A DNA stretch of 64,000 nucleotides. Origin: Patescibacteria group bacterium (lineage in GTDB: Bacteria; Patescibacteriota; Patescibacteriia; UBA9934). The notes beneath the pieces are model-generated. The model was not told the origin of the DNA. It saw only the letters and a list, made by a program, of their open reading frames with translations, and did no database searches. Of this stretch, positions 1 to 64,000 are shown piece after piece. The stretch lies in assembly GCA_041666205.1 (NCBI GenBank), contig JBAYHI010000002.1:64725-128724 (forward strand). The letters are read 5' to 3'. The translations under genes were made by a program, and so were the position numbers. The first letter of the stretch is position 1. Every line of letters starts with the position of its first letter.

Positions 1-37
1 AAAAAGATCTGGAAAATCCAGACCTTATTTTATTTGC

Positions 38-760
38 CTATTTTGCGAGTTCTGCGTCGATCACTTGTTGGAACGATTCAAATGGAATCGCGCCCGACAT
101 GGCAATCCCATTCACGAACGTTGCCGGAGTACCTTCCACGCCTGCATCAATTCCACTTTGCAAATCCCCGTCAACCACGCTTTGATAGGTGGCATCTGCG
201 TAGCAAGCCGCGAATTTTGTGAGATCGAGTTTTAAGTCCGTTGCGATTTGTGTGTACAATTCGTCTCCGAGCGTGGTTTGATTGGCATAGAGCTCATCAG
301 CGTACTCAAAGAATTTTCCCTGTTCGCCCGCGCATTCAGATGCAAGCGCCGATGGAACGGCTTCTGGGTGGATGCTCGTAAGTGGAAAATGACGATAAAC
401 AAGCGCTACGTCTGATCCGTATTCTTCAAGAATGGATTGAATCGTTGCTTGGTGACGTTCACAATACGGACACTCAAAATCTGAATACTCAACAAGCACA
501 ACTTTTGCCTTAGAAATATCGCCGTAGATATGATCGTTGGACGTCACAGCCGCAAGCACAGCACTCCCCGTATCGGCTGTGTCGGTTGTATCGGTATTTT
601 TTACAACAGGCGTATCCCCGGTTTCCCCTTTTGCTGGAAGCGTAACGGAATTGAGAAGTAGCGTAACTGCAACTCCGCTTACAAGACCGAATACAAATAG
701 CATTTTCGGATTTGCGTCAAAAAATCCAGGCGTTTTTTGAGATGGTGTTTCATCGCTCAT
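38..760 (-). CDS. DsbA-like thiol:disulfide oxidoreductase with N-terminal TM anchor
   Basis: Thioredoxin-fold CPYC motif (YSDFECPYCERH); single N-terminal hydrophobic helix; 4-nt overlap with lgt. Confidence 0.7.
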   Translation of the reverse strand: MSDETPSQKTPGFFDANPKMLFVFGLVSGVAVTLLLNSVTLPAKGETGDTPVVKNTDTTDTADTGSAVLAAVTSNDHIYGDISKAKVVLVEYSDFECPYCERHQATIQSILEEYGSDVALVYRHFPLTSIHPEAVPSALASECAGEQGKFFEYADELYANQTTLGDELYTQIATDLKLDLTKFAACYADATYQSVVDGDLQSGIDAGVEGTPATFVNGIAMSGAIPFESFQQVIDAELAK

Positions 761-1503
761 AGAATGCGTTTAAGTTTGAAAATCCTCCAAAGAACAATCC
801 CTCCCGCAACTGCAAGCGCAATGCTTGCAAATTGCCCTGGGGTGAAGCCTATGTATCTTACATCAGTCACCCGATTGAAGTCGAGCAAAAACCGTACACA
901 GCCCTCGTACAAAGCAAATAGCCCCACAAAGAGACCGGGTCGATCTTTTATACGCAGAAGCATCAAAAAAATTACAGCAAGGAATGCGCTTGTGAGCACT
1001 AAATACAGGCCGTGATCGCCACGCACGATTCCATCGGGATACAAGATGCCCAAGAAAAACGTGGTCTCTTTTCCCGGATGATCGTGAATCAAAAAACATC
1101 CAATGCGCCCAATCATTTCCCCAAATGGCAATCCAAACGCGAGTGCTTCGACATAAGGTAACACCGGGAGACGTTTGAATCTTAGAAATGCAATTGCGGT
1201 TGCACCCGCGGCAATGAGTCCCCCGAAAAATGAGAGTCCACCCTGCCAAATCATGAGAATCTGCAGAGGATGCGAGAGCAATTCCGGGGTATAAAACAAT
1301 TGCCCCAGTCGTCCGCCAACAATCCCCGCGATAATCATCCAAAACGCTAAATCAACAATCAGCTTACGATCGAGATTTTGTTTCTTTGCAAACCAAGCGG
1401 CCGCGAACGTTCCTACGAGAAATCCAAGCGCCACAAAAATTCCCCACACGTAAATCGTGAGGCCAAGCAGATGAATTTCTGACCATGCAAAATATGGAAT
1501 CAT
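757..1503 (-). CDS. lgt: prolipoprotein diacylglyceryl transferase
   Basis: Multi-TM protein with Lgt signature region (GGLSFFGGLIAAG, HPGKETTFFLG). Confidence 0.8.
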   Translation of the reverse strand: MIPYFAWSEIHLLGLTIYVWGIFVALGFLVGTFAAAWFAKKQNLDRKLIVDLAFWMIIAGIVGGRLGQLFYTPELLSHPLQILMIWQGGLSFFGGLIAAGATAIAFLRFKRLPVLPYVEALAFGLPFGEMIGRIGCFLIHDHPGKETTFFLGILYPDGIVRGDHGLYLVLTSAFLAVIFLMLLRIKDRPGLFVGLFALYEGCVRFLLDFNRVTDVRYIGFTPGQFASIALAVAGGIVLWRIFKLKRIL

Positions 1504-2927
1504 GAGCGAATCGCTTCGTATGCTGCGGCAATGTCGAGTAATTTACCATCTTCCATGCGTGGCGATACAAACTGCAATCCAACCGGTAGGTTTTGCGATA
1601 ATCCGCATGGCACAGAAATGCCAGGCAATCCGCAAATGTTGGCAAACGTTGTGTAAATATCCGCCAAATACATTGCAATCGGATCATCGAATTTTTCCCC
1701 TAGATTCCAGGCAACCATGGGAGACGTTGGCATCACAATCACGTCAACGTGCAAAAACGCATCGTTTAATGATTCGTTAATGGCTGTTTTCACTGCAAGC
1801 GCTTTTTTATAATACGCATCGTAGTAGCCAGCGGACAAAATATACGAGCCCAGCATGATGCGGCGTTTCACTTCGCGACCGAATCCATCGCCACGTGCCG
1901 TAAGGTAACTTTCCCAAATGCCGTCGACGTGCGCGCGCGTGCCATAACGCATGCCGTCAAATCGCCCGAGGTTTGAACTCGCCTCGGCTGGTTGCAAAAT
2001 ATAATAAACCGGCAAGCCGTATTCCAAGAGGGGAAGATCCAAATCCACAATCGTGGCTCCGGCATTTTTGAGCGCCTCAATTGCCTCCTGTACTTTTGTT
2101 TTCACGCCTTCATCCATCCCATCAATGAACGCTTGTTTTGGAACGCCAATGCGAATGCCCTGCACGGAATGCGATAACAGTTCTGCGGGATGCTTTTCTG
2201 TGACATCCAAAGATGTTGCATCTTGCTCATCGCGCCCTTCAATGGCTTCTAGCGCAAGTGCGCAATCCGCCACTGTTGTTGCGATTGGCCCGATCTGATC
2301 GAGGCTAGACGCCATGGCAATGAGACCAAAACGACTCACGCGACCATATGTTGGCTTGAGGCCGACAACGCCACATAGAGCTGCTGGCTGGCGGATTGAT
2401 CCCCCGGTATCGGACCCAAATGCAATCGGCACAAATCCCGCAGCAACCGCAGCCACGGCGCCACCCGACGATCCACCTGGGACTTTCGTTGTATCGATTG
2501 GATTGCGTGTTTTTTGGAAATACGATGTTTCCGTGCTTGAACCCATGGCAAATTCATCCATATTCGTGCGCCCAACAATGATGGCCCCAGCTGATTTCAA
2601 CCGATGCACAAGTGTGGAGTCATATGCCGCAACGTAATCGATGAGCATTTTCGAACCCGCGCAGGTTTTGTGACCCTTGTGGCACATATTGTCCTTGATC
2701 GCAACAGGAATACCCGCCAATCGACCAACCTCATCGCCCCGCGCAATGCGCGCATCAATCTCGCGCGCAGCGGCAAGCGCTTCGTCGTCATAGACTTCCA
2801 CGAACGCTCCGATTTTTTCATCTTCCGCGTGAATTTTTTTCAGGCTCTCCCGCACTAATTCCTCAGACGTGATTTCTCCGCGCATCAAAGCCTCACGCAT
2901 TTCCATGGCTGTTTTCATACTATTCAA
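1500..2927 (-). CDS. gatA: Glu/Asp-tRNA amidotransferase subunit A
   Basis: Amidase signature GGSSGGAVAAVAAG, IKDNM motif, 475 aa. Confidence 0.9.
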   Translation of the reverse strand: MNSMKTAMEMREALMRGEITSEELVRESLKKIHAEDEKIGAFVEVYDDEALAAAREIDARIARGDEVGRLAGIPVAIKDNMCHKGHKTCAGSKMLIDYVAAYDSTLVHRLKSAGAIIVGRTNMDEFAMGSSTETSYFQKTRNPIDTTKVPGGSSGGAVAAVAAGFVPIAFGSDTGGSIRQPAALCGVVGLKPTYGRVSRFGLIAMASSLDQIGPIATTVADCALALEAIEGRDEQDATSLDVTEKHPAELLSHSVQGIRIGVPKQAFIDGMDEGVKTKVQEAIEALKNAGATIVDLDLPLLEYGLPVYYILQPAEASSNLGRFDGMRYGTRAHVDGIWESYLTARGDGFGREVKRRIMLGSYILSAGYYDAYYKKALAVKTAINESLNDAFLHVDVIVMPTSPMVAWNLGEKFDDPIAMYLADIYTTFANICGLPGISVPCGLSQNLPVGLQFVSPRMEDGKLLDIAAAYEAIRS

Positions 2928-3213
2928 ATATTCCAGGAACCTCGAGGGCGGTACCGGTTTTTTTAGGGAATGCGTTTATGCATGCCAAGCGATCGTCTTC
3001 CCCACTGTGTCGACGCACATCGGCTCGGAAGACGTTCGAGAGATCCGTAAGATATGCTTTGGCTTCAATCGCACTTGTATCGACTTCATGGAGTTTACTC
3101 ACATACGCAACAATCGAAGGCAAATCGCGTCGAAGTGCTTCTTGCTCTTCATCGCTCAAATTGAGCATTGCGAGCTTGGCAACTTTTTGAACATCAAAAT
3201 CTAATTCCGTCAT
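2920..3213 (-). CDS. gatC: Glu/Asp-tRNA amidotransferase subunit C
   Basis: 97-aa GatC-like sequence immediately upstream of and overlapping gatA. Confidence 0.8.
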   Translation of the reverse strand: MTELDFDVQKVAKLAMLNLSDEEQEALRRDLPSIVAYVSKLHEVDTSAIEAKAYLTDLSNVFRADVRRHSGEDDRLACINAFPKKTGTALEVPGIFE

Positions 3214-3218
3214 ATGGG

Positions 3219-5378
<2,160 letters not shown>

Positions 5379-5505
5379 CTATCGAACACAGCCCGACCGG
5401 AAAAACGTTCCTGCCCTGGGTGGTTTGGTTCTTCATACGTTTTTCCGGGCTGGCCAATTGTAAAGGCCAGGATGGGCTACAAGAAAACAGACCCTTTCTT
5501 TTCCC

Positions 5506-5540
5506 CCCTCTTTTCTTTGGGTCCAGCAAAGAAAAGAGGG
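5506..5540. repeat. hairpin repeat H2 (CCCTCTTTTCTTTG-GGTCCAGC-AAAGAAAAGAGGG)
   Basis: Same architecture and loop as H1; followed by a third GC hairpin (AGGGGCAGGATGCCCCT, 5552-5568) overlapping the pilD stop. Confidence 0.6.
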
Positions 5541-5566
5541 GCTAGGGTTCAAGGGGCAGGATGCCC

Positions 5567-6388
5567 CTATATAAGATATCCCGAATACCAATTCCAAATT
5601 GATTCTCCAAATAGCATGCCAAATAGAATCCCAACAGCAAGGAATGCCCCGAATGGTACATAACTTCGAACCGATCGATGGCGGAGTAGCACAAGCGCCA
5701 TGCCGACAATCGACGCCAAGAGATACGCAAAAAATACTGAAATGAGTCCGGCTTCGATGCCAAGAAGCGCGCCCGCAAGCATCCCAATCCGCATGTCCCC
5801 GGCTCCCATCCATTTCCCATGCGACAGCCAATATTGAAACCCGAAGAATGCCCCAATCACCAAGATGCCAGTCACGAGTGATACAACGGGCGCGCCCAGC
5901 CACAGATTGAATGCAACCGCAAGGACAATCCCTGCAACAGCATACCGATCCAAAATTCGGAAAAACCGCAAATCATAGATTGCCACGATCAAAAGGAATA
6001 CGGAAAGCGTTGCATCGCGCAAAAACAAAAGGAGCCATTCGGACGAACCCACAAATGATGGCATCCAAACGCCAAAATACGCTCGAGCAAAAAAGAGCAT
6101 GAAAAGAACTGCGAGCACAATCTCCACCAATGGGTATTGCGTTGAAATTTTAAATGAGCAGCTGCGACAGCGTCCTTTTAAATTAAGATAACTCACAACC
6201 GGAATGCGATCTAAAAACCCGATCGGCTCGCGACACATACGACAACGCGATTTGCCGATGAGCTGACGTTTATCGTTTACGCGGAACACAATGCGATTAA
6301 CAAGATCGCCGGCACATAAGCCGACGATTCCGATCACACAAATGTAAAAAATCTCACGCATATTACTCAGCGCATGCTCCGGCTTCAA
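5567..6388 (-). CDS. pilD: type IV prepilin peptidase (A24 family)
   Basis: N-terminal CxxC...CxxC zinc motif (CRMCREP...CRSCSF) followed by a polytopic A24 peptidase domain. Confidence 0.8.
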   Translation of the reverse strand: MKPEHALSNMREIFYICVIGIVGLCAGDLVNRIVFRVNDKRQLIGKSRCRMCREPIGFLDRIPVVSYLNLKGRCRSCSFKISTQYPLVEIVLAVLFMLFFARAYFGVWMPSFVGSSEWLLLFLRDATLSVFLLIVAIYDLRFFRILDRYAVAGIVLAVAFNLWLGAPVVSLVTGILVIGAFFGFQYWLSHGKWMGAGDMRIGMLAGALLGIEAGLISVFFAYLLASIVGMALVLLRHRSVRSYVPFGAFLAVGILFGMLFGESIWNWYSGYLI

Positions 6389-6842
6389 ATCCTGATGCCG
6401 TAGCGCAATTGAGGCCTTTCACTAAATTCAGAAGCGGTTGCGATCGTTCAAGCTCAAACTGAATGGAATAGGCTGACCCCGGAGAACCGTAGCAATACGC
6501 ATTTGATTCGCTGCCACACGACGATTTTGAGTTGAGACCAGCGGTTGGGGGCAAACTCACACGCTCAATATAAACCGGCTCGGTGCCAACCGAACACGTG
6601 CCTGAAAATCCCGCATCATGTAAACACGAGCTACCCGATGTGCCTAGAGCCATACGATCGCTTGCAATCGGGTACGCACTATTGGCATGAAAATAAATCT
6701 CAAGCCCGGCTTGCACTTGGCGCACATCAGAAAGTCGCACCGCGTCGCGCATGGTTGTGCGCGCAGACATCACGGAATAGACAGAAAGAAGCCCCAAGAG
6801 CCCAATAGCGAGCACGATGAGCAAAATGTAGAGTTTATTCAT
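6363..6842 (-). CDS. type IV pilin-like protein, non-canonical
   Basis: N-terminal hydrophobic helix then amphipathic helix (RDAVRLSDVRQVQAGLEIY), pilin-like. C-terminal domain has 6 Cys. No G/FTLIE prepilin cleavage motif seen. 26-nt overlap with pilD. Confidence 0.5.
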   Translation of the reverse strand: MNKLYILLIVLAIGLLGLLSVYSVMSARTTMRDAVRLSDVRQVQAGLEIYFHANSAYPIASDRMALGTSGSSCLHDAGFSGTCSVGTEPVYIERVSLPPTAGLNSKSSCGSESNAYCYGSPGSAYSIQFELERSQPLLNLVKGLNCATASGFEAGACAE

Positions 6843-6869
6843 ACCTCCAAGTTCCATAAAAAAAGTATA

Positions 6870-7244
6870 TCACGATTCGAGAAGCTTTTTCATTTTTTCA
6901 ACAGCCTCCTGTGGAACAAAATGCCCGAGAATCAAATAATCCGCAGCACCTGCTTCACGCGCCTCACGAATTTTTTGTTCATCCCCAAATTTTGCGAGGA
7001 TCACAATCTTAGTCGCATAAATCGTGGGAAGGGAGCGCCACCGCCTTACCACGTCTGCGATATTTGCCACGCAATCATTCTCAAGCAAAATAATCCGTGG
7101 TCGCATACGCGTGGCAACCACCTCTGCCTCCGTGACAGACTCAATGCATTCCACCACCCAACCCTCACGCTCAAATTTCCGACCATAGAGCCCGGCCAAA
7201 TACGGGTCACAGCAAACAAGAAGAATCGACAGGGGCGACGCCAT
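6870..7244 (-). CDS. receiver-domain-like protein, atypical
   Basis: CheY-like fold pattern (ILLVCCDP...IILLENDC...) but conserved DD pair and Lys not canonical; sits between pilM and the pilin gene. Confidence 0.45.
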   Translation of the reverse strand: MASPLSILLVCCDPYLAGLYGRKFEREGWVVECIESVTEAEVVATRMRPRIILLENDCVANIADVVRRWRSLPTIYATKIVILAKFGDEQKIREAREAGAADYLILGHFVPQEAVEKMKKLLES

Positions 7245-7245
7245 A

Positions 7246-8388
7246 TTATTTTTCTTTCTTTTCCGGAAGGAGTTTCATGGCAAGCCCAGCTGCAACGGAA
7301 AAACGTGGCCCGATTTCATCGAGCACTGGTCGCAAACCAGCAGGAACCGCAATGCGTGCCCAGGGGTCGCCAATATAAACGTTGATATTGAGAGCCTCGG
7401 TCAAGAACGGATCAATGTATGGGAGCCGTGCTGACCCGCCTGTGAGAATGATTTTTTCAACCGTATTGTGCTCGTGAAAATCTTGCGCACCAAAAAGTTC
7501 TAGTGAATATCGGATCTCGTGCAGAATCGGCATCATGGCGTCTTTAAGAACTTGCGGAACATCGGCATTTGTTGCAGACGCCAAATCAACTTTCATTTGT
7601 TCTGCTTCCGCCATGGTGACACCGGTTTGTTTGGCAAGCATGCTCGTAATTACTCCGCCGCCTGTTTTAATACTGCGGTGCAAATACGGAATCCCCTCAT
7701 ACACAATCGTGATATTGGTGCGCTCGTAACCGATATCCACAATCATGACGCGCGCCTTATCGTTGCCAATAAGCGAGCGAATAAGCGCAAACGCCTCGGT
7801 TTCAAGCGAGACCAGTTCAATTTTTGCTAATTTGAAAATTTCCAAATACTTCCCCACCAATTCTTTTGGCGCGCCAGAAACCAACACACGAATATGCTTG
7901 GATTCCTGCGGAGGCGGCGGGAGGGCTAGCGCTTGCGCCTTTTTATCTTCCACAATTGGTTTTGGAAGCAATTGCTTATCAATCACGAGCGAATCCAAAA
8001 TCATGTTCTCAATTGGTTGCGGTAAGAGCTTGCGCACCTGCGCTTCAATCATGGGCTTCAAATTTTCCTTGGCGTCTTTTGGCTGTGGGATCGTGATAAT
8101 GGCGTGAAAAACATGCTGGCTGGGAAGCGACGCATTTGCGCGCATGGATTTCATGCCCGATTCTTTATGAATGCGAAGTAAAATCTCCGCACCTTTTTTT
8201 GGATCATCCAATAGCGACCCGGTCCAAGTGTCGAAATTTTTGATTTGCGAATATCCGTATGTGGCAAGCCGTACTTTTCCGGATTCCGGGATAAGCTCCA
8301 CGGCTTTGATCCCGCCCGCACCAACGTCAACGCCAATTAAGCCCGGCGATCGTGATTCTTTTTTGCCGAAGAGTCCCATATGCGTCAA
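7246..8388 (-). CDS. pilM: type IV pilus assembly protein PilM (actin-like ATPase)
   Basis: N-terminal LIGVDVGAGGIKAVEL phosphate-1 motif, 380 aa. Confidence 0.8.
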   Translation of the reverse strand: MTHMGLFGKKESRSPGLIGVDVGAGGIKAVELIPESGKVRLATYGYSQIKNFDTWTGSLLDDPKKGAEILLRIHKESGMKSMRANASLPSQHVFHAIITIPQPKDAKENLKPMIEAQVRKLLPQPIENMILDSLVIDKQLLPKPIVEDKKAQALALPPPPQESKHIRVLVSGAPKELVGKYLEIFKLAKIELVSLETEAFALIRSLIGNDKARVMIVDIGYERTNITIVYEGIPYLHRSIKTGGGVITSMLAKQTGVTMAEAEQMKVDLASATNADVPQVLKDAMMPILHEIRYSLELFGAQDFHEHNTVEKIILTGGSARLPYIDPFLTEALNINVYIGDPWARIAVPAGLRPVLDEIGPRFSVAAGLAMKLLPEKKEK

Positions 8389-8400
8389 TTATAGCACGAT

Positions 8401-8826
8401 TTACCCGCCCAATGCTTCGTCGACGGTTTTATTCACAAGCATATCGGCCTGACGATTCTGTTCACGTCGCACGTGACGGAACGTCACGGTACGGAAACCT
8501 TGTTTGAGGCGATAGACCTCGAGAAATTTTTTTGCAAGTTCTTCGTTGCGCACCTTATAGTTCCCGTTCATTTGCTCCACGATGAGTTCAGAATCCATGA
8601 CCACATCCATCATGTCAAAATTAAATTCGCGCGCTTTTTGCAACCCAATAATCACCGCTTCATATTCGGCTTGATTATTTGTGGCAATTCCTAGATAGCG
8701 TGTGACTTTAGCGACTTCGTCTTTTACATTCCCGTCGCGATCCACTTCAAAGATCACTGCGGCTGATGCGGCGGGGCCTGGATTTCCACGCGCTCCACCA
8801 TCGGTAAACATCCGACCGTATTTCAT
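8401..8826 (-). CDS. rnhA: ribonuclease HI
   Basis: FTDGGARGNPGPAA and QAEYEAVIIGL motifs. Start probably at MKYGRMF (internal Met of the 147-aa ORF). Confidence 0.8.
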   Translation of the reverse strand: MKYGRMFTDGGARGNPGPAASAAVIFEVDRDGNVKDEVAKVTRYLGIATNNQAEYEAVIIGLQKAREFNFDMMDVVMDSELIVEQMNGNYKVRNEELAKKFLEVYRLKQGFRTVTFRHVRREQNRQADMLVNKTVDEALGG

Positions 8827-8840
8827 ATGGGCACATTCTA

Positions 8841-10586
8841 TCAACCTTGCACGTCAAAGTCCAAGAGACGCATCTGAATATCTTTTTTTCCATTCCACTC
8901 GTGAAATTGCAATTCGTACACTAATTCGATTTTATCGCCAAGACGCAAGAACGCACCAAGTTCGGCCATGCCAAATCCGATCACAGAAAAGCAGGCGCTT
9001 CCAAGATGCGAAACCATCAGGCGCAAATGTTTTCCGTCTTTTCCAATGGTTTGCGTTGAGAGAATCGAAACGTCGCGCGTGTGAAAAATCGGCTTGGGAT
9101 TTTTTTGTCCAAAGGGAGCGAGACGTTCAAGCTCGAGCAAAAATGCATCCGAGATGGCCGTAAATGGAATGGAGGCGTCAATTGCAAGTGTTGATTTGAT
9201 TTCTCGATCTCCAAAAAATGCGGCCGCAAATGTTTGCGCATGAGTTTTGAATGCTTCAATCCCCTCTTGTGTTGCCAACGTAAGACCGCACGCTTCCGGA
9301 TGTCCACCACATTTCACAAATAACTCCGGCTTTGCATGCATGAGTTCCACGAGATTGAGCCCGCCGGCACCTCGACCTGACCCGACATATTGTCCGTTGG
9401 ATTTGGTAATCACAAATGCTGGCCGACCAGTTTGATTTACGATTTTTCCGGCAATTAGGCCAATGATACCCGGGTTCCAATGTTCACTCACAATCACATA
9501 AACCGGCGCGTTTTTTTGCGCATCCATTGCCAGTTGAGCTTCTTCAAACATGGCAGACGTAAGCGTTTGACGATTGCGATTCAAGCGTTCCAATTCTTCG
9601 CAAAAAATGCGTGCCTCATCGCGCGTTTCTGCAACAAGGGCGCGGTACCCAATTTCGGCGGATGCCAACCGCCCCGCAGCATTCAACCGTGGACCGATTT
9701 GAAATCCAATGCCTTCGGTATCGATTGATCGCAAATCAATACGCGCAAGCTCGCCAATGATTTGAAATCCCGGGCGACGCGTTTTCCGTAGCACCTGCAA
9801 GCCATAATGCTCGAGCACGCGATTTTCCCCAAGGAGTGGCATCATGTCCGTCACGGTTGCCACGGCCACAAAATCCAGAAGCCACTTTTCACGACCTTCA
9901 GCCAATGTAAATCCTTTCACGCGCGCTTCCTCAAATAAGGCAACGGCAAGTTTCCATGCCACGCCCGTTCCGCACAGAAATTTATTTTCATACGTTTCCC
10001 CCGGCACCAGCGGATGGATGAGAATTGCTTGCGGAAGTTCATCCCCAAGCTGATGGTGATCGCACACAATCGTATCAATCCCGAGCTCCTTTGCGCGAGC
10101 AATTTCTTTTGGCGTGGCAATTCCACAATCAACCGTAATCAAAAGATTCACGTGATTTTTCCCAAATGATTCAACTGTGTGCATGGCAACGCCATAACCG
10201 TCTTTCTCTCGATCAGGCAAATAGACCGAAAGTCGTGGCACCACGTTCATCGCTACGGCAAGTTCACGAATTGCAACCGTCAGCAAACTTGATCCACAAA
10301 CCCCGTCAGCATCGTAGTCGCCGTGAATTTGGATGAGTTGGTTCTGTTGAAGCGCCGAAAAGATTCGATCAACCGCCTCGCGCATGCGTGTGAAGTGCCA
10401 TGGAGACTCCACATGATGTTCCCAATTTGGTGCCAAAAAATCCTCGAGCGATTCGAGTGGAATTCCGCGATTCTTAAGGATTGCCTCAAAAATAGAAGGA
10501 GGATCCTCCGACTGAATGTTCCAGGCGTATTGCATGCTAGGCAAACATGGCAAAGACCATGGTGAAAATACAAATAAGCGCCACAA
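8841..10586 (-). CDS. recJ: single-stranded-DNA-specific exonuclease RecJ
   Basis: DHH motifs (HGDYDADGVCGSS, DHH), DHHA1 region. True start may be the MQYAWNIQ Met 17 codons in. Confidence 0.85.
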   Translation of the reverse strand: MWRLFVFSPWSLPCLPSMQYAWNIQSEDPPSIFEAILKNRGIPLESLEDFLAPNWEHHVESPWHFTRMREAVDRIFSALQQNQLIQIHGDYDADGVCGSSLLTVAIRELAVAMNVVPRLSVYLPDREKDGYGVAMHTVESFGKNHVNLLITVDCGIATPKEIARAKELGIDTIVCDHHQLGDELPQAILIHPLVPGETYENKFLCGTGVAWKLAVALFEEARVKGFTLAEGREKWLLDFVAVATVTDMMPLLGENRVLEHYGLQVLRKTRRPGFQIIGELARIDLRSIDTEGIGFQIGPRLNAAGRLASAEIGYRALVAETRDEARIFCEELERLNRNRQTLTSAMFEEAQLAMDAQKNAPVYVIVSEHWNPGIIGLIAGKIVNQTGRPAFVITKSNGQYVGSGRGAGGLNLVELMHAKPELFVKCGGHPEACGLTLATQEGIEAFKTHAQTFAAAFFGDREIKSTLAIDASIPFTAISDAFLLELERLAPFGQKNPKPIFHTRDVSILSTQTIGKDGKHLRLMVSHLGSACFSVIGFGMAELGAFLRLGDKIELVYELQFHEWNGKKDIQMRLLDFDVQG

Positions 10587-10732
10587 CGGCCCAAATACGA
10601 CGGTTTAGTTGTTCTTTTTTCTTATCCATAGATTGAGCCCATTCTATCAACCTGCTCTCGTCTGTGCAAAAAAACAGCAAACCCCCAGGCGGAGTCGAGA
10701 TGATCGCAGGGGGGCGACGGGGGTGGGAGAAC

Positions 10733-11032
10733 TCACGGCTTGAGGAGTTGCCGAAGTTGTGGCTGGAGGTCCACGGGGTGGATTGCGAAGTTGAACATGC
10801 CAAGCTCATACCCATCCATGTTCGAACGTCGCGTCACTCCAAAGTACATGTCGACATGCGGTTCGTCTGGGCAACGCTCGTAGAGCCGCTTCCCCTTAGG
10901 CATTCCCCGCACGACTGCGGTGAGGCTAAGAACAAACCGCCTGCCATCTTCCAGGCATGCAATATAAAACGTATCGCCCGGACAAATATCCAAACCCAGG
11001 TGTGCACAAACAAGCTTTGGCGGAAGGCTCAT
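10733..11032 (-). CDS. hypothetical protein on GC-rich insert
   Basis: 99-aa ORF in a roughly 57% GC segment between recJ and the NUDIX gene; GGAG SD site 6 nt upstream; no recognisable motif. Confidence 0.4.
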   Translation of the reverse strand: MSLPPKLVCAHLGLDICPGDTFYIACLEDGRRFVLSLTAVVRGMPKGKRLYERCPDEPHVDMYFGVTRRSNMDGYELGMFNFAIHPVDLQPQLRQLLKP

Positions 11033-11117
11033 GTGAACTCCGTGAAGTTGGTTCGTTCAAATGCGCAGTGAATTTACCATAAGACCCATCAAACTCAAAA
11101 TCGAGCGTTTGCTCGAT

Positions 11118-11564
11118 TTATGGGTGAAGATATTTTTCAAATTCATTTCTATACAGCACCAGCGCTTTTCGGAATCCTTGGTGTAGTGGCTCTGGGAGCG
11201 TGCCAAGCGTGAACCAGCCAAGTTCGTCTATTTTTTCCGGCTCGTTGATTTTGACTTCGCTCGGATCTACTTTGACGAAATAGGTAATCGACAACCAGTG
11301 CGTCTTTTTTCCATTTTGGACTCGGAAAACATCATGCGCAGGCAAACAGCCGTGGATCTCTCCACGACATCCATATTCTTCCATCACTTCGCGTAGGACA
11401 TTTTCTTCCAATGTCACACCAAACTCCAATTTCCCGCCCCCATGATCCCACGCTCCATGTTCATCGCGACACTTACAGCTCCGTTTATGTAGAAGCATGT
11501 TTCCCCTTCCATCATGGCAAACAAATGCGGTGCAGATTCCAATGTAGTCCAAGCCGATGATCAT
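11118..11564 (-). CDS. NUDIX hydrolase
   Basis: NUDIX box GGGKLEFGVTLEENVLREVMEEYG; hairpin AAATCGAGC-AAAC-GCTCGATTT just downstream. Confidence 0.75.
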   Translation of the reverse strand: MIIGLDYIGICTAFVCHDGRGNMLLHKRSCKCRDEHGAWDHGGGKLEFGVTLEENVLREVMEEYGCRGEIHGCLPAHDVFRVQNGKKTHWLSITYFVKVDPSEVKINEPEKIDELGWFTLGTLPEPLHQGFRKALVLYRNEFEKYLHP

Positions 11565-11588
11565 AGTGAATTCATCATACTGCTGGCA

Positions 11589-12230
11589 CTAGATGGCCTG
11601 CAATACATCCCGCAAATCATGCGTTTTATAATGCGATTTGCATTCTTTGAACTCCAAGCCCGGATGCGTATACAAAAATGTTGTTGCACCAATAGCGTTT
11701 CCGAGTTCCATATCGCCCGGCGAATCTCCGATCACAATCAGTTCGTTAAATGAATTTTTCTGCAAAAATGCATCAACCAGTTCACGTTTTGTGCCTTTTC
11801 CTAAATGTGCATCAGCGCCAAAGAGTTTTTCTTCAGGGAAGATATGAAGAAGATGCGTGAGTTCGGCAAATAGCTTAAGAGATTTTTGTTTTGTATTTGA
11901 AACCAAAATCTGATTGTGCTTTTATTTGATGGTTTCTAGAACCTCGAGCGCACTGTCAACAAGACGAATATTTTTGGCAAGAATTTCCGGGTGCGCATGC
12001 AGAAACGTAAAACATTGTTCCTGAAGAGTGACTGTTTGTTCATGCGACGCCTCGGGCAAGAGAGAAGAAAATAATTCAAACCATTTTTTGCCATACATCG
12101 CCTGACACATGTCTTCCGTCAGGCGCTCCGCATATCCGTTTTGCTCCAAGATGAGATTGCTCGCCTCAACAACCGACCGTTCATTGCCAGTCTCAAGCGT
12201 CCCATGAAAATCCCAAATGAAGAGCTTCAT
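11589..12230 (-). pseudogene. HAD-superfamily hydrolase interrupted by an in-frame TAA
   Basis: ORFs 11922..12230 (motif I FIWDFHGTLE) and 11589..11906 (motif IV IGDSPGDMELG) are in the same frame, separated by TAA at 11922-11924 plus 5 codons. Downstream part starts only at TTG with no SD site. Confidence 0.5.
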
Positions 12231-12265
12231 ACTATTTCGTTCCCTGTTTTATTATTTTCCATTTC

Positions 12266-12721
12266 CGTCATCCTGAGCGATAGCGAAGGATCTCACGACA
12301 ATTCTTCAAATAGGTCTTTCCAATCAGGATTCTGTGAGTTGATAAGTTCAATCTTCTTTTGTCGTTTCCATCCTTTTATTCTTTTTTCTTCCTCAATGGC
12401 AGTCGTCGGATTTCCGCAAGAGTCAAAATAAACGAGCTTCGTTACATTGTATTTTTGCGTGAATCCAGGAATCTTTTTCGCTTTATGCTCCTGAATCCGA
12501 CGGAATAAACTATTTGTGACGCCCGTATATAAAACCGTATGAGCTGGATTTGTCAGAATATAGACGAAGAACTCACGCATATCTTGGGATCCTTCACTTC
12601 GTTCAGGATGACGGCAGAAAGGAATAAGTTTGTTGCTCATCTTTTTCGTCATTCTGAGCGCAGCGAAGAATCTCTCGATAATTATCTTGAGATCCATTCG
12701 GCATTCGGCCTCAGGATGACG
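12266..12721 (-). mobile_element. GIY-YIG mini-element copy 1 (inverted-repeat-bounded nuclease gene plus composite hairpin)
   Basis: 3' IR GTCATCCTGAGCGATAGCGAAGGATCTC (12266-12294) covers the stop codon. 5' IR GTCATCCTGAACGAAGTGAAGGATCC (12587-12612, minus sense) ends 5 nt before the ATG. Hairpin element CGTCATTCTGAG...CTCAGGATGACG at 12647-12721. Near-identical copy at 54065-54527. Confidence 0.65.
12293..12580 (-). CDS. GIY-YIG family nuclease (95 aa)
   Basis: FVYILTN...LYTGVTN...RR..EH GIY-YIG core. Start at MREFFVYIL; the longer track ORF reads through the repeat (RHPERSEGS). Confidence 0.8.
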   Translation of the reverse strand: MREFFVYILTNPAHTVLYTGVTNSLFRRIQEHKAKKIPGFTQKYNVTKLVYFDSCGNPTTAIEEEKRIKGWKRQKKIELINSQNPDWKDLFEELS

Positions 12722-12735
12722 AAATAGAAATAACC

Positions 12736-12812
12736 TGGTGTGGCGTGTGGGATTTGAACCCACAACCTTCAGCTTCGGAAGCTGACACTCTATCCAGCTG
12801 AGCTAACGCCAC
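12736..12812 (-). tRNA. tRNA-Arg (anticodon CCG)
   Basis: Cloverleaf folded by hand: acceptor GTGGCGT/ACGCCAC, anticodon stem TCAGC/GCTGA with loop TTCCGAA, T-loop GGTTCAAATCC, CCA encoded. Confidence 0.85.
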
Positions 12813-12817
12813 CTAAA

Positions 12818-13018
12818 TTACATCCCGAGATATTTCAAGACCTCAAAAACCATGAATGCAGGCCAAACAATGGCTTTCAAAAATCCTAATACACCAAGCC
12901 AGAATGTTGTGGCAGTTGAAATGAAATAAATTGCAGCGCCAATGAACCCGAGGCCGTATACAGCTCCTCCGCCACAATTTTTACCCATATGATGACAGTG
13001 ACATTGTTCTTTTGACAT
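12818..13018 (-). CDS. small membrane protein with N-terminal Cys/His cluster
   Basis: 66 aa; CHCHHMGKNCGGG followed by two predicted TM helices. Confidence 0.4.
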   Translation of the reverse strand: MSKEQCHCHHMGKNCGGGAVYGLGFIGAAIYFISTATTFWLGVLGFLKAIVWPAFMVFEVLKYLGM

Positions 13019-13029
13019 AGAAACAAATA

Positions 13030-14829
13030 TTACGAACGTTTGAGAACTTGTAAATACGCTTCACTTGGAATGTGAACCTTCCCTTTGCCCATTTCGAGCA
13101 TTTTCTTTTTCCCTTTCTTTTGCTTCTCGAGCAATTTATTTTTTCGCGTGACGTCGCCACCGTAGAGTTTTGCGGTCACATCTTTTCGAAGCGCAGTAAT
13201 ACGATCAGCCGCGACAATATGACCACCAATCGCTGCCTGTAATTTGATAACGAATTGCACTTTCGGGATTGAGTTCTTCAAGGACTCCACAATTCTTCGC
13301 CCGATTTTTTCTGCGTCATCGCGATACGCAAACGTCGCCAGTGCTTCGACTTCTTCATCGGCAACCAAAATATCCAAGCGCACAATATCGGCTTGGCGAT
13401 ATTCAAACACCTCGTAGTCCATGGACCCAAATCCACTGGTAATACTCTTGAGGCGATCATGAAAATCCACAATAAGCGATGAAAGCGGAATCTCGTAGCG
13501 CAAAATCGCGCGACCTTCAGAAAGGAATTCCGTTGTCTTGTAGATGCCACGACGCTCTTGCACAAAGGTCATGATATTTCCAATGTAGTCCGCTGGCGTG
13601 ATGATATCGACATGTGCCCACGGTTCCTCAATGCGCTCCAAATGCGACGGATCTGGAAGTTCAATCGGACTTTTAATAACTTCTGACTCCGAGTGACCGG
13701 TACGCACAATGTGATAGGCAACCGACGGCGTGGTCACGATGAGCTCAAGCCCAAACTCGCGCTCGAGACGCTCTTTTAAAATCTCAAGGTGGAGTAAACC
13801 AAGAAGCCCGCAACGGAAACCGTAACCAAGCGCAGGACTATGTTCTGGATCATACGAAAGCGCAGCGTCATTGAGTTTGAGTTTTTCCATGGCATCGCGC
13901 AATGCCGAATAGGTGCCTCCATCCGTTGGGAAAATCCCAGCAAAGACCATTGGCACAACTTCGCGGTATCCCGCCAGTGGCAAAACCTGTGCGCCCTGGA
14001 GCGTAACCGTGTCACCAACGCGACACGCGGCGATATCTTTAAATCCCGTGACCACATAGCCAATCTGACCGGTTGTGAGCGTTTCTTCTGGAAAATGTTT
14101 TGGATTGAGCGCACCCACTTCTAAGACTTCGGATTCCGCTTTGGTATTGAGCATGCGAATGAACGATCGCTTCGAGAGCGCACCGTCAAAGACACGAACG
14201 TAAGCAACTACGCCACGATAATCGTCGTATTGCGAATCAAAAATCAAACCGCGAAGTGGCGCATGCGCATCGCCTTTTGGCGCAGGAATACGATCAATCA
14301 CGGCGTCGAGCACATCTTCCACGTGCTCACCGGTTTTTGCAGACACACAAATCACCTCTTCTTCTTTGCACCCAATGAGGCCAATGAGTTCTTTCATGCG
14401 CGTTGGCACATCGGCCGCAGGAAGATCGATTTTATTGAGCACCGGAATAATTTCCAAACCTTGCTCAATTGCCAAATATAAATTTCCAATCGTTTGTGCT
14501 TGAACGCCTTGCGTTGCATCAACCAAAAGCACCGCACCTTCAACGGCAGCGAGTGATCGGGAAACTTCGTAGGTAAAATCCACGTGCCCAGGCGTATCAA
14601 TCAAATTGAGCACATATTCGACACCGTCTTTTTTATGCTTCATGCGAACCGGTGTGAGCTTGATGGTAATTCCGCGCTCGCGCTCCAAATCCATGGAGTC
14701 CAAAAGTTGCTCTTGCATTTCGCGTCGCTGCACGGTGCCGGTCTTTTCAAGCAAACGATCGGCCAAGGTGGATTTCCCATGGTCGATGTGCGCGATAATG
14801 CAAAAATTTCGAATGCGATTTTGATCCAT
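13030..14829 (-). CDS. lepA: elongation factor 4
   Basis: GTPase G1 AHIDHGKST and LepA C-terminal region, 599 aa. Confidence 0.9.
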   Translation of the reverse strand: MDQNRIRNFCIIAHIDHGKSTLADRLLEKTGTVQRREMQEQLLDSMDLERERGITIKLTPVRMKHKKDGVEYVLNLIDTPGHVDFTYEVSRSLAAVEGAVLLVDATQGVQAQTIGNLYLAIEQGLEIIPVLNKIDLPAADVPTRMKELIGLIGCKEEEVICVSAKTGEHVEDVLDAVIDRIPAPKGDAHAPLRGLIFDSQYDDYRGVVAYVRVFDGALSKRSFIRMLNTKAESEVLEVGALNPKHFPEETLTTGQIGYVVTGFKDIAACRVGDTVTLQGAQVLPLAGYREVVPMVFAGIFPTDGGTYSALRDAMEKLKLNDAALSYDPEHSPALGYGFRCGLLGLLHLEILKERLEREFGLELIVTTPSVAYHIVRTGHSESEVIKSPIELPDPSHLERIEEPWAHVDIITPADYIGNIMTFVQERRGIYKTTEFLSEGRAILRYEIPLSSLIVDFHDRLKSITSGFGSMDYEVFEYRQADIVRLDILVADEEVEALATFAYRDDAEKIGRRIVESLKNSIPKVQFVIKLQAAIGGHIVAADRITALRKDVTAKLYGGDVTRKNKLLEKQKKGKKKMLEMGKGKVHIPSEAYLQVLKRS

Positions 14830-14833
14830 AGCG

Positions 14834-15964
14834 CTATGCTACCTTATTGTGGAGCGCCTTGTCGATAACAGCCGAACCCAGAAGTTCCTCTCCTTTTAAA
14901 TCGTAAAATGCAATGAATTGACCTGGCGCCACAGCGCGTTGAGCCTCATCGAATCGAATAACAACTTCCGGCTCGAGCGACTCGATGGTGCAAGCAATAA
15001 GTGGCTGACGGTAACGCAAACGCGCCAAGAGGGGCTCGCCAATGCGCAGCGCTCCCACATTCGTCTCGGAGAGGTTGATGGCGCTGGCAGATGACGCAAA
15101 CAGCGCCGCGTCCCCCTCGCGCGCAACAACAATTTCGTTTGTGCTCGGACGAATCTCAACCACAAACATGGGCTCGCCCCCACCAACCCCAAGGCCTTCG
15201 CGCTGACCAATGGTGTAATACGCAAATCCTTGATGTGTGCCAACAATTTCTCCTGTGGGCGTAACGATATTGCCAACCTGTGGAGGAATGCGTGTTTTCA
15301 AAAAATCCGTTAGCGACACTTTTCCAATAAAACAAATGCCTTGGCTATCTTTTTTCTCCGCGACAGCCAAGTTATGCTCGCGAGCAATTTCGCGCACGCG
15401 AGACTTCAGCAAATCGCCAACCGGGAAAAGACAATGCGCAAGTTGATCTTGCGTGAGCTGACACAAAAAATAACTTTGGTCTTTTGTGGGGTCGACTCCT
15501 GCAAGCAGGTGCGCGTTGCCGCCTGCGTCGCGCACGAGGCGCGCATAGTGGCCGGTCGCAATGAATTCGCAGTTGAGTTTTTTTGCCTCACCCAGCAAGT
15601 AGCCAAACTTCATGTACTTATTGCAAAGCACGTCGGGGTTTGGGGTGCGACCGGCCTGATACTCGGCGATCATGTACTCAAACACTTCGGCGCGATATTC
15701 TTTTTCGAAATCAAATGTGTGAAGCTCAATTCCGAGCTCGGCGGCAACGCGCAGAGCGTCGCGGCGTTCCTCGTGCCAATCGCATTCGGTTGAATCGGTC
15801 CCATTGCTCCAGTTTTTCATGAACGCACCCACAACTTCATATCCAGCCTCCAATAACAAAACCGCCGCGACGCTCGAGTCGACCCCACCGCTCATTCCAA
15901 GTAAAACGCGTTGTTTTTGTGATTCCATGCGGGCAAGAATAGCGAATTCCAGCGGAAAAATCAA
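14834..15964 (-). CDS. mnmA: tRNA-specific 2-thiouridylase
   Basis: PP-loop SGGVDSSVAA and catalytic Cys region, 376 aa. Confidence 0.9.
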   Translation of the reverse strand: MIFPLEFAILARMESQKQRVLLGMSGGVDSSVAAVLLLEAGYEVVGAFMKNWSNGTDSTECDWHEERRDALRVAAELGIELHTFDFEKEYRAEVFEYMIAEYQAGRTPNPDVLCNKYMKFGYLLGEAKKLNCEFIATGHYARLVRDAGGNAHLLAGVDPTKDQSYFLCQLTQDQLAHCLFPVGDLLKSRVREIAREHNLAVAEKKDSQGICFIGKVSLTDFLKTRIPPQVGNIVTPTGEIVGTHQGFAYYTIGQREGLGVGGGEPMFVVEIRPSTNEIVVAREGDAALFASSASAINLSETNVGALRIGEPLLARLRYRQPLIACTIESLEPEVVIRFDEAQRAVAPGQFIAFYDLKGEELLGSAVIDKALHNKVA

Positions 15965-16039
15965 GAGTATTCAGCAATTCCGCGTTCCCGGACAGGGATT
16001 ATGTCGCGCTCGCCGAATTGGCGACACGCTCGCTTGGTT

Positions 16040-16089
16040 CGAATCCCTGATACAAAACAACCCCTCATAGCTCCAGCTTTGCTGGAGCG
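16040..16089 (-). terminator. intrinsic terminator downstream of tRNA-Gln
   Basis: Hairpin GCTCCAGC-AAAG-GCTGGAGC followed by a T-rich tract (TTGTTTTGTATC) on the minus strand. Confidence 0.5.
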
Positions 16090-16098
16090 ACGAGGGGT

Positions 16099-16172
16099 GG
16101 TTCCCGGACAGGGATTCGAACCCCGATTCCCAGGACCAAAACCTGGTGTCCTGCCCTTAGACGATCCGGGAT
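16099..16172 (-). tRNA. tRNA-Gln (anticodon TTG)
   Basis: Hand-folded: U1-A72 acceptor pair typical of bacterial tRNA-Gln, anticodon stem CCAGG/CCTGG with loop TTTTGGT, T-loop GGTTCGAATCC, CCA encoded. Confidence 0.8.
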
Positions 16173-16185
16173 CAATGTGCCAAGA

Positions 16186-16214
16186 CAATACCGATTTTTC
16201 TTGCCTTTGTCAAT
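16186..16214 (-). promoter_or_regulatory. sigma70-type promoter of tRNA-Gln (TTGACA-N17-TATTGT)
   Basis: Perfect -35 box, 17-nt spacer, -10 TATTGT about 13 nt before the tRNA 5' end; same architecture upstream of tRNA-Glu. Confidence 0.5.
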
Positions 16215-16218
16215 GCAC

Positions 16219-17865
16219 CTATACGACTTTCCCCCCAAACGCCTGAGCCAATTCATCCATATTTTCTTCCGGAGGTTTGGAATAAACGAGTGTGAGCACC
16301 ACTGGAGATTGCATCACCTCAGCAATTGATTCCGTGAGTATCTTCAAATTCCCCGGCTTATTCATGGTTTCAAAATGAAACTCGCGCGCAAAGCGAATAC
16401 AAAGTTTCCCAGCTTCATCAAACTTTTCTGGTTTTGATTCGTTAAGCGCCATTGGGAGCGCAATATTACGCGATCCCACGGCTTCACAGCATCGTCCCCA
16501 CTTCCCCTGGATTTCCTCGAGCGTAAACTCTGCCTTTCTATCTGGCGTCATCACGAGCTCGGCTTTTTTCTCTGGCATGCCTTTTTGAATAGGAATCGTT
16601 TTGAGTAGTGCTGGATTTGGTTCCATATCAAAAACCAAATCTTCTTCCTGCTCAATCACAGGCGCTGGTTGTGCCACCTGGACGGCTTGCTTTGGCGCTT
16701 CTTGCACGACTATTTTTTGCACAGGTGCCTCTGCCGCGCAGAACAACACAAATGCAATTTCGAGTGGCAATTCTGGAAATGGATCTGTTGCCGGGCGCGC
16801 TTTTGCCTGAAGAAGTAAATCTAAAAGTTTGAGACAGGCGGATTCGTTCATCTTTTTGGTGAGTCCTCGAATTTGCGTCATCGTGGCCTCGGGATAGCGA
16901 TCTTCGTGTGGCGCACCAATGAGTTCAAATAGAGTCATACGACAAAACTCCACCACTTCATCGAGCAGGTGACCCGGTACGCCGCCTTGCGACGTGAATG
17001 CGTGAAGCTCCTCGACTGCGCCTTTTGCATCACGATTGCCAAGCGCTTCAATTGTTCGTGACGCGGATTCAATGCACCCCATTGGAATCACAAGCGCGCC
17101 CATTTCTTTGGTGATCTTTTTCTCACCAAGAGCGAGCACTTGCCCGAGCAAGCTTTCTGCGTCGCGCATAGCGCCTTCGCTTGCACGTGCAATCGCATGC
17201 AGCACTTCATCGTCAACCTCAACCTCTTCTTTGCTAAGAATCTCTTTCATGCGCGCAATCATCTCCACGGGTCCGATGCGATGAAAATCAAATCGCTGAC
17301 AACGCGAAAGAATGGTTTCCGGAATCTTGTGCATTTCCGTTGTAGCGAGGATGAAAATTGCATGCGCTGGTGGCTCCTCGAGCGTTTTCAAAAGCGCATT
17401 AAACGACGAGGTGGAGAGCATGTGAACTTCATCGATGATGAACACTTTGTATTTTCCAGCCGTAGGAGCAAACCGGACCGCCTCGATGATGTTCTCGCGA
17501 ACACTATCCACCCCCGTATTTGTTGCTGCGTCGATTTCAATCACGTCGAGCGCTCGGCCAGCTTGAAAATCCACACAGTGCTGACACGCATTGCACGGCT
17601 CATATTCCCCTTCTTTGCGATCCGAACAATTCACGGCTTTAGCTAAAAGTCGCGCAAGCGTGGTTTTTCCAATTCCTCGCGGTCCAGAAAAAAGATAGGC
17701 ATGCGCGATGCGCCCAAGCTTAATCTCATTCTGGATTGTGTTTTTTATAAAATCTTGACCGGTCACGTCTGCAAAAACTGCTGGACGGTATTTTCGATAG
17801 ACTGCTTCATGTGCCATAGTACCCGGCATTTTACCCTTATCTACCGAGATTGACAAAAGAAGCAC
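16219..17865 (-). CDS. dnaX: DNA polymerase III subunit gamma/tau
   Basis: AAA+ Walker A GPRGIGKTT, zinc module CxxC, sensor motifs, 548 aa. Confidence 0.9.
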   Translation of the reverse strand: MLLLSISVDKGKMPGTMAHEAVYRKYRPAVFADVTGQDFIKNTIQNEIKLGRIAHAYLFSGPRGIGKTTLARLLAKAVNCSDRKEGEYEPCNACQHCVDFQAGRALDVIEIDAATNTGVDSVRENIIEAVRFAPTAGKYKVFIIDEVHMLSTSSFNALLKTLEEPPAHAIFILATTEMHKIPETILSRCQRFDFHRIGPVEMIARMKEILSKEEVEVDDEVLHAIARASEGAMRDAESLLGQVLALGEKKITKEMGALVIPMGCIESASRTIEALGNRDAKGAVEELHAFTSQGGVPGHLLDEVVEFCRMTLFELIGAPHEDRYPEATMTQIRGLTKKMNESACLKLLDLLLQAKARPATDPFPELPLEIAFVLFCAAEAPVQKIVVQEAPKQAVQVAQPAPVIEQEEDLVFDMEPNPALLKTIPIQKGMPEKKAELVMTPDRKAEFTLEEIQGKWGRCCEAVGSRNIALPMALNESKPEKFDEAGKLCIRFAREFHFETMNKPGNLKILTESIAEVMQSPVVLTLVYSKPPEENMDELAQAFGGKVV

Positions 17866-17928
17866 ATTGTCCTCAAAATAGGGTCAGTTCCTCAGCACTC
17901 CCCCAAAATCCCACCTACGGAGACGTCC

Positions 17929-18054
17929 ATGCACATCTCGGAACTACTGAATTTCATTGCGGGCGACCCCATGCTCGTGGTGGTCACCGTCTTCTTTGTC
18001 ATCGCACTCGCTGTCGCCGGCTTCTGCACGTTTTACCTCTTCAGGAGCAGGTAA
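17929..18054 (+). CDS. small hydrophobic peptide 1 (41 aa, single TM)
   Basis: MHISELLNFIAGDPMLVVVTVFFVIALAVAGFCTFYLFRSR; GGAG SD site; TTGACA box at about 17850. Followed by hairpin terminator 18079-18115 (CCGCCAACCAC-CTC-GTGGTCGGCGG plus T-tract). GC-rich. Below the track's length cutoff. Confidence 0.35.
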   Translation: MHISELLNFIAGDPMLVVVTVFFVIALAVAGFCTFYLFRSR

Positions 18055-18126
18055 CCCGTGCAGTTCGTCCGCCTAGGTCCGCCAACCACCTCGTGGTCGG
18101 CGGGCTTGTTTGTTTAGTGCAAAACA

Positions 18127-18154
18127 TTGACTTTTTCGCAATTTTCGATACAAT
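18127..18154 (+). promoter_or_regulatory. sigma70-type promoter TTGACT-N16-TACAAT for peptide 2
   Basis: Near-consensus boxes about 24 nt upstream of the GGAGG SD site and ATG at 18178. Confidence 0.45.
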
Positions 18155-18177
18155 CAGGGTGGATTTTGGAGGCGTCA

Positions 18178-18303
18178 ATGTCGTTTCTGCACGAGATTCC
18201 TGGATTCATCAACCACGGCGAATGGGTCTTCTACTTGGCACTCGTCGTCGTTGTTCTCGGCCTCATCTTCGGAGCAGTGCCACGTCAACTCATCGACGAG
18301 TGA
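18178..18303 (+). CDS. small hydrophobic peptide 2 (41 aa, single TM)
   Basis: MSFLHEIPGFINHGEWVFYLALVVVVLGLIFGAVPRQLIDE; GGAGG SD site 5 nt upstream; same size and architecture as peptide 1. Confidence 0.35.
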   Translation: MSFLHEIPGFINHGEWVFYLALVVVVLGLIFGAVPRQLIDE

Positions 18304-18359
18304 CATACGCGCTCTCGTTCCCTCGCTCGCCGTACCCCTTGAGGTCCGGCGGGCATATT

Positions 18360-18398
18360 TATTTAAAAAACAAAACGGGCAGACACATGGGTCTGCCC
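18360..18398 (-). terminator. intrinsic terminator of the 841-aa gene
   Basis: GGGCAGACCCATGTGTCTGCCC hairpin followed by TTTTGTTTTTT on the minus strand. Confidence 0.55.
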
Positions 18399-18406
18399 CT
18401 ACCAAT

Positions 18407-20932
18407 TTATCGACTCGGTGGAATTTCGGATGCAGGAATGGGTGCCGCATTTGGCACACCCGCGCCAATACCCGATCGCAGAGCAATTTCTTTTTCCACA
18501 ATTTCTTTTGACTTGCCGTATTTGAGGCGCGACATTTCCTTGAGCGCTTCCGCAAGTTTTGGATTTGGCTGATCAGGCGTGCCAACTTTGAGCGTGAATG
18601 GTTTCAACTGTGCCATGTCCACGACGATTTTTGCATTCCAGGTGTAATTATCCGTATTCATCAAATCATACGCACCAAAGGTTGGCTCAAATACTTTCGT
18701 AAATACCTCTGCATCTTCCGGACCAATACGCGCCACAAACATATTCCCGACGTTTCCTAGCACGGCATCGCGAATTTGCGTATCGTTATTTTTCACGAGC
18801 TGGCCCATGTACTGGTGCGCAAGCGTGAGGTTCAAGCGATACTTTCGAGCCTCAGACAAAATCGTGGCAATTGAGGGCGTAATAAAGTTTTGGAACTCAT
18901 CGATATAGAGGAAGAAATCACGACGCTGATCTTCTGGGAGTTCCGCACGCGAAAACGCGGCCATCTGCAATTTTGCAACCATGATGAGCCCGAGCAAGTT
19001 TGCGTTCACCTCACCTGTTTTTCCTTTTGACAAGTTCACAAGCAAAATCTTTCCTTCGTCCATGATCTGTCGGAAATCAAACGCAGATTTTGATTGCCCA
19101 ATGATATTTCGAATCATTTCGTTTTCCACAAATCGCCCAACTTTCGAAACCAAGTACCCCATCATTTCCGACTTGTGATAATCCGACGTCTTGGCCATTT
19201 CATCTTTCCAAAAACTCTGCACAACCGGATCAGTCACTTTAGCAACCCATTTTGCCTGGAAGGCGTCGTCTGCAATCATCCGCGGGATTTCGGCAATGGT
19301 TCCCAAATCATTCTGATCCGCCATGAGCGTGAGCATATAATTGCGCATGCTGTGCTCAAACATTGGGCCGATCATTTCTGGCGGGAATAACATGTAGAAA
19401 ATCGAGATCATTTCCTGCACAGCAAAATCTTTCATGCTCTCATTGGGTGCCTCGAGCATATTAAGACCCATCGGGCGATCGGTGTCGGACGGACAAAAAT
19501 AAATCACGTCGTCAATACGCTCTTTTGGAATCGTGCCCAAAATATCGTCCACCAAATCGCCGTGTGGATCGATTACGCAAACGCCTTTGCCCGCACGGAT
19601 ATCCTGCACGGCCATATAGCGCAAAAACCACGATTTCCCCGAACCGGTTTTTCCAATGAGATATGCATGGCGCTGACGATCTTTTTCCTTGATAAAAATT
19701 TCCGTGCGCTTCCCACGATAATCATTGTGACCCAAATGCAGCCCTTCGGTTGGCATGCCGGCTGGCGCCGGAGCCACACGTGCAAGCATCCAACGAATCG
19801 TTGGCGTTTCGGTTGTTGGGAGTGGTAAATGCCACAAGCTTGCCATTTCTTCGGTATTCAAAATACAGCGATGCTTCTCACTGAAATGACGGAAGATAAA
19901 ACTGCGAATGAGTTTTGCTTTTTGCGATGGAATCGCTTTTGCAAATGCATTCCCGAATTCATAAATATTGTATTGCGCAAACGCCTGCAAAATTTGGTTG
20001 AGGTTTGCTTGCGCCATATCAGCACTTTGCGAGGAAGAAATAAGACGGATATTCACTTCCATTCCCGCCTTACTGATTTTGTTTTCAATGCGTTTCACCA
20101 TTTCCTGCTCCCCTTGCGACATTTGGCGCACTTGCGGTTGTTGCTGTAATTCCTCAGGTTTTTTCGGGGCTTTTCCCCAAGCGAGCGATAGCCATCCTCC
20201 GCCTTCTTTTGAACCGCCTTTTGCTTCTTTATAGCTCATGCCCTTGTGCATGTTCGTTGCAATCTTTTGACCAGTCGATCGCCACCCCGATCCAGCAGGA
20301 CGCACAATATATTGCACAGCCATGCCATCGCCTTCGGAGACTTTAGAGAGCGCATTTGTCAGACCATTCAATGGATCAGATTCTGATTCCTTATACGTCT
20401 TGATTGGGAGCACGGCTTCTTTTTTGAGAGTAACATAGCCTCCCAAAATCGTGCCGGTTGGATGAAAAATATTATAATCTGGCACGGGTTGAGCCATGGC
20501 ATCGGGATATTGGGCATTGAGTTGTTGCTCTACAAATTGCTGCAAATATTCCGGCACCGTGAGGTAAAACGTGATGAGTTTTTGATGCGCCACCATTTCG
20601 AGCGCGATCTGATCGGTTCGCCCAAAGAGCCACGCATGCAATCCTTTTTGCGTTGGCAATCCCCCGATTGCCGCATAAAACGTTTCAGCAATCGAAATAC
20701 GCTCTTGTAATTTTTGCGTTCCCCCATCGCTTTTTGCTTCCTCTTCGGAAATAAACTTTGGCACGGTCACCATAAGGGTGACGTGCTTATTTTTGCCGTT
20801 TTGCATGGGAGGTTGACTGTGCAAAATTGCACGAAGCCCCCATAAAAATGCCACGAGAAGCCCGCCCAATACAACAAACAGAAGTACAAGGCTCAAGAGC
20901 GTATCAATTTCACCTAATCCAAATACGTTCAT
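18407..20932 (-). CDS. TraD/TrwB-type coupling-protein-like ATPase fused to a large N-terminal membrane-anchored domain (841 aa)
   Basis: N-terminal TM helix, roughly 400-aa domain homologous to ORF 38925..40517, then Walker A HAYLIGKTGSGKS, VIDPHGD motif, Walker B LYIDEFQNF, AHQYMGQL. Paralog of 37032..38921. Confidence 0.6.
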   Translation of the reverse strand: MNVFGLGEIDTLLSLVLLFVVLGGLLVAFLWGLRAILHSQPPMQNGKNKHVTLMVTVPKFISEEEAKSDGGTQKLQERISIAETFYAAIGGLPTQKGLHAWLFGRTDQIALEMVAHQKLITFYLTVPEYLQQFVEQQLNAQYPDAMAQPVPDYNIFHPTGTILGGYVTLKKEAVLPIKTYKESESDPLNGLTNALSKVSEGDGMAVQYIVRPAGSGWRSTGQKIATNMHKGMSYKEAKGGSKEGGGWLSLAWGKAPKKPEELQQQPQVRQMSQGEQEMVKRIENKISKAGMEVNIRLISSSQSADMAQANLNQILQAFAQYNIYEFGNAFAKAIPSQKAKLIRSFIFRHFSEKHRCILNTEEMASLWHLPLPTTETPTIRWMLARVAPAPAGMPTEGLHLGHNDYRGKRTEIFIKEKDRQRHAYLIGKTGSGKSWFLRYMAVQDIRAGKGVCVIDPHGDLVDDILGTIPKERIDDVIYFCPSDTDRPMGLNMLEAPNESMKDFAVQEMISIFYMLFPPEMIGPMFEHSMRNYMLTLMADQNDLGTIAEIPRMIADDAFQAKWVAKVTDPVVQSFWKDEMAKTSDYHKSEMMGYLVSKVGRFVENEMIRNIIGQSKSAFDFRQIMDEGKILLVNLSKGKTGEVNANLLGLIMVAKLQMAAFSRAELPEDQRRDFFLYIDEFQNFITPSIATILSEARKYRLNLTLAHQYMGQLVKNNDTQIRDAVLGNVGNMFVARIGPEDAEVFTKVFEPTFGAYDLMNTDNYTWNAKIVVDMAQLKPFTLKVGTPDQPNPKLAEALKEMSRLKYGKSKEIVEKEIALRSGIGAGVPNAAPIPASEIPPSR

Positions 20933-21441
20933 ACAAGCGCATTATCAACACGATGCGTTTCTTGTTCGAAACGCTCCATAATCGTGTCGGTTTTAATTTT
21001 CGCTTCCTGCTCTAAGAAAAATTTATTGACCCCAGGAATTAACTGAAGCCATTCAATAATGAGTTTCAATACTTTTTGCACCTGCATCTTGCCTTGAATC
21101 ATCATGACGTGGATGGTTTGTGCAACTTCCTCACCTTTTGCGCGAAATGCCGCCTTGCGATCGTCGGGGAGCGACAAATACATATCCGTGAGGTCAGACG
21201 ATAGAATTTCTTCAATATCTTTTACGAGCAAATCCTTGGGTGGAAGTGTTGCAACCGGAAGTTGTGGAGCAACCTGCGGAACTTCGGCAGGTTTTTCTTG
21301 CACAGGTTCTTGCGGTTCTGATTGCACTTCTGGTGCTTCTGCACTGGGTCCCGTCTCGGTACTGAGTTCTGGAACCTCAAATAGCTCCTCTCCACCTTCG
21401 GGAAGCGGGGTGAGATCTTTTTTCTCCGTCATGTCGGTCAT
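20929..21441 (-). CDS. hypothetical acidic Pro/Glu-rich protein, translationally coupled to the 841-aa ATPase
   Basis: 170 aa; N-terminal low-complexity PEV/PQ repeats, C-terminal helical domain; stop overlaps the downstream start (ATGA). Confidence 0.4.
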   Translation of the reverse strand: MTDMTEKKDLTPLPEGGEELFEVPELSTETGPSAEAPEVQSEPQEPVQEKPAEVPQVAPQLPVATLPPKDLLVKDIEEILSSDLTDMYLSLPDDRKAAFRAKGEEVAQTIHVMMIQGKMQVQKVLKLIIEWLQLIPGVNKFFLEQEAKIKTDTIMERFEQETHRVDNALV

Positions 21442-21456
21442 ATTGACCTTATTGTA

Positions 21457-22842
21457 TCACGGCTTGGCTTCGTGGACGACTTGTCCACCCGCGGTATCTT
21501 CCACGGTAAATCCCTGCGCGAAAATTTCGTCGCGCAACTTGTCTGACGTTTCAAAATCTTTTTTCTCGCGCGCGCGATCACGTTGTCGCAATAAGTCTTT
21601 GATGGATTCGGGAACTTCAATCGGTTTCGCAATATAATCCCCAAGGGACAATCCCAAGACTTCATCGCATTTCACAAGCGTTGCGGATTTTTTCTCACTT
21701 GGGATCGTATCGTTGTGCGTCATCTCCCAAACAATTGCGAGTGCTTTTGGCATGTCCAGATCGTCATTCACAGCAGTAATAAACGCATCCATGGTTGCAA
21801 CATCAGGTTTCCCGGGTTTATCCCAGTCGCGTACCATGGTGCGTAAATTCTCGATCGCGTGTTGAGACGCTTCGAGTGCTTCCCAGGTGAAATTCTGTTG
21901 TACACGATAATGCGCACCTAAAAAGAAATAACGCAGGGCCAATGGCTCAAATCCTTTTTCAACCAAATCATCCACAGAATACGTATTGTGAAGCGACTTG
22001 GACATTTTCCCTCCGTCGATGAGGAGGAATGCATTGTGCATCCAATAATGCGCAGGATTCACGCCACGTGCAGCTTCGGTTTGGGCAATTTCATTGGTGT
22101 GGTGCACGGGAATATGATCGATCCCGCCGGTGTGAATATCAAACGGAACATCGAGATATTTTTCGCTCATGGCCGAGCATTCAATATGCCAACCCGGGAA
22201 CCCCATGCCCCAAGGCGCTTGCCACTCCATTTGGCGATGTTCTTCCGGACGAGAAAACTTCCAAAGTGCAAAATCCGTTGGATTCTTTTTTTCCGCATTG
22301 CGAGAAACACGCGCACCCTCTTCCTTATCTTCAAGTTTTTGACCAGCTAAATCACCGTAGGTTGAAAGTTTGCTCGTATCAAAATACACGCCGTCGGAAA
22401 TCGTATACGCAAACCCGGCTTTTTCAATGGCTTCAATAAATTGGATTTGCTCGTCAATATGATCGGTTGCTTTTGGCATCTTAATTGGCGTCTCGATATT
22501 CAAGCGCTCCATGTCTTTTTTAAACAGCTCGGTATATTCTGCCGCAATATCCCAAGCAGATTTTTCCATTTCTCGCGCAGATTTTTCGAGTTTATCTTCG
22601 CCTTCAGATGCGTCGTCCGTTAAATGCCCGACGTCGGTGATGTTTACAACTTGTGCCACCTCGTAGCCATTAAACTCGAAACAGCGACGCAACAGATCGG
22701 AAAAAATATACGATCGAAAATTTCCAATCGATGCGCGCTGATACACGGTGGGGCCACAGCTATACATCCCCACTTTCCCTTCGTGGATGGGCTCAAATTT
22801 TTCTTTTTTTCGGGTAAGTGAATTCCAAAGATTGATTTCCAT
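21457..22842 (-). CDS. cysS: cysteine--tRNA ligase
   Basis: Class I HIGH (CGPTVYQRASIGN) and KMSKS motifs, 461 aa. Confidence 0.9.
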   Translation of the reverse strand: MEINLWNSLTRKKEKFEPIHEGKVGMYSCGPTVYQRASIGNFRSYIFSDLLRRCFEFNGYEVAQVVNITDVGHLTDDASEGEDKLEKSAREMEKSAWDIAAEYTELFKKDMERLNIETPIKMPKATDHIDEQIQFIEAIEKAGFAYTISDGVYFDTSKLSTYGDLAGQKLEDKEEGARVSRNAEKKNPTDFALWKFSRPEEHRQMEWQAPWGMGFPGWHIECSAMSEKYLDVPFDIHTGGIDHIPVHHTNEIAQTEAARGVNPAHYWMHNAFLLIDGGKMSKSLHNTYSVDDLVEKGFEPLALRYFFLGAHYRVQQNFTWEALEASQHAIENLRTMVRDWDKPGKPDVATMDAFITAVNDDLDMPKALAIVWEMTHNDTIPSEKKSATLVKCDEVLGLSLGDYIAKPIEVPESIKDLLRQRDRAREKKDFETSDKLRDEIFAQGFTVEDTAGGQVVHEAKP

Positions 22843-22900
22843 ACGACGGCATTATACCGATCCATTGCAAAAACCGCCATATACGGGAAACCCCCGGGCC

Positions 22901-23257
22901 TTAGCGCCCTGGGGGGATATAGGTCGCCCGATGCTCCTTGTAGATGAGCCAGGCGAAGACGAGGGGCGCGAACACCCCTTGCGAAACGCAGACAATGAAA
23001 TCCTTGGTATGCAGCATGAATCGCTGCCTGGGCGACAGAATGCTCCGCAAGTATTGATCGTCGATCTTCTTGTAGTCGCTGTAGTCGATCTCCCAGGCAA
23101 TCGCCCCCGCCAGCACGTGCGCGGCGATCGCGAAAATGATGAAGTACTCTCCAAACAGGATACAGGACAGGTAGATGATGATCGAGACGATCAATCCGAT
23201 CCTCCGGCACGCCTTGGGCGCACCGATTCCGACGTAGAGCGTTTCCAAGGACACCAT
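22901..23257 (-). CDS. hypothetical membrane protein on GC-rich insert
   Basis: 118 aa from MVSLETLYV; 3 predicted TM segments. GGAGGG SD site; upstream TTGACA-N17-TAGCAT promoter (23281-23309). Segment about 57% GC. Confidence 0.4.
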   Translation of the reverse strand: MVSLETLYVGIGAPKACRRIGLIVSIIIYLSCILFGEYFIIFAIAAHVLAGAIAWEIDYSDYKKIDDQYLRSILSPRQRFMLHTKDFIVCVSQGVFAPLVFAWLIYKEHRATYIPPGR

Positions 23258-23340
23258 AATACCCTCCACGATGGCATGTTTATGCTAGGAGGAAGCAGGA
23301 CGTCTGTCAAACAAAAAAGGGCCGAAGCCCGATTTGTGCT

Positions 23341-23877
23341 CTATGTTTTTCCGCGCAAAAAAAGCATGGTGAGAAGTGGGAGCGTGAACCAAATATTTGA
23401 CGCTGGCTCTTCAATAAAGAGCGTTTTCATGATGGGCGAAACCTCTAGCAAAATCATGTCAGGGAGCATGGTGCCGACCGTATATAAAAGCATGCCGGAA
23501 ATCACGATGATGAAGACGATCACTTCCCCGCCGGTCGGAACCGTATAGGGCTCGAAAAATTCATTGCGCACCTGAAACCAAAAAAACAGAAGCACGAGCA
23601 CGCCAAATAAGATAATCTTCACCCAATAATCCTCAAGGCCAACCTGTAAATCAAGATCCCGCAAAAACGGAATAAGCGTCATGCTGGCAAGCGCCAAATA
23701 AATGGAGATCATGAACGTAACGGAAAAGTCCCGACCGATCGTAAATAAAAACAAAAAAACAATCCCAATCGTTGCGGCTGCAACCCACCAATCAATGGAT
23801 TCAAGCGAGAGTTGATTCCAAATAGCCCAAATGTCCCATGTCATGCCTCCATTATACCAAACCTCCTGCAGACGCAC
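23341..23877 (-). CDS. hypothetical polytopic membrane protein
   Basis: 178 aa, 4-5 hydrophobic helices, no motif recognised. Terminator hairpin CGGGCTTCGGCCC plus T-tract at about 23311-23335. Confidence 0.4.
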   Translation of the reverse strand: MRLQEVWYNGGMTWDIWAIWNQLSLESIDWWVAAATIGIVFLFLFTIGRDFSVTFMISIYLALASMTLIPFLRDLDLQVGLEDYWVKIILFGVLVLLFFWFQVRNEFFEPYTVPTGGEVIVFIIVISGMLLYTVGTMLPDMILLEVSPIMKTLFIEEPASNIWFTLPLLTMLFLRGKT

Positions 23878-23879
23878 AG

Positions 23880-24926
23880 CTAGACCTCACGCAAATTGAG
23901 TTCTTCTAAAATTTTTCGTTCATTGCGATCCAACTTCTTTGGTGTGACGAGTTGCACAATCACAATGTGGTCGCCCCGACTTCGACCCGATGGCACGCCT
24001 TTCCCGCGCAAACGTAATTTATCGCCCGGCTGGGTGCCAGCTGGAACTTTCACCTTTACGCTCCCGTCAACAGTCTCAACCATCACATCGTCGCCAAGCG
24101 CGGCTTGTGTAAATCCGATTCGTTTTACCGAATAAATCGTGTCGCCCTGACGCTCGAAGCGTTTATCGGCTTGCACGCGCAATTGCAAATAGAGGTCGCC
24201 GTTTCCGCCAGCCGAGCCCATGCTCTCGCCTTGGCCACGCACACGAATGCGATTTCCGTCCTCAACGCCCGCCGGAATATTCACACGCAGCGTGGAGCGT
24301 TTATATTCGGTGCCCGTGCCATTGCATGTGGTGCATTTATTTTCTGGCGTTTCGCCGTTTCCGCCACACGAAGCGCAGGTTGTACGCGATTGAATATTTC
24401 CAAACATGGTGCGCTGCGTGACGATACGCATGCCCGAGCCCTTGCAGTCGTCGCACGTTTTCATTTTTGTGCCAGGCTCACCACCGGTTCCGCCACAGCG
24501 TTCACATGCTTGATTTTTTGTGAGGGACAGTTCTTTTTCAACGCCAAAAATCGATTCCTTAAACGAGAGCTCCACATCCACTAAAATATCTTGCCCGCGA
24601 TTCTGGCGCCCTCGTCCACCACCACCGCCAAACATATTCCCAAACAAATCGCCGAGATCTTCGAAATTCATGTTCGAGTAGAAATCATTGAAATTGCCAA
24701 ATCCTCCACCACCTGCTTGATCGAAGGTGGTGCCGTACTGATCGTATTGCTCGCGCTTCTTTTCGTCGCCAAGCACCTGGTAGGCTTCGTTCACTTCTTT
24801 GAATTTTTCTTCGTTTCCGCCTTTATCGGGGTGATGTTCATGGGCGAGTTTTCGAAACGCGCGCTTCACCTCTTCTTTGGTGGCGCTTTTTTCAACTCCT
24901 AAAATTTTATAATAATCTTTGCCCAT
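23880..24926 (-). CDS. dnaJ: chaperone DnaJ
   Basis: J-domain HPD (HEHHPDKG), G/F region, four CxxCxGxG zinc repeats. Confidence 0.9.
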
Positions 24927-24941
24927 ACAAAATTATTGCCT

Positions 24942-25010
24942 CGGGCGGGTCGCAGACCCGCCCCTACAGAATCGAATCATGTACGGGCAGGTCTGTGACC
25001 TGCCCTATAC
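24942..25010. repeat. hairpin-pair intergenic repeat, copy A
   Basis: CGGGCGGGTCGCAGACCCGCCC-CTACAG-...-GTACGGGCAGGTCTGTGACCTGCCCTATAC. Family members at 40579-40662, 59329-59399 and, partially, 63891-63946. Confidence 0.55.
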
Positions 25011-25014
25011 GGAA

Positions 25015-25203
25015 TTAAAACCATCCCTTCTTTTCTTCCTGCACCACCTTGGCCTGCACATCCACAATCTTGGATTTTCCTTTATTGAGCACCTTGTTCC
25101 AAAGGAAATCCCGAACCTGCGGAATGGAAAGAATCGAAAGCACGGTTGAGGCAACCCCGAGTCCCCCACGCGCCGCGAACTTGAACAAATTTCGAATTTT
25201 CAT
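25015..25203 (-). CDS. possible small protein between dnaK and dnaJ
   Basis: 62-aa ORF within the operon, basic C-terminal half; no motif. Confidence 0.25.
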   Translation of the reverse strand: MKIRNLFKFAARGGLGVASTVLSILSIPQVRDFLWNKVLNKGKSKIVDVQAKVVQEEKKGWF

Positions 25204-25204
25204 A

Positions 25205-27103
25205 TTATTTTTTCTCTTCGTCTTTCTTCACTTCCTCAAAATCCGCATCTTTCGTACCAGGTTCCGCTGGCTTTTCGTCAGCTGGTGCCTCTGCGCCCTG
25301 CGCTGGCTGTTGATACATCGAGGCGCCAATCTTTTGCGCGACTTTGGAAAGTTCTTCTGACGCCGTCTTGATGGCTGTGACGTCTTCGCCGTCTTTTACT
25401 TTCTTGAGCGCATCAAGTTTCTCTTGCACTTCTTTTGCGTCCTCTTCTTTCATTTTACTCTTGTAGTCGGTCAGCATCTTCTCCGTGGTGTAGACAAGTG
25501 TATCGGCGATGTTTCGTGTCTCGATAATTTCTTGTTTTTTCTTGTCTTCATCGGCATGCGCTTCCGCATCGTGTTTCATTTTTTCGATGTCGTCTTTGGA
25601 AAGGCCAGAGCTTGCCGTGATCGTGATCGTCTGCTCTTTATTTGTTCCTTTGTCTTTTGCCTTCACATTCAAAATTCCGTTTGCATCAATATCAAACGAC
25701 ACCTCAATTTGTGGCACGCCACGTGGCGCTGGAGGAATCCCCGTGAGCGAGAATTGCCCAAGCATCTTATTGTCCAAAGCCATTGGGCGCTCGCCCTGGA
25801 AGACTTTAATATCAACCGATGGCTGACTATCTGACGCTGTAGAAAACACCTGGCTCTTTGACGTTGGAATCGTTGTGTTGCGCTCAATGAGTTTTGTCAT
25901 GACTCCACCCATGGTTTCAATACCCAAGGAAAGTGGTGTGACGTCCAAAAGTAAAACATCTTTGACGTCGCCGGCAAGCACTCCGCCTTGAATGGCAGCA
26001 CCAACAGCCACAACTTCATCAGGATTCACGGAAATATTTGGACGCTTGCCAAAGTAATCCTCCACTTTTTTCTGCACGAGTGGCATGCGTGTCATTCCAC
26101 CCACCATCACAATTTCTTCAATGTCGCCTTTTGACATCTTTGCGTCTTCGAGTGCTTTTGCGACCGGTCCCATGGTTTTCTCAATAAGAGGAGCAACGAG
26201 TTCTTCGAGTTTTGATCGTGTCATTTTCATTACTAAATGTTTTGGCCCTTCTGCGCCCGACGTAATAAATGGCTGATTGATTTCGGTTTCTTGCGCGGTT
26301 GAGAGTTCAATCTTGGCGCGCTCAGCTGCGTCTTTGATGCGTTGCATGGCAAGCGCATCGCCCTTCAAATCAACGCCTTCGAGTTTTTTGAACTCCGAGA
26401 GAATCCAGTCGATGATGATTTTATCAAAATCATCTCCGCCAAGATGTGTGTCCCCATTTGTCGAAAGCACCTCGACCGTATTGTCGGAAACATCAAGGAC
26501 CGAAACATCGAATGTTCCGCCACCCAAATCGTAGACCAAAATTTGCTGACCTGCTTTTTTATCAAATCCGTAGGCAAGCGCTGCAGCTGTTGGCTCATTG
26601 ATGATTCGACTGACTTTCAAACCTGCAATTTCACCTGCGTCTTTTGTCGCTTGGCGTTGCGCATCGTCAAAATACGCTGGCACCGTAATCACAGCTTCGG
26701 TGACAGGCCCGCCCAAACGCTCTTCAGCATCGGCTTTCATTTTGCCCAGCACCATGGCACCAATTTCTTGTGGCGTATATTCTTTTCCACCCATCATAAT
26801 TCCAACACCCTCGCCACGCTGAACAATTTTATACGACATATTTTCACGATCGCGCTGAACTTCTGGATCGGTAAAACGTCGTCCAATCAAGCGCTTGATG
26901 GAATAAAGCGTATCAACGGGATTCGTAATGGATTGTCGCTTTGCAGGCATGCCAACCAATCGCTCGCCATTTTTTGCAATCGCAATAATGGATGGCGTGG
27001 TGCGATTCCCTTCTTTATTTTCAATGATGCGTGGTTGCCCGCCTTCAATGATGGCCATGGCTGAATTTGTTGTTCCCAAATCAATTCCTAGAATTTTAGA
27101 CAT
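25205..27103 (-). CDS. dnaK: chaperone DnaK (Hsp70)
   Basis: [16 protein letters not shown] and VGGMTRMP signatures, 632 aa. Confidence 0.95.
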
Positions 27104-27106
27104 AGA

Positions 27107-27604
27107 TTATTCATTAATGATTACTTTTGCCGGACGAATCACACGTCCTGCGATTGCGTATCCGGTTTGAACTTCCTCCAAAATTTCGTTTAATGCTTTC
27201 CCCTCCTCATGTTTTGTTCCTCCGGCCTCATGAAATTCCGGATTGAACGCTTCGCCGATTGTTTTCATGCGCTCAACTCCAATTGATGCGAGTGAATCTG
27301 CAAATTGCTTTTGGATGTAGACCACGCCCTGGAGCCAATTCTCGAGCGTCTTTTTGCTTTCGGGTGGCAGTGCATCGAGTGGGGGCGTGTGACGAACGGC
27401 TGCGTCAAAGTTGTCGATGACTGGCAGAAAACTCTGAACCAAATCGGTGACAAGATAGCGACGCGTTTCAGTTTCACGAAGAGACAACTCTTTTTTCAAA
27501 TTCTCGTAATCGGCGAGCGCGCGCTTCCAACCCGCGAGATATTCTGCGCATTGAATCTCGAGTTCAGATGATTTTGGTTTTTTATTTTTCATCGGTTTTT
27601 CCAT
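27107..27604 (-). CDS. grpE: nucleotide exchange factor GrpE
   Basis: 165 aa coiled-coil plus C-terminal GrpE fold, operon position between hrcA and dnaK. Confidence 0.85.
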   Translation of the reverse strand: MEKPMKNKKPKSSELEIQCAEYLAGWKRALADYENLKKELSLRETETRRYLVTDLVQSFLPVIDNFDAAVRHTPPLDALPPESKKTLENWLQGVVYIQKQFADSLASIGVERMKTIGEAFNPEFHEAGGTKHEEGKALNEILEEVQTGYAIAGRVIRPAKVIINE

Positions 27605-28301
27605 ATTCGTCCTCGATTAATTTGCGTGCTTCAGATAAGAGTCCAATATTGCGTTCGTAGTTCATGCGCAAGGGACCAACGAGCCCAAGCATCCCCATCA
27701 TGCCATTTGGCAATTTGTAGCGAACCATGATGGTGGCCATTTGATTGCCAAACGGATTTTCGTGTCCGATCCACACATTCATGTCACTTTGCGCTTCGGC
27801 AAATGCGTCTGTCATGACGTCGTCCATGCGATCAACCACATTTGAAAGTGATCGAAGCGTCTGTACATCTTGAAAATCTGGTTTGTCAAAAAGCTTGGAG
27901 AGTCCACTCACGTGGTGCCAGTCGCTTTGAAGTGCGGTGACTGCCGCTTCCCCCGAAAGCTCAACGAGCGCTTTGGCAATTTCGCGCATCAAATCTTTTT
28001 CGTCGGTTGTGCGATGAGCAAATGTTTTTTCGAGGCACTTATTTTCACGCTCGGTGCAATGCCCAAATCGACGATCGTGCAGGTAGAAGCGATACCCTTC
28101 TTCGGTTGGCACGCGACCTGATGAGGTATGGGGTTGACGTAGATATCCAGCCGTTTCGAGCGCCATCATATCGTTCCGAACCGTGGCTGGTGAAACGCCT
28201 AAATCGTATTTTTGCACCAAAAAACCCGAAGAAACGGGTTCCGCAGTCTCCAAATAGGCGTCAATGATTGCGCGCAAAATTGTTGCCTCTCGGTTATTCA
28301 T
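27582..28301 (-). CDS. hrcA: heat-inducible transcription repressor HrcA
   Basis: N-terminal wHTH (REATILRAIIDAYLETAEPVSSGFL), 239 aa, first gene of the hrcA-grpE-dnaK-dnaJ operon. Confidence 0.85.
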   Translation of the reverse strand: MNNREATILRAIIDAYLETAEPVSSGFLVQKYDLGVSPATVRNDMMALETAGYLRQPHTSSGRVPTEEGYRFYLHDRRFGHCTERENKCLEKTFAHRTTDEKDLMREIAKALVELSGEAAVTALQSDWHHVSGLSKLFDKPDFQDVQTLRSLSNVVDRMDDVMTDAFAEAQSDMNVWIGHENPFGNQMATIMVRYKLPNGMMGMLGLVGPLRMNYERNIGLLSEARKLIEDEYGKTDEK

Positions 28302-28303
28302 AA

Positions 28304-28332
28304 ACTAGCAGTCACAAGTATAGACTGCTAGT
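28304..28332. promoter_or_regulatory. CIRCE-like operator (ACTAGCAGTC-N9-GACTGCTAGT)
   Basis: Perfect 9/10-bp inverted repeat with 9-bp spacer immediately upstream of hrcA. Variant of consensus TTAGCACTC-N9-GAGTGCTAA. Confidence 0.55.
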
Positions 28333-28352
28333 TTCGTGCCGTCAAGAGATTC

Positions 28353-30020
28353 TTACTCAAAGAGTCGGATGAGCTCCTTTTGTTTTCGTGCAGCAACTTG
28401 CCAGCTGGCTTTTTTATCTTTTCGAAGCTTAAGCATTTCCCCAGCGTGTGCGCCACTCAAGTGGCTCGGGATAATCACGTATGCCGCACCAAGTTTATAA
28501 AGTCGTTTTGCTTCAAGCGCATTTTTTGCCGACACCACCACAGTGGCACGGGATTTGCGTGATTTCAAATAGCCCAAAATATCGGAACTCAGTGCCCCAT
28601 CGGGAATGCTCGAGACAATAAGTTGCGCATGCTCGGCATGAAGTTCACGCAAAAATTCTTCGCTTCCAATATCGCCATAGCGATATGGAATGTGACGATT
28701 GCGCAAACGTTCAATCACGGCCGGGTTAAAATCCACAACCACATATTCACGCTTGAGGGACTTCACAGCAGGGAGCATCGCTTCACCCATGGCATCGCAT
28801 CCACATAAAATGACTTCGGGCGCACGGTCGATGAGTTCTTTTTCACGGCGCTCTGTCCATCGAAATAGAAAATGCAATCGATCGTAAATTTGCTCGTTAT
28901 ACTTCATGGCATACGTGGAGAGCCCGATTGATATCATGCCGATAATGATGATGAGCGGTAAAAACGCAGAATCAATAAGTCCTGCCTCAATGCCAAGCGC
29001 TGCAAGAATAAACGAAAACTCGCTTACCTGCGCCATGGTGCTGCCGGTTAAAAATCCGGTGCGTGAATGGAACCGGAAGAGTCTCAAAATCCCCATGGTG
29101 ACAAGCGGTTTCACAAAAAGCACAAATGTCGTGAGCGATGCAATAATCATCCACGTGCTTTCGAATTTTGAAAAATCGAGTTGCGCACCAAGCACGATGA
29201 AAAAGATAATCAAGAAGAAATCTCGAAGCGGTTTGATTTTTCCGGCAATCTCGCGATGGAATTCCGATCCAGCCAAACTCAAGCCCGCAAGAAGCGCACC
29301 CATCTCGATGCTAAAGCCAATAAATTGTAATCCCGCTGCCACGGCAAAACACCAACTCAAGGCCGTGAGGAATAATAATTCCGGCGAACGTGCGGCGTAA
29401 CGGAATAAATGTGGCAATACAAATCGCGCCAAGATCCACATCACAAAAATCACCGCTACCCCTTTAATCGCTGACATTGCAAGCACTGCCCCAATCACTT
29501 GATCGCCTTGCGCAAATGCCGAAATTACCAAGAGCGCGATCATGGCGACGATGTCTTGTACGATGAGAATCCCGACTGCGATTTTTCCGTAAAGTCGATC
29601 TAGATCTTCTTTATCGCTCAAAATCTTGGCAATAATGATGGTGCTCGAAAATGAAAATGCCAAGCCTCCCAGAATGCATGTGGACAAATCAAAATCAAAT
29701 GCACGCAATAAGAAAAATCCCAAACCCGACGACAAAATAATCTGTCCGAGCCCTGCAACCGTTGCCATGGGGCCAATCTCGCGCAAATTGCGCCAATTCA
29801 AATTGAGTCCAACCAAGAAGAGCAAAAATGCAATTCCAATGTCAGAGAGTGTGCCAAATAATTCCGACGAACCGGCAATATCCAAAAGCCCCGGGCCAAT
29901 CAAGAGTCCAGTAATGAGATAGGCGATGATGAGTGGCTGACGCAACAGGTAAACCAAAAGCGACAAGAGCCCTGAGCTCATCACAACCACGGCAATTTCT
30001 ATGAAAATTGTTTCGTGCAT
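28353..30020 (-). CDS. CPA2-family K+/H+ antiporter with C-terminal RCK/TrkA-N domain
   Basis: About 11 TM helices then Rossmann-like VILCGCDAMGEA region. Confidence 0.7.
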   Translation of the reverse strand: MHETIFIEIAVVVMSSGLLSLLVYLLRQPLIIAYLITGLLIGPGLLDIAGSSELFGTLSDIGIAFLLFLVGLNLNWRNLREIGPMATVAGLGQIILSSGLGFFLLRAFDFDLSTCILGGLAFSFSSTIIIAKILSDKEDLDRLYGKIAVGILIVQDIVAMIALLVISAFAQGDQVIGAVLAMSAIKGVAVIFVMWILARFVLPHLFRYAARSPELLFLTALSWCFAVAAGLQFIGFSIEMGALLAGLSLAGSEFHREIAGKIKPLRDFFLIIFFIVLGAQLDFSKFESTWMIIASLTTFVLFVKPLVTMGILRLFRFHSRTGFLTGSTMAQVSEFSFILAALGIEAGLIDSAFLPLIIIIGMISIGLSTYAMKYNEQIYDRLHFLFRWTERREKELIDRAPEVILCGCDAMGEAMLPAVKSLKREYVVVDFNPAVIERLRNRHIPYRYGDIGSEEFLRELHAEHAQLIVSSIPDGALSSDILGYLKSRKSRATVVVSAKNALEAKRLYKLGAAYVIIPSHLSGAHAGEMLKLRKDKKASWQVAARKQKELIRLFE

Positions 30021-30109
30021 AGCCTCCTATTCGGATTGATATGATTATAACACGAACACACGCTCGTCAAAACGGATAAGGTCACGTATCATACACAGGA
30101 ACAATATCT

Positions 30110-30523
30110 ATGAAAAACAATCCATCAGAAGGCGATCCTGACAGCACGCGGAATAGAGAATTCGAATCACTCAAGCCTCGCATTGAGCACTGGTTTAGTA
30201 TGAATTATCATTACGATTCCGCGCTCGTGAAACACTGGATTACTTCATTTGAAAATTCGCTAAAAAAACATAAACTCCCAAGCAATATAAAAATCGATTT
30301 TGGAGAAACGCGATTTTATTGCATGGCCTCGAGTAAAGCAGAATTTCCGGTCTATCAATTCAAACCCATTCTCAACCGAGCACTACGTGGAAAAGCCCCC
30401 TATCATGATTGGGAGGTCATTGGTCTCATGACTGCGGACGAATGTGATGACGATGTGCCTGATGCAGTTATCAATGTACTCAAAAATATTCAAGCGCAAA
30501 CACAAGAGCCGAAGGGGAAATAA
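30110..30523 (+). CDS. hypothetical protein
   Basis: 137-aa ORF, no motif; terminator hairpin follows. Confidence 0.4.
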   Translation: MKNNPSEGDPDSTRNREFESLKPRIEHWFSMNYHYDSALVKHWITSFENSLKKHKLPSNIKIDFGETRFYCMASSKAEFPVYQFKPILNRALRGKAPYHDWEVIGLMTADECDDDVPDAVINVLKNIQAQTQEPKGK

Positions 30524-30544
30524 ATCACGGTTTTTTCCCACAAT

Positions 30545-30574
30545 AAAACCACAATCTTCTATGACTGTGGTTTT
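30545..30574 (+). terminator. intrinsic terminator
   Basis: AAAACCACA-ATCTTCTATGAC-TGTGGTTTT hairpin with T-tract. Confidence 0.5.
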
Positions 30575-30576
30575 AT

Positions 30577-30651
30577 TGGTGACCCCACCGGGAATCGAAC
30601 CCGAATTTCCAGGATGAGAACCTGATGTCCTAACCGTTAGACGATGGGGCC
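30577..30651 (-). tRNA. tRNA-Glu (anticodon CTC)
   Basis: Hand-folded cloverleaf: acceptor GGCCCCA/TGGGGTC, anticodon loop TTCTCAT, T-loop GGGTTCGATTCCC, CCA encoded. Promoter TTGACA-N17-TATTGT at 30665-30693. Confidence 0.8.
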
Positions 30652-30764
30652 AAAATGTGGGTAGACAATACGAGTTTTTCGCGGTTTTGTCAATATCAAA
30701 TAGTTGACACCGCCTGCTTTTTGAACTATCTTTTCCGGTCGAACTATAGCATTTTGGAGGAAAC

Positions 30765-31214
30765 ATGCGTTCGAAGACCCGCCGTATTCTGGTTGCCGCA
30801 CTTTCCGTCAGCGCCCTTGCCCTTATCGTCATCACGTCGGTCATGGTGCTCTCGAGCACCGATCGCGTATCTACGAGCGAAGAGGAATTCTTCGATGCCG
30901 CGGACGTGTGCACGATCGCAAATACGTGCAGGTTCGCGGTAAGCCCCGGTCTCCCGGTTGTAGTGATCGAGATTCCCGATGTCCGCGATAGCACAGTCAA
31001 ATGGCATCAGGTGCTCGTGGACATGGAATCGTGGTCTCAAGTGGTCAGCAAAGGTCGTCGTCTGGAGTGCACGAGCGAGCAGCCGTGCAAACTGACAACG
31101 ATCCGCACACGCTTCTCAGGTATCTTCATGAAGCGCTACATCGAGATCGCCGGTCACGGCGGAGAAATCATCATTTTCCGCCAGCACTACAATGGACTTC
31201 TCGCTACCCCCTAA
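30765..31214 (+). CDS. hypothetical secreted/membrane-anchored protein on GC-rich insert
   Basis: 149 aa, N-terminal signal/anchor (RRILVAALSVSALALIVITSVMVL). GGAGG SD site; promoter TTGACA-N17-TATCTT at 30704-30731. Confidence 0.45.
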   Translation: MRSKTRRILVAALSVSALALIVITSVMVLSSTDRVSTSEEEFFDAADVCTIANTCRFAVSPGLPVVVIEIPDVRDSTVKWHQVLVDMESWSQVVSKGRRLECTSEQPCKLTTIRTRFSGIFMKRYIEIAGHGGEIIIFRQHYNGLLATP

Positions 31215-31322
31215 CTTCCCCGCCCTGCACGAGAACCCTTCTCGTCAGAGCGGGGTTCTTGTTTTAAACGCAGAAGCGCCGCCGGCTGAGAGGCCGGACG
31301 GCGCGCGACGAGGACGTGCGAA

Positions 31323-31610
31323 CTAGTAGACAATCGAGAGTTCGCCCGTGTCGAGGTGGAAGGTGCCAACATAGTGCACCCAATCGTCTTTCTGGACCGC
31401 GATGCGACCCCGCACACGCAGAATCCGCTTATCGGTCGTCTCACGGGAGCCAGAACACTCGCAGACCTCCACGGCGTAGACGCGAGCCAACGTGCCCTCC
31501 GCACGATCCGTGAGAAGTGGCGAGAACGCGCCCCCGATCCCGTAGCTCTTGAGAGCGTACGTAACTTCTTCCTCGCTGATGATCCGGGCAGAATACAGTA
31601 CCTGCGGCAT
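31323..31610 (-). CDS. hypothetical protein on GC-rich insert
   Basis: 95 aa from MPQVLYS; AGGAGG SD site 6 nt upstream; no motif. Convergent with the previous gene across GC hairpins. Confidence 0.4.
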   Translation of the reverse strand: MPQVLYSARIISEEEVTYALKSYGIGGAFSPLLTDRAEGTLARVYAVEVCECSGSRETTDKRILRVRGRIAVQKDDWVHYVGTFHLDTGELSIVY

Positions 31611-31748
31611 ATGTTCCTCCTGGAAACGCGCAAATCTTAGCAAACCATGACGAATCCGTCACGTCGGAAATAAAAAATTGACCTTCGCGCAATGACACGA
31701 TATTCTGAAGATATGTCCTTTCCCACGTGAGCAAATGCTCATAAGGAG

Positions 31749-32030
31749 GTGTGCGTGAACTCGATGCCGGGTTTGTCTATTGGGCGAGCACGAGAGCTCG
31801 CGCTGCAGACGGGAGCCTCCCCACGTGAGGCCATCGGCCAGAGCGCGACCCTTCTGCGCAAAGACGGCACGACCGTCAAGGGCAAGGTCGTCCGCGTGGA
31901 TGTTCCCGATCCCGATCGGATCATCATCCACGTCATCGACGACAAAGATGTGTATCACCTGGCTGTCTTCCGAACGGATTGGCAGCCGATCGACGAATCT
32001 CTCTTGGAGGTCATCGACCTTGGATCCTGA
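31749..32030 (+). CDS. hypothetical protein on GC-rich insert
   Basis: 88-93 aa (GTG or ATG start after an AGGAGG SD site); divergent from the previous gene; no motif. Confidence 0.4.
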   Translation: MCVNSMPGLSIGRARELALQTGASPREAIGQSATLLRKDGTTVKGKVVRVDVPDPDRIIIHVIDDKDVYHLAVFRTDWQPIDESLLEVIDLGS

Positions 32031-32098
32031 TCCAGCACACCAACCCGTCACCTCGCTCGGGGCGCTTCTCTCCTCGAAGTACCCCACCCCTTTCAAAT

Positions 32099-32139
32099 AA
32101 AAGCACCCCGCCGATTGTGGCGGAGCGCTTTTGTTTTTT
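32099..32139. terminator. bidirectional terminator, copy 1 of a duplicated element
   Basis: AAAAGCACCCCGCCGATTGTGGCGGAGCGCTTTTGTTTTTT; near-identical copy at 36187-36236. Confidence 0.55.
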
Positions 32140-32536
32140 ATTCAAATTGAATCGAAAAATTATACATCCCCATCCCACATGTAGCCTGAAGTGTTGATCC
32201 TGCAGGCTGCGGGGGAATCTCAATTTCTGTATTTCCGGAGGCGGGCAGGTTCGCTGCGTATTCTATACCGGGGATCACAAGCGATGAAGAACAATCATAG
32301 GTCCCTGCTGTCTGGACGCGAAGGATGGTTGGAACCTCGGCTTGTGCAACTGTTGTACGTGGCAGATACCCCCCTTTTGCGGCAATCTCAATCCACTGTA
32401 CGCCATCTATCATCGAAACATTTTCTTCCGGTGCAACCTTCACGACTGCGGTGCGTTGAGATAAAAAAACAAGCCCTCCCAGGAAAACAATACAGGCAAC
32501 TGTTGAAAAAACCATCGTCGTTGTTTTCATATCCAT
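32138..32536 (-). CDS. secreted protein in the copper-resistance operon (possible metal-binding)
   Basis: 132 aa, signal peptide, Cys and Met-rich C-terminal region; last gene of the cop cassette. Confidence 0.4.
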   Translation of the reverse strand: MDMKTTTMVFSTVACIVFLGGLVFLSQRTAVVKVAPEENVSMIDGVQWIEIAAKGGYLPRTTVAQAEVPTILRVQTAGTYDCSSSLVIPGIEYAANLPASGNTEIEIPPQPAGSTLQATCGMGMYNFSIQFE

Positions 32537-32539
32537 CCA

Positions 32540-33565
32540 TCAAAAATTAAAAATAGGCTCTATCCATCCAATCGCCACAAAACTATTTAGAATATTCAAT
32601 AAGCCAAATAAAATCACCACAAGTCCTGCACTCTTATAAAACACGCCTGATCGTTTCCCACTGCCAATACTCAGAGAGCTAAAACTCATGAGCGCGAGCA
32701 CGGGGAATGTGCCAAGCGCAAATACAAGCATCGTGGTAGCTCCGGCAAAAAAATCCCCAGTTGAAAGAGTGAATAGTTGCATGGATTGTGTGAACCCACA
32801 TGGCAGAAAAAATGTGGCGATTCCTGCCAGGAGTGGCGTGAGTGTGTGATTGAGCTTCGTTATTCGCTCCGCGCGTTCCGAAAGAAATTTTGGCATGGCT
32901 GGTTGTAGCTGTTTCACCCATGGAAAGACATCGAGTAAATTCACCCCAAGCACGAGCATCACACACCCGACCAAAATCCCGATGAGCATCGTGCCAACAA
33001 CGTTTAACTGAAATGCCGAGCCCAACACACCAATAAGACCCCCGAGAAGAAAAAACGACCCAAGACGGCCAAGATGAAACAGCAATTGTGGGCGTATCCG
33101 ATCGCCTCCTTTTGCAAATGACGCGGAAAGGGAGAGCACAAGCCCCCCAACCACGGCCATACACGTCGATAAAGACGCGATCATCCCAATCACGAATGCG
33201 GTTGAGAGCGATGCACGGCCCTCTCCAACTAAATGAACCAATCCAAGCTGTTGCATCAAAATATAAAGAAATAGAAATCCAATAACGATAGGAATGGCAA
33301 TCACGAATTCATCCCATTGGATGCGATGGGTATTCCCCACAGAAAGACGATACCCGCGATCTGCAATCAGGGTTGTTAGATCCTTGGCGATCTCTGCATC
33401 AGATGCATGCTCAAATGCTCCCTCGATTTCAACGGTCTGTCGTTTAAGATTTGTTATTGCTTGATGAACCCGAGGATCTGCTCGTAATGCTTGTTGCGTG
33501 AATTGCACACACGAAGCGCAATGGAGCCCCTGAATATGAAACCGATGATGAGTTGTTGATTGCAT
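32540..33565 (-). CDS. heavy-metal-associated domain fused to a TauE/CcdA-like permease
   Basis: N-terminal HMA motif GLHCASC followed by about 8 TM helices; start at MQSTTHHRF. Confidence 0.55.
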   Translation of the reverse strand: MQSTTHHRFHIQGLHCASCVQFTQQALRADPRVHQAITNLKRQTVEIEGAFEHASDAEIAKDLTTLIADRGYRLSVGNTHRIQWDEFVIAIPIVIGFLFLYILMQQLGLVHLVGEGRASLSTAFVIGMIASLSTCMAVVGGLVLSLSASFAKGGDRIRPQLLFHLGRLGSFFLLGGLIGVLGSAFQLNVVGTMLIGILVGCVMLVLGVNLLDVFPWVKQLQPAMPKFLSERAERITKLNHTLTPLLAGIATFFLPCGFTQSMQLFTLSTGDFFAGATTMLVFALGTFPVLALMSFSSLSIGSGKRSGVFYKSAGLVVILFGLLNILNSFVAIGWIEPIFNF

Positions 33566-33566
33566 A

Positions 33567-35843
33567 TTAAAGTTTTTTTGTCTGTAAACGCAGAGAATTT
33601 GCAACAACCGAAACGCTCGAGAATGCCATGGCTATGCCGGCAAATACCGGGCTTAGCAGCCAACCAAATAAGGGGAAAAAGAGACCGCCAGCAAGCGGGA
33701 TGCCCACGAGATTATAGAAGAAGGCCCAAAATAAATTTTGTTTTATTCCGCGCATGGTGAGATTTGACAAATGAATCGCTTTCACAAGCTTTGAAATGTC
33801 TCCCTGCAACAACGTGATCCCGGCCGATTCCATGGCAATATCTGTTCCGGTGCCCATTGCAATCCCAACATCTGCTTGCGCAAGAGCCGGGGCGTCATTC
33901 ATTCCATCCCCGACCATCGCAACGATCTCGCCATCTTTTTGTAGTGCAGAAATCTTTGCAAGCTTATCGCCTGGCAGAGCATGTGCAATCACCTCTTCAA
34001 CCCCAACCTGATTGGCAATAAACCGCGCCGTACGTTCGTCGTCCCCGGTGAGCATCACTGTGCGAATCCCAAGACGATGCAGTGTCGTAATGGCACCTTT
34101 TGCTTCGGGTCGTACCGCATCTGCAACCATCACATACCCGAGCATCTGCGTTGTGGTGGCCAAAAAAACCGGTGTCCGCCCCTTTGCTGTTTCCTCCTCA
34201 ATTTGTTCTATCGGAATCTCCAACCCATATTCCTGCATGAGCATTGCATTGCCAACAAGATAATCTACGCCACCAATCACACCCAGAATCCCCTTACCTT
34301 TCACCACCTCGAATTTTTCTGGAGGCACAACATTCCATACGCGTTGCTTTACATACGCAACGATTGCCGAGGCGATGGGGTGTTCAGATCGTGACTCCAA
34401 ACTCGCAAGCAAGGTCATAAATTGTTCCTCTTGCATGACAGACGCAGGATGTACTAAAACAACTTCTGGCATGCCCTTTGTCACCGTACCGGTTTTATCA
34501 AGCACAATCGTGGTCACCTGATGTAGTGTTTGGAGCGTAGCTGCATCTTTTATAAGAATCCCCTCCCGCGCACCTTTGCCAACACCCACAATAATCGCCG
34601 TTGGGGTTGCGAGTCCCAAGGCACACGGGCAAGCAATAATGAGGATACCAACAAATGAGGTGAGCCCAAATGAAAGGGCATGCCCAAAGCCCAATGAGGC
34701 AATGCCGATTGTAAGCCACAATCCAAGCGAGACAAACGCAAGCCCTAATACAATCGGAACAAATACGCGAGAGATTTTGTCTGCCAATGCTTGAATGGGT
34801 GCTTTGCTGGATTGCGCGGTTTCTACCATCTTAATAATCTGGAAAAGAAGCGTTTCGCTCCCAATATGCGTGGCTGTGAATGTTACGGTTCCGGTTGTAT
34901 TGAGTGTTCCCGCAACAACGCGATCGCCAGCCTGTTTTTCCACTGGAATCGGTTCCCCGGTAATCATGGATTCATCCACAAACGTGGATCCATCCGCGAT
35001 CACTCCGTCAACTGCAATCCGTGACGCGGGCTTCACAATCAGCAAATCCCCAACGCGAATATCCTCAATCGGAACCTCGACTTCGATTCCTTGACGCAAA
35101 ACAAGCGCCTGCTTTGCCTGCAAATTCAATAATTTTTCAATTGCCGCGCCTGTCTTCACTTTTGAACGCGATTCTAAATATTTCCCAAGCGTAATGAATG
35201 CAATCACCACAATCACCACATCAAAATAGGTCTGTGAGACATCGATATAAGCCCCTAGTGCGCCGGGAAATACCATGACCACGACGCTATAAAGAAACGC
35301 TGCAAGCGTTCCCATACCGATGAGCGTATCCATATCTGCCTTCCCATATCGCAAAAACCGATAGATGCCCTTCAGATACGGAATCCCCACAAAAAATAAC
35401 GCAATGAGGGCTGAAAAAAATAGAGCCCCGAGCAATCCTTGATTCACAAATTCTGGAACGATCTGCACCGACCATATGCGCTCGATGGCGTCCAGGATCA
35501 TCATGCCACCACTGAAAATTGCCAGCGGAATCATCAGATAAACCTTACCCCGAAGCACACGAATCTCCTTGAGTTTGCGTTCCTTTGATTCACCAACCCC
35601 TGTATGCAAGGCGTGGTCCATCCCCGACGACATAGGGTGCAATGTGTACCCGAGTGGGTTAAGCGCCCGGTTAAACAGTTCAACATTTGTGGATACATCA
35701 GCGGATACAACCTCAACGGTTTCTGTTCCGAAATTTGTTTGTGCAGACACCACTCCATGGATTTTTTTTAGTGCATCCTCAATCGTAGCCCCACACGAGG
35801 CGCAATGCATGCCACTTACATGAAATGAGGCCCGTATTTGCAT
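33567..35843 (-). CDS. copA: copper-translocating P1B-type ATPase
   Basis: N-terminal HMA (GMHCASCG), TM CPC motif, DKTGT phosphorylation site, GDGMNDAPAL hinge, 758 aa. Confidence 0.9.
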   Translation of the reverse strand: MQIRASFHVSGMHCASCGATIEDALKKIHGVVSAQTNFGTETVEVVSADVSTNVELFNRALNPLGYTLHPMSSGMDHALHTGVGESKERKLKEIRVLRGKVYLMIPLAIFSGGMMILDAIERIWSVQIVPEFVNQGLLGALFFSALIALFFVGIPYLKGIYRFLRYGKADMDTLIGMGTLAAFLYSVVVMVFPGALGAYIDVSQTYFDVVIVVIAFITLGKYLESRSKVKTGAAIEKLLNLQAKQALVLRQGIEVEVPIEDIRVGDLLIVKPASRIAVDGVIADGSTFVDESMITGEPIPVEKQAGDRVVAGTLNTTGTVTFTATHIGSETLLFQIIKMVETAQSSKAPIQALADKISRVFVPIVLGLAFVSLGLWLTIGIASLGFGHALSFGLTSFVGILIIACPCALGLATPTAIIVGVGKGAREGILIKDAATLQTLHQVTTIVLDKTGTVTKGMPEVVLVHPASVMQEEQFMTLLASLESRSEHPIASAIVAYVKQRVWNVVPPEKFEVVKGKGILGVIGGVDYLVGNAMLMQEYGLEIPIEQIEEETAKGRTPVFLATTTQMLGYVMVADAVRPEAKGAITTLHRLGIRTVMLTGDDERTARFIANQVGVEEVIAHALPGDKLAKISALQKDGEIVAMVGDGMNDAPALAQADVGIAMGTGTDIAMESAGITLLQGDISKLVKAIHLSNLTMRGIKQNLFWAFFYNLVGIPLAGGLFFPLFGWLLSPVFAGIAMAFSSVSVVANSLRLQTKKL

Positions 35844-35844
35844 A

Positions 35845-36111
35845 TTAATTTGAAAGATTATAAATCTTCAAAAGCTCATCCACGGCTTTCTGTTTATTTT
35901 CTTTTAATTGATGTGCCACACATGTATTTAGGTGACCAGCAAGCAATTCACGCTTTGCACACTTCAAAAGTCCAATCACGCTATCGACCTGTTGAATGAC
36001 CTCCGGACAATATTGATCATTTTCAATCATCGCGCTGATTTTTTGCATGGTCCCCTGCGCCTGCTTTACGGAAAGATGGGCTTTTTGCTTATTTGGAGTG
36101 ATCGGCATCAT
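35845..36111 (-). CDS. csoR: CsoR/RcnR-family metal-sensing repressor
   Basis: 88-aa all-helical protein with a Cys...His...Cys pattern (CPEV...H...C) typical of DUF156/CsoR, placed upstream of copA. Confidence 0.65.
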   Translation of the reverse strand: MMPITPNKQKAHLSVKQAQGTMQKISAMIENDQYCPEVIQQVDSVIGLLKCAKRELLAGHLNTCVAHQLKENKQKAVDELLKIYNLSN

Positions 36112-36186
36112 AAAAAAGAGATAGTATAACCTACCCCCTAGGGTATAGGGTGAACCTCAATCTTGCAAGCCCCGTTGTGGATATAA

Positions 36187-36236
36187 AAAAGCACCCTGCC
36201 GATTGTGGCGGGGCGCTTTTGTTTTTACTTGAAAAA
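36187..36236. terminator. bidirectional terminator, copy 2 (overlaps uppP stop)
   Basis: AAAAGCACCCTGCCGATTGTGGCGGGGCGCTTTTGTTTTT, 2 mismatches versus the copy at 32099. Confidence 0.55.
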
Positions 36237-37028
36237 TGTCAGCACGAGAATCAGACCTCCGAGCGCAATGCGATACCAGGCAAACCACTTGAAACTATAC
36301 TTCTCGATAAATTTAAAAAGGAATCGAATTGCAACCATTCCCGATGCTGCTGCGGCAATAAACCCAACAATGAGGAGTGGCCACGGAGTCATGAATCCAT
36401 TTTGAATCACGTCGACCGTTGCAAATGTACTTGCGGCAAGAATTGCTGGAATCGAAAGAAGGAATGAAAACTTTGCCACAGTATTGCGCCCGAGCCCCAT
36501 AAATAATCCCGCGGTCATGGTAATCCCCGATCGCGACGTGCCCGGCAATAGCGAAAGCGCTTGCGCAAATCCCATCACCATCGCCTGTTTCCACGTGGTG
36601 TGCTCCAAGCCATGTGTGAGTGTTCCCATGCGTGCATGGAACCAATCTGCGATCCACAAAACAATCCCCCAAAAAATCAAATTCGCCGCTACAATATCGA
36701 GCGTACGAATCGCATCCAAATAGGAGTCTGAAATCACAAGGCCCAAAATCATCACCGGAATGGTGGCGCCAAATAATTTCATCGCAAGCTTTGTTTCATC
36801 GGTCATCTTGCGTTTCATGAGTCCAACGGCAATCCCCCGAATTTCCGGCCACAACGAATAGACCACTGCGGTGAGCGTTGCTAAATGCACCATGACGTCA
36901 AAATCATACCCTTGCTCTTTCCACCCAAAAAACTCCGGAAAAATAATGAGATGCCCAGAACTAGAAATTGGCAAGAATTCTGTAATTCCTTGTACGAGCC
37001 CTAACACAACGGCTTGAAAAACATTCAT
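36225..37028 (-). CDS. uppP: undecaprenyl-diphosphate phosphatase
   Basis: BacA signatures EFLPISSSGH and PGTSRSG, 267 aa. Confidence 0.85.
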   Translation of the reverse strand: MNVFQAVVLGLVQGITEFLPISSSGHLIIFPEFFGWKEQGYDFDVMVHLATLTAVVYSLWPEIRGIAVGLMKRKMTDETKLAMKLFGATIPVMILGLVISDSYLDAIRTLDIVAANLIFWGIVLWIADWFHARMGTLTHGLEHTTWKQAMVMGFAQALSLLPGTSRSGITMTAGLFMGLGRNTVAKFSFLLSIPAILAASTFATVDVIQNGFMTPWPLLIVGFIAAAASGMVAIRFLFKFIEKYSFKWFAWYRIALGGLILVLTFFK

Positions 37029-37031
37029 ACA

Positions 37032-38921
37032 TTACGAGTTGAATTGCACAATTTCCCCTGGCTTTGGAGATCCTGCTGCGTGATCACTCCCCGGCGTTTG
37101 AGACGTGGGCGCGCTACTTGTTGGCGTCTTCTTTTTATGACGACGTCGACGCTTACTGCGCTCGGGCGCTTGCGGAGGCACAGTTCCCATTGGCGCTTTT
37201 ATCGGCACCGAAATAGGTACTGCAGGTGCAACCTCCCGCGCCATCTGCGCAGGCTTTTCCATCGCCGGTCGCGCAACAGGAGCGGGTTTTGCACGCTCCG
37301 TTAATTCCGAAAGTGAGGCGCTGCTTGATTCTTCTTTTGTAATAAGTTCCCCATCCATGATTTTTGGAACTTCTGTGATCACCTTCTTTTCTGGTCGAAA
37401 CGGAGCCGGAGATTTCTTTCCTTTTTCACGCTCCTCTTTAATAAGCGGCATGCACTCTTCACAATAAATCGGGCGCGAACGATCGAGCTCTACTGGAATC
37501 GCAAAGGTTTTTCCGCAACGCGTGCAGGTATATTCCTGGCTATATTTTGCTTTCTTCGCCGCTTCTTTTTTATCTTTCACCTCTTTATATTTTTCGTCCA
37601 AATCCACGCCCTCACCAAATCCACTCCAGGTCGCCACATGTTCTTCAATGGACGCGCGATTTCCCGCGTAGCGTTCACGAGATTGCGCCACGACCCGTTC
37701 TTGACTTCCTGTTTTTTGCGCAATCGGTGGAAGGGTGAGCGCGGAAAATGGCGCAGAGGTGACGCCGTCAATCATGAGCTTCAAATAAATTTGGAATTTC
37801 GGCAAATTGATTAAATCCTCCGGCAAAAACCGCGGGGTAAATTCATCCTCCATAAATGTGGCGTCTGGCGAACCAACGCGGAATGTAATGATCGTACCCA
37901 CGTTTCCAAATACGGCATCGCGCACCGACGTATTCCCGCCGTAATCGAGTTGAGAAATATACTGGTGCGCCATGATGAGGTTCAGGCGATATTTACGTGC
38001 TTCAGAAAGAATTGACGCAAAGGATTCAACCGCAAAGTTTTGAAATTCATCAACGTAGAGATAAAAATCTTGACGCTCACTTTCAGGCATATCCACACGC
38101 TCCATGGCAGCCATGGAAAGCTTGGTAACAATCATCCCTCCGAGCAAACGCATGGCATCTTCTCCAATACGTCCTTTTGCCAAATTCACAATAAGAATTT
38201 TCTGATCATCCATGATGCTGCGCAAATCGAGCGTGGATTTTGCTTGCGCCACAATATTTCGCATGACCGAGGAAGAAAGGAATTGTCCAACTTTATTTTG
38301 AATAGGCGCCACGGCCTCGGACGCAAACTTGCTTTCGTATGATGCAAATTCCGTCACCCAGAATTGTTTGACGATCGGATCTTTCACGTTTGCAATAATT
38401 TCTTTTCGATACGCGGCGTCCGATAGCATGCGGTTAATCCCCAAGAGTGTGGTATTGGGCGTATCCATGAGCGCCAAAATCGTATTATTGAGAATATATT
38501 CCATGCGTGCGCTCCACACATTTTCCCAGATTTTCTTGAATACACTCATCATGCCCGCAGCCACCAAATGCTTCTGATCGGGTCGAACTGCTTCCAAAAT
38601 ATTGAATCCAATTGGATACTCAAAATCCGCCGGGTTAAAATACACCACGTCGTTTATGCGCCACGACGGAATATAGTCGAGGAGTTTCTCTGCGGTATCG
38701 CCGTGCGGGTCAATATAGCAGGCGCCGTGGCCAGCATAGATGTCAGAGAGAATCATGTTCTCAAGGAGTGTAGTTTTCCCCATGCCGGTTTTTCCAATCA
38801 CATAGACGTGCCGGCGACGATCATCGGTTTTAATGCCAAATTTATGCATCTGATTGCGAAAATTCGTTTTCGCAAAATAGATGATGTCTTTTTCGTGATC
38901 GTGGGGATAGCGCATTGGCAT
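37032..38921 (-). CDS. TraD/TrwB-type coupling-protein-like ATPase (629 aa) with C-terminal zinc ribbon and low-complexity tail
   Basis: Walker A HVYVIGKTGMGKT, CYIDPHGD, Walker B LYVDEFQNF, AHQYISQL. CxxC...CxxC near the C-terminus. Paralog of the ATPase half of 18407..20932. Confidence 0.6.
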   Translation of the reverse strand: MPMRYPHDHEKDIIYFAKTNFRNQMHKFGIKTDDRRRHVYVIGKTGMGKTTLLENMILSDIYAGHGACYIDPHGDTAEKLLDYIPSWRINDVVYFNPADFEYPIGFNILEAVRPDQKHLVAAGMMSVFKKIWENVWSARMEYILNNTILALMDTPNTTLLGINRMLSDAAYRKEIIANVKDPIVKQFWVTEFASYESKFASEAVAPIQNKVGQFLSSSVMRNIVAQAKSTLDLRSIMDDQKILIVNLAKGRIGEDAMRLLGGMIVTKLSMAAMERVDMPESERQDFYLYVDEFQNFAVESFASILSEARKYRLNLIMAHQYISQLDYGGNTSVRDAVFGNVGTIITFRVGSPDATFMEDEFTPRFLPEDLINLPKFQIYLKLMIDGVTSAPFSALTLPPIAQKTGSQERVVAQSRERYAGNRASIEEHVATWSGFGEGVDLDEKYKEVKDKKEAAKKAKYSQEYTCTRCGKTFAIPVELDRSRPIYCEECMPLIKEEREKGKKSPAPFRPEKKVITEVPKIMDGELITKEESSSASLSELTERAKPAPVARPAMEKPAQMAREVAPAVPISVPIKAPMGTVPPQAPERSKRRRRHKKKTPTSSAPTSQTPGSDHAAGSPKPGEIVQFNS

Positions 38922-38924
38922 AGA

Positions 38925-40517
38925 CTAAATCGGGAGATTTGTAGGCACATCGTTTTTGCCATCGATTGTTTCGGGCGATGCATCAAAGCCCGGTGGAAGT
39001 GGCGCCGGCATTCCGGCACGGGGCCGGTACAAATCGTCTGGCGTTGACGCAACCGGCATGACGCGGTCATAGGAGCGATCATCGCCTTGAAGCGAACGCG
39101 TTGGCGCGGAAAGTTTTGGCACCACGAGTGGCCCTGTATCTTTTGGTAAACTCTTTTTTGTGACGAGCCCATCGGTTGTAGAGCGATCCAAATTCGGCAA
39201 ATCAGGTTCATTGGCCCCGGCCCAATTGAGCTCAGACGGCGCTTCTGAACGGCGCGAAGAAAGTCGCGCAAGCACGGGCGTGCGCGCATCGCCCGCTGGA
39301 AAATGAAATAGCGTTGCGAGCTCGGCCGAGTTCATATAAAACACGCTCGAGGACGCAAACGGATGACGCTTCTTGTAGCGCTTCACCAAATTGCGTTGTT
39401 TTCCAGGAAGTTGCCACTCCATCCAGAAATAATCGTCTTTTGGCGTAGAGGCCTCGTGAATTCCAATCGAGTTTAGCGTGAGATCTCCAAATTGGTGGAA
39501 ATAGCCCTTCATCATGGAGGCAATCGTTCCCTTGCGGAATAATTCTTTTTTTGCAAAGTACACGAATCGGATTTTCGTTTGCCAACCGAGTTTCGTAATT
39601 TTCAAACGCACGGCTTCCATTTGATCACGCTCTTCTGGCGTGATTTTGAACATCTTAAAATCATCGGCTTTCTTTTCCGGCGATGCACCCCCAAGCGTCA
39701 ACCCGGTGAGTTGACTCACAAATTCCCCGGGAATCCACCCGATTCCGCTCGAGAAAAACCCAGACTTTGGAGCATCAACATCGCGACCGTATAATTTTTC
39801 AATGAATTTCTTCCCTTCCTTGGCCCAATCCTGCTCATCGGGTTGTTTGATAATGAGCTGAATCATGAGATTTTCCCCAGGGCGCATTTTTCCCATCATT
39901 TCCAAAAGCGGAAGAATCGTATCTTTGTACCGATTATCTTTTTCCCCCATGTGCTCGAATTGCTCATACGTGCGAATCGGCAAAAAATTCTTTTTCTTAA
40001 GAATCATTTCCGTTCCCCAGCAATCCCATTCTTCATTTGGCCATTCATCGGGAATAATGCCGATATAATCTTCCACCTCGGTCATCTGAGCCTCGGGATA
40101 TTGCGCATAGAGCGCCGCTTCCAAGAGGTCGCGATATTTTGATTGCACCCGCATATAATATTGCAGGTTGCCACCAATTGACACAATCTCCAATGAGAAA
40201 AACGCTTGAAATTTTCCGAGCAGCCATTCCTCACGCCACGTAATAGCAGATTTACTTCCTGCAATATTATTGAAAAAATTCTCCATGCCTTTTGGCGTTT
40301 GTACGGCATCGAGTGGAACCGTAACCGCAAGCAAGTGCCATTTCAAATTATCCCAATATTCGCCTTGCTTATAATCTTGCCAGACTTCCACAAGACCCCA
40401 CACAATAACGCCAAAAATTGGCACCCATCCAACCATAAACAATGCATGAGCTGCCATGATTTCGAGTGGCGTTGTCGCAAAATAGTGCGAAACAATTGCG
40501 GACAATTCAGAAATCAT
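38925..40517 (-). CDS. membrane-anchored protein homologous to the N-domain of the 841-aa fusion
   Basis: N-terminal TM helix. Blocks conserved with 18407..20932 (LAVTVPLD/LMVTVPKF, AQYPEA/AQYPDA, FLPIRTYE/VLPIKTYK, ELATLFHFP/EMASLWHLP). Ends 3 nt before the ATPase gene. Confidence 0.5.
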   Translation of the reverse strand: MISELSAIVSHYFATTPLEIMAAHALFMVGWVPIFGVIVWGLVEVWQDYKQGEYWDNLKWHLLAVTVPLDAVQTPKGMENFFNNIAGSKSAITWREEWLLGKFQAFFSLEIVSIGGNLQYYMRVQSKYRDLLEAALYAQYPEAQMTEVEDYIGIIPDEWPNEEWDCWGTEMILKKKNFLPIRTYEQFEHMGEKDNRYKDTILPLLEMMGKMRPGENLMIQLIIKQPDEQDWAKEGKKFIEKLYGRDVDAPKSGFFSSGIGWIPGEFVSQLTGLTLGGASPEKKADDFKMFKITPEERDQMEAVRLKITKLGWQTKIRFVYFAKKELFRKGTIASMMKGYFHQFGDLTLNSIGIHEASTPKDDYFWMEWQLPGKQRNLVKRYKKRHPFASSSVFYMNSAELATLFHFPAGDARTPVLARLSSRRSEAPSELNWAGANEPDLPNLDRSTTDGLVTKKSLPKDTGPLVVPKLSAPTRSLQGDDRSYDRVMPVASTPDDLYRPRAGMPAPLPPGFDASPETIDGKNDVPTNLPI

Positions 40518-40578
40518 ACGTTGTTGGTATTATAGCACAAGAAAACAAAAGCGCTGAGAATTTCTTCTCAGCGTCTTC

Positions 40579-40662
40579 GCCGTACGGGCGGGGTCTCCCC
40601 GCCCGTCGTCGGGTCGGGGAACCCGACCCCTACAGCGTAAGGGCATGGCGTGCCATGCCTTT
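40579..40662. repeat. hairpin-pair intergenic repeat, copy B
   Basis: GTACGGGCGGGGTCTCCCCGCCCG...GGGTCGGGGAACCCGACCC-CTACAG-CGTAAGGGCATGGCGTGCCATGCCTTTAC between secF and the N-domain gene. Confidence 0.55.
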
Positions 40663-41569
40663 ACTTTTTCTGCCACTTCTCCCAAAGCACCAAGAGCGGA
40701 CTTGCGAGGAAAATGGATGAATAGGCGCCGCTCGTGATTCCAATGATGAGCGCGAGCACAAATGGGCGTGTGGATTCCCCACCGAAAATGAAGATGGCAA
40801 TCAAGGTAAGGAGCGTCGTGAGCGTGGTATTGATGGATCGCGCAAATGTTTGCACAATACTTGAGTTCACAATCTCGCCAAAGGAAACGTCAGTGTGGCG
40901 ATTCTTATGCAGATTTTCACGGGTGCGATCGAATACAACAATCGTATCGTTAATGGAGTACCCCATGATGGTGAGAATTGCTGCAATGAATGCGGTATCG
41001 ATTTGATAGCCCCAATAATGCCCAAGCACGGCGAATACTCCAACTGGCAAAAGAATGTCGTGCAAGCCTGCAAGAATCGTGAGCAATCCGTATTTCCACG
41101 AGGCAACTGGCTTTGAAACATGTCGAAATGCCCAGGCAATATAGGCAATGATGAGAACCGAAAGCACAATTACGGCAACGATCGATTTCTTTTTAAGCTC
41201 TTCTCCAAATGTCGGACCAATGGCTTCGTAGCGGAGTTCTTGCAAATCCTCACCATAAGTTACCTGCAAGGAATCCAAAAGCAAGCTGTGCTCTTCTTGT
41301 GTGAGCGTTCGTGTACGAATGAGCATGGTACCACTGCTGCTATTTTGAATCGTGGATTCATACCCAAAGGCCTGGATATTTGCCTGAAGATCAGAAATCT
41401 CAATTGCCGATGCAGGTTTGATTTCCAAAAGACTACCTCCGGTAAAATCGATCCCGAAATTGAGTCCGAAAATCGCAATTGCCACAATCGAACCAACCAT
41501 AAGCGCACCCGATAGGATGAGCCACACCCTTGAAAGCGAAATGAAAGGAAATTTTTCAACAATCGACAT
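40661..41569 (-). CDS. secF: protein translocase subunit SecF
   Basis: 302 aa, SecF periplasmic loop and 6 TM helices, immediately downstream of secD. Confidence 0.85.
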   Translation of the reverse strand: MSIVEKFPFISLSRVWLILSGALMVGSIVAIAIFGLNFGIDFTGGSLLEIKPASAIEISDLQANIQAFGYESTIQNSSSGTMLIRTRTLTQEEHSLLLDSLQVTYGEDLQELRYEAIGPTFGEELKKKSIVAVIVLSVLIIAYIAWAFRHVSKPVASWKYGLLTILAGLHDILLPVGVFAVLGHYWGYQIDTAFIAAILTIMGYSINDTIVVFDRTRENLHKNRHTDVSFGEIVNSSIVQTFARSINTTLTTLLTLIAIFIFGGESTRPFVLALIIGITSGAYSSIFLASPLLVLWEKWQKK

Positions 41570-41575
41570 ATGCTG

Positions 41576-43621
41576 TTATTTAGGTTGGCGAACGCCGTAA
41601 AGCCATGTTTTTCGCAAGAAGGACCAAATAATTGACCACTTCAAGAACACGCGTGTGACCGTCATGGCCGTAAGCATAGAAAGAAGGACACCGATACTCA
41701 GCGTGATTGCAAATCCTTTAATGGAACTCGTGCTCAAGAAGAACAAGACGGCTGCCGCGATGAGCGTTGTGAGGTTTCCATCGCGAATAGAAGTCCACGC
41801 GCGGCGGAATCCTTCGTCAATCGCTGTATTCAAATCGCGTCCGCTACGTAGCTCTTCTTTCATGCGTTCAAAAATCAGCACGTTCGCGTCCACAGCCATA
41901 CCCATAGAAAGCACAAACCCCGCAATACCAGAAAGCGTCATGGTAACGCCAAGCCATTTGTAGAGCGCGAGGTTCAATGCCGCATACACAGCAAGAGCCA
42001 AGACTGCTAACAATCCTGCATATCGGTAATACGCAATCATGAAGAGCGCCACGAGTGCAAACCCAACGAGTGCAGCTTTAATACTCAAATCAAGCGATGC
42101 TTGCCCGAGCGTTGGCCCAACGGTTTGTTGATTGAGAAGCGTGACAGGAACTGGAAGTGCACCAGCATTTAATCGTTGAACCAAAAGTTTTGATTCTGTG
42201 AGTGTGAAATTTCCTGTAATCGATGCGGTTCCGCCATAAATCGCTTCTTGCACGGTTGGCGTTGAAATGGCGCTTCCATCCAAGAAAATGCCAATCATCT
42301 TTCCAACATTTGATGCAGTGAGTTCTTCAAATTTCGTTCCGCCTTCGCTTGAGAAATTCAAGACAACATATGGTGCCCCGGTATTTGGATCAAATGCAAC
42401 CGCTGCATTTTTCAAATCTTTTCCGGAAAGCGTTGTATTGGTCCACGGATTTGTTTGAATCACGTCCGATGCAGTTGTGAGCGGCATTTTTACGATCGCG
42501 ATTTCATACGCTGGCACAGCTTTTGTGTCGCGTCGATAAATGATGTGATAGCCGAAGTCTGTTTCCACCACATCAGAAATCTGCCCATCGGTGAGAGCGA
42601 ACGCTGCAGTTTCGAATGGTTCAACCGTCATCCCCTTTTTGATCCAATCCAAATCCCCACCGGTTGGAGCCGACCCAGTATCTTCCGATACTTCGGTTGC
42701 TTTTTCCGAAAAATTCTTGGTGGTGAGTTGTGTTTTCAAATCCTGCGCCAACGTGAGTGCCTCGGCCTTGGTACGCGTATTTGTGCACCCCTGGGATTCA
42801 GCGTGACAAATAAGAATATGCGAAAGCTGTGCCGAATCTTCAGATTTTGTGGAAAGGAAATTCACGACAAGCAAATCGCTTGCATCCTCATAGACAAGAG
42901 GAATGATTCCGGTCTTATATTTCTTTGTAGCGATTTTTGATGCTAATGCCGTATACATGCCATCGTCGGCATTGATCCAACCAAAATAGCCGTTATTCCA
43001 TTTTGTGGTTTCATCGGTTGACGCCTCTTTTGCGAGCGTGGAAAAATCTTCTCCGTTTTGCGCGCGCTCCAAGATTGCGTCAGCGGCAGCTCGTTCTGTT
43101 TCTTGTGCCGCGTCAATTTGTACTTGTTGTTCTGCGGTTGGTTCGGTTTGGAGTTCTGATTCTGGCGTTTGTGTTTTGAATTCCAAAATTGGCGTTTCCC
43201 CAATCATTTTAATTGCGCTCTCAACATCAAAGACGCCAGCAAGTTCAACAATAATCCGATAGTGTCCACCGGAAATATTGGTCTGAACCACTGGCTCGGC
43301 AATCCCAAACGCGTTCACACGACGTTCAATGACTTCACGTGCACCTTCAAGCGCTGTGGCTTTGTCGGCTTCGGCGATCGCGGACATATCGGCCTCGTAG
43401 ACAAGATGCGTTCCACCCTGCAAATCAAGCCCGAGCTTGAATGGATTCTCCGAAAGCGTTGGCCCAAAGCCAATTGCACTCACCGCTTTATTCCATGGAC
43501 CCGGGTATGCAACCGATCCCATGAGCAATGAAACAATGATGATGCCAAGGACCGAAAGGTGCAGATTGCGTCGTAGGTGCGTTTTTTGTTGATTCATACC
43601 AAAAAAAGTTTGTGACGCCAT
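41576..43621 (-). CDS. secD: protein translocase subunit SecD with inserted parvulin-type PPIase domains
   Basis: SecD motif LGLDLQGG and C-terminal 6-TM region. Periplasmic region contains a clear PpiC/parvulin domain (GGDLDWIKKGMTVEPFETAAF...DFGYHIIY) and a degenerate second one. Start at MASQTFFG or MNQQKTH. Confidence 0.8.
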   Translation of the reverse strand: MASQTFFGMNQQKTHLRRNLHLSVLGIIIVSLLMGSVAYPGPWNKAVSAIGFGPTLSENPFKLGLDLQGGTHLVYEADMSAIAEADKATALEGAREVIERRVNAFGIAEPVVQTNISGGHYRIIVELAGVFDVESAIKMIGETPILEFKTQTPESELQTEPTAEQQVQIDAAQETERAAADAILERAQNGEDFSTLAKEASTDETTKWNNGYFGWINADDGMYTALASKIATKKYKTGIIPLVYEDASDLLVVNFLSTKSEDSAQLSHILICHAESQGCTNTRTKAEALTLAQDLKTQLTTKNFSEKATEVSEDTGSAPTGGDLDWIKKGMTVEPFETAAFALTDGQISDVVETDFGYHIIYRRDTKAVPAYEIAIVKMPLTTASDVIQTNPWTNTTLSGKDLKNAAVAFDPNTGAPYVVLNFSSEGGTKFEELTASNVGKMIGIFLDGSAISTPTVQEAIYGGTASITGNFTLTESKLLVQRLNAGALPVPVTLLNQQTVGPTLGQASLDLSIKAALVGFALVALFMIAYYRYAGLLAVLALAVYAALNLALYKWLGVTMTLSGIAGFVLSMGMAVDANVLIFERMKEELRSGRDLNTAIDEGFRRAWTSIRDGNLTTLIAAAVLFFLSTSSIKGFAITLSIGVLLSMLTAMTVTRVFLKWSIIWSFLRKTWLYGVRQPK

Positions 43622-43653
43622 TCTAGTCGACTGCCATAAATTTGCAAGGGGTC

Positions 43654-44010
43654 CTATTCGTTTGATTTTTTGAACGTCACGCGGAATGACGGGTACCACT
43701 TCTCGTTATAATCATCAACAATTTCGACTTCTTTATTTTCCACGTACATATTGAGCGCCAAATCCGCCAGGAGTTCGAGATCGGTATCGATATCGACTTT
43801 GAGCTCTTCCATGCGCGCAATATCGGCTTTAGAAATTGCTTTCACTTCATTTTCAAGTGCCTTGCGATCGCCTCGCAACGCTTTGAGTTGATCTTCGATT
43901 TCTTTGAATTTTGGACTGGCTTCAAGTTCGCTATGGATTATTTTTGCGATCTCGGCTTTTTCCTTTTTATTTTTGGCAAGACGTTTATAGACTTCTTGTA
44001 GTGTTGGCAT
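43654..44010 (-). CDS. hypothetical coiled-coil protein
   Basis: 118-aa Lys/Glu-rich helical ORF, no motif. Confidence 0.35.
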   Translation of the reverse strand: MPTLQEVYKRLAKNKKEKAEIAKIIHSELEASPKFKEIEDQLKALRGDRKALENEVKAISKADIARMEELKVDIDTDLELLADLALNMYVENKEVEIVDDYNEKWYPSFRVTFKKSNE

Positions 44011-44043
44011 ATATTTGTGGAACGATTATATCACACCACCCCC

Positions 44044-44096
44044 GTGTCATTGCGAGGAGGCTTTAGCCGACGAAGCAATCTGCTCGAGCGGATTGA
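44044..44096. repeat. GTCATTGCGAG...CGAAGCAATC palindromic repeat (half-copy plus loop)
   Basis: GTGTCATTGCGAGGAGGCTTTAGCCGACGAAGCAATCTGCTCGAGCGGATTG; full copy at 48316-48401; related to the GIY-YIG element inverted repeats. Confidence 0.55.
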
Positions 44097-44148
44097 CAAA
44101 CGCAAGAAAAATCGACAAGATTGCGCCACGTTCAACATAGGAGGACCC

Positions 44149-44601
44149 GTGCCTGCTATCAAACTGCTCAGGGAGTTACGAAGGATTCAACTGAATCCCC
44201 GACAGCTTCGCAAGATTGCGGTCGGTACTGCCCTGTTCCTGATCGGGCGTGTGCCTGAAGTACAGAACGAGACAACAAAGCCCGAACTCGAGCCCATCCT
44301 GATGAAGCTCAAGAAATGGATGAAGGATCCGGCCTATCCCATCCCAGTGGACGAGCTTGTTCGGAAGGCAACAGAGGCATACGTCCTGCATGGACTGCCA
44401 GATGTCGACTCCGACATCTGGAGGATCTGCGCGATCCTCTTCTGGACTATGCAGAGCTTCCGGGATGACACGGATCGCCGCGCCATCGAGCTCGCCGTGG
44501 AGCGCGTCATCAGCTTCTCGTTGGGGCAAGAGGCACCGCGAGCCGCCTGGGAAATCCGACAGATGATCGAGGATTCCCAGACCGACACAGATTCCAGCTA
44601 G
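44149..44601 (+). CDS. hypothetical protein Q1 (GC-rich module)
   Basis: About 150 aa from GTG preceded by an AGGAGG SD site; the track's N-terminal extension is read-through of the repeat. Confidence 0.4.
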   Translation: MPAIKLLRELRRIQLNPRQLRKIAVGTALFLIGRVPEVQNETTKPELEPILMKLKKWMKDPAYPIPVDELVRKATEAYVLHGLPDVDSDIWRICAILFWTMQSFRDDTDRRAIELAVERVISFSLGQEAPRAAWEIRQMIEDSQTDTDSS

Positions 44602-44653
44602 TTACGCCTTCTTCTCGGGCCGTCACCCCTCGGTGGCGGTCTTCGACGTTTAA

Positions 44654-45184
44654 ATGGGTGAATGGATTGACAAAATCGAAAAAAAGATGCAGAATTCACC
44701 CGATTCGCCTAGCGAATTTGAGAGAAATCTCCAACCTGCCGGAGGGCAGATGCATTCGTTGGAACAGCTTCGAGAAATGAACGAGAAACTCACCCACATG
44801 GAGCGGTGTCGGGCAGCGATCTACTACATCACGCAGGAACGCTTGAAGCTCGAGACGATCGGCGACGAGCCGTGGAGCCACTTCGACGGTGTGCTCCGCG
44901 ACGTCGAAGCTTTCGTGAACGAAGGCGCAGAGCTCTCGGAAGATCTGCACAGGCGGGCCGAAGAGGTGTTCGTGCTGGGGGCGCAGATCTCGCACGAGTA
45001 CAAGCGTCTCGGCGAAGCACTTTTCCTCGTCGCGCATCTCGTGTTCTTCCGCGAGGCCACAACTTCGAGCCAAGTCTTCTTCGAGGCCGTCATCGCGGCA
45101 TTCGAGAAGCCCGAGTTCGAATGCACGATTCTCGGCCCGGTTCCCGAGCTCGGCCCCGACTCCCGCATGATCTCGGAGATGTAG
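44654..45184 (+). CDS. hypothetical protein Q2 (GC-rich module)
   Basis: 176-aa helical ORF, no motif. Confidence 0.4.
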   Translation: MGEWIDKIEKKMQNSPDSPSEFERNLQPAGGQMHSLEQLREMNEKLTHMERCRAAIYYITQERLKLETIGDEPWSHFDGVLRDVEAFVNEGAELSEDLHRRAEEVFVLGAQISHEYKRLGEALFLVAHLVFFREATTSSQVFFEAVIAAFEKPEFECTILGPVPELGPDSRMISEM

Positions 45185-45308
45185 AGCTCAGCCCCCTCGT
45201 CTCGGCCGCCATCCCACTCGGGCTGGCGGTCGTCGCTTTTTTACCGAGATCCTCAAGGCGGGACTCCTAGCCCTCCGACCTGTACACCGAAGCCTTGGCG
45301 AAGGGGGG

Positions 45309-45337
45309 TTGACTTTTTTGAAATTTCAGCGCATAGT
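45309..45337 (+). promoter_or_regulatory. sigma70-type promoter TTGACT-N17-CATAGT upstream of Q3
   Basis: -35 and -10 boxes with 17-nt spacer about 55 nt upstream of the GGAGGGG SD site and ATG at 45393. Confidence 0.4.
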
Positions 45338-45392
45338 CATTCAGTTTTGGTGGTTCTGTTCTTGACCGAAACAACATTCTCCTGGAGGGGAG

Positions 45393-45908
45393 ATGGCAAA
45401 ACTGAGTCGGCATCTGCCGCTCGACATCCGCAGGCACCTTGAGACGGAATTTGCAGATCCGGATGCACAGCGTCTCGTACGCATTGCATTCGTGCTTTGC
45501 GAACTCACGGAAAGGTGCATGTATCGTGAGATTACGGATATGGGTGAGCTCCTGCACCATCCGGCCATCAAGGCATTAGTCGCGCTTGGCAACTACATCG
45601 GTGCCGATAATATCGAGCAGGCGGAGCACTGGCGCCCGGAGATCGAGTGCTTCTCTCAAGCAGAAATCGAACGCGACTATTTCGAAAACCTCTGCACCTA
45701 CCACGGATCAAAGGCAATCCGTCACACCTGTGCACTCCTCATCGAAGACGATCCGCGTGAACGGTGCGATCGACTCCTCGACGTGATCCGTCACACGCGC
45801 GATGCGGTTCTCCACAGCGACCCGGACGGCATGACCGTTACCCTCGCCTGGGGGAAAATCCGCACCGTCATCCTCCGAACCTGCAACCACCGTGGTTGCA
45901 TCCTCTAG
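45393..45908 (+). CDS. hypothetical Cys/His-rich protein Q3 (GC-rich module)
   Basis: 171 aa with scattered Cys/His pairs (CELTERC, CTYHGSKAIRHTC, NHRGC); no known motif. Confidence 0.4.
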   Translation: MAKLSRHLPLDIRRHLETEFADPDAQRLVRIAFVLCELTERCMYREITDMGELLHHPAIKALVALGNYIGADNIEQAEHWRPEIECFSQAEIERDYFENLCTYHGSKAIRHTCALLIEDDPRERCDRLLDVIRHTRDAVLHSDPDGMTVTLAWGKIRTVILRTCNHRGCIL

Positions 45909-46071
45909 CGCCTCCTTACGGCGCAACCTAAAGACCACCCCTTCCTCCTTCGCTCCTTCGGAGCTACGGAGGACAAGCAGGGTGGCCTTATTCGTTTCAA
46001 TGGACGTTGCATCCCCCTTCGCTCTTCGAGCTTCGACGGGACAGGTGCAACGTCACTACGGCAAGGATTTT
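45909..46071 (+). other. GC-rich structured non-coding segment (three nested stem-loops)
   Basis: GCGCC-TCCTTAC-GGCGC; CCACCC...[GCTCC-TTC-GGAGC]...GGGTGG; CGTTGCA-33nt-TGCAACG containing GCTC-TTCG-AGC; then a T-rich stretch. Confidence 0.3.
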
Positions 46072-46821
46072 TTAAATTTGAATCTTTGAAAACAAATGAC
46101 TCCCAATCACCAACACAATCGCTGTTGCGATTCCCATGACGGCAAAATCAATTCCCAAACCAAAGTGACTTACTCCAATCAATCCCCCACGCAGCCCGTC
46201 CACTGCATAGGAGAGTGGATTCAAATAAACGATCCGCTCCATCCAGCCACTTAATCCAGCAAGTGGAAAAAGAGCGCCGGAAAGAAAATAAAGCGGCATG
46301 ATCAAGAAATTCATGATGAGTTGGAACCCGCTCGAATCTCTCAACGTTGAAGCAATCGCTGTTCCTACAGCCGTAAAAAATAGCGCGGTTATGAGCATCA
46401 TGAGAAATGCAAGCAGAGCCCCTGCGATACTCACCGGGTGAAATCCAACAATAAAAGAAATGAGGAAAATGACTGTTCCTTGAAAAATGGCAACCGTGGC
46501 GCCTCCGAGTGTACGACCAATCATAATCGAGAGACGAGAAACCGGAGCTACAAGGGTTTCCTTCAAAAATCCAAATTGTCGATCCCAGATGATTTCAATC
46601 CCAGAAAAAATCGAGGCAAACAGTACGCTCATGGCAACGATTCCTGGCACCAAAAATTGAATATAATCCCCTTGCCCTGCCTGCTTGAACACCGAGCCAA
46701 ATCCATATCCCATGGCAAACAGGAAGAGAATCGGCTGGCCGAGTGAACCAACAATGCGCGTTTTTGAACGGAAAAATCGTTTGAGTTGTCGGAGCCAAAG
46801 AATGTAAATTGTTGTAAACAT
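46072..46821 (-). CDS. ABC-2 type transporter permease
   Basis: 249 aa, 6 TM helices, ABC-2 family pattern. Confidence 0.75.
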   Translation of the reverse strand: MFTTIYILWLRQLKRFFRSKTRIVGSLGQPILFLFAMGYGFGSVFKQAGQGDYIQFLVPGIVAMSVLFASIFSGIEIIWDRQFGFLKETLVAPVSRLSIMIGRTLGGATVAIFQGTVIFLISFIVGFHPVSIAGALLAFLMMLITALFFTAVGTAIASTLRDSSGFQLIMNFLIMPLYFLSGALFPLAGLSGWMERIVYLNPLSYAVDGLRGGLIGVSHFGLGIDFAVMGIATAIVLVIGSHLFSKIQI

Positions 46822-46831
46822 AATTTCAAGG

Positions 46832-47617
46832 TTAGCGCATCATCTGACGATGTTGACGCATCTGGTTGAATCCTGCGTCCACGCTTTCTTCGCGAATGTC
46901 GTGGCCGGTAAGCGAAAGAAATGCTTCTTCAAGCGAGCCCGCATTTGCTTTCTTTTTGATTTCATCGGGCGTTCCGCGCTCCACGATTTTGCCGTGGTCA
47001 ATGATCGCTACTTCTTGCGCAACTTTTTCCGCTTCTTCGATGTAGTGTGTTGTAAAGAAAATCGTGATCCCTTCTTTTTCATTGAGGTGCTTGATGTAAT
47101 CCCAAATACGATTGCGCGTTTGTGGATCGAGTCCTTGCGTTGGTTCGTCCAAAAAGAAAATCTTTGGATGATGCAAAAGCCCGCGCGCAATTTCCAATCG
47201 ACGCTTCATACCACCCGAGAAGGTTCGCACGATATCGTTTTTACGATCCGAGAGCTCCACGATTTCTAATAGCTTGTCAATGCGTTGCTGACGAACTTCT
47301 TTTGGAACTCTGTAGAGCACCGCGTGGAACCGTAAATTCTCGAGCGCAGTCAGTTCCTCATCCAAACTTGGATCTTGAAAAACGATTCCAAAGGAGCTTC
47401 GCACCTCCCGCTCGTCGTGCACAGGATCAAATCCATTCACCGCAATGGTGCCCGACGTTGGCTCCAAGAGCGTGGTGAGCATTTTAATGGTGGTGGTTTT
47501 CCCTGCGCCGTTTGGCCCCAGGAATGCAAAAATTGAACCGGCTTTCACCTCAAAGGAAATGTCGTCGACCGCGTTTGATTTTCCAAACGTCTTGATGAGA
47601 TTTTTAACTTCAATCAT
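46832..47617 (-). CDS. ABC transporter ATP-binding protein
   Basis: Walker A GPNGAGKTT, signature FSGGMKRRLEIA, Walker B FFLDEPT. Confidence 0.85.
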   Translation of the reverse strand: MIEVKNLIKTFGKSNAVDDISFEVKAGSIFAFLGPNGAGKTTTIKMLTTLLEPTSGTIAVNGFDPVHDEREVRSSFGIVFQDPSLDEELTALENLRFHAVLYRVPKEVRQQRIDKLLEIVELSDRKNDIVRTFSGGMKRRLEIARGLLHHPKIFFLDEPTQGLDPQTRNRIWDYIKHLNEKEGITIFFTTHYIEEAEKVAQEVAIIDHGKIVERGTPDEIKKKANAGSLEEAFLSLTGHDIREESVDAGFNQMRQHRQMMR

Positions 47618-47626
47618 AAATTTTAT

Positions 47627-48322
47627 CTATTCTTTCTCAATCACCGTACGAAACGCCTCTTCGGCTTTTCCTTTTGAAACTCCGAATTTACCAAGATGCG
47701 CCACGACTTTTTCGATTTTCTTATTGTTCCCGCAGAAATTTGAGATATCCTCATCGAGTCCGACGAATCGATAAAGTTTCTGCCAAAGTGCTTTGCGATC
47801 CATGAATTTCTGCACCGAGTGCTGTGAGATTTTCCAAATTTCTCCATCAATCCCAAATCGCCAATACATCCAGAGCTGCACAAAATGAAAAACGTCTTCA
47901 GCTTCTTCGTGCATGCCTTGTTTGTTCCATTTGAGAACCTCATCGACGTATTCACGGACTTCAGAAAAAACCCGACTCAAATTGATGCGTTCCCCAGACG
48001 TATATTCTTTGATATAAGCGCTGATTTTCATATTCTTGTTTGTGAGTTCTGCGTGATGCGCTCTATTCGTTTTTCCGAAAAATTCTATACTCTTTTCGTC
48101 ACTTTGCTTTTTCATTTCATCGGTCATCTCATTCCAATTCTCCCAAATGCGCCGTTGTTCTTCCTTCGTCGGTTCCTCATGGATGAGTTCAATTCCCGTC
48201 TCCGCGCGCCAACGGTGAACTGGGTCATTCAATAATTTTTCTGCCTTTTCCGGGTAGAACTTTTTGATTTCGTCGATGTTGTACGGACGCTGGTACATAA
48301 ATAGGTCCATTTCCTGTGTCAT
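47627..48322 (-). CDS. hypothetical protein (AT-rich island)
   Basis: 231 aa from MTQEMDLF; Trp-rich, no motif. Longer track ORF starts inside the palindromic repeat. Confidence 0.45.
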   Translation of the reverse strand: MTQEMDLFMYQRPYNIDEIKKFYPEKAEKLLNDPVHRWRAETGIELIHEEPTKEEQRRIWENWNEMTDEMKKQSDEKSIEFFGKTNRAHHAELTNKNMKISAYIKEYTSGERINLSRVFSEVREYVDEVLKWNKQGMHEEAEDVFHFVQLWMYWRFGIDGEIWKISQHSVQKFMDRKALWQKLYRFVGLDEDISNFCGNNKKIEKVVAHLGKFGVSKGKAEEAFRTVIEKE

Positions 48323-48401
48323 TGCGAGCCCAGCCATGCTGGGCGAAGCAATCTACTCGAGTGGATTGCTTCGTCGGCTGGGGGCCTCCTCGCAATGACA
48401 C
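48316..48401. repeat. GTCATTGCGAG...CGAAGCAATC palindromic repeat, full copy
   Basis: Two imperfect arms of about 36 nt (GTCATTGCGAGCCCAGCCATGCTGGGCGAAGCAATC / GATTGCTTCGTCGGCTGGGGGCCTCCTCGCAATGAC) around loop TACTCGAGTG. Confidence 0.6.
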
Positions 48402-48408
48402 AAAAAGT

Positions 48409-48711
48409 TTACGATTCTTCCAAAATAATTTTCTTCTTAAACCCACCACGTTCTTTCAGCTTCTTTGCCTTAACCGACGCGAGTTTCCGTTTATTGAATT
48501 TTTTGTGTTTACACATCGCCTCGAGGACTTCCAAAATATCCGCCATTTCTTCTACAGATTCGTCTTCATTGAATTCCGCAATTTCTTCTTGCAATTTTTC
48601 CTTGAGCTTGAGCCAATACTCTTTTTGCGTGGCAATATGCACAATCGGCACACCGCCGTTGCGTTTTATAAGTTGCGGAATCTTGTCACGAATGAGCTTA
48701 TGGTATTTCAC
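48409..48711 (-). CDS. MazG-like all-alpha NTP pyrophosphohydrolase
   Basis: 100 aa; pattern MKYxKLIRDKIP...EExADILEVL...ERGGF typical of small MazG/HisE-like NTP-PPases. Confidence 0.55.
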   Translation of the reverse strand: MKYHKLIRDKIPQLIKRNGGVPIVHIATQKEYWLKLKEKLQEEIAEFNEDESVEEMADILEVLEAMCKHKKFNKRKLASVKAKKLKERGGFKKKIILEES

Positions 48712-48715
48712 ACGT

Positions 48716-49129
48716 TCAGATTATTTTTGAAAGATCCCCGTTGATAATCACCGGCTTCACGGCTTCGATTTCTGTTTTGTAAAATTCAATTTCCGGAATC
48801 GGATTTAAAAGAAAAATCTTTTGGTTGAGCACATGAGCAAATCCAATTTCCATGAGCGTATTCCCGCCAATGTAATTTTTAATTCCATGTTTGTCGACAT
48901 TTAACACAAGAATCGCATCCCCATTTTGCATTGGCTTCCAAAATTCCCGGATTGCATCATAATTATTTTTGTGATCGAGCTTCAAAACCTCTTTTTCTTC
49001 GTCGCTCTTTCCAATATAGGCGTCCACGAATCCAGAAACAAATACCTGATGCCCTAATGCAGTAAGCTCATCACGAACTTCAAGCATTTTTTCTGCGAAT
49101 TGCATACTTCCACAAATTCCAATACGCAT
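48716..49129 (-). CDS. nucleoside 2-deoxyribosyltransferase/Rcl-like protein
   Basis: 137 aa; N-terminal IGICGSMQFAEKM resembles the DNPH1/Rcl and NDT CGS motif; paralog at 49609..50034. Confidence 0.45.
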   Translation of the reverse strand: MRIGICGSMQFAEKMLEVRDELTALGHQVFVSGFVDAYIGKSDEEKEVLKLDHKNNYDAIREFWKPMQNGDAILVLNVDKHGIKNYIGGNTLMEIGFAHVLNQKIFLLNPIPEIEFYKTEIEAVKPVIINGDLSKII

Positions 49130-49137
49130 AGAGAAAA

Positions 49138-49605
49138 TTATTTTTTTATGGATTGAATCACCTTCAACAATTCGTCCGAACGACGCGAAGGGATGGCAAT
49201 GGTTTTTCCAGAAGACAACCGGAACATCACTCCGCCTTTACATGGAGAAAAAAGTAAGCTCTTCATTTGTTTGAGTTGCGTTGTTTCCTTTTTCTCCTTT
49301 GGAATGATCGGGGTTGCAAAATCACGAAAGAAAAAGCATGGTGCGATTTCTACAATATCCTTGAGAGGATATATTTCCGTTTCATTTTTTGTAACAAATG
49401 TTAACGTCGTGCCCTGGACAGAAACCGTATATTTCTTCGTGAGGCGAATCATGGAACTCACCACAAAAACAAATGCAATAAAACCCACGGTCCACGCGTT
49501 ACTATACAAATACGCGAGCGTGCTAAGAATAAGAAAAAGCACGACCGGAAAAATCATATTCTGAATTTTGTATCGGATGACCTCTTCAAAATTTGGTTGG
49601 TCCAT
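49138..49605 (-). CDS. hypothetical membrane protein
   Basis: 155 aa, two N-terminal TM helices then a soluble domain. Confidence 0.4.
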   Translation of the reverse strand: MDQPNFEEVIRYKIQNMIFPVVLFLILSTLAYLYSNAWTVGFIAFVFVVSSMIRLTKKYTVSVQGTTLTFVTKNETEIYPLKDIVEIAPCFFFRDFATPIIPKEKKETTQLKQMKSLLFSPCKGGVMFRLSSGKTIAIPSRRSDELLKVIQSIKK

Positions 49606-49608
49606 ATG

Positions 49609-50034
49609 TTAATTATTTAACGCGTCAAAATCCCCATGTAAAATCGTTGGCTGAAACGACGCAACTTCATGTGCCCAGCGGTGATCCTCAGGGTTTGGAT
49701 GAGCGAATAAAAGGAAAATCTCTTTCCCTAGATAATACGCAAGTCCCATTTCCATGAGCGACGACGTGCCAATATACCCGTCAACGCCATTCTTGGGATA
49801 ATTCAGGAAAACCACGCTGTCACTTTGCGCCAATAAATCAAAACAGCGCTTCATGACATTGTTCTCAATAAGATGCGCCCGATCGACAGTCAAATCATCA
49901 ATTAACCCCGAATCCTCTACATGCAATTCTGCATCACACGGAACAAAAACCTCGTGGCCCATTTTTGATAGTTGCGCCTGAACGTCTAGCATTTCCTTTG
50001 CAAATGACATGCTCCCGCACAACATGATTTTCAT
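49609..50034 (-). CDS. nucleoside 2-deoxyribosyltransferase/Rcl-like protein
   Basis: 141 aa; IMLCGSMSFAKEM; paralog of 48716..49129. Confidence 0.45.
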   Translation of the reverse strand: MKIMLCGSMSFAKEMLDVQAQLSKMGHEVFVPCDAELHVEDSGLIDDLTVDRAHLIENNVMKRCFDLLAQSDSVVFLNYPKNGVDGYIGTSSLMEMGLAYYLGKEIFLLFAHPNPEDHRWAHEVASFQPTILHGDFDALNN

Positions 50035-50451
50035 ACGATAATCCCTCGTTTTAAAAGATCCGGAAGAATGTGGACACGGATAGTTTCACTCGCCTCTGGA
50101 TTTTCTAAGTCTTCTCGCCCAAGCCACCCGATGGCGGTAATTTCCGAACTCGCAACTGGCGTGCCGGTAAATGTGCCGGAATATAATTTGATATTCACGG
50201 TTTTTCCTGGCATGCCAGAAGCCGGAGCTTCGTATTCGGCAATAAATTTTACGCTCTCAATATCGAGCTCACAATTGATTTCTTCTTTGATTTCACGAAC
50301 CAATGCTTGCTCGAGCGTTTCTCCGTGTTCAATTTTCCCGCCCGGCATGAGCCATTGCGACAAAATTCCATCGCGCGTTTTGCGATCGACTAAGAATTTC
50401 GTTTTGTCGTCATTGAGAACCAAGAGGGCGCTTTTGTTGATGTCAGCCATA
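50031..50451 (-). CDS. NUDIX hydrolase
   Basis: NUDIX box GGKIEHGETLEQALVREIKEEIN. Start at MADINKS, just after the secA stop; upstream part of the track ORF overlaps secA in another frame. Confidence 0.7.
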
Positions 50452-53265
50452 TTATGCTCCGTGGCACTTCTTATATTTTTTCCCCGACCCGCAAGGACAT
50501 GGATCATTGCGTCCAACCTTGGCAACACCGGATGAGTCCGAGACGGACTGCGCGGCGCGGTGAATTTTTGCTTCTTCTCCGCCCGATGTTTTTTGCGCGC
50601 CACTGAATTGCAAATTCGCCTTCTCAATGACGCTTGGCGCCATGGCAATGAGTTGCTGGGCGGCGGCAGTTTGCTTGAGGATTCGGAACACGTTGTAGAC
50701 GACTTCGTGTTCAATATTTTCGATCATGCCATTGAAGAGATCAAACGATTCGCGTTTGTATTCCACAAGCGGATCGTGCTGACCGTATCCTTGCAACCCA
50801 ATGCTTCGACGCAAGTACGTCATGTTTTCAAGATGCGAAATCCACGCATTGTCGATGGTGCGCAAAAGGATGGTGCGTTCAATACGATGCAAGAGCTCCT
50901 TGTTCTGGAACTGTGCTTCCACATTGGCAAACTGCCGCCGCACCAAGGCCATGGTGCCCTCAATTACTGCCGTGCGCTGCGCTGCCAATCGCTCGCGATC
51001 TTTTGAAATCTCGCGAAGTTCAAGACGAACAAGCGTTTCAAATTCTTCGTCAACGTCAACGATGGTTTTGAAGACCTCAATAATTTCTTTCGGATCCCAA
51101 TCACCTTTTACTTTCAAATCCCCTTCTTTGAACTGATCCGGGATATCGTGAATCTCGGCAATATCGCCCGTGTGGAATAGCACAACGCGTTCAATTTCGC
51201 GCTCCATGTGCTTCAAAACTTCTTCGCGTGGCGAGAACATCTCGTCGCAAAGCACTTTCTTACGTCGCTCGTAAATTGTCTGGCGATGTTTGTTCAAAAC
51301 GTCATCGTATTCAAGCACGTGCTTTCGGGTATCGAAGTGATAGCCCTCAACGCGCACCTGCGCTTTTTCGAGCGAACTCGTCACCATCTTGCTTTCAATC
51401 GGCGTCTTCTCATCCATCTTGAGCGCATTCATCATGCCCTTAATGCGATCGGTTCCAAATACGCGCATCAAATCGTCTTCAAGCGACACGAAAAATTGCG
51501 TGCTCCCCGGATCGCCCTGTCGCCCAGCGCGACCACGAAGCTGATTGTCAATGCGACGTGATTCGTGACGCTCAGTGCCGATGACGTGCAGTCCCCCAAG
51601 TCCGCGCATGGTTTCTTGCTCGGCTTTATCGGGAGGATTTCCACCCAAAATGATGTCGACACCACGTCCAGCCATGTTCGTGGCAAGGGTGACCGCCCCA
51701 CGATGACCAGCCTGGGCAATGATTTGCGCTTCACGCTCGTGGTTTTTAGCATTGAGCATTTCGTGCGGAACGTTTGCCGCGCTCAAGAGTTCGTGCAGGA
51801 GTTCGTTTTTCTCGATCGAAACCGTTCCAACGAGCACCGGCTGGCCTTTTTCATGCAAGGCTTTGACTTCATCAACAACCGAAAGCCATTTTCCTTTTTC
51901 AGATTTATAAATGCGATCAGTCAAATCTTTTCGAACGCAATCTCGGTGCGTTGGAATTTCGGCAACCTCCAGTTTGTAGATTTTGAAAAACTCTTCGGCT
52001 TCCGTGGCAGCAGTTCCAGTCATGCCTGAGAGTTTTTTATACATGCGGAAATAATTCTGGAACGTGATGGTTGCCATGGTGCGACTTTCACGCTTGATTT
52101 CCACCGCTTCTTTTGCCTCAATGGCTTGATGCAGTCCATCGGAATATCGACGACCTTCCATGATACGACCAGTAAACTCATCAACAATTTTTACTTCGCC
52201 ACCCACGACCACGTATTCACGATCCTTTTTGAAAATCGCATGAGCCTTAAGAGCTTGCTCGGCATAATGAATGAATTGGAATTGCGCCGCAGCGTAGAGG
52301 TTATCCACTCCCAAGCGTTGCTCGATCTTTTTAAGACCGGCCTCGGTATACGTTGACACACGCATTTTTTCGTCGACATTGTAATCCTCGTTTTCTTTCA
52401 AATCGTTTACGATGCCTGCGAATTTATAATATAAATCCGCGGACTCTTCTGCTGGAGCAGAAATAATAAGTGGCGTGCGGGCTTCGTCGATGAGAATCGA
52501 ATCGATTTCGTCCACAATCGCGTAATGCAATTCGCGTTGCGCCATCTGCTCCTTATCGGTTGCCATATTGTCGCGCAAATAATCGAATCCAAATTCATTA
52601 TTTGTGCCGTACGTGATATCAGCCGTATACGCTTCGCGACGACTGGCCGGTCGCAAGAAATCCATTTGCACCAAAAACGATCCGGTCGTATCGCGTTCAA
52701 CATCCTCTTTTTCCTCCGCGCGGAACGTATCGTCGTAGCGATATCCGCCCTCGTGTTGAATGACGCCAATGGTGAGCCCTAAGAAATAGAAAATCTGTCC
52801 CATCCACACGGCATCGCGTTTTGCCAAGTAATCGTTGACAGTAACAACATGCGTGCCTTTTCCTTCAAGTGCATTGAGATAAATTGAAAGCGTTGACGTG
52901 AGAGTTTTTCCTTCACCAGTTCTCATTTCTGCAATCATGCCGCGATGCAAAGCAAATCCACCCATAAGCTGAACATCGTAGTGTCGCTGATGAAGGGTGC
53001 GACCAGACGCTTCGCGCACAACAGCGAACGCCTCAAACGAAATGTCGTCGAGGCTCTCACCTTTTTCGAGGCGGGCCTTGAATTCAGCGGTTTTTGCTTT
53101 GAGCGCATCGTCTGAAAGCGCTTTGATTGTTTCTTCGAATGCATTGACCTTTGCAACATCTTCGCGCAGGCCAGCAATCATTTTGATGTTGGGGTCTCCA
53201 AAAAGGGCCTTCCAAATATTTGCCATAATAGCCCCCAGGATACGTTTTATGGGGATAAAAATCAA
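50452..53265 (-). CDS. secA: preprotein translocase ATPase SecA
   Basis: DEAD-like motor, 937 aa, C-terminal zinc-binding [14 protein letters not shown]; TTG start. Confidence 0.95.
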
Positions 53266-53299
53266 ATTTCGGCTTGCTAGCGAGAATGAATCGTCACCA

Positions 53300-53944
53300 T
53301 CACTTTGTTAAGGTGCATAAATATGCGATATTTACTTTGGTTATGTCTTCTATCTTTAAATCTGCTCGAAGAAAAATATTTTCCAATTGTTCTTTAGAAA
53401 ATTGCTCGGAGATGTTGTCACCCACACTTTCATCAAAAATGACTTTTCCATTTTCTATGGTTTTAATCGTAATCCCTGATGCTTTATAGACTTTTATTCT
53501 TTCTTCTAACGCATCTTCGGAAAACACGCTAACAATAATTTTTCCAGAGTTTTTTAGGACTCGTTTCATTTCTGCAAGAACAATAAATTTCTTATCCGCA
53601 AAATTCGCAAACGTTGTCATACAGACAACAAAATCAAATTCATTATTCTCAAAAGGTAATTTTGTTGCATCGGCTTTGAAAATTTTGATTGTAGGATAAC
53701 CAGAAAAATGATCTTTTGCATCAGTGATCGCCTTGTCATCATGATCAATACCAATGACATTTTTGGTCACCGGTAACATGTCGAGAATACTTCTTCCATC
53801 CCCACAGCCTACTTCGAGAACTGAGGCATTGGGAGTTATTATTTTCTGAAGATATTTTTTCTCTTCTTCGAACCATTTGTGATAGGAATTAGGTAGATTT
53901 TTTAAAATATACTCCCAATAATCAGTATTTGTCTTCATAGACAT
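53300..53944 (-). CDS. class I SAM-dependent methyltransferase (AT-rich island)
   Basis: Motif [11 protein letters not shown], 214 aa. Local GC roughly 25-35%, far below the genome. Confidence 0.7.
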
Positions 53945-53982
53945 AACAAAAGTTGATATTTATGTTTCTTACATCCAATACC

Positions 53983-54027
53983 TTGTGAGCTGGATTCGTG
54001 AGAATATAAACGTAAAACTCTCGCATA
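53983..54027 (-). pseudogene. truncated GIY-YIG gene remnant (first about 14 codons only)
   Basis: Reverse complement reads ATG CGA GAG TTT TAC GTT TAT ATT CTC ACG AAT CCA GCT CAC (MREFYVYILTNPAH), matching the intact copies. Sequence then switches to the AT-rich methyltransferase island. Confidence 0.5.
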
Positions 54028-54064
54028 TAAATTCAAACTTGTTTGTCATCTTTCACCCTCTTTT

Positions 54065-54527
54065 CGTCATCCTGAGCGATAGCGAAGGATCCCTCGACAA
54101 TTATCTTGAGATCCATTCGTCGCTGAATTTCTTTTTGCTCCTCAGGATGACGAATGAAAGGAGATGCTCCATTTTTTCCCCGTCATCCTGAGCGATAGCG
54201 AAGGATCTCACGACAACTCATCATATAGGTCCTTCCATTCTGGATTCAATGAATTGATTAGCGCTTCTTTTTTATTTCTCTTCCACCCTTTAATACGTTT
54301 TTCAGCTTCTATCGCCGTCGTCGGCCCCTCACAAACATCAAAATAGACAAGCTTTTTGAGATTATATTTCTTTGTAAATCCTTCAATTTTCTTTGCTCGA
54401 TGTTCTTGAACTCTGCGCAAAAGATCATTTGTCACTCCGGTATACAAAACTGTGTGGGCCGGATTAGTGAGAATATAAACGTAAAATTCTCGCATATCTT
54501 GGGATCCTTCACTTCGTTCAGGATGAC
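54065..54527 (-). mobile_element. GIY-YIG mini-element copy 2
   Basis: Composite hairpin CGTCATCCTGAG...CTCAGGATGACG (54065-54152), 3' IR 54181-54209, gene 54208..54495, 5' IR 54502-54527. Same parts as copy 1 but hairpin on the opposite side. Confidence 0.65.
54208..54495 (-). CDS. GIY-YIG family nuclease (95 aa)
   Basis: About 80% identical to 12293..12580; GIY-YIG core motifs. Confidence 0.8.
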   Translation of the reverse strand: MREFYVYILTNPAHTVLYTGVTNDLLRRVQEHRAKKIEGFTKKYNLKKLVYFDVCEGPTTAIEAEKRIKGWKRNKKEALINSLNPEWKDLYDELS

Positions 54528-54559
54528 GGCAGAGGGAAAATGATAATTTAAGAGTTCAA

Positions 54560-54910
54560 TTAGATTTCTTCGATCGGTTCTTCCGCTGGCTGGCGATCGG
54601 CTTCCTGCAATTTCTCCTTATACTTGATGACCTGACGCTTCAAATCATCGGTTGCAGTATCAATCGCTGCGTACAAATCTTCTTCAACCGCTTCGGCACG
54701 CAATACGATGCCTGGAATCGTGAGATTATATTCTGCGCGATAAATCTTTCCCTTATTTTGCCCATTGCCGGTTTTTCCGACTTCAATGCGAACGTCACAG
54801 GGTTCAAATTTTTCTGTCATTTTTGCAATCGAATCCAATTTCTTTTCCGAATATTCCTTAATCGCCTCGGTGAGATCGAGCAAAGTGCCTAGCGTTTCTA
54901 CGACTCTCAT
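54560..54910 (-). CDS. hpf: ribosome hibernation promoting factor
   Basis: 116-aa RaiA/HPF fold pattern (KLDSIAKM...VRIEVG...YRAEYNLTIPG). Confidence 0.8.
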   Translation of the reverse strand: MRVVETLGTLLDLTEAIKEYSEKKLDSIAKMTEKFEPCDVRIEVGKTGNGQNKGKIYRAEYNLTIPGIVLRAEAVEEDLYAAIDTATDDLKRQVIKYKEKLQEADRQPAEEPIEEI

Positions 54911-54928
54911 ATAAAAATTCGTTAAGAA

Positions 54929-55900
54929 TTAATTTGAAAAACCAATGAGTTGAATCTCTTCCTCCAGTTCAATCCCAAATTTCTCACGCACCGCAGATTT
55001 TATCTCCTGGATGAGATCAAAAATATTTTGCGCCGTGGCATGCCCACGATTCAAAATAAAGTTCCCATGTTTTTCACTAATTTTCGCGTCGCCGAGCATC
55101 TTCCCTTTGAGACCCAGCTGATCAATGAGCCATCCCGTGGCAATGCGTCTGTCGGCCTGCATTTGACCTGGCAGGTCCGCAACCGCCTGAACGCGCGCAA
55201 GCTCTTCGTCGGATTTCAGATTGTAATTTTTGAACGCGCATCCAGCCGAACCAGCACTGAGCGGTTGCGAAGCATTTCGTTTCTCCACTAGTTCTGCAAC
55301 ACGCGCTTTCAAAATCTCCGAGTCCCCTGGATGAAGTGCTAGTTCAACGCGCAGCACGATGTCGCCATTGTGCTTCAAAATCGAATCGCGATATCCAAAC
55401 TGTAAGTCCGCATTCGTCAATTGGACCACTTCTCCATCGCGTAGCACTTCAACCATGCTCACATTATCTTTCATTTCCCCACCAAAACAGCCGGCATTGC
55501 CACGCACCGCTCCGCCCATGGTGCCCGGAAGCGACGCGCCCCATTCGAACCCTTCTAGCCCGGCCTCGGCCGATTGCCTGGCCGTTAGCGCTGTGAGCGC
55601 ACCAGCCTCGGCCACCACGTTTGATCCGTTGATCTCAACTTTGCGCAACGCCATTTGCAGCACGATCCCACGAAACCCTTCGTCGGAAAACAGCACGTTT
55701 GTGCCCCCGCCAATCACAACCATCGGAACACCTGCATCGCGGGCAACCCGCGTGGCACCAATCACATCCTCCACACTTCGCGCTTCCACAAACCAATCCG
55801 CCTCCCCGCCAACGCGGTAGGTGGAATGTTTTGCCATGGGTTCGTGCTCTTTCACCCGATCCCCAAATAATTCTTTCAATTTTGCGGTAATATCTTCCAT
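54929..55900 (-). CDS. murB: UDP-N-acetylenolpyruvoylglucosamine reductase
   Basis: FAD-binding VIGGGTNVLFSDEGFRG and C-terminal MurB domain. Confidence 0.9.
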   Translation of the reverse strand: MEDITAKLKELFGDRVKEHEPMAKHSTYRVGGEADWFVEARSVEDVIGATRVARDAGVPMVVIGGGTNVLFSDEGFRGIVLQMALRKVEINGSNVVAEAGALTALTARQSAEAGLEGFEWGASLPGTMGGAVRGNAGCFGGEMKDNVSMVEVLRDGEVVQLTNADLQFGYRDSILKHNGDIVLRVELALHPGDSEILKARVAELVEKRNASQPLSAGSAGCAFKNYNLKSDEELARVQAVADLPGQMQADRRIATGWLIDQLGLKGKMLGDAKISEKHGNFILNRGHATAQNIFDLIQEIKSAVREKFGIELEEEIQLIGFSN

Positions 55901-55902
55901 AC

Positions 55903-57228
55903 TTATTTTGCGAGTTTACGTGCCAAATCATCAATCGTGCCAGCGCCCATAAACACCACAACGTCGCCTGCCTGCACCATATCGGTGAGTTCAACTTCTG
56001 CCGTATCGTAATCTTTGGCGTACCGGATATCTCGAATCGTGTCACGTTTTTTGATTTCTGTCATGAGCATCTCGCTTGTGACTTCTCGACCTTCTTCATT
56101 GCGCCCAGCCACTTCGTAAATCTCACACAAAAGGAGTCCGTCAACGCCGTCAAACGATGTGACAAAATCATCAAAGAGTTCTTTGGTGCGTGCATGCTGG
56201 TGTGGCTCAAAGCACAAAATCACCCGACGATTTTCGAAAAATTCTTTCATCGCCTCAATCGTTCCTTTGATAGCGGTTGGATGATGCGCGTAATCTGAAT
56301 AGATGTCGGCGTCATGCCAAATGCCTAAATGCTCAAACCGGCGCCACGTGCCGTGAAACCCAGCAAGCGACTCACTCGCGATTCCCGGCTCGATGCCAAT
56401 TGCGCGCGCAGCAGTCATGGCAGCTGCCGCATTCATTGCATTGAACATTCCAGGGATCGTGAGACGCACCGGATCGCCGGCAACAAGAAAATGTTGGGCG
56501 CCATGCTCAATCACACGCTCTTCCACATCAAATTGTGCACGTCGAGGAATCGAAAGCGATTGCGAAACGCGATCGCCTCCATTTACGACAACGCGCGCAT
56601 CGCGAGGGAGTGAATCGATCCATTCTTGGAACGTCTGCTTGATGTGATCCAAATCGCGGTAATAATCCAAATGATCTTCTTCGATATTTGTAATCACAAC
56701 CACTTCGGCAGTGATGGCTAGCATACTCGCCATATACTCACACGCTTCAACCACAAAATATTCGCCGTCCCCCATTTCCAAATTCCCATGTGAAAAATCC
56801 GGACTTTGTGTGCCAACAATCACCGTTGGTTTCAAACCTGCATCTTTGAGGATTTTTCCAAGCATGGCCGTTGTGGTGCTCTTTCCATTTGTGCCAGCAA
56901 CAGCGATGGTCTTTTTCGTTTTTGATAGTTCACCCAAGAATGCGGCGTAAGCAACTTCCTCAATTCCACGCTCCGAGGCAACCTGTCGCTCAACGTTTGT
57001 GGCTGGTACGGCTTTGGAGTAGATGACGAGGTCGCAATCTCCTGGCACGTTATCAGCAAAATGCCCAATTTTGACTTCAATCCCCATGCGATCGAGTTCC
57101 TCAATGATGGGGCTAGGGTGTACATCTGACCCGGTGACCTTGGCGCCACGTAGGAAAAACCATTTCGCAACTGCCGAAGTACCAATCCCTCCGACCCCAA
57201 TAATGTGGACAACTTTTGCGTCTAGCAT
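55903..57228 (-). CDS. murC: UDP-N-acetylmuramate--L-alanine ligase
   Basis: N-terminal GVGGIGTSAVAKW Rossmann, Mur ligase central GTNGKSTT; start likely MLDAKVV. Confidence 0.9.
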   Translation of the reverse strand: MLDAKVVHIIGVGGIGTSAVAKWFFLRGAKVTGSDVHPSPIIEELDRMGIEVKIGHFADNVPGDCDLVIYSKAVPATNVERQVASERGIEEVAYAAFLGELSKTKKTIAVAGTNGKSTTTAMLGKILKDAGLKPTVIVGTQSPDFSHGNLEMGDGEYFVVEACEYMASMLAITAEVVVITNIEEDHLDYYRDLDHIKQTFQEWIDSLPRDARVVVNGGDRVSQSLSIPRRAQFDVEERVIEHGAQHFLVAGDPVRLTIPGMFNAMNAAAAMTAARAIGIEPGIASESLAGFHGTWRRFEHLGIWHDADIYSDYAHHPTAIKGTIEAMKEFFENRRVILCFEPHQHARTKELFDDFVTSFDGVDGLLLCEIYEVAGRNEEGREVTSEMLMTEIKKRDTIRDIRYAKDYDTAEVELTDMVQAGDVVVFMGAGTIDDLARKLAK

Positions 57229-57271
57229 ATGTACTGCAATTGTAGCAAACCACAGGCGCTTTGCACATTCG

Positions 57272-57970
57272 CTATTCTTCACCGCCAAGATCGATATATC
57301 GACCGGTCGACCCCTCTTCGTTCACAGCAAAACGAGTCAAACGAAGCTCATCCAAGGTTACAGCCGCGGTATCAAAAACTGTATTCCATTCATCCATCAG
57401 TGGCATAATGAGATTTCGATCATCTTGTAAGTCCTCTGGAGAAATGTGTGTCTCCCGTATATGACCAACGATAGGGCCGCCATCACGATAAAGATCGATC
57501 GGACTATCCATGCGTGGCTGTTCGAGTGGCGTTTGGTCATTCTTTAACCAATCAACCCGAAACTGTAGGAATTCTTTCCCTGCAGGACTTTTTATTTGAG
57601 GGATAATCTTCTCGAGTCGTGTGGCGAGTCCTTTAAAACTTGCGCGAAGCCCTTCTAATTTCCTTGCGATCTCTGCTTCTTTATTTAGTTGTTCTCTTTG
57701 GGCAATATCCGTAGCAGAATCCGCCATATGCTCAAGCGCGTCAGGGTTATTTTGCTCACCGATCGTATAAGCCTTTGCGCGTGCTTCGGCTACGCGGAAA
57801 TTTGCTTCTGCAGTTGCATTCGCGACGTCCCAAGCTCCACGATCTGAGACGAACGCCTCATCCGCAATCTGCCTGTCATCATCTAAATTTTTTAACGCAA
57901 GTTGACGGCGTATTCGCGCGCGTATTTTTCGTTCTTCCAAAGGTGAAGGTGGCGTATAATATTCACTCAT
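57272..57970 (-). CDS. hypothetical protein
   Basis: About 232 aa from [10 protein letters not shown]; helical, Ala/Glu-rich; no motif. Confidence 0.4.
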
Positions 57971-58080
57971 ACTATTTGATTTATATACACAATCATACGT
58001 TGCTAACTTCTTTCTTCGCAATACAAACAGTTGATATTGTGCATTTTTCGTCCATCGACGTACAATGGTCGAAAACTCCT

Positions 58081-59322
58081 ATGACACTTCGATCCTACGA
58101 CCCAGCCATTGCCGACGCTCTCACGCGTGAGCTCAATCGCCAGCGCGAAGGACTTGAGATGATTCCTTCGGAAAATTTCGTTTCGCCTGCAGTACTTGAA
58201 GCACTCGGCTCGATTGCCACAAATAAATATAGCGAAGGCTACCCTGGCAAGCGCTACTACGGCGGATGTCAGTTTATCGATGAGCTTGAATCACTCGCGA
58301 TTGATCGCGCAAAGCAATTATTTGGCGCTGAGCATGTGAATGTGCAACCGCTTTCAGGCGCCCCTGCAAATATTGCGGCGTATCAAGCGCTTTTGCAACC
58401 AGGCGATACGGTGCTCGGAATGGATTTGTCACATGGCGGACATTTAACGCATGGTCACCCAGTGACGCAGTCAGCAAAGATGTACAATTTTATTCGCTAT
58501 AAAACAAACGCCGAAGGATTACTTGATCTTGAGGAACTCCGCGAACTGGCGATTGCGAATAAACCAAAACTGATTCTCGTGGGATATTCCGCCTATTCGC
58601 GTGAAATTGATTTCGCGCGCGTTAAAGAAATCGCCGATGAAGTTGGCGCCATGACCATGGCCGATATTGCCCACATTGCCGGCCTCATTGCCGCAAAGCA
58701 GATGAATAATCCAGTGCCAATTTTTGATCTTGTCACAACCACAACGCATAAAACCTTGCGTGGACCTCGTGGCGGAATGATTATGTGCAAAATGGAGCAC
58801 GCCAAAGCCGTAAACAAATCCGTGTTCCCAGGACTCCAAGGTGGACCACACGAAAACGTGATCGCTGCCAAAGCCGTGGCGTTCAAAGAAGCGCTCGAGC
58901 CCGCGTTCACGGAATATGCAATTCAAATCAAGAAAAACGCCAAGGTGCTCGAAGAAGAATTCCGCGCCAAAGGCTATACGCTTTGCTTTGGCGGAACGGA
59001 TAATCACCTCTTGCTCGTTGATCTCACAAATAAATCCGTAACCGGCCACGACGCCGAGGTTGCGCTTGATTTGGCAGGCATTACCGTCAACAAGAATATG
59101 ATTCCCGACGATCCACGCTCGCCAATGGATCCATCGGGCATTCGCTTAGGCACGCCTGCGCTCACAACGCGCGGGATGAAGGAAGCTGAAATGAAACAAA
59201 TCGCCTCCTGGATGGATGAAGCCATTACACATCCAAACGACCAGGCCGTACTCGCACGCATTCGAGATGAGGTGAAAAATCTGACATCGAAATTCCCATT
59301 GTATTCCGGGCTTTCGTATTGA
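58081..59322 (+). CDS. uncharacterized ORF (414 codons; motifs not examined, carried over as glyA-like)
   Basis: Uninterrupted plus-strand reading frame starting at ATG 58081; the longer track ORF from 57775 has an N-terminal extension before [12 protein letters not shown] did not inspect its sequence for signature motifs, so the glyA label is only a carried-over guess. Confidence 0.35.
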
Positions 59323-59328
59323 TCCCCA

Positions 59329-59399
59329 ACGGGCGGACACATGGGGCCGCCCCTACAGAATCATCAATCACGTAGGGCAAGGCGCGCCTTGCCCTTACG
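59329..59399. repeat. hairpin-pair intergenic repeat, copy C
   Basis: ACGGGCGGACACATGGGGCCGCCC-CTACAGAATC...CGTAGGGCAAGGCGCGCCTTGCCCTTACG between the 58081..59322 ORF and folD. Confidence 0.55.
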
Positions 59400-59427
59400 A
59401 TGAATTTCTGCTATCCTGACGCCTATT

Positions 59428-60270
59428 ATGGCAGAAATGATTCATGGCCGAGTGCTTGCCCAAAAAATCCGCGAGCAAGTCAAAAACCAAGTTGAAACAT
59501 TTGCACACCCGCCAGGGCTTGCAGCCATTATTGTTGGCACCGATCCGGCGTCACGTCTTTATGTGCATTTAAAAGAAGAGGCTGCAAAAGAAGCTGGAAT
59601 CTTTTTTGAGAAACTCGATTTTCCAGAAGACGTCACCACCGGCAAACTCGTAAAAGAAATCAAACGTCTCAATGATCGCGACGACATCGCGGGCATTTTG
59701 GTTCAGCTCCCTTTGCCAAACCACGACGAAGATAAGGTGATCGCCGCCATCAATCCCGATAAAGACGTCGATGGATTTCACCCAAAGAACCGTGAACGCT
59801 TGACAAAAAATGAGCCCGTGCTTGTGCCACCGGTTGTACTGGCTGTCATGCAACTCATTGAAGCTACACGTCAGCCACTGCGTGGGAAAAAAGCGGTGAT
59901 TATTGGAAACAATCCGATTTTCTCTGAACCGATTGTGCATCTCATGAAGGATTTGGAAATCGACGCAGAATTTGTAAAAAAATCCGACAAAAAGCTTACG
60001 GAAAAATCTTCTGTTGCCGATATTATTGTGGTTGCGGTTGGACAGCGCAATTTCTTAAAGCCAGAACTCGTGAAAGACGGCGCCATTATTGTTGACGTTG
60101 GAACAAATAAATCTGGCGATCGTGTTGTGGGCGACATCACTTCAGAAGCAAAAGAAAAAGCAGGGTTTGTGAGCCCGGTGCCTGGTGGCGTTGGACCACT
60201 CACTGTTGCCTATCTTCTCATGAACGTGGCGCGTGCCAATGAACTCATGCGGAAAAAACGCGAGGCCTAA
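59428..60270 (+). CDS. folD: bifunctional methylenetetrahydrofolate dehydrogenase/cyclohydrolase
   Basis: 280 aa, FolD N- and C-terminal Rossmann (VGQRNFLKPE...GGVGPLTVA). Confidence 0.9.
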   Translation: MAEMIHGRVLAQKIREQVKNQVETFAHPPGLAAIIVGTDPASRLYVHLKEEAAKEAGIFFEKLDFPEDVTTGKLVKEIKRLNDRDDIAGILVQLPLPNHDEDKVIAAINPDKDVDGFHPKNRERLTKNEPVLVPPVVLAVMQLIEATRQPLRGKKAVIIGNNPIFSEPIVHLMKDLEIDAEFVKKSDKKLTEKSSVADIIVVAVGQRNFLKPELVKDGAIIVDVGTNKSGDRVVGDITSEAKEKAGFVSPVPGGVGPLTVAYLLMNVARANELMRKKREA

Positions 60271-61403
60271 ACGCCAACGAGTGTCAAAATAATTCCCAGC
60301 AAATAAACCCCTGCCGCGGGGACAAGTAAAACGAGTGGCAACCGCAGTGAGCGCTTCGCGATCAGTGCGTGTTTTTTTGCGCGCCAATACGTTGCAATAA
60401 CGATGAGGCCCAAGAGCCCACCCAAAATCGAACCGGAAAATCCAATCACATCAATGAAATCTCGAGCGCCTGCCAAGAATGCCACCAATGGAACCGCAAT
60501 GACCGAGAGCCAAGCCCAAACGTACCGAATGCGGTAATCGTAAACCAGCGTATTGATGGACGACAGGCCGATCATAATAAAACTTGTGGAGACGGCAAAC
60601 AGCCCAACCACCGAGCCAATGGTGAGCGCCCAACTTCCGAGTGCGCGCCCGAGCCCGATCATACTTTCTTCTGTTGTATGCTCGCCCGTGACTGACAAAA
60701 CAACAGCACTGAACGCCAAATAAATAACCGTCACAATGAGCATTCCAATCATGAGCGAGGAATGCAAATGATGTTTTTGACGTCCCAGAATTTGTGCCAT
60801 CTCGGGAATGGCGGATAGCCCGCTGAAGGCAAATAAAACCACGCCAAATGGCAAGAACCAATTTTCCGGATGGACTGTTTGCAGAGCTTCGATATCAATT
60901 TGCGGAGACGCGCCAACAATGAGTGCAATAATTGCGATGAGAAAAACAATCGTGAATAGACTTTCCAAACGCGAAACAAATCCAAGCCCTCCAACCAAAA
61001 TGATTGAGGTGAAAATGTAAAAAATCATCTGGTACATAAAAACATCGCCCCCAAAAACTCCATGAAGCAATGTATTCAAAAACTTCCCGCCGATAATCAC
61101 ATACGCAATCATGGCGCCCCAACTTGATCCAAATAAAATGAACGTCGCAATATGGCTCCAGGTTGGTCCAAGATACCGATCAACAAGCCCGGTGAGACGT
61201 GAGTGGCCAGGCGTATGCATAACCAAATCTGCATAAGCCCAAAGCAAAATAAAGTTAATGCCTGCAACGAAGATGATGTGCCCCAAGCCAATCGCAAACC
61301 CGGATTGTGAAAAAACGTATGGCAAGCCAAAAATTCCAACGCCAATCACAACACCCATAAGCGCTTGAATGCTTCGCACGAATTCACTTCGTTTTGCCTC
61401 CAT
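60267..61403 (-). CDS. amino-acid permease (APC/HAAAP-like)
   Basis: About 11 TM helices, N-terminal GVVIGVGIFGLPYVFSQSG permease motif. Confidence 0.6.
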   Translation of the reverse strand: MEAKRSEFVRSIQALMGVVIGVGIFGLPYVFSQSGFAIGLGHIIFVAGINFILLWAYADLVMHTPGHSRLTGLVDRYLGPTWSHIATFILFGSSWGAMIAYVIIGGKFLNTLLHGVFGGDVFMYQMIFYIFTSIILVGGLGFVSRLESLFTIVFLIAIIALIVGASPQIDIEALQTVHPENWFLPFGVVLFAFSGLSAIPEMAQILGRQKHHLHSSLMIGMLIVTVIYLAFSAVVLSVTGEHTTEESMIGLGRALGSWALTIGSVVGLFAVSTSFIMIGLSSINTLVYDYRIRYVWAWLSVIAVPLVAFLAGARDFIDVIGFSGSILGGLLGLIVIATYWRAKKHALIAKRSLRLPLVLLVPAAGVYLLGIILTLVGV

Positions 61404-61495
61404 AACCCCCATTATTGTACCACAAATACCTATCCCCCTTTCGTCCCCATCTTCCACACTTTTTCCTCTTGTGACGAAACGCGGCGTACCGTAGC

Positions 61496-62974
61496 ATGGG
61501 GTCTATGGCGCAAAGCATGCAAAAAATTCCACCAAATAATATTGAAGCCGAGGAATCACTCCTTGGCGCCATTTTGATTAACCAGGATGCACTTTTGAAA
61601 ATCGCTGATGCAGTGCGTGGCGAAGATTTTTATAAAGACAGTCACCGCATTATTTTCGAAAACATTGTTGATTTATTTGAGCGCCATGAGCCAATTGATT
61701 TGCTCACGCTTGGAAATCGACTTGAGGAAAAAGATTTACTGAAGCACATTGGTGGGCGAACAACACTCGTGGAACTCACAAATAAAGTGACCACGGCTGC
61801 CAATATCGTGCACTACGCCGAAATCATTCAGAAAAAAGCCACGCTTCGACGTTTGCTTGGCGCTGCCACAAAAATCGCCGAACTTGGATATGAAGAAGCC
61901 GAAGATATCGATGGCTTAATTGACGACGCCGAGCGTACGCTTTTCAACGTTTCGTCGAACTTCATCAAAAGCTCATTCGTTCCCTTGCGCTCTGTGCTTT
62001 CTGACGCATTCGATCGCATCGATGAACTCCACCGCGAGCGTGGAAAACTACGTGGACTTCCAACTGGATTTACGGGCGTTGATAATTTACTGGGAGGTTT
62101 GCAAAAATCGGACCTCATCATTCTTGCCGCACGTCCTTCTGTTGGAAAAACCAGTTTTGCTCTAGATATTGCCCGACACGTTGCAACGCGCGCCAAAAAA
62201 CCGGTCGGCCTATTTTCGCTCGAAATGAGCAAAGAACAGCTCGTCGACCGTATGATTTGTGCGGAAGCCAATGTGGACTTGTGGAAACTCCGCACAGGTC
62301 GGCTTTCAGACAAAGAAGAAGATTTTCCGCGCATCGGGCAAGCCATCGCTACGCTTTCTGAAGCGCCGGTCTTCATTGACGACTCCGCGTCGGCCAATAT
62401 CATGACGATTCGTACCAAGGCGCGACGTCTCATGGCCGAGCACGGCCTTTCGATGATCGTCATCGACTACTTACAGCTCATGGAAGGTCGCAATTCCAAA
62501 CCCGACAACCGCACGCAAGAAGTTGCAGAAATCAGCCGAGGCCTCAAGCAAATCGGGCGCGAACTTCAAATCCCCGTGCTAGCACTCGCTCAGCTCTCGC
62601 GTGCCGTGGAGATGAGCAAACCTGCTATTCCGAAACTTTCTCACTTGCGTGAATCAGGTTCCATTGAGCAAGACGCCGACGTCGTGATGTTCTTGTACCG
62701 CAAAGCCGCTGACCGCAACTTCTTGCCAGAAGAATTAACGCCTGATGATCAAAACTCGGCCGAAGTTCATATTGCCAAACATCGCAATGGTCCAACGGGA
62801 ATGGTTAAGATTTTCTGGGATAAAAAACGCGCGAGTTTCCGCAACTTGGAAATGCAACATACCACCCCAACTCCACCTCCTGCTCAACAAGGGGGCCCGG
62901 GTAATATTGGACTTCCTCCTGGCGTGGCACCAAAATGGTTCAATCAAAATGGACTACCGGTTGACCAAGGCTAG
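61496..62974 (+). CDS. dnaB: replicative DNA helicase
   Basis: N-terminal PPNNIEAEESLLGAIL, Walker A ARPSVGKTSFAL, RecA-like core, 492 aa. Confidence 0.9.
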   Translation: MGSMAQSMQKIPPNNIEAEESLLGAILINQDALLKIADAVRGEDFYKDSHRIIFENIVDLFERHEPIDLLTLGNRLEEKDLLKHIGGRTTLVELTNKVTTAANIVHYAEIIQKKATLRRLLGAATKIAELGYEEAEDIDGLIDDAERTLFNVSSNFIKSSFVPLRSVLSDAFDRIDELHRERGKLRGLPTGFTGVDNLLGGLQKSDLIILAARPSVGKTSFALDIARHVATRAKKPVGLFSLEMSKEQLVDRMICAEANVDLWKLRTGRLSDKEEDFPRIGQAIATLSEAPVFIDDSASANIMTIRTKARRLMAEHGLSMIVIDYLQLMEGRNSKPDNRTQEVAEISRGLKQIGRELQIPVLALAQLSRAVEMSKPAIPKLSHLRESGSIEQDADVVMFLYRKAADRNFLPEELTPDDQNSAEVHIAKHRNGPTGMVKIFWDKKRASFRNLEMQHTTPTPPPAQQGGPGNIGLPPGVAPKWFNQNGLPVDQG

Positions 62975-62998
62975 GAAAACGCGATACGCTACTGCCAT

Positions 62999-63295
62999 AT
63001 GTTCAACAAACTCAAACAAATTAAAGACCTTCGTTCTCAAGCAAAAGTCATGCAAGCTGCACTTGCTGAAATCGTTGTGGTTGAGTCCGCATTGGGCGGA
63101 AAAATCATGATCACCATCGACGGCAATCAAGTTGTTCAGGGCGTGAAAATTGAGGAAGGCTTGAGCGCAAGCGACATTGAAAAAGGCGTGAAAGACGCAT
63201 TCAATAATGCAACCAAAAAGTTGCAGCGCGAAATGGCCATGAAAGTAAAAGACATGGGGGGCTTAGATGCCTTGAAAAACCTAGGACTCGGATAA
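62999..63295 (+). CDS. ybaB: nucleoid-associated protein YbaB/EbfC
   Basis: 98 aa, typical YbaB pattern and position upstream of recR. Confidence 0.8.
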   Translation: MFNKLKQIKDLRSQAKVMQAALAEIVVVESALGGKIMITIDGNQVVQGVKIEEGLSASDIEKGVKDAFNNATKKLQREMAMKVKDMGGLDALKNLGLG

Positions 63296-63895
63296 ATGCG
63301 CGAATTCCCCGCTCCCATTCACAAGGCAATGGCAGCGCTTTCCAAGCTGCCTGGAGTGGGGCCAAAAACCGCACTGCGATATGTGTTTGCGCTTTTAGAT
63401 TTGCCCTTGCGTGATCGAGAAATCCTCGCGCAAAGCGTATTGGAACTTGGCGGAATCAAGCGTTGTACAACCTGCTTTTCTTTTTCCGAAGAACCGACCT
63501 GCGAAATTTGCAGTGACCAGCGCCGGGAGATAAATAAACTCTGCGTGGTTGCAGAGTCGCGCGATATTTCCACCATCGAAGCCACGGGCGCCTACCATGG
63601 GCGCTATTTTGTGCTGGGGGGACGCCTCAATCCCATTGAAGGACAAACACCCGAGACGCTGAACGTGCGGCGCCTACTTGATCGCATCGAAGCCCACCCC
63701 GAGGTGCAGGAAGTGATTCTTGCCTTCTCGCCCGATGTGCACGGCGAAACCACCATTTTATTTTTAGCTCGACAACTCAAATCCATGAACCGACGTACCA
63801 CTCGATTGGCGCGTGGGCTTCCCATGGGCGCTGATATTGAATACACCGATGAGGTAACCTTGGGCGACGCCATGACCGGCCGACGTGATGCGTAG
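63296..63895 (+). CDS. recR: recombination protein RecR
   Basis: HhH (LPGVGPKTALR), C4 zinc finger (CTTC...CEIC), Toprim. Confidence 0.9.
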   Translation: MREFPAPIHKAMAALSKLPGVGPKTALRYVFALLDLPLRDREILAQSVLELGGIKRCTTCFSFSEEPTCEICSDQRREINKLCVVAESRDISTIEATGAYHGRYFVLGGRLNPIEGQTPETLNVRRLLDRIEAHPEVQEVILAFSPDVHGETTILFLARQLKSMNRRTTRLARGLPMGADIEYTDEVTLGDAMTGRRDA

Positions 63896-63946
63896 GGGCA
63901 TGGCGTGCCCGCTCGATTCGTCGTGGGGACGTAGCGTGCTACGTCC
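63891..63946. repeat. partial hairpin-pair repeat, copy D
   Basis: CGTAGGGGCATGGCGTGCCC...GGACGTAGCGTGCTACGTCC shares the GGGCATGGCGTGCC core with copy B. Confidence 0.3.
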
Positions 63947-64000
63947 ATTGAAATTGTTTTGTCATTGGGGCTTCCAGCCCCTAACCCTGGCTCCACTTTT

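Follow-up and report, generated by a model that had tools for sequence, protein, structure and literature searches.

A GC-rich islet of three orphan genes beside tRNA-Glu in a Patescibacteria chromosome

Results

Three small genes lie between tRNA-Glu and a copper operon

The locus lies in a chromosome from an uncultured member of the Patescibacteria (CPR) and was analysed within a 64-kb stretch of DNA, hereafter the window. Three small genes, P1 (149 aa), P2 (95 aa) and P3 (91 aa), adjoin the 5' end of a tRNA-Glu gene, just as a sequence-only reading of the locus had reported, and the neighbours of this islet are housekeeping or copper genes. On the left, hrcA, an exchanger gene, the h137 gene and a terminator hairpin are syntenic with L003, which, together with L021, is the nearest relative in two collections as judged by the flanking exchanger protein (64% and 55% identity, respectively). 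On the right, the cupredoxin-like gene at 32138-32536 (minus strand) is the last gene of a copper operon, and the copper cassette beyond the islet encodes the cupredoxin-like protein, a DsbD_2/HMA protein, CopA and a CsoR-type repressor. The features of the locus are listed below.

30541-30578, unstranded: hairpin of a bidirectional terminator, lying between h137 and the 3' end of the tRNA (inverted repeat I4; blastn to L003)
30577-30651, minus strand: tRNA-Glu, anticodon CTC (ARAGORN; Rfam tRNA, 58 bits)
30665-30693, minus strand: predicted tRNA-Glu promoter, TTGACA-17-TATTGT, 10/12 (promoter scan)
30704-30732, plus strand: predicted P1 promoter, TTGACA-17-TATCTT, 10/12 (promoter scan)
30765-31214, plus strand: P1, 149 aa (ORF list)
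31218-31265, plus strand: predicted P1 terminator, a hairpin with a U-rich tail behind it (fold -25.4 kcal/mol, z = -5.2; terminator scan)
31276-31304, minus strand: putative P2 terminator, a hairpin past the stop codon whose U-tail is weak (fold -27.7 kcal/mol, z = -3.3)
31323-31610, minus strand: P2, 95 aa (ORF list)
31634-31662, minus strand: putative P2 promoter, GTGACG-17-TAAGAT, 8/12 (read off the sequence by eye; unflagged by the promoter scan)
31648-31661, unstranded: palindrome 1, TGACGAATCCGTCA, overlapping the -35 box and spacer of the putative P2 promoter
31678-31706, plus strand: predicted P3 promoter, TTGACC-17-TATTCT, 9/12 (promoter scan)
31728-31741, unstranded: palindrome 2, TGAGCAAATGCTCA, in the P3 5' UTR just ahead of the Shine-Dalgarno site
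31755-32030, plus strand: P3, 91 aa, GTG start (ORF list)
32095-32136, unstranded: predicted bidirectional terminator common to P3 (plus strand) and the cupredoxin-like gene (minus strand) (folds with U-runs)

The tRNA-Glu gene belongs to the native context and is oriented with its 5' end towards the islet. The hairpin at its 3' end is native as well, being about 90% conserved in L003, where it occurs in two copies, and present as a single copy in the window. Rfam over the stretch returned the tRNA only; a match to PtaRNA1 (E = 0.25) was set aside as noise. The tRNA-Glu promoter sits within host-like AT-rich DNA (39% GC) reaching from 30652 to about 30764, and in the promoter scan it stands back-to-back with the promoter of P1.

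Each of the three genes has its own predicted promoter, a strong Shine-Dalgarno (SD) site and a terminator hairpin, so each could be expressed on its own. The near-consensus promoters proposed earlier for all three genes were recovered for P1 and P3, but the P2 candidate reaches only 8/12 and escaped the scan. The strong SD sites were confirmed throughout (3/3, GGAGG-type, 4-6 nt from the start codon): GGAGG stands 4-6 nt ahead of the P1 ATG, AGGAGG 5 nt ahead of the P2 ATG, and AAGGAGG 5 nt ahead of the GTG at 31755, which is most likely the start of P3 in preference to the ATG at 31764 (91 versus 88 aa). Stable hairpins directly follow every stop codon (z = -3.3 to -5.2), and the terminator shared by P3 and the cupredoxin-like gene folds on both strands (-20.6 kcal/mol and z = -4.5 on the plus strand, -24.5 kcal/mol and z = -6.7 on the minus strand) with a U-run after each fold. 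P1, P2 and P3 are thus predicted to be three independent monocistrons, with P2 and P3 diverging from a shared control region of 144 nt (31611-31754) and forming no operon.

Composition and translation signals mark the islet as foreign

A two-change-point fit delimited a GC-rich block at 30775-32129 (57.7% GC versus 45.8%, log-likelihood ratio 28), a shift that lies well outside chance, with each boundary uncertain by about 40 nt. The sequence-only reading had described the whole interval from 30652 as GC-rich, which holds over this block but not for its first ~100 nt, which are host-like. GC at third codon positions (GC3) is 0.69-0.74 in the islet genes (P1 GC1/2/3 = 0.55/0.45/0.69; P2 GC3 0.74; P3 GC3 0.72) versus 0.40-0.52 in 19 host ORFs, and the pattern GC1 > GC2 < GC3 is present in the proposed frames of P1-P3. 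Moreover, the tetranucleotide correlation of the islet to the genome is 0.51, about 6.5 sd off the value of background windows (0.835 +/- 0.05).

The signals of translation initiation differ in the same way. GGAGG stands 4-6 nt ahead of the start codon in all three islet genes and in all three genes of a second islet described below, whereas among the host genes shown only 1-2 of the 12 validated by Pfam have an SD site; a TATAAT-like box lies about 7-14 nt before the ATG in 7 of the 18 host starts listed. Because the 1.4-kb islet departs from the host in base composition, in GC by codon position, in tetranucleotide signature and in its signals of translation initiation, it is, on these sequence signatures, foreign DNA, in agreement with the earlier proposal of a foreign insert. 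The GC of the copper genes is host-like, and the cassette does not belong to the insert.

The second islet, 12 kb away at 44.0-46.0 kb of the window, is GC-rich with the same composition and the same SD usage, and likewise holds three orphan genes. The tetranucleotide correlation between the two islets is 0.61, while that between the first islet and any background window is at most 0.58. The two are alike in composition, SD usage and orphan content, so that they probably came from the same kind of donor.

P1, P2 and P3 are orphans in the databases searched

We searched P1, P2 and P3 against Pfam, PHROGs, PADLOC and NCBIfam, and none gave a match above noise; sub-threshold matches to Argos, DrmE_C, LIC_13076 and phrog_18206 were discarded as such. 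A word-indexed search of 5.8 billion protein clusters returned the query proteins alone, and a full phmmer scan of 1.84 billion representatives with the P1 ectodomain yielded no credible homologue, its one match at E = 3.7e-4 being a low-complexity Ser/Gly/Ala repeat protein that was rejected as noise. The islet had no match in phages (blastn, tblastn) or plasmids (blastn), and P1-P3 had no accepted homologue in IMG/VR. Matches of P2 in IMG/VR were rejected, since they comprise a 26-residue patch, picked out by the seed pattern, in a 665-aa phage protein, which we take to be portal-like from its N-terminal sequence. Sequence searches of the PDB stayed at E >= 0.1 throughout for P1-P3. Foldseek of the P2 and P3 models against the PDB and BFVD gave nothing under E = 0.02 (best for P3, E = 0.024); no assignment was based on its matches, which were to small beta barrels of a generic type (Sm-like, YaeO, Tudor) and to small phage proteins that are uncharacterised. 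Matches of P2 to the RnlA fold (E >= 0.18, on a model with pLDDT 55) were likewise rejected. By sequence, P1, P2 and P3 are therefore orphans in the databases searched, and since these searches returned no relatives, they add three singleton families to the protein dark matter. No paralogues of the islet proteins were found within the window, and the candidate paralogy of P2 with P3 was rejected (p = 0.35).

The N-terminus of P1 has a basic stretch (MRSKTRR) followed by a 22-residue hydrophobic segment, and the protein contains four Cys. P1 is predicted to be an N-in signal-anchor membrane protein with an extracytoplasmic domain of ~115 aa carrying two C-x5-C motifs; an internal duplication of two C-x5-C ... 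IEI units was considered and rejected (p = 0.17). P2 is acidic (pI 5.6), and its fold is predicted to be all-beta from a single-sequence AF2 model with pLDDT 55. P3 is also acidic (pI 5.2), and its single-sequence AF2 model (pLDDT 65.5, core 70-85) shows two short N-terminal helices and a small beta core of five strands. Judged from these models, P2 and P3 would be small acidic beta-rich cytoplasmic proteins. With low confidence, P1 may be a surface protein, and all three may be strain-specific accessory genes.

Position of the islet on the 5' side of tRNA-Glu

The position beside a tRNA gene raised the view that the locus is an integrative hot spot. Like tRNA-linked integrative elements, the islet adjoins a tRNA gene, has foreign composition and orphan cargo, and has relatives in which the same tRNA bears integrase traces. 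In L021, the C-terminal fragment of a Phage_integrase protein (tyrosine integrase, E = 1.5e-10) abuts the 3' end of tRNA-Glu(CTC). In L003, a 21-nt tRNA-Glu fragment reaching from the T-loop to CCA stands without an intact tRNA, the terminator hairpins are duplicated, there is an exact direct repeat of 43 nt, and the position of the islet is taken by an XRE regulator and an orphan protein of 1373 aa. Both of these distant relatives (<= 64% exchanger identity) lack P1-P3, and their loci are otherwise rearranged. No relative found carries the three genes and none of the proteins matches any protein family, so neither of the findings that had been named in advance as speaking against an insert was made.

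These traces would fit an islet left over from an integrative element that targeted tRNA-Glu, either a prophage or an integrative island, whose integrase and att repeats were lost later. However, they lie at the 3' side of the tRNA in L021 and L003, whereas the islet is found at its 5' (promoter) side, and the 3' side of the tRNA here is native and syntenic with L003. Known tRNA-targeting integrases put the element 3' of the reconstituted tRNA. Moreover, no stretch of tRNA-Glu of at least 14 nt is repeated elsewhere in the window, the L021 integrase fragment has no match in the window (tblastn), no direct or inverted repeats were found flanking the islet, and the islet holds no integrase gene (P1-P3 being without Pfam, PHROG or NCBIfam match). 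In addition, no tRNA gene lies close to the twin islet at 44-46 kb (ARAGORN). The lack of an integrase and of an att duplication of the tRNA 3' end, together with a location on the wrong (5') side of that gene, indicates that this is not a classical tRNA-integrated element, and we regard descent from such an element as unlikely. Support for the hot-spot view is indirect and comes from the two relatives. The islets also differ from integron gene cassettes: a regex scan covering the two strands of each islet revealed no attC core pair (RYYYAAC ... GTTRRRY, 35-130 nt spacing), and the islet genes have their own predicted promoters and mixed orientation.

P2 and P3 as a possible two-gene unit

P2 and P3 are adjacent, small and share a control region with palindromes, and they had been likened to a regulator/effector or toxin-antitoxin unit. 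The palindrome pointed out earlier in the intergenic region is present as palindrome 1, whose sequence given above is the reverse complement of the string in that reading, but singly it is no more than chance would give: shuffling the intergenic region yields a 14-mer palindrome as good as this in 16% of cases and one with 5-bp arms in 53%. Palindromes 1 and 2 have the same TGA-N8-TCA form and lie 80 nt apart; a pair of such 14-mers turns up in 1.4% of shuffles and 2.5% of real windows of 144 nt, so that the two near-palindromes are mildly unusual. P2 and P3 may, with low confidence, be co-regulated via these two sites; no DNA-binding domain was recognised in either protein.

A toxin-antitoxin, addiction or regulator-effector module of which one member binds the palindromes would be compatible with the islet, and the paired sites at the P2 -35 box and spacer and in the P3 leader, as well as the two short helices preceding the beta core in the P3 model, would suit it. 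Type II toxin-antitoxin modules likewise have two small neighbouring genes and palindromes in the control region. Unlike these modules, P2 and P3 are divergent monocistrons with a terminator each rather than a co-transcribed pair, and both are acidic, so that there is no basic partner. Furthermore, Pfam, PADLOC and NCBIfam searched at E <= 1 gave noise only, and neither protein has a significant fold match, RnlA included. We consider such a module very unlikely, and the earlier likeness is not borne out.

Reality of the genes and of the assembly

It is highly improbable that P1-P3 are not genes, that is, that the block is non-coding foreign DNA or a decaying fragment whose long ORFs arise from the few stops of GC-rich DNA. 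Several overlapping ORFs of 88-145 aa do occur in other frames or on the other strand of the block, one gene caller (ENA) chose an antisense 87-aa ORF without an SD site in place of P1, and homologues for a test of selection are lacking. The assemblies (ENA, JGI, Logan) show no polymorphism, which precludes a selection test from that side as well. However, only the frames of P1-P3 unite GC3 of ~0.7, low GC2, GGAGG at 4-6 nt, a promoter-like site and a post-stop hairpin, whereas the alternative frames show high GC2 or no SD site. In addition, the N-terminus of P1 is canonical in its basic-hydrophobic order, and the core of P3 is modelled at pLDDT 70-85 without an alignment.

That the block is an assembly chimera or a contaminant fragment can scarcely be credited, despite the abrupt compositional switch and the separate 1.46-kb contig that the islet forms in the Logan assembly, because an ENA contig of 252 kb and a JGI contig of 4.9 kb cross both junctions at 100% identity, the Logan contigs share 27 and 30 nt with those flanking them and are thus graph neighbours, and the terminator at the right boundary serves genes on both sides. 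The Logan islet contig has an exact 30-nt (k-1) overlap with the right-flank contig at 32060-32089, and the conservation of the tRNA is a trivial explanation for the break on the left. The break on the right is an indirect hint from the assembly graph that the islet may be strain-variable.

Discussion

The anatomy of the locus, the foreign composition of the islet and the orphan status of its genes are direct observations, and the reading that probably accounts for them is an ordinary horizontally acquired islet of orphan genes, ~1.37 kb in size (about 30760-32130), in a Patescibacteria chromosome. No donor or homologue of the islet was found in the databases searched. From these observations we infer its acquisition route, expression and any function as follows. 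The donor would have had higher GC and used SD sites, and the DNA would have come to occupy a neutral gap between the tRNA-Glu promoter and the terminator of the copper-resistance operon, with a cargo of three independent monocistronic accessory genes. Fixation would most likely have occurred by recombination that was not site-specific, such as might follow DNA uptake, or the islet may be the last remnant of a larger element that decayed. An integrase acting on the tRNA was probably not the placing agent.

Genomic islets and small islands of orphan genes have been catalogued in bacteria generally and in Patescibacteria (PMC12455944). The present islet resembles them in its atypical GC, codon usage and tetranucleotides, in a homologue-less cargo of no known function, in its place in an intergenic gap by a tRNA and in its absence from the available relatives. 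Unlike those catalogued (PMC12455944), it is tiny, with three genes in 1.4 kb, lacks both a mobility gene and flanking repeats, and lies on the 5' side of the tRNA. Phage morons also come as self-contained units of promoter, SD site, ORF and terminator, as predicted here, and have deviant composition. In contrast to morons, the islet is not inside a prophage, has no phage genes nearby and matches nothing in PHROGs, phage genomes or IMG/VR.

A bolder reading would take both GC-rich, SD-led orphan triplets as the cargo of an unrecognised integrase-free gene capture, for example of DNA from the host cell of the episymbiont or by a CPR-specific element. P2 and P3, together with the paired TGA-N8-TCA operators, would then be a new autoregulated pair of addiction or defence type that keeps the islet in the population, beside a strain-specific surface protein, P1. 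We give this only an outside chance and prefer the ordinary horizontally acquired islet.

The finding is mainly bookkeeping and has no bearing on a long-standing open question. Under the preferred reading of an ordinary acquired islet, it indicates that tiny and recent foreign islets in a streamlined CPR genome are recognisable by GC together with translation signals. Should the islet be strain-variable, P1 would be a candidate strain-specific surface determinant. Moreover, the contrast between islet genes with SD sites and host genes that mostly lack them, several of the latter having a TATAAT-like box near the start codon, is a cheap and transferable marker for foreign genes in such lineages.

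Gene organization of islet 1

The window belongs to a MAG of an uncultured Patescibacteria (CPR) bacterium, and the same DNA was found, identical, in a 252-kb ENA contig, two JGI contigs and Logan contigs. P1, P2 and P3, three small genes beside tRNA-Glu, lie in a GC-rich block, islet 1, surrounded by core chromosome. The left neighbourhood comprises hrcA-grpE-dnaK-dnaJ, a Na+/H+ exchanger gene, h137 (a lineage-specific gene for a 137-aa protein) and tRNA-Glu, and the right one a copper cassette followed by genes for UppP, a VirD4-like coupling protein and SecDF. In NCBI, P1 and P2 are WCT24_01340 and WCT24_01345, both hypothetical proteins of the "Patescibacteria group bacterium" MAG.

Features of the locus and of islet 2, a second GC-rich block
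30577-30651, minus strand: tRNA-Glu(CTC), 5' end toward islet 1
30765-31214, plus strand: P1, 149 aa, SD GGAGG
31323-31610, minus strand: P2, 95 aa, SD AGGAGG, acidic (pI 5.6)
31728-31741: palindrome TGAGCAAATGCTCA in the P3 leader, of the same TGA-N8-TCA form as that at 31648-31661
31755-32030, plus strand: P3, 91 aa, SD AAGGAGG 5 nt before GTG, acidic (pI 5.2)
32138-36111, minus strand: copper cassette, host-like GC
32138-32536, minus strand: small, membrane-anchored cupredoxin-like protein (Pfam E = 4.5e-5, under the gathering score)
32540-33607 (or a 341-aa call), minus strand: DsbD_2 membrane protein with N-terminal HMA domain
33567-35843, minus strand: CopA P-type ATPase
35845-36111, minus strand: CsoR-type repressor
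44017-46054: islet 2, three plus-strand ORFs among minus-strand host genes, GC 57.3%

The ORFs and SD sites described in the sequence-only reading were confirmed. A near-consensus promoter had also been assigned to each gene, which held for P1 and P3 (10/12 and 9/12 in the promoter scan) but not for P2, whose promoter-like site, read by eye from the sequence, scored only 8/12. An alternative P3 start at ATG 31764 is less likely than GTG 31755 because of its 14-nt distance to the SD. Stable hairpins follow all three stop codons (P1, -25.4 kcal/mol, z = -5.2; P2, -27.7 kcal/mol, z = -3.3; P3, -20.6 kcal/mol, z = -4.5), and the P3 hairpin doubles as the terminator of the cupredoxin-like gene that runs toward it (-24.5 kcal/mol, z = -6.7). 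Together with the promoter-like sites, these hairpins point to three predicted monocistronic units.

A two-boundary likelihood fit placed the GC-rich block at 30775-32129, with 57.7% GC inside vs 45.8% outside (log-likelihood ratio 28; boundaries good to ~40 nt). The initial ~100 nt of the interval first proposed as GC-rich are AT-rich (39% GC) and contain the near-consensus promoter of tRNA-Glu, back-to-back with that of P1. Islet 1 occupies a neutral gap between the tRNA promoter and the operon terminator.

P1, P2 and P3 as orphans and probable coding genes

All three proposed frames showed GC1 > GC2 < GC3, with GC3 of 0.69-0.74, and rival ORFs in other frames had high GC2 or were mirror-image shadows without an SD. 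P1 is called by the NCBI, JGI and Logan annotations; the ENA gene caller annotates in its place an antisense 87-aa ORF (30744-31007, minus strand), which lacks an SD and whose codon-position GC is less typical of a gene. P1 has a basic N-terminus, a hydrophobic segment of 22 residues and four Cys forming two C-x5-C motifs. The P3 core (residues 30-73) was predicted from the single sequence with pLDDT 70-85, and P2 was modelled, at low confidence, as all-beta.

No relative of any of the three proteins was found among 5.8 billion protein clusters, in Pfam, PHROGs, PADLOC and NCBIfam, among PDB sequences, in phage genomes or plasmids, or in IMG/VR. Patch matches of P2 in IMG/VR were rejected as seed artefacts, and a full phmmer scan of the P1 ectodomain against 1.84 billion representatives returned a single low-complexity match, rejected as noise. 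Fold searches with the predicted P2 and P3 models gave no significant match; at E >= 0.024, the P3 core resembled small beta barrels of a generic kind and a large number of uncharacterised small phage proteins, and was not assignable.

Foreign composition and a second islet

The earlier suggestion of a foreign insert is supported by GC3, tetranucleotide profile and translation signals. GC3 is only 0.40-0.52 in the window's host ORFs, and the strand-symmetrised tetranucleotide profile of islet 1 correlated with the rest of the window at r = 0.51, compared with 0.835 +/- 0.05 (minimum 0.70) for size-matched windows. Two 2-kb stretches of low GC also occur in the window, at 48001-50000 and 52001-54000 (41-42% vs a 47-48% background).

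GGAGG lies 4-6 nt from the start in all three islet 1 genes, whereas an SD is present in only 1-2 of 12 Pfam-validated host genes, and the SD-led genes of the window are concentrated in islets 1 and 2. The listed host starts include 22842, 40517, 44010, 35843 and 36111, all on the minus strand. A TATAAT-like hexamer stands ~7-14 nt before the ATG in 7 of the 18 listed host starts, suggesting leaderless or very short-leader mRNAs.

The islet 2 ORFs (150, 144 and 171 aa; n = 3) are likewise orphans; their GC3 is 0.67-0.74, they run counter to the adjacent genes, and they have no match in Pfam, NCBIfam or IMG/VR. GGAGG precedes each of their starts (44149, 44750 and 45393) by 4 nt, and the same starts were picked by Logan's gene caller. 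In tetranucleotide profile, islet 2 correlated with the genome at r = 0.52, and the two islets with each other at r = 0.61, above the value of islet 1 against any host window, which suggests a similar donor.

Origin and function of islet 1

Insertion at an integrative tRNA hot spot had been proposed for islet 1. The tRNA-Glu neighbourhood is indeed unstable in this lineage. In L021 (Ga0114933_10054289), a distant relative with 55% exchanger identity, positions 1-370 carry tRNA-Glu(CTC) in reversed orientation relative to the exchanger gene, and the C-terminal part of a tyrosine recombinase (PF00589, E = 1.5e-10) stops ~13 nt away from the 3' end of the tRNA; this stretch is a classical tRNA-integrated element, truncated where the contig stops. 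In L003 (64% exchanger identity), the site (JBAZUI010000001.1, 4900-5900) has no intact tRNA and retains a 21-nt tRNA-Glu 3' fragment from T-loop to CCA (5155-5180), two copies of the terminator hairpin (98% identical, 441 nt apart) and an 88-aa membrane-protein gene flanked by a perfect 43-nt direct repeat. Further on come an XRE regulator and an orphan protein of 1373 aa that has no Pfam domains. The site looks like one of repeated insertion and decay. The integrase trace in L021 and the rearrangement in L003 make a hot spot at the 3' side of tRNA-Glu plausible in these relatives.

However, this hot spot does not explain islet 1, which shares a deviant composition with tRNA-integrated elements but not their integrase, tRNA-derived repeats or position. 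An element inserted by an integrase ends up 3' of the tRNA, whereas islet 1 lies on the 5' side, and the 3' side is native, with exchanger, h137 and terminator hairpin syntenic with L003, the closest relative. Moreover, there is no integrase within or beside islet 1, the L021 integrase fragment has no match anywhere in the 64 kb, no flanking repeats were found, and no tRNA-Glu stretch of at least 14 nt is repeated anywhere in the window. Since islet 2 adjoins none of the window's three tRNAs, islet 1 may be next to tRNA-Glu by coincidence.

The reading of P2/P3 as a toxin-antitoxin or regulator unit is not supported, as the two genes are divergent and separately terminated, and their products are both acidic and match no family or fold. 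The palindrome originally noted (31648-31661) overlaps the -35 element and spacer of the weak putative P2 promoter, and a 14-mer of its quality was seen in 16% of shuffles. Two TGA-N8-TCA sites turned up together in 1.4% of the shuffled sequences and in 2.5% of genuine 144-nt windows, a pairing that is mildly suggestive, and no more, of a shared operator.

Possible strain variability and implications

In the Logan assembly (SRR6484324) the islet has a contig to itself (30627-32089), between one covering 22090-30653 and another covering 32060-38067, with overlaps of 27 nt (30627-30653) and exactly 30 nt (32060-32089) at the islet 1 ends. The left break, inside the conserved tRNA 5' half, is trivially explained. 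The right overlap equals k-1 if Logan used k = 31, as we assume; the break would then be the signature of a graph branch between 32059 and 32060, ~30 nt past the P3 stop codon. Such a branch makes possible a co-occurring strain that has the right flank in common but is different to the left of position 32060. No contig ends delimit islet 2, which this assembly crosses without a break.

These data indicate that islet 1 is a small, recent acquisition made up of three orphan accessory genes, and that islet 2, at a distance of 12 kb, is its twin. There is ample documentation of genomic islands that carry novel gene pools, also in Patescibacteria (PMC12455944). Islet 1 is a further case of this already documented type; only the contrast between SD-led and SD-less genes and a possible variation between strains merit follow-up.

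What the first reader, a model, noticed from the sequence alone, without database searches (positions are those of the whole stretch)
37032..40517. Split paralog of the same system: N-domain gene followed 3 nt later by a coupling-protein-like ATPase with zinc ribbon
ORF 38925..40517 aligns block-by-block with the N-terminal half of the 841-aa protein. ORF 37032..38921 aligns with its ATPase half. This is a fusion/fission pair within one genome. The standalone ATPase additionally carries a CxxC...CxxC ribbon and a Pro/Ala/Lys-rich tail. Gene fission/fusion plus paralogy argues that the two parts function together. The locus is bounded by hairpin-pair repeat copy B and uppP.
Basis: seen in the sequence. 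Interest (0 to 1): 0.65.

Follow-up and report, generated by a model that had tools for sequence, protein, structure and literature searches.

The report
Split membrane-anchored coupling-type ATPase of Patescibacteria
Two adjacent genes in an uncultured Patescibacteria (Uhrbacteria-like) genome encode the membrane-anchor half and the motor half of a type IV coupling-protein-like ATPase that the same genome also encodes as one fused protein; the arrangement is old and conserved, its anchor half looks like the front half of the secretion ATPase VirB4, and its job is unknown.

Summary
ORF 37032..38921 (-) is 41% identical over 429 aa (E 8e-111) to the C-terminal half of the 841-aa ORF 18407..20932 (-). 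ORF 38925..40517 (-) is 22% identical over 362 aa (E 6e-20) to its N-terminal half. The motor half belongs to the VirD4/TrwB coupling-protein (T4CP) class. The N-half is Pfam DUF8128 (PF26449), one TM helix plus a cytoplasmic alpha/beta domain. Its AlphaFold model matches only TrwK/VirB4 among solved structures, but profile comparison finds no sequence similarity to VirB4.

The split is not an accident. In 75 of 76 informative genomes the DUF8128 gene is directly followed by the ATPase gene, mostly in the order secD-secF-DUF8128-ATPase-uppP. All 69 complete split ATPases carry a CxxC-x17-CxxC ribbon and a basic tail; none of 120 fused homologues does. Both paralogues co-occur in many genomes.

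No relaxase or VirB4 lies in the window. A 2025 survey already counted these proteins as orphan T4CP homologues (about two per Patescibacteria genome, rarely near virB4). The most likely reading is a chromosomal, membrane-anchored hexameric translocation ATPase in two versions. Substrate and partner channel are not established. I class it as a new variant of a known kind, of moderate interest.

The parts
38925..40517 (-). Gene for the 530-aa DUF8128 (PF26449) membrane-anchor protein, the split N-half
   Evidence: ORF; 22% identity, E 6e-20 to residues 83-397 of the 841-aa protein; exact protein carries PF26449; AF2 pLDDT 82; Foldseek top 12 hits are all TrwK/VirB4.
40386..40460 (-). Single N-terminal transmembrane helix of the DUF8128 protein (residues about 20-44)
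   Evidence: Hydropathy scan; helices 2-57 in the model; coordinates.
38928..39032 (-). Conserved C-terminal tail motif of the split N-protein (..PGMPAPLPPG..NLP); possible docking peptide (inference)
   Evidence: Nearly invariant columns A505 P506 P508 P509 G510 P525 L528 P529 in the 80-sequence alignment A1. The motif is absent from the 425-aa Moraniibacteria-type versions.
37032..38921 (-). Gene for the 629-aa soluble T4CP-class (VirD4/TrwB-like) ATPase, the split C-half
   Evidence: 41% identity, E 8e-111 to residues 398-826 of the 841-aa protein; PF10412 54.7 bits, PF02534 34.1, PF12696 28.4, all above gathering score; phmmer to TrwB 8.7e-6, DotL 2e-5; no TM segment.
38772..38795 (-). Walker A motif (GKTGMGKT)
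   Evidence: present in 69/69 split orthologues.
38043..38063 (-). Walker B motif (YLYVDEF)
   Evidence: found in 67/69 orthologues by pattern.
37452..37526 (-). CxxC-x17-CxxC zinc ribbon (residues 466-490)
   Evidence: PF23477 23.8 bits, TIGR04272 24.2 bits, both below cut-off. Exact spacing is conserved in 69/69 split ATPases and in 0/120 fused homologues.
37035..37451 (-). Pro/Ala/Lys-rich basic tail with a polybasic patch and a C-terminal PGExxxF-type motif
   Evidence: in orthologues the tail is 45-365 aa with median net charge +9; the polybasic patch and terminal motif recur.
36225..37028 (-). uppP (BacA), last gene of the same operon (3-nt gap after the ATPase stop)
   Evidence: BacA 1.3e-76; TAA tgt ATG; follows the ATPase gene in most Uhrbacteria-type loci.
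40529..40573 (-). Terminator-like hairpin after secF (40552-40573) and a TGnTATAAT -10 box (40529-40534) a few bases before the DUF8128 start codon
   Evidence: Pattern matches only; no experimental evidence.
36116..36139 (-). Terminator-like hairpin after uppP, the likely operon end
19742..20932 (-). DUF8128 half (residues 1-397, TM helix at about 11-36) of the fused 841-aa paralogue
18407..19741 (-). T4CP-class ATPase half (residues 398-841) of the fused paralogue; no zinc ribbon
   Evidence: (hhalign 96% probability to TrwB over 272 columns).
20929..21441 (-). Conserved 170-aa ORF whose stop overlaps the start of the fused gene (ATGA); likely a partner of the fused system
   Evidence: overlap. 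An equivalent ORF sits in the same position in L081 and L082. 42-43% identity with a conserved C-terminal 100 aa. No Pfam or PADLOC hit.

Best explanation
The locus is a three-gene operon (DUF8128 protein, ATPase, uppP). Its first two genes encode, in two pieces, the same machine that the 841-aa gene encodes in one piece: a Patescibacteria-specific, membrane-anchored P-loop translocation ATPase of the VirD4/TrwB (T4CP) class.

Shown: the N-piece has one TM helix followed by a roughly 390-aa cytoplasmic alpha/beta domain (DUF8128). The fold of that domain matches the N-terminal domain of VirB4. The C-piece is a soluble T4CP-type nucleotide-binding domain with intact Walker A and B motifs and a helical insertion. 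In the split version only, it also carries a Zn ribbon and a long basic tail.

Inferred: the DUF8128 protein recruits and organises the ATPase at the membrane, as the VirB4 NTD does for VirB4 and as pIP501 TraI is proposed to do for the TMD-less T4CP TraJ. The ATPase works as a hexamer that uses ATP to feed a polymer through or to a membrane channel. In the split paralogue the Zn ribbon and polybasic tail grip a nucleic-acid or nucleoprotein substrate.

Both paralogues are chromosomal, sit among housekeeping genes, lack a relaxase, and are conserved across the lineage. They therefore probably serve a core cellular function rather than plasmid conjugation. Whether they dock on the separately encoded VirB3-VirB4-TrsD system of these bacteria or act on their own is open.
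For: - Homology of both halves.
- T4CP class: Pfam hits above gathering scores; hhalign gives 96% probability to TrwB over 272 columns; phmmer finds TrwB and DotL in the PDB. Against a 14-sequence VirB4 profile only the Walker A region matches.
- Fold: the N-protein model (pLDDT 82) hits only TrwK/VirB4 chains at E<=2.3e-3, and no TrwB, HerA or FtsK. The fused model (pLDDT 90.5, pTM 0.77) aligns to TrwK over 925-975 columns (E 1e-15) but to TrwB over about 445 columns (E 4e-12).
- Topology: one TM helix per N-half and none in the split ATPase. Basic residues follow the TM helix in the fused protein, which places the N-terminus outside and the rest inside.
- Working together: the ATPase gene directly follows the DUF8128 gene in 75 of 76 informative loci at 28-73% N-domain identity. 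Junctions are tight.
- The split-specific Zn ribbon and basic tail are present in 69/69 split ATPases and 0/120 fused homologues. The CxxC-x17-CxxC domain binds zinc in M. mazei proteins (PMC12704099).
- Core function rather than conjugation: both contexts are housekeeping genes. In the survey, T4CP homologues occur in 2,918 of 3,035 Patescibacteria genomes against 2,417 with VirB4, and only 148 of 5,713 lie near virB4 (PMC12102498). Table S3 of that paper lists two t4cp1 hits far from the VirB3-VirB4-TrsD cluster in a Uhrbacteria genome.
- Family size: 3,144 clusters at 50% identity.
Against: - No experiment exists for any member.
- The Zn-ribbon HMM scores are below the curated cut-offs.
- Hexamer formation, the N-protein/ATPase contact and the substrate are all inferred. 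A basic tail could bind anionic lipid or a protein instead of nucleic acid.
- One Parcubacteria locus (L079) has a DUF8128 gene without an adjacent ATPase gene.
- The T4CP homologue of Southlakia epibionticum was reported as non-essential (PMC12102498), which does not favour an indispensable role. Paralogue redundancy could explain that result.
Confidence: 0.6

Rival explanations
1. Both paralogues are ordinary coupling proteins of the chromosomal Patescibacteria T4SS (the VirB3-VirB4-TrsD-VirB6-pilin system), encoded away from it. They deliver different substrates, protein or DNA, to that channel. DUF8128 simply replaces the usual two-helix membrane domain as the part that docks on the T4SS.
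For: T4CP-class ATPase. T4CP genes are often encoded far from virB4 (PMC12102498). Uhrbacteria genomes in Table S3 carry a VirB3-VirB4-TrsD cluster plus two distant t4cp1 hits. A VirB4-NTD-like fold would be a plausible adaptor to VirB3/VirB8-like partners (PMC12857230).
Against: T4CP homologues are found in more genomes (2,918) than VirB4 (2,417), so at least about 500 assemblies have them without a detected VirB4. At least one Uhrbacteria assembly is listed with a T4CP and no VirB4, although MAGs are incomplete. No relaxase is present and synteny is with secDF/uppP and cysS/dnaX. In S. epibionticum the T4SS genes are essential but the T4CP homologue is not.
Confidence: 0.3
2. The system acts on its own as an FtsK/TraB-like DNA pump. 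It would either segregate or clear the chromosome at division, or move DNA across the single membrane (uptake or export) without any T4SS.
For: It belongs to the FtsK-HerA superfamily, and HerA and TrwB are among the fold hits. Streptomyces TraB is a precedent for a T4CP-like pump working alone (PMC12857230). The split paralogue has a Zn ribbon and a polybasic tail. The family is near-universal in Patescibacteria.
Against: There is no FtsK gamma or other DNA-recognition domain, and the Pfam FtsK_SpoIIIE match covers only the P-loop. A single TM helix cannot itself form a DNA pore. Table S3 also lists t4cp2 (TcpA/FtsK-like) hits in these genomes, so a separate FtsK-like protein may exist. ComEC-dependent competence is already known in this phylum (PMC12857230).
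Confidence: 0.15
3. The ATPase is part of an anti-phage defence system (MADS mad8-like or HerA-type).
For: The PADLOC mad8 profile matches the ATPase at 9e-23 (split) and 3.5e-16 (fused), with weak HerA and DndH hits. The DndH C-domain is among the fold hits.
Against: Only the shared ATPase core matches. No other MADS, Dnd or HerA-partner gene is present. Synteny with housekeeping genes is stable across 70+ species, unlike defence islands. The family is near-universal in the phylum.
Confidence: 0.03
4. The split is a recent frameshift, a nonsense mutation or an assembly error in a formerly fused gene.
For: Only the 3-nt spacing, which could look like a point disruption.
Against: The same two-gene arrangement is present in 75 of 76 informative loci from different species. 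The top 150 family representatives are all of split size, 409-691 aa. The split N-protein has its own conserved C-terminal tail, and the split ATPase has its own N-terminus and Zn ribbon. Split ATPases are 57-82% identical to each other but only 36-43% identical to the fused paralogue.
Confidence: 0.01

Closest known systems
Type IV coupling proteins (VirD4 / TrwB / TraD / TraG / DotL family)
   Same: The P-loop nucleotide-binding domain with a helical insertion is shared. Pfam TrwB_AAD_bind, T4SS-DNA_transf and TraG-D_C all score above threshold. hhalign gives 96% probability to TrwB. Foldseek TM-score normalised to TrwB is 0.6-0.65. The proteins were already counted as t4cp1 hits in Patescibacteria.
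   Different: There is no two-helix N-terminal membrane domain. Instead there is one TM helix plus the roughly 390-aa DUF8128 domain, which in one paralogue is a separate protein. No relaxase or T4SS genes lie nearby. The split form adds a Zn ribbon and a basic tail in place of the acidic or TraM-binding C-termini of plasmid T4CPs.
VirB4 (TrwK of R388), including VirB3-VirB4 fusions and the pGO1 TrsD + TrsE pair
   Same: The overall architecture matches: membrane anchor, then a roughly 400-aa N-terminal domain, then a FtsK/HerA-type ATPase. Foldseek ranks TrwK first for both the N-protein and the fused protein. VirB3-VirB4 fusions of 912-917 aa exist on IncX plasmids. TrsD is a stand-alone VirB4-N-terminal-like protein encoded next to VirB4 (PMC12102498). 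The fused and split states therefore have parallels in the VirB4 family.
   Different: There is no sequence-level similarity to the VirB4 NTD. The ATPase half matches a VirB4 profile only around Walker A. No VirB3, VirB6 or VirB8 neighbours are present. Uhrbacteria genomes carry a separate genuine VirB3-VirB4-TrsD cluster.
pIP501 TraJ (T4CP without a membrane domain) with TraI as proposed membrane anchor
   Same: A soluble T4CP-class ATPase depends on a separately encoded membrane protein (PMC12857230).
   Different: TraI is a small two-TM protein, not a DUF8128 protein, and the pair sits in a conjugative plasmid tra operon with a relaxase. Homology of TraI to DUF8128 was not tested; what I state about TraI comes from the review only.
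Pfam DUF8128 (PF26449)
   Same: Both N-halves are members according to precomputed hits.
   Different: This is a domain of unknown function. I found no paper mentioning it, and my local Pfam copy lacks the model.

Membership tests
T4CP (VirD4/TrwB family) | FtsK/HerA-type P-loop domain with sequence similarity to T4CP profiles and intact Walker A and B motifs | tested here: met
   PF10412 scores 54.7 bits (cut-off 20.5), PF02534 34.1 (20.1) and PF12696 28.4 (22). hhalign gives 96% probability to TrwB. phmmer to TrwB gives 8.7e-6. Motifs are located.
T4CP (VirD4/TrwB family) | All-alpha domain inserted in the nucleotide-binding domain | tested here: met
   The fused model has a run of eight helices at residues 498-626 between the Walker A and Walker B strands. 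The TrwB_AAD_bind profile is matched across this region. This rests on a model and a profile, not on an experimental structure.
T4CP (VirD4/TrwB family) | N-terminal membrane domain of two TM helices with a short external loop | tested here: not met
   The fused protein has a single hydrophobic segment followed by a roughly 360-aa soluble domain. The split ATPase has no TM segment.
T4CP (VirD4/TrwB family) | Encoded with a relaxase and/or mating-pair-formation genes | tested here: not met
   No relaxase, VirB4, VirB6 or VirB8 lies among the large ORFs of the 64-kb window. Related loci carry secDF/uppP or cysS/dnaX neighbours.
T4CP (VirD4/TrwB family) | Recruits substrates to a T4SS channel | not testable with these tools
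   This needs genetics or biochemistry.
VirB4 | VirB4-type N-terminal domain | tested here: inconclusive
VirB4 | VirB4-type C-terminal ATPase signature | tested here: not met
   Only 72 columns around Walker A align to a 14-sequence VirB4 profile, at 68% probability. There are no VirB4 Pfam or NCBIfam hits beyond the P-loop.
VirB4 | Adjacent virB3, virB6 or virB8 | tested here: not met
DUF8128 (PF26449) | Match to the Pfam model | tested here: met
   Precomputed hits exist for the exact window proteins P0001 and P0121 and for all 240 listed homologues. The local Pfam copy does not contain the model.
CxxC-x17-CxxC zinc ribbon (TIGR04272 / PF23477) | Two CxxC pairs 17 residues apart that match the model | tested here: inconclusive
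   The spacing is exact and conserved in 69/69 orthologues. HMM scores of 24.2 and 23.8 bits fall below the cut-offs of 36 and 27. Zinc binding cannot be tested here.
MADS defence system (mad8) | mad8-like ATPase together with the other mad genes | tested here: not met
   mad8 matches at 9e-23 but no other defence profile hits in either locus. Neighbours are housekeeping genes.

The most novel reading that the evidence does not exclude
DUF8128-T4CPs are a third, ancient branch of the VirB4/VirD4 ATPase family that keeps a VirB4-like N-terminal domain on a VirD4-like motor. That would imply the common ancestor of VirB4 and the coupling proteins already had this domain and that plasmid T4CPs lost it. 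In Patescibacteria the branch would have become a near-universal housekeeping translocase in two specialised versions, one of which reads a nucleic-acid substrate through a Zn ribbon and basic tail, working independently of conjugation and possibly of the T4SS.
Probability: 0.2. Interest if true: 0.8.

Novelty: new variant of a known kind. Interest (0 to 1): 0.55.

Why it matters
Patescibacteria make up a large share of bacterial diversity. They have tiny genomes, yet almost all keep about two 'orphan' coupling-protein homologues whose role is unknown (PMC12102498). This work shows four things about them:
- they carry a VirB4-NTD-like membrane module (DUF8128);
- they come as a conserved fused/split paralogue pair;
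- only the split one has a Zn ribbon and polybasic tail;
- they sit in housekeeping operons.

These features give concrete handles for experiments: which piece to tag, which tail to delete, and which two genes to knock out together. They also bear on how VirB4 and VirD4 diverged. If the proteins act apart from the T4SS, they would be a new kind of core membrane motor in a major bacterial phylum.

Tried and rejected
1. Sequence-level link between DUF8128 and VirB4. A1 profile against PDB sequences gave no hit at E<=10. A1 against TrwK gave 0.2%. A 118-sequence DUF8128 profile against a 14-sequence VirB4 profile built from R388 and 13 diverse plasmids gave 0.1%. The result is negative, so the VirB4 link rests on fold only.
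3. The local Pfam and NCBIfam scans gave nothing for the N-protein.
4. Defence-system reading: only a mad8/HerA core match, so rejected.
5. Pseudogene or assembly-error reading: rejected by comparative data.
6. 'Hairpin-pair repeat' as a mobile-element boundary: only short hairpin look-alikes exist elsewhere in the window, and the hairpins read as a secF terminator region. Not pursued further.
7. Literature searches for DUF8128 found no paper. Wang et al. 2023 does not mention VirD4 or T4CP in its main text.
8. R388 accession BR000038 is absent from the collection; NC_028464 was used instead.
9. The third homologue search and the third fold search were left unused, because no available library or query would have resolved the open points.


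Full report
**1. The observation**

The window has two adjacent minus-strand ORFs, 38925..40517 (530 aa) and 37032..38921 (629 aa), and an 841-aa ORF at 18407..20932.
- BLASTP aligns the 629-aa protein to residues 398-826 of the 841-aa protein with 41% identity over 429 columns, E 8e-111.
- BLASTP aligns the 530-aa protein to residues 83-397 with 22% identity over 362 columns, E 6e-20.
- Neither alignment lies in low-complexity sequence. The Pro-rich tails of both split proteins are outside the aligned blocks.
- The junction reads TAG tct ATG, a 3-nt spacer.

**2. Organism and setting**

The exact proteins occur in a Patescibacteria MAG on a 252-kb contig, and the closest relatives are Candidatus Uhrbacteria. 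All large ORFs scanned in the 64-kb window are housekeeping genes. They include lepA, mnmA, dnaX, cysS, dnaJ, dnaK, a copper ATPase with csoR, uppP, secDF, secA, ligA, recJ, murB/C-like genes, glyA and dnaB, plus a pilM-like gene. No relaxase, VirB4, VirB6 or VirB8 was found.

The split locus is bracketed by terminator-like hairpins: one after secF (40552-40573) and one after uppP (36116-36139). A TGnTATAAT box lies just before the first start codon. The ATPase stop and the uppP start are 3 nt apart. The unit is therefore DUF8128 gene, ATPase gene, uppP.

**3. What the parts are**

The ATPase halves of both paralogues pass the Pfam gathering thresholds for TrwB_AAD_bind, T4SS-DNA_transf and TraG-D_C.
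- NCBIfam gives only sub-threshold matches to TraD and VirD4-like models.
- phmmer against PDB sequences finds TrwB (8.7e-6) and DotL (2e-5) and no VirB4.
- hhalign of the family alignment gives 96% probability to TrwB over 272 columns.
- Against TrwK alone it gives 4%. Against a 14-sequence VirB4 profile it gives 68%, restricted to 72 columns around Walker A.

The motor therefore belongs to the coupling-protein (T4CP) class, not the VirB4 class. Walker A, Walker B and the AHQ motif are intact in both paralogues and in nearly all homologues.

The N-halves gave no hit in the local Pfam or NCBIfam copies. The homologue database, however, carries a precomputed PF26449 hit for both exact proteins and for all 240 listed relatives, and the family is named DUF8128. 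Each N-half has one hydrophobic helix near its N-terminus, and the split ATPase has none. In the fused protein the residues after the helix are basic. The ATPase must be cytoplasmic, so the topology is N-out, C-in with DUF8128 in the cytoplasm (inference).

**4. Structure**

AlphaFold2 with an 80-sequence alignment gave a confident model of the N-protein: mean pLDDT 82, core above 90, tail disordered. Foldseek against the PDB returned TrwK/VirB4 of plasmid R388 in all twelve top positions, with E 5.6e-5 to 2.3e-3 and probability 0.98-1.0. The next hits, BBE-type oxidases and HemQ, have E of at least 0.02. No TrwB, HerA or FtsK chain appears. The match therefore cannot be to the shared ATPase core and must be to the VirB4-specific N-terminal domain.

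The fused 841-aa protein modelled at pLDDT 90.5 and pTM 0.77. Its best PDB matches are again TrwK, at E 1.3e-15 over 925-975 alignment columns. They rank ahead of TrwB (E 3.8e-12, about 445 columns, TM normalised to TrwB 0.6-0.65), HerA, Cag-beta and DotL.

According to a recent review, the VirB4 NTD dimerises, embeds in the membrane and contacts VirB3 and VirB8 (PMC12857230).

**5. How old and how general the split is**

A scan of one genome per species gave 79 loci.
- In 69 of them a complete T4CP-like gene directly follows the DUF8128 gene.
- In 6 more the ATPase gene follows but is cut by the contig end.
- In 3 the contig ends within or just after the DUF8128 gene.
- One Parcubacteria locus (L079) has an MltG-like gene and mnmA downstream instead.

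That makes 75 of 76 informative loci, at N-domain identities from 73% down to 28%. The order secD-secF-DUF8128-ATPase-uppP holds through the Uhrbacteria-type genomes. More distant ones (30-35% identity) keep secDF upstream at a distance, and the Moraniibacteria-type loci have shorter 425-aa N-proteins.

Split ATPases are 57-82% identical to the window's split ATPase but only 36-43% identical to the fused paralogue. The duplication therefore predates these lineages.

An exhaustive profile search found 3,144 clusters at 50% identity with E<=1e-3 and 981 with E<=1e-30. The best 150 are all of split size, 409-691 aa.

The fused family is conserved at 60-80% identity. It shares at least ten 'longest contig' lengths with the split family. 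One MAG (JABJOE01) is directly seen to carry both: L018 and L081.

The fused gene has its own conserved context. It runs cysS, a roughly 165-175-aa ORF whose stop overlaps the start codon, the fused gene, then dnaX nearby.

**6. What is special about the split paralogue**

Every one of the 69 complete split ATPases has a CxxC-x17-CxxC motif after the ATPase domain. It is followed by a 45-365-aa tail rich in K, R, P and A, with median net charge +9, a polybasic patch and a short PGExxxF-type end. None of the 120 fused homologues has the motif.

The motif matches TIGR04272 and PF23477 below their cut-offs. The same domain type binds zinc in Methanosarcina mazei small proteins (PMC12704099).

The split N-protein in Uhrbacteria also has a roughly 95-aa disordered tail ending in a nearly invariant PGMPAPLPPG...NLP motif. 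This is a candidate docking peptide (inference).

**7. Relation to what is published**

Quinonero-Coronel et al. 2025 (PMC12102498) surveyed 3,035 Patescibacteria genomes.
- They found VirB4 in 2,417 genomes.
- They found 5,713 VirD4-type T4CP homologues in 2,918 genomes, of which only 148 lie near virB4.
- They noted that the T4CP homologue of S. epibionticum is not essential although other T4SS genes are.
- They suggested that the T4CPs may have been exapted.

Their Table S3 lists, for a Uhrbacteria genome, a VirB3-VirB4-TrsD cluster plus two t4cp1 hits far from it. For another Uhrbacteria assembly it lists a T4CP without VirB4. That is the pattern seen here.

I found no mention of DUF8128, of the VirB4-like N-domain, of the fused/split pair or of the Zn ribbon.

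Split or fused states have parallels elsewhere:
- VirB3-VirB4 fusions on IncX plasmids;
- stand-alone TrsD next to VirB4;
- TraI proposed to anchor the TMD-less T4CP TraJ of pIP501.

**8. Mechanism and rivals**

Best-supported reading: a membrane-anchored T4CP-class hexameric ATPase whose membrane-proximal module is DUF8128. It is made either as one chain or as two co-expressed chains. The split version adds a Zn ribbon and basic tail that most likely bind a nucleic-acid or nucleoprotein substrate.
- Shown: homology, domain order, motifs, fold matches, conserved adjacency, paralogue co-occurrence and genomic context.
- Inferred: hexamer formation, the N-protein/ATPase contact, the substrate and the partner channel.

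The main rival is that both are ordinary coupling proteins working in trans with the chromosomal T4SS. The wider distribution of T4CPs than of VirB4, and the non-essentiality report, argue against it, but MAG incompleteness and paralogue redundancy weaken both arguments. An autonomous FtsK/TraB-like DNA pump is possible, but there is no pore-forming membrane domain. A defence role and a recent gene break are rejected.

**9. Verdict**

The feature is real, conserved and only partly described in the literature. Its components are catalogued (DUF8128, T4CP homologue), but their architecture, the paralogue pair and the VirB4-like fold are not discussed in anything I could find. I rate it a new variant of a known kind with interest about 0.55.

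Noticed in passing
window 17929-18054 and 18178-18303 (+ strand): Two 41-aa ORFs, each a single hydrophobic helix (MHISELLNFIAGDPMLVVVTVFFVIALAVAGFCTFYLFRSR and MSFLHEIPGFINHGEWVFYLALVVVVLGLIFGAVPRQLIDE). Each is followed by a GC hairpin and a T run. They lie in the 540-nt gap between dnaX and the 841-aa gene.
   Followed up: no
window 20929-21441 (-): A 170-aa ORF with an acidic, Pro-rich N-half and a conserved C-terminal 100 aa. Its stop overlaps the start of the fused T4CP gene (ATGA). It is conserved in the same position in two other genomes (L081, L082) and has no Pfam or PADLOC hit.
   Followed up: partly
window 41576-43699 (-): SecD carries PpiC-type peptidyl-prolyl isomerase (rotamase) domain matches at residues 283-390, inserted ahead of the P1 head subdomain. 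This is an unusual SecD-PPIase fusion.
   Followed up: no
window 40637-40664, 63890-63909, 59376-59399: A GC-rich hairpin (core GGCATGGCGTGCCATGCC) downstream of secF has 20-24-nt look-alikes downstream of two other genes.
   Followed up: partly
L004, L006, L008, L010-L013 and others; L050: Many public records that carry this Uhrbacteria-type secDF-DUF8128-ATPase-uppP locus are titled 'uncultured Gammaproteobacteria bacterium', and one is titled 'Candidatus Kapaibacterium sp.'. The titles look wrong for these small-genome CPR contigs.
   Followed up: no
L079 2057-3301: In one Parcubacteria contig the DUF8128 gene (28% identity) is not followed by an ATPase gene. An MltG/YceG-like gene and mnmA follow instead. 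It is the only exception among 76 informative loci.
   Followed up: partly
window 7246-8388 (-): A PilM-like gene (type IV pilus assembly, 4.4e-34) with small ORFs downstream that may be pilN/pilO-like. It lies about 10 kb from the fused T4CP gene.
   Followed up: no
window 37032-38921 (-) and 18407-20932 (-): The PADLOC profile mad8 (MADS defence system) matches the T4CP-like ATPase core at 9e-23 and 3.5e-16. mad8 may therefore itself be a T4CP/HerA-class ATPase.
   Followed up: no

Follow-up and report, generated by a model that had tools for sequence, protein, structure and literature searches.

A GC-rich islet of three putatively autonomous gene units, probably acquired from an unsampled donor, in a housekeeping region of a Patescibacteria genome

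Within a window of 64,000 nt from a Patescibacteria group bacterium (contig JBAYHI010000002.1 of assembly GCA_041666205.1; all positions are those of this stretch), we find a GC-rich block at 44096-46071 that carries three small orphan genes, Q1, Q2 and Q3. The block is best explained as a moron-like islet that arrived recently, by horizontal transfer from an unsampled donor, and that consists of three autonomous units, a reading to which we give a probability of roughly 0.65. The first-pass annotation of this DNA had proposed a foreign cassette, and part of that picture stands: the block is compact, co-directional and foreign in composition, with a repeat at its edge and a hairpin-rich tail, but the operon falls away, and the defence function and the special RNA find no support. 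The elements it had listed were all recovered where it had placed them, with five corrections.

Results

The islet as a whole (about 1.98 kb, with no strand assigned) was delimited by composition and trinucleotide usage. Its GC content is 56.8%, compared with 47.5% in the rest of the window, where the backbone has a mean of 0.476 (sd 0.035) in 500-nt windows, and it is one of only two long stretches in the window that reach at least 0.55; the GC-rich shift first described is thus real, with these figures in place of 60 versus 49%. After GC normalization, the trinucleotide correlation between this islet and the backbone is 0.65 (0.65-0.67 for an islet versus the backbone when the second islet described below is included), versus 0.88 within the backbone, and GC at third codon positions (GC3) is 0.67-0.74 in Q1-Q3 and 0.44-0.52 in the flanking host genes. 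Q1-Q3 are the sole plus-strand genes within about 20 kb of minus-strand genes, and the gene table of the locus agrees with the description of a plus-strand trio amid minus-strand core genes. Many lineage-specific hypothetical genes are present in CPR genomes, and Q1-Q3 might likewise be native, fast-evolving genes whose composition stems from selection or expression level and not from transfer; no donor was found, and the promoters and Shine-Dalgarno sequences are of a common bacterial style. However, both the GC3 shift of about 0.2-0.25 and the distinct GC-normalized oligonucleotide signature, which a second islet has in common, are far outside backbone variation, and the orientation of the trio is opposite to that of nearly all neighbours, all of which makes a native origin very improbable.

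The neighbours of the islet are SecD/SecF, ABC transporter, SecA, DnaK and similar housekeeping genes. On one side, the islet is bordered by the stop codon of an ABC-2 permease gene, on the other by the promoter of the 118-aa/SecD/SecF genes; it fills the spacer between them and leaves both intact. A putative host promoter element read from the sequence, the extended -10 TGATATAAT (44025-44033, minus strand), is intact beside the islet and precedes by 14 nt the start of the 118-aa gene, which heads the SecD-SecF genes; the consensus scan did not flag it. The right boundary was placed within 45909-46071. No integrase, transposase or phage gene is present in the gene tables covering 3-64 kb of the window, no flanking direct repeats or att-type direct-repeat sites were found at the islet boundaries and there is no tRNA at the site. 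A SecD-based genome scan and an ABC-permease metagenome scan returned no empty site, and a metagenome scan with the product of the 118-aa neighbour gene gave no match. The closest genomes have a SecD identity of up to about 57%, or an ABC permease identity of 61-70%, without conserved gene order, and the relatives are thus too distant to provide an empty site.

As the source is a metagenome-assembled genome, the islet could also be an assembly or binning artefact, that is, a chimeric insertion from another organism. The region is 100% identical in three assemblies from different pipelines (an ENA MEGAHIT-style contig, Logan and JGI; stretches of 6.4 to 20.5 kb each were compared to the window), and both junctions are spanned by the Logan contig and the right junction only by the JGI contig. 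These assemblies may share the same or related samples, but the order of host genes continues beyond the islet on either side, it is rare for a misassembly to insert 2 kb and come back to the same locus, and a second islet with the same signature lies inside another housekeeping stretch, so that an artefact is scarcely credible.

Q1 (44149-44601, plus strand) encodes an orphan protein of 150 aa (pI 5.9) from a GTG start 4 nt after AGGAGG. Q2 (44750-45184, plus strand) encodes an acidic orphan of 144 aa (pI 4.8) and Q3 (45393-45908, plus strand) an orphan of 171 aa (pI 5.9), each from an ATG after GGAGGG; in all three genes, GGAGG stands 3-4 nt before the start codon. Lengths of 150, 176 and 171 aa had been given earlier, and those of Q1 and Q3 are retained. 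The alternative start of Q2 at 44654 (44654-45184), which yields 176 aa, would place the promoter-like site of Q2 itself (TTGACA at 44667) inside the gene, and the start at 44750, with GGAGGG before it, is more likely, which amounts to a correction of this gene start. Q3 was rightly called Cys/His-rich (8 Cys, 10 His). At codon positions 1/2/3, the GC fraction is 0.61/0.40/0.71 in Q1, 0.62/0.36/0.74 in Q2 and 0.64/0.40/0.67 in Q3, and this order of GC3 > GC1 > GC2 is expected for real genes.

It is conceivable that Q1-Q3 are not functional genes and that the islet consists of foreign DNA, non-coding or in decay, with GC-rich chance open frames. No homologue of any of the three was found in 5.8 billion proteins (word-indexed search), the starts of Q1 and Q2 differ between gene callers, the islet contains further long ORFs in antisense and alternative frames (eight of these had no Pfam match) and, in Markov simulations, 2 kb of such sequence holds about 1.8 stop-free stretches that reach 140 codons or more. 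ORF length by itself is only modestly unlikely (p ~0.02), as 1.8% of Markov-1 simulations produced three ORFs of this minimum length on one strand without overlap. Against chance frames, however, stand a strong three-base periodicity in exactly the frames of Q1-Q3 and a GC3 minus GC2 of 0.27-0.38 over about 150 codons each, which by our own estimate is several standard errors; in addition, every ORF is preceded by a promoter-like site and a suitably spaced GGAGG and is followed by a hairpin, and Q2 gave a single-sequence helical-bundle model, which is rare for random sequence. We consider it unlikely that these frames are spurious.

The three products have no hydrophobic segments and pI values of 4.8-5.9, and are predicted to be soluble, mildly to strongly acidic proteins that lack signal peptides and membrane segments. 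The single-sequence AF2 model of Q2 is a moderately confident six-helix bundle (pLDDT 72.6, pTM 0.66), for which neither PDB nor BFVD contained a matching fold, and the model of Q3 is poor and unusable (pLDDT 45). The proteins are probably mostly helical, and the description of all three as all-helical stays a prediction. Pairwise BLASTP and Smith-Waterman shuffle tests for paralogy among Q1-Q3 were not significant. A short shared 'xLxRxAxxxVLHxxPD'-like stretch was seen in this comparison, without statistical support.

The view of the block as a small operon did not hold, as every gene comes with a separate promoter-like site, a separate Shine-Dalgarno sequence and a terminator hairpin. The promoter-like site of Q1 (44093-44122, plus strand) combines a perfect -35 (TTGACA) and a 17-18-nt spacer with a weak -10 (CAAGAT or AAGATT), and because of this weak -10 it was missed by the consensus scan. 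Q2 is preceded by TTGACA-N17-CAGAAT (44667-44695, plus strand), which agrees with the consensus at 10 of 12 positions, and Q3 by TTGACT-N17-CATAGT (45309-45337, plus strand), a promoter already ascribed to it, which the scan found as a consensus match. The scan returned six promoter-like sites where 1.4 were expected, and Q2 and Q3 each have one of these immediately upstream. The hairpin after Q1 (44614-44650, plus strand) has a 10-bp GC-rich stem followed by UUCGACGUUU, and the fold of 44599-44660 reaches -23 kcal/mol (z = -2.5); it resembles an intrinsic terminator in part, with a strong stem and then a mixed U-rich stretch but no clean U-tract. An intrinsic-terminator-like hairpin after Q2 (45203-45242, plus strand) has a 9-bp GC stem followed by UCGC and U6. 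A 22-nt direct repeat (D3) links the promoter regions of Q1 and Q2, and a 12-nt repeat (D12) is common to their hairpins. The gaps between the ORFs measure 52-208 nt and hold the hairpins and promoter-like sites, with no translational coupling. These consensus matches predict three monocistronic units, and we infer from the same patterns that the putative promoters and terminators work.

A hairpin-rich tail (45908-46073), folded on both strands, separates Q3 from the ABC permease gene, which is convergent to it; part of this tail may be host DNA. It consists of a small hairpin (45908-45924), a compound hairpin (45935-45985) and a further compound hairpin inside an outer stem (45986-46066), after which T6 at 46068-46073 overlaps the permease stop codon (46072-46074). 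Three nested GC stem-loops with UUCG-type loops had been described; three hairpins are indeed present, but they are arranged in series, and the 'UUCG' strings sit in stems, the predicted apical loops being 3-nt UUC. The segment 45906-46075 folds at -68.7 kcal/mol (z = -4.7 versus shuffles), and the minus strand folds equally well (z = -4.6), indicating that the fold reflects inverted repeats in the DNA and has no strand specificity. Rfam had been suggested as a check on the tail, and it returned no family: in 43500-46600 there was no match beyond two chance eukaryotic ones (E above 3), and in the whole window only three tRNAs reached the gathering score. Copies or relatives of the tail were absent from the window, from 1.87 Mb of related Patescibacteria loci and from IMG/VR. 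After GC correction, the tail ranks about ninth among the structured spots of the window, and native spacers such as 40545-40665 carry similar GC hairpin arrays; several native spacers are more structured. On these counts the idea of a dedicated structured RNA loses much of its footing, and the tail reads as putative serial terminator hairpins between convergent genes, not as a separate RNA gene.

Typical bidirectional intrinsic terminators between convergent genes are shorter and simpler than three hairpins. The tail shares with them GC-rich hairpins between convergent stop codons, equal folding of both strands, and a plus-strand U6 tract behind the outer stem, which has an A-tract at its opposite flank; as after Q2, stem and U-tract together give the complete pattern of an intrinsic terminator here. 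It differs from them in being longer and more compound, with three hairpins in about 160 nt, and in having no U-tract after the minus-strand hairpin nearest the permease gene.

Searches for relatives of the proteins remained empty. Exhaustive HMMER with Q3 returned Q3 itself and two sub-threshold matches, which were rejected as spurious (short motifs repeated in PKD-repeat and tandem-repeat proteins). Q1-Q3 had no match in Pfam, NCBIfam, PHROGs, PDB sequences or IMG/VR, and blastn of the islet against phages and plasmids gave none. The known anti-phage defence systems are recognized by at least one protein matching a PADLOC-DB 2.0 model, and PADLOC had no family for Q1, Q2 or Q3 at E up to 1. 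The earlier statement that no motif links the proteins to a known family is therefore confirmed by family and structure searches, and the likeness to a defence or toxin-immunity cassette fails for want of any such match, of a toxin-like domain or of a tightly coupled gene pair.

These results bear on the proposal that Q1-Q3 form one functional cassette, be it for anti-phage defence, toxin immunity or regulation, with the tail as a structured regulatory RNA. In favour of this, the small proteins of the compact, co-directional, foreign block have no known family, their orphan status means that homology can exclude nothing, Q3 is rich in Cys and His, and the tail is significantly structured versus shuffles. 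On the other hand, the family searches were negative, no enzyme-like or toxin-like feature was seen, each gene has its own promoter-like site and hairpin across uncoupled gaps, and the tail has neither an Rfam match nor relatives nor strand specificity and is equalled by several native spacers. The trio, which had been put forward as a potential conserved neighbourhood, is conserved nowhere, and guilt by association is thus not available. We consider a single cassette improbable.

The palindromic repeat that had been placed at the start of the cluster is present, but as a left half only; the full palindrome is found elsewhere in the window. The edge copy (44044-44095, plus strand; GTGTCATTGCGAGG...CGAAGCAATC...GGATTG) was aligned in both orientations to the complete 86-nt palindrome at 48316-48401, which serves as the reference copy of the family by alignment and fold (no strand assigned) and folds at -59.1 kcal/mol (z = -8.9). 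GTCATTGCGAG is located at 44046, the edge repeat holds an inverted-repeat pair (I2), and its similarity to the full copy ends at 44095/44096, a break point that the -35 box of Q1 overlaps. The family has three loci in the window, namely the full copy, the half at the islet edge and a degenerate arm at 31662-31700, and related units are found in two other Patescibacteria loci. No second half was found at the right edge of the islet. The missing right arm at the left edge suggests insertion or illegitimate recombination there; alternatively, since solo half-units occur in other genomes, the apparent truncation could be an original solo arm. A cassette-specific recombination site was rejected, as the family has members at other places in the window and on other Patescibacteria contigs. 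A literature search with the edge-repeat sequence gave only unrelated primer matches.

Enterobacterial REP elements are palindromic intergenic repeats and offer a comparison. Like REP/BIME repeats, the edge-repeat family is an imperfect palindrome of about 86 nt with several intergenic copies in the window, as solo arms and full palindromes. In contrast, it constitutes a sequence family of its own (GTCATTGCGAG...CGAAGCAATC), and no associated RAYT-type transposase was seen here.

A second islet with the same signature (30700-32130, no strand assigned) lies 12 kb from the first, inside another housekeeping stretch and on the 5' side of an adjoining tRNA-Glu. It holds three small orphan ORFs, at 30765-31214 (plus strand), 31323-31610 (minus strand) and 31749-32030 (plus strand), of which at least two have TTGAC promoter-like sites and all have GGAGG-type ribosome-binding sites, together with hairpin terminators; the degenerate arm of the edge-repeat palindrome is inside this islet. 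The GC-normalized trinucleotide correlation between the two islets is 0.844, a value reached by 0 of 400 backbone segments. ATC codon preference is 0.85 and 0.78 in the islets versus 0.32 in host genes, and the preferences for CTC/CTG, GAG and AAG are likewise common to both islets. Base composition, oligonucleotide signature, codon preferences and gene style thus suggest that both islets probably came from the same kind of donor.

Discussion

The definition of a moron includes a promoter and a terminator of its own and a deviant GC content (PMC3594210). Q1-Q3 resemble them at the level of sequence patterns: each gene has a promoter-like site and a terminator hairpin, the GC content is unlike that of the neighbours, and the genes are add-ons between conserved genes, with small products of unassigned function. 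They differ from phage morons (PMC3594210) in lying in a chromosomal housekeeping region (SecDF, ABC transporter) and not between conserved genes of a phage or prophage, with no phage genes within about 20 kb on either side of the islet and no PHROG match, and in being three predicted units in tandem. Genomic islands and transferred genes have been reported to be common in Patescibacteria (PMC12455944). The islet is similar to these in being deviant, acquired DNA with hypothetical-protein content in a streamlined CPR genome, and it has the atypical composition of a classical genomic island; in contrast to such islands, which carry a mobility gene, a tRNA site and direct repeats and exceed 10 kb, it has a length of about 2 kb and no integrase, tRNA at the site or direct repeats.

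Three further classes of tandem small genes were considered. An integron gene-cassette array, in which imperfect palindromes of the RYYYAAC ... GTTRRRY type follow promoterless ORFs with intI nearby, was rejected: the ORFs have their own promoter-like sites, no integrase is in the gene tables of the window, and inspection of 44602-44653 and 45185-45300 found no R''/R' core pair of an attC site. A toxin-antitoxin or toxin-immunity module was also rejected, given the wide gaps and the lack of a Pfam, NCBIfam or PADLOC domain match. Orphan immunity-gene arrays of polymorphic toxin systems are tandem sets of small soluble proteins, and Q1-Q3, as tandem genes of foreign composition for small, soluble and largely helical proteins with no enzymatic motifs, are similar; in contrast to these arrays, they are separate units with no toxin gene, secretion-system or Rhs/CDI context and no Imm or SUKH match in Pfam.

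Our data suggest a model whereby three tandem units, each with a TTGAC-type sigma-70 -35, a 17-18-nt spacer, a -10, a GGAGG ribosome-binding site, an ORF and a GC-rich hairpin, were acquired together with the islet. What we infer about the way of insertion and the identity of the donor is that the islet may have entered by insertion or illegitimate recombination at or beside the palindromic hairpin, leaving the break point of the host-type repeat as its left edge, and that both islets could derive from a mobile element, a virus or a partner organism of about 57% GC; in its new place, the terminator hairpins of the tail would insulate the convergent Q3 and ABC-transporter transcripts. The evidence for acquisition is entirely compositional, since no donor, homologue or empty site was found, and the donor is beyond detection because the proteins have no homologues. 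The mechanism of insertion is a conjecture, given that mobility genes, flanking direct repeats and a palindrome half at the right edge are lacking, and the data hint that insertion sites may be marked by palindromic intergenic repeats.

As to function, we tentatively suggest that Q1-Q3 act through protein-protein interaction in conflicts between mobile elements and hosts and not as enzymes, with exclusion, anti-defence or immunity-like roles among the possibilities. This is a guess, and a doubtful one, drawn from their character as small, acidic, presumed binders that appear to be independently expressed. A still bolder speculation, and a long shot, is that both islets are cargo of an unsampled Patescibacteria element or virus that inserts at REP-like hairpins by means other than a recognizable recombinase; if so, Q1-Q3 would be the first members of new protein families that work together in conflicts with phages or between symbiont and host, and the tail with its compound hairpins would be more than a terminator. 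More soberly, the islet is real but probably ordinary acquired DNA, one more unannotatable example in a streamlined CPR genome. Even so, three families (six with the second islet) without relatives in billions of sequences point to a gene pool, of viruses, plasmids or partner organisms, that metagenomics has left unsampled, and the units show a clean 'plug-and-play' architecture. The bolder speculation on insertion at hairpins draws on the repeats: of their three loci in the window, two adjoin inserts rich in GC, and two of the islet promoters have a -35 box that overlaps a repeat arm.

A GC-rich islet of three orphan genes

As read from its sequence, the GC-rich block at 44096-46071 is real and is likely (probability about 0.65) to be a recent acquisition, a moron-like islet whose three orphan genes, designated Q1, Q2 and Q3, would each be transcribed on its own. 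The proteins of the window are NCBI MFA65222xx (locus tags WCT24_013xx-014xx) of a Patescibacteria (CPR) metagenome-assembled genome, and the window's DNA recurs in an ENA assembly (on a 252-kb contig), in the Logan assembly of SRR6484324 and on a contig of a JGI metagenome, with 100% identity over every compared stretch (6.4 to 20.5 kb). In a species-level collection, the nearest genomes (Uhr-, Falkow-, Magasanikbacteria and others) have SecD proteins only about 33-57% identical. Gene tables for 3-64 kb of the window contain housekeeping genes, nearly every one of them minus-strand, with LepA, DnaK/DnaJ/GrpE, CysS, SecD/SecF, SecA, MurB/MurC and an ABC-2 transporter as named neighbours and with no integrase, transposase or phage genes; Q1-Q3 are the sole plus-strand genes within about 20 kb.

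The first-pass annotation had described a GC-rich plus-strand block of three ORFs, an observation borne out by the GC shift, the coding periodicity and the presence of the ORFs. The islet has 56.8% GC versus 47.5% in the remaining window, and in 500-nt windows just one other long stretch reaches 55% GC. GC at the three codon positions is 0.61/0.40/0.71 in Q1 (44149-44601), 0.62/0.36/0.74 in Q2 (44654 or 44750 to 45184, with two alternative starts) and 0.64/0.40/0.67 in Q3 (45393-45908), the pattern of real genes from a genome of roughly 57-60% GC, whereas GC3 in the flanking host genes is 0.44-0.52. ORF length by itself is only modest evidence for coding: when islet sequence was simulated with a first-order Markov model, 1.8% of runs had three ORFs of 140 codons or more on one strand without overlap. 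Nevertheless, coding is the clear favourite because the periodicity is joined by regulatory signals in register.

Each gene has its own putative transcription signals

Upstream alignment and a consensus scan revealed a shared layout of -35, spacer, -10, RBS and start before all three genes. The promoter-like site of Q1 has its -35 in GGATTGACA (44090-44098), a 17-18-nt spacer and a weak -10 (CAAGAT/AAGATT), followed by AGGAGG, 4 nt and GTG at 44149. That of Q2 combines GGATTGACA (44664-44672), N17 and CAGAAT, with GGAGGG, 3 nt and ATG at 44750, and that of Q3 combines GGGTTGACT (45306-45314), N17 and CATAGT, with GGAGGG, 3 nt and ATG at 45393. The Q2 site falls within the 176-aa ORF call, and we therefore prefer the 144-aa start, which was also picked by one gene caller. 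A 10-bp GC stem (-23 kcal/mol) lies 3' of Q1 and a 9-bp GC stem followed by UCGC-U6 lies 3' of Q2; Q1 and Q2 resemble each other in their promoter regions (82% identity over 22 nt) and, over 12 nt, in their terminator stems, and the gaps between the ORFs are 52-208 nt. The locus had been taken for a small operon, but it resolves into three units, each with a promoter-like site, RBS and hairpin. This is the architecture of phage morons, which have their own promoter, their own terminator and deviant GC (PMC3594210).

The proteins are notable for lacking any relative among billions: in a collection of 5.8 billion proteins, Q1, Q2 and Q3 found none but themselves. An exhaustive HMMER search with Q3 (1.84 billion cluster representatives) returned itself and two matches, which were rejected as statistical artefacts of a 22-24-residue motif present in many copies in one PKD-repeat and one tandem-repeat protein. 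No match was obtained in Pfam, NCBIfam, PHROGs, PADLOC, PDB sequences or IMG/VR, nor for the islet DNA against phages and plasmids, nor for alternative-frame and antisense ORFs in Pfam, and similarity among the three was not significant. All are soluble, no 19-residue window exceeding a Kyte-Doolittle mean of 1.1, and acidic (pI 5.9, 4.8 and 5.9, respectively), and none has a signal peptide; Q3 contains 8 Cys and 10 His. From single sequences, AlphaFold gave an unusable model for Q3 (pLDDT 45), and its model of Q2 (pLDDT 72.6, pTM 0.66) predicts, with moderate confidence, a six-helix bundle at residues 4-117, for which Foldseek gave no significant match (best E 0.55 in PDB, 0.87 in BFVD). The idea of a defence or toxin-immunity cassette found no positive support, and the orphan status of Q1-Q3 leaves room for it; tentatively, and with low confidence, they may be small, acidic proteins with a binding role in conflict between mobile elements and host.

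The tail resembles native intergenic spacers

The stretch between the convergent Q3 and ABC permease genes (45906-46075) had been proposed to encode a structured RNA, a claim that did not hold up. It folds into three hairpins in series (-68.7 kcal/mol, z = -4.7), and its reverse strand folds equally well or better (-74.7, z = -4.6), so the signal is one of DNA inverted repeats. Rfam gave no match, and no further copy of the hairpin sequences was found in the window, in 1.87 Mb of related loci or in IMG/VR. In a GC-corrected scan of the whole window the tail ranks only about ninth among structured spots (z about -2.7), and it resembles native spacers such as those at 5400-5570, 24940-25010 and 40545-40665, the last with four GC hairpins within 120 nt. 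After the final, outer stem (45986-46066) comes a T6 run (46068-46073) that extends into the TAA stop codon (46072-46074) of the permease gene; the permease is not truncated, since its C-terminus aligns to the final residue with relatives of 61-70% identity. The simplest reading is that the tail would act as a compound, bidirectional terminator between convergent genes. Each of the three spacers carries an array of two to four hairpins, GC-rich and in some cases with CCTACA or CCTATA at the end; all exceed the tail in structure after GC correction.

A host-type palindrome borders the islet

The repeat at the left edge, GTGTCATTGCGAGG...CGAAGCAATC...CTCGAG...GGATTG (44044-44095), matches the complete copy at 48316-48401 of a near-perfect 86-nt palindrome. 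This copy, which belongs to the GTCATTGCGAG...CGAAGCAATC family, folds at -59 kcal/mol (z = -8.9) and overlaps the annotated start of a 236-aa hypothetical gene (47627-48337). Similarity stops sharply past GGATTG (44095/44096), where the second arm would continue; the missing arm was not found at the opposite islet end, and the perfect -35 TTGACA of Q1 spans the break. Because the family also occurs at other window loci and in two other Patescibacteria contigs, once as a solo half, the boundary repeat is a host-type intergenic palindrome and not a cassette-specific site. Of the window's three repeat loci, two abut GC-rich inserts, a suggestive though unproven sign that the palindromes are an insertion hot spot, and this possible link would be of note; we tentatively propose that the islet inserted at or adjoining the repeat. 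On the minus strand, the gap that separates the repeat from the 118-aa gene ahead of SecD contains a perfect extended -10 box, TGATATAAT (44033-44025), and its survival suggests that the host SecDF-upstream promoter is untouched by the islet. The box is only 14 nt 5' of the ATG of the 118-aa gene, so close that the transcript would have a very short 5' UTR or be leaderless.

A second islet shares the foreign signature

The other GC-rich stretch (30700-32130, 56.9% GC) adjoins tRNA-Glu (30577-30651, minus strand) and contains three small ORFs, all with GC3 of 0.69-0.74, GGAGG-type RBS and hairpin terminators; TTGAC promoter-like sites precede at least 30765-31214 and 31749-32030, and the ORFs are singletons with no family match. 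Normalised for base composition, trinucleotide correlation between the islets is 0.844, on a par with that between backbone segments (0.88 +/- 0.05), versus 0.65-0.67 between islet and backbone; none of 400 backbone segments reached 0.844. Preferences for ATC, CTC/CTG, GAG and AAG are common to both islets, which probably derive from the same kind of donor, and one foreign signature in two islets deserves notice. Roughly 17 distinct GC-high segments of islet size occur in 1.46 Mb of related contigs, so such segments are not rare, and genomic islands are reportedly common in Patescibacteria (PMC12455944). A degenerate arm of the palindrome family (31662-31700) lies where GC drops midway through the second islet and covers the -35/-10 spacer in the promoter-like sequence before ORF 31749-32030; the islet may comprise two inserts flanking this arm. 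ORF 30765-31214, in place of which one gene caller chose antisense ORF 30744-31007, has a TTGACA promoter-like site, a GGAGG RBS and a signal-anchor-like N-terminus. A 48-nt terminator-like hairpin with a T-run occurs in two copies, 90% identical (32099-32146 and 36187-36234), one of which makes the right edge of the second islet.

Other repeats and accessory loci

Two paralogous VirD4/TraG-like (T4SS-DNA_transf) and DUF8128 loci (18407-20932 and 37032-40517), one a fused 841-aa protein and the other split into 629-aa and 530-aa genes, are joined by DNA repeats of 73-77% identity (18796/37946 and 19634/38775). AT-rich stretches at 48000-50000 and 53000-55000 (GC 0.38-0.42) carry small hypothetical genes close to annotated NUDIX genes and are possibly further accessory regions; one of the hypothetical genes matches MazG weakly in Pfam (E 0.37). 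At 12255-12700 and 54061-54540, a 300-nt repeat, 73% identical, and several members of a second family of hairpin repeats (CGTCATCCTGAGCGATAGCGAAGGATC) coincide with two small GIY-YIG-domain genes, and these may be mobile GIY-YIG elements. Finally, a 42-nt inverted repeat (16036-16122, 79% complementary) overlaps tRNA-Gln (16098-16171, minus strand) with one arm, and its other arm, on the opposite strand, resembles a T-arm/acceptor fragment of a tRNA.
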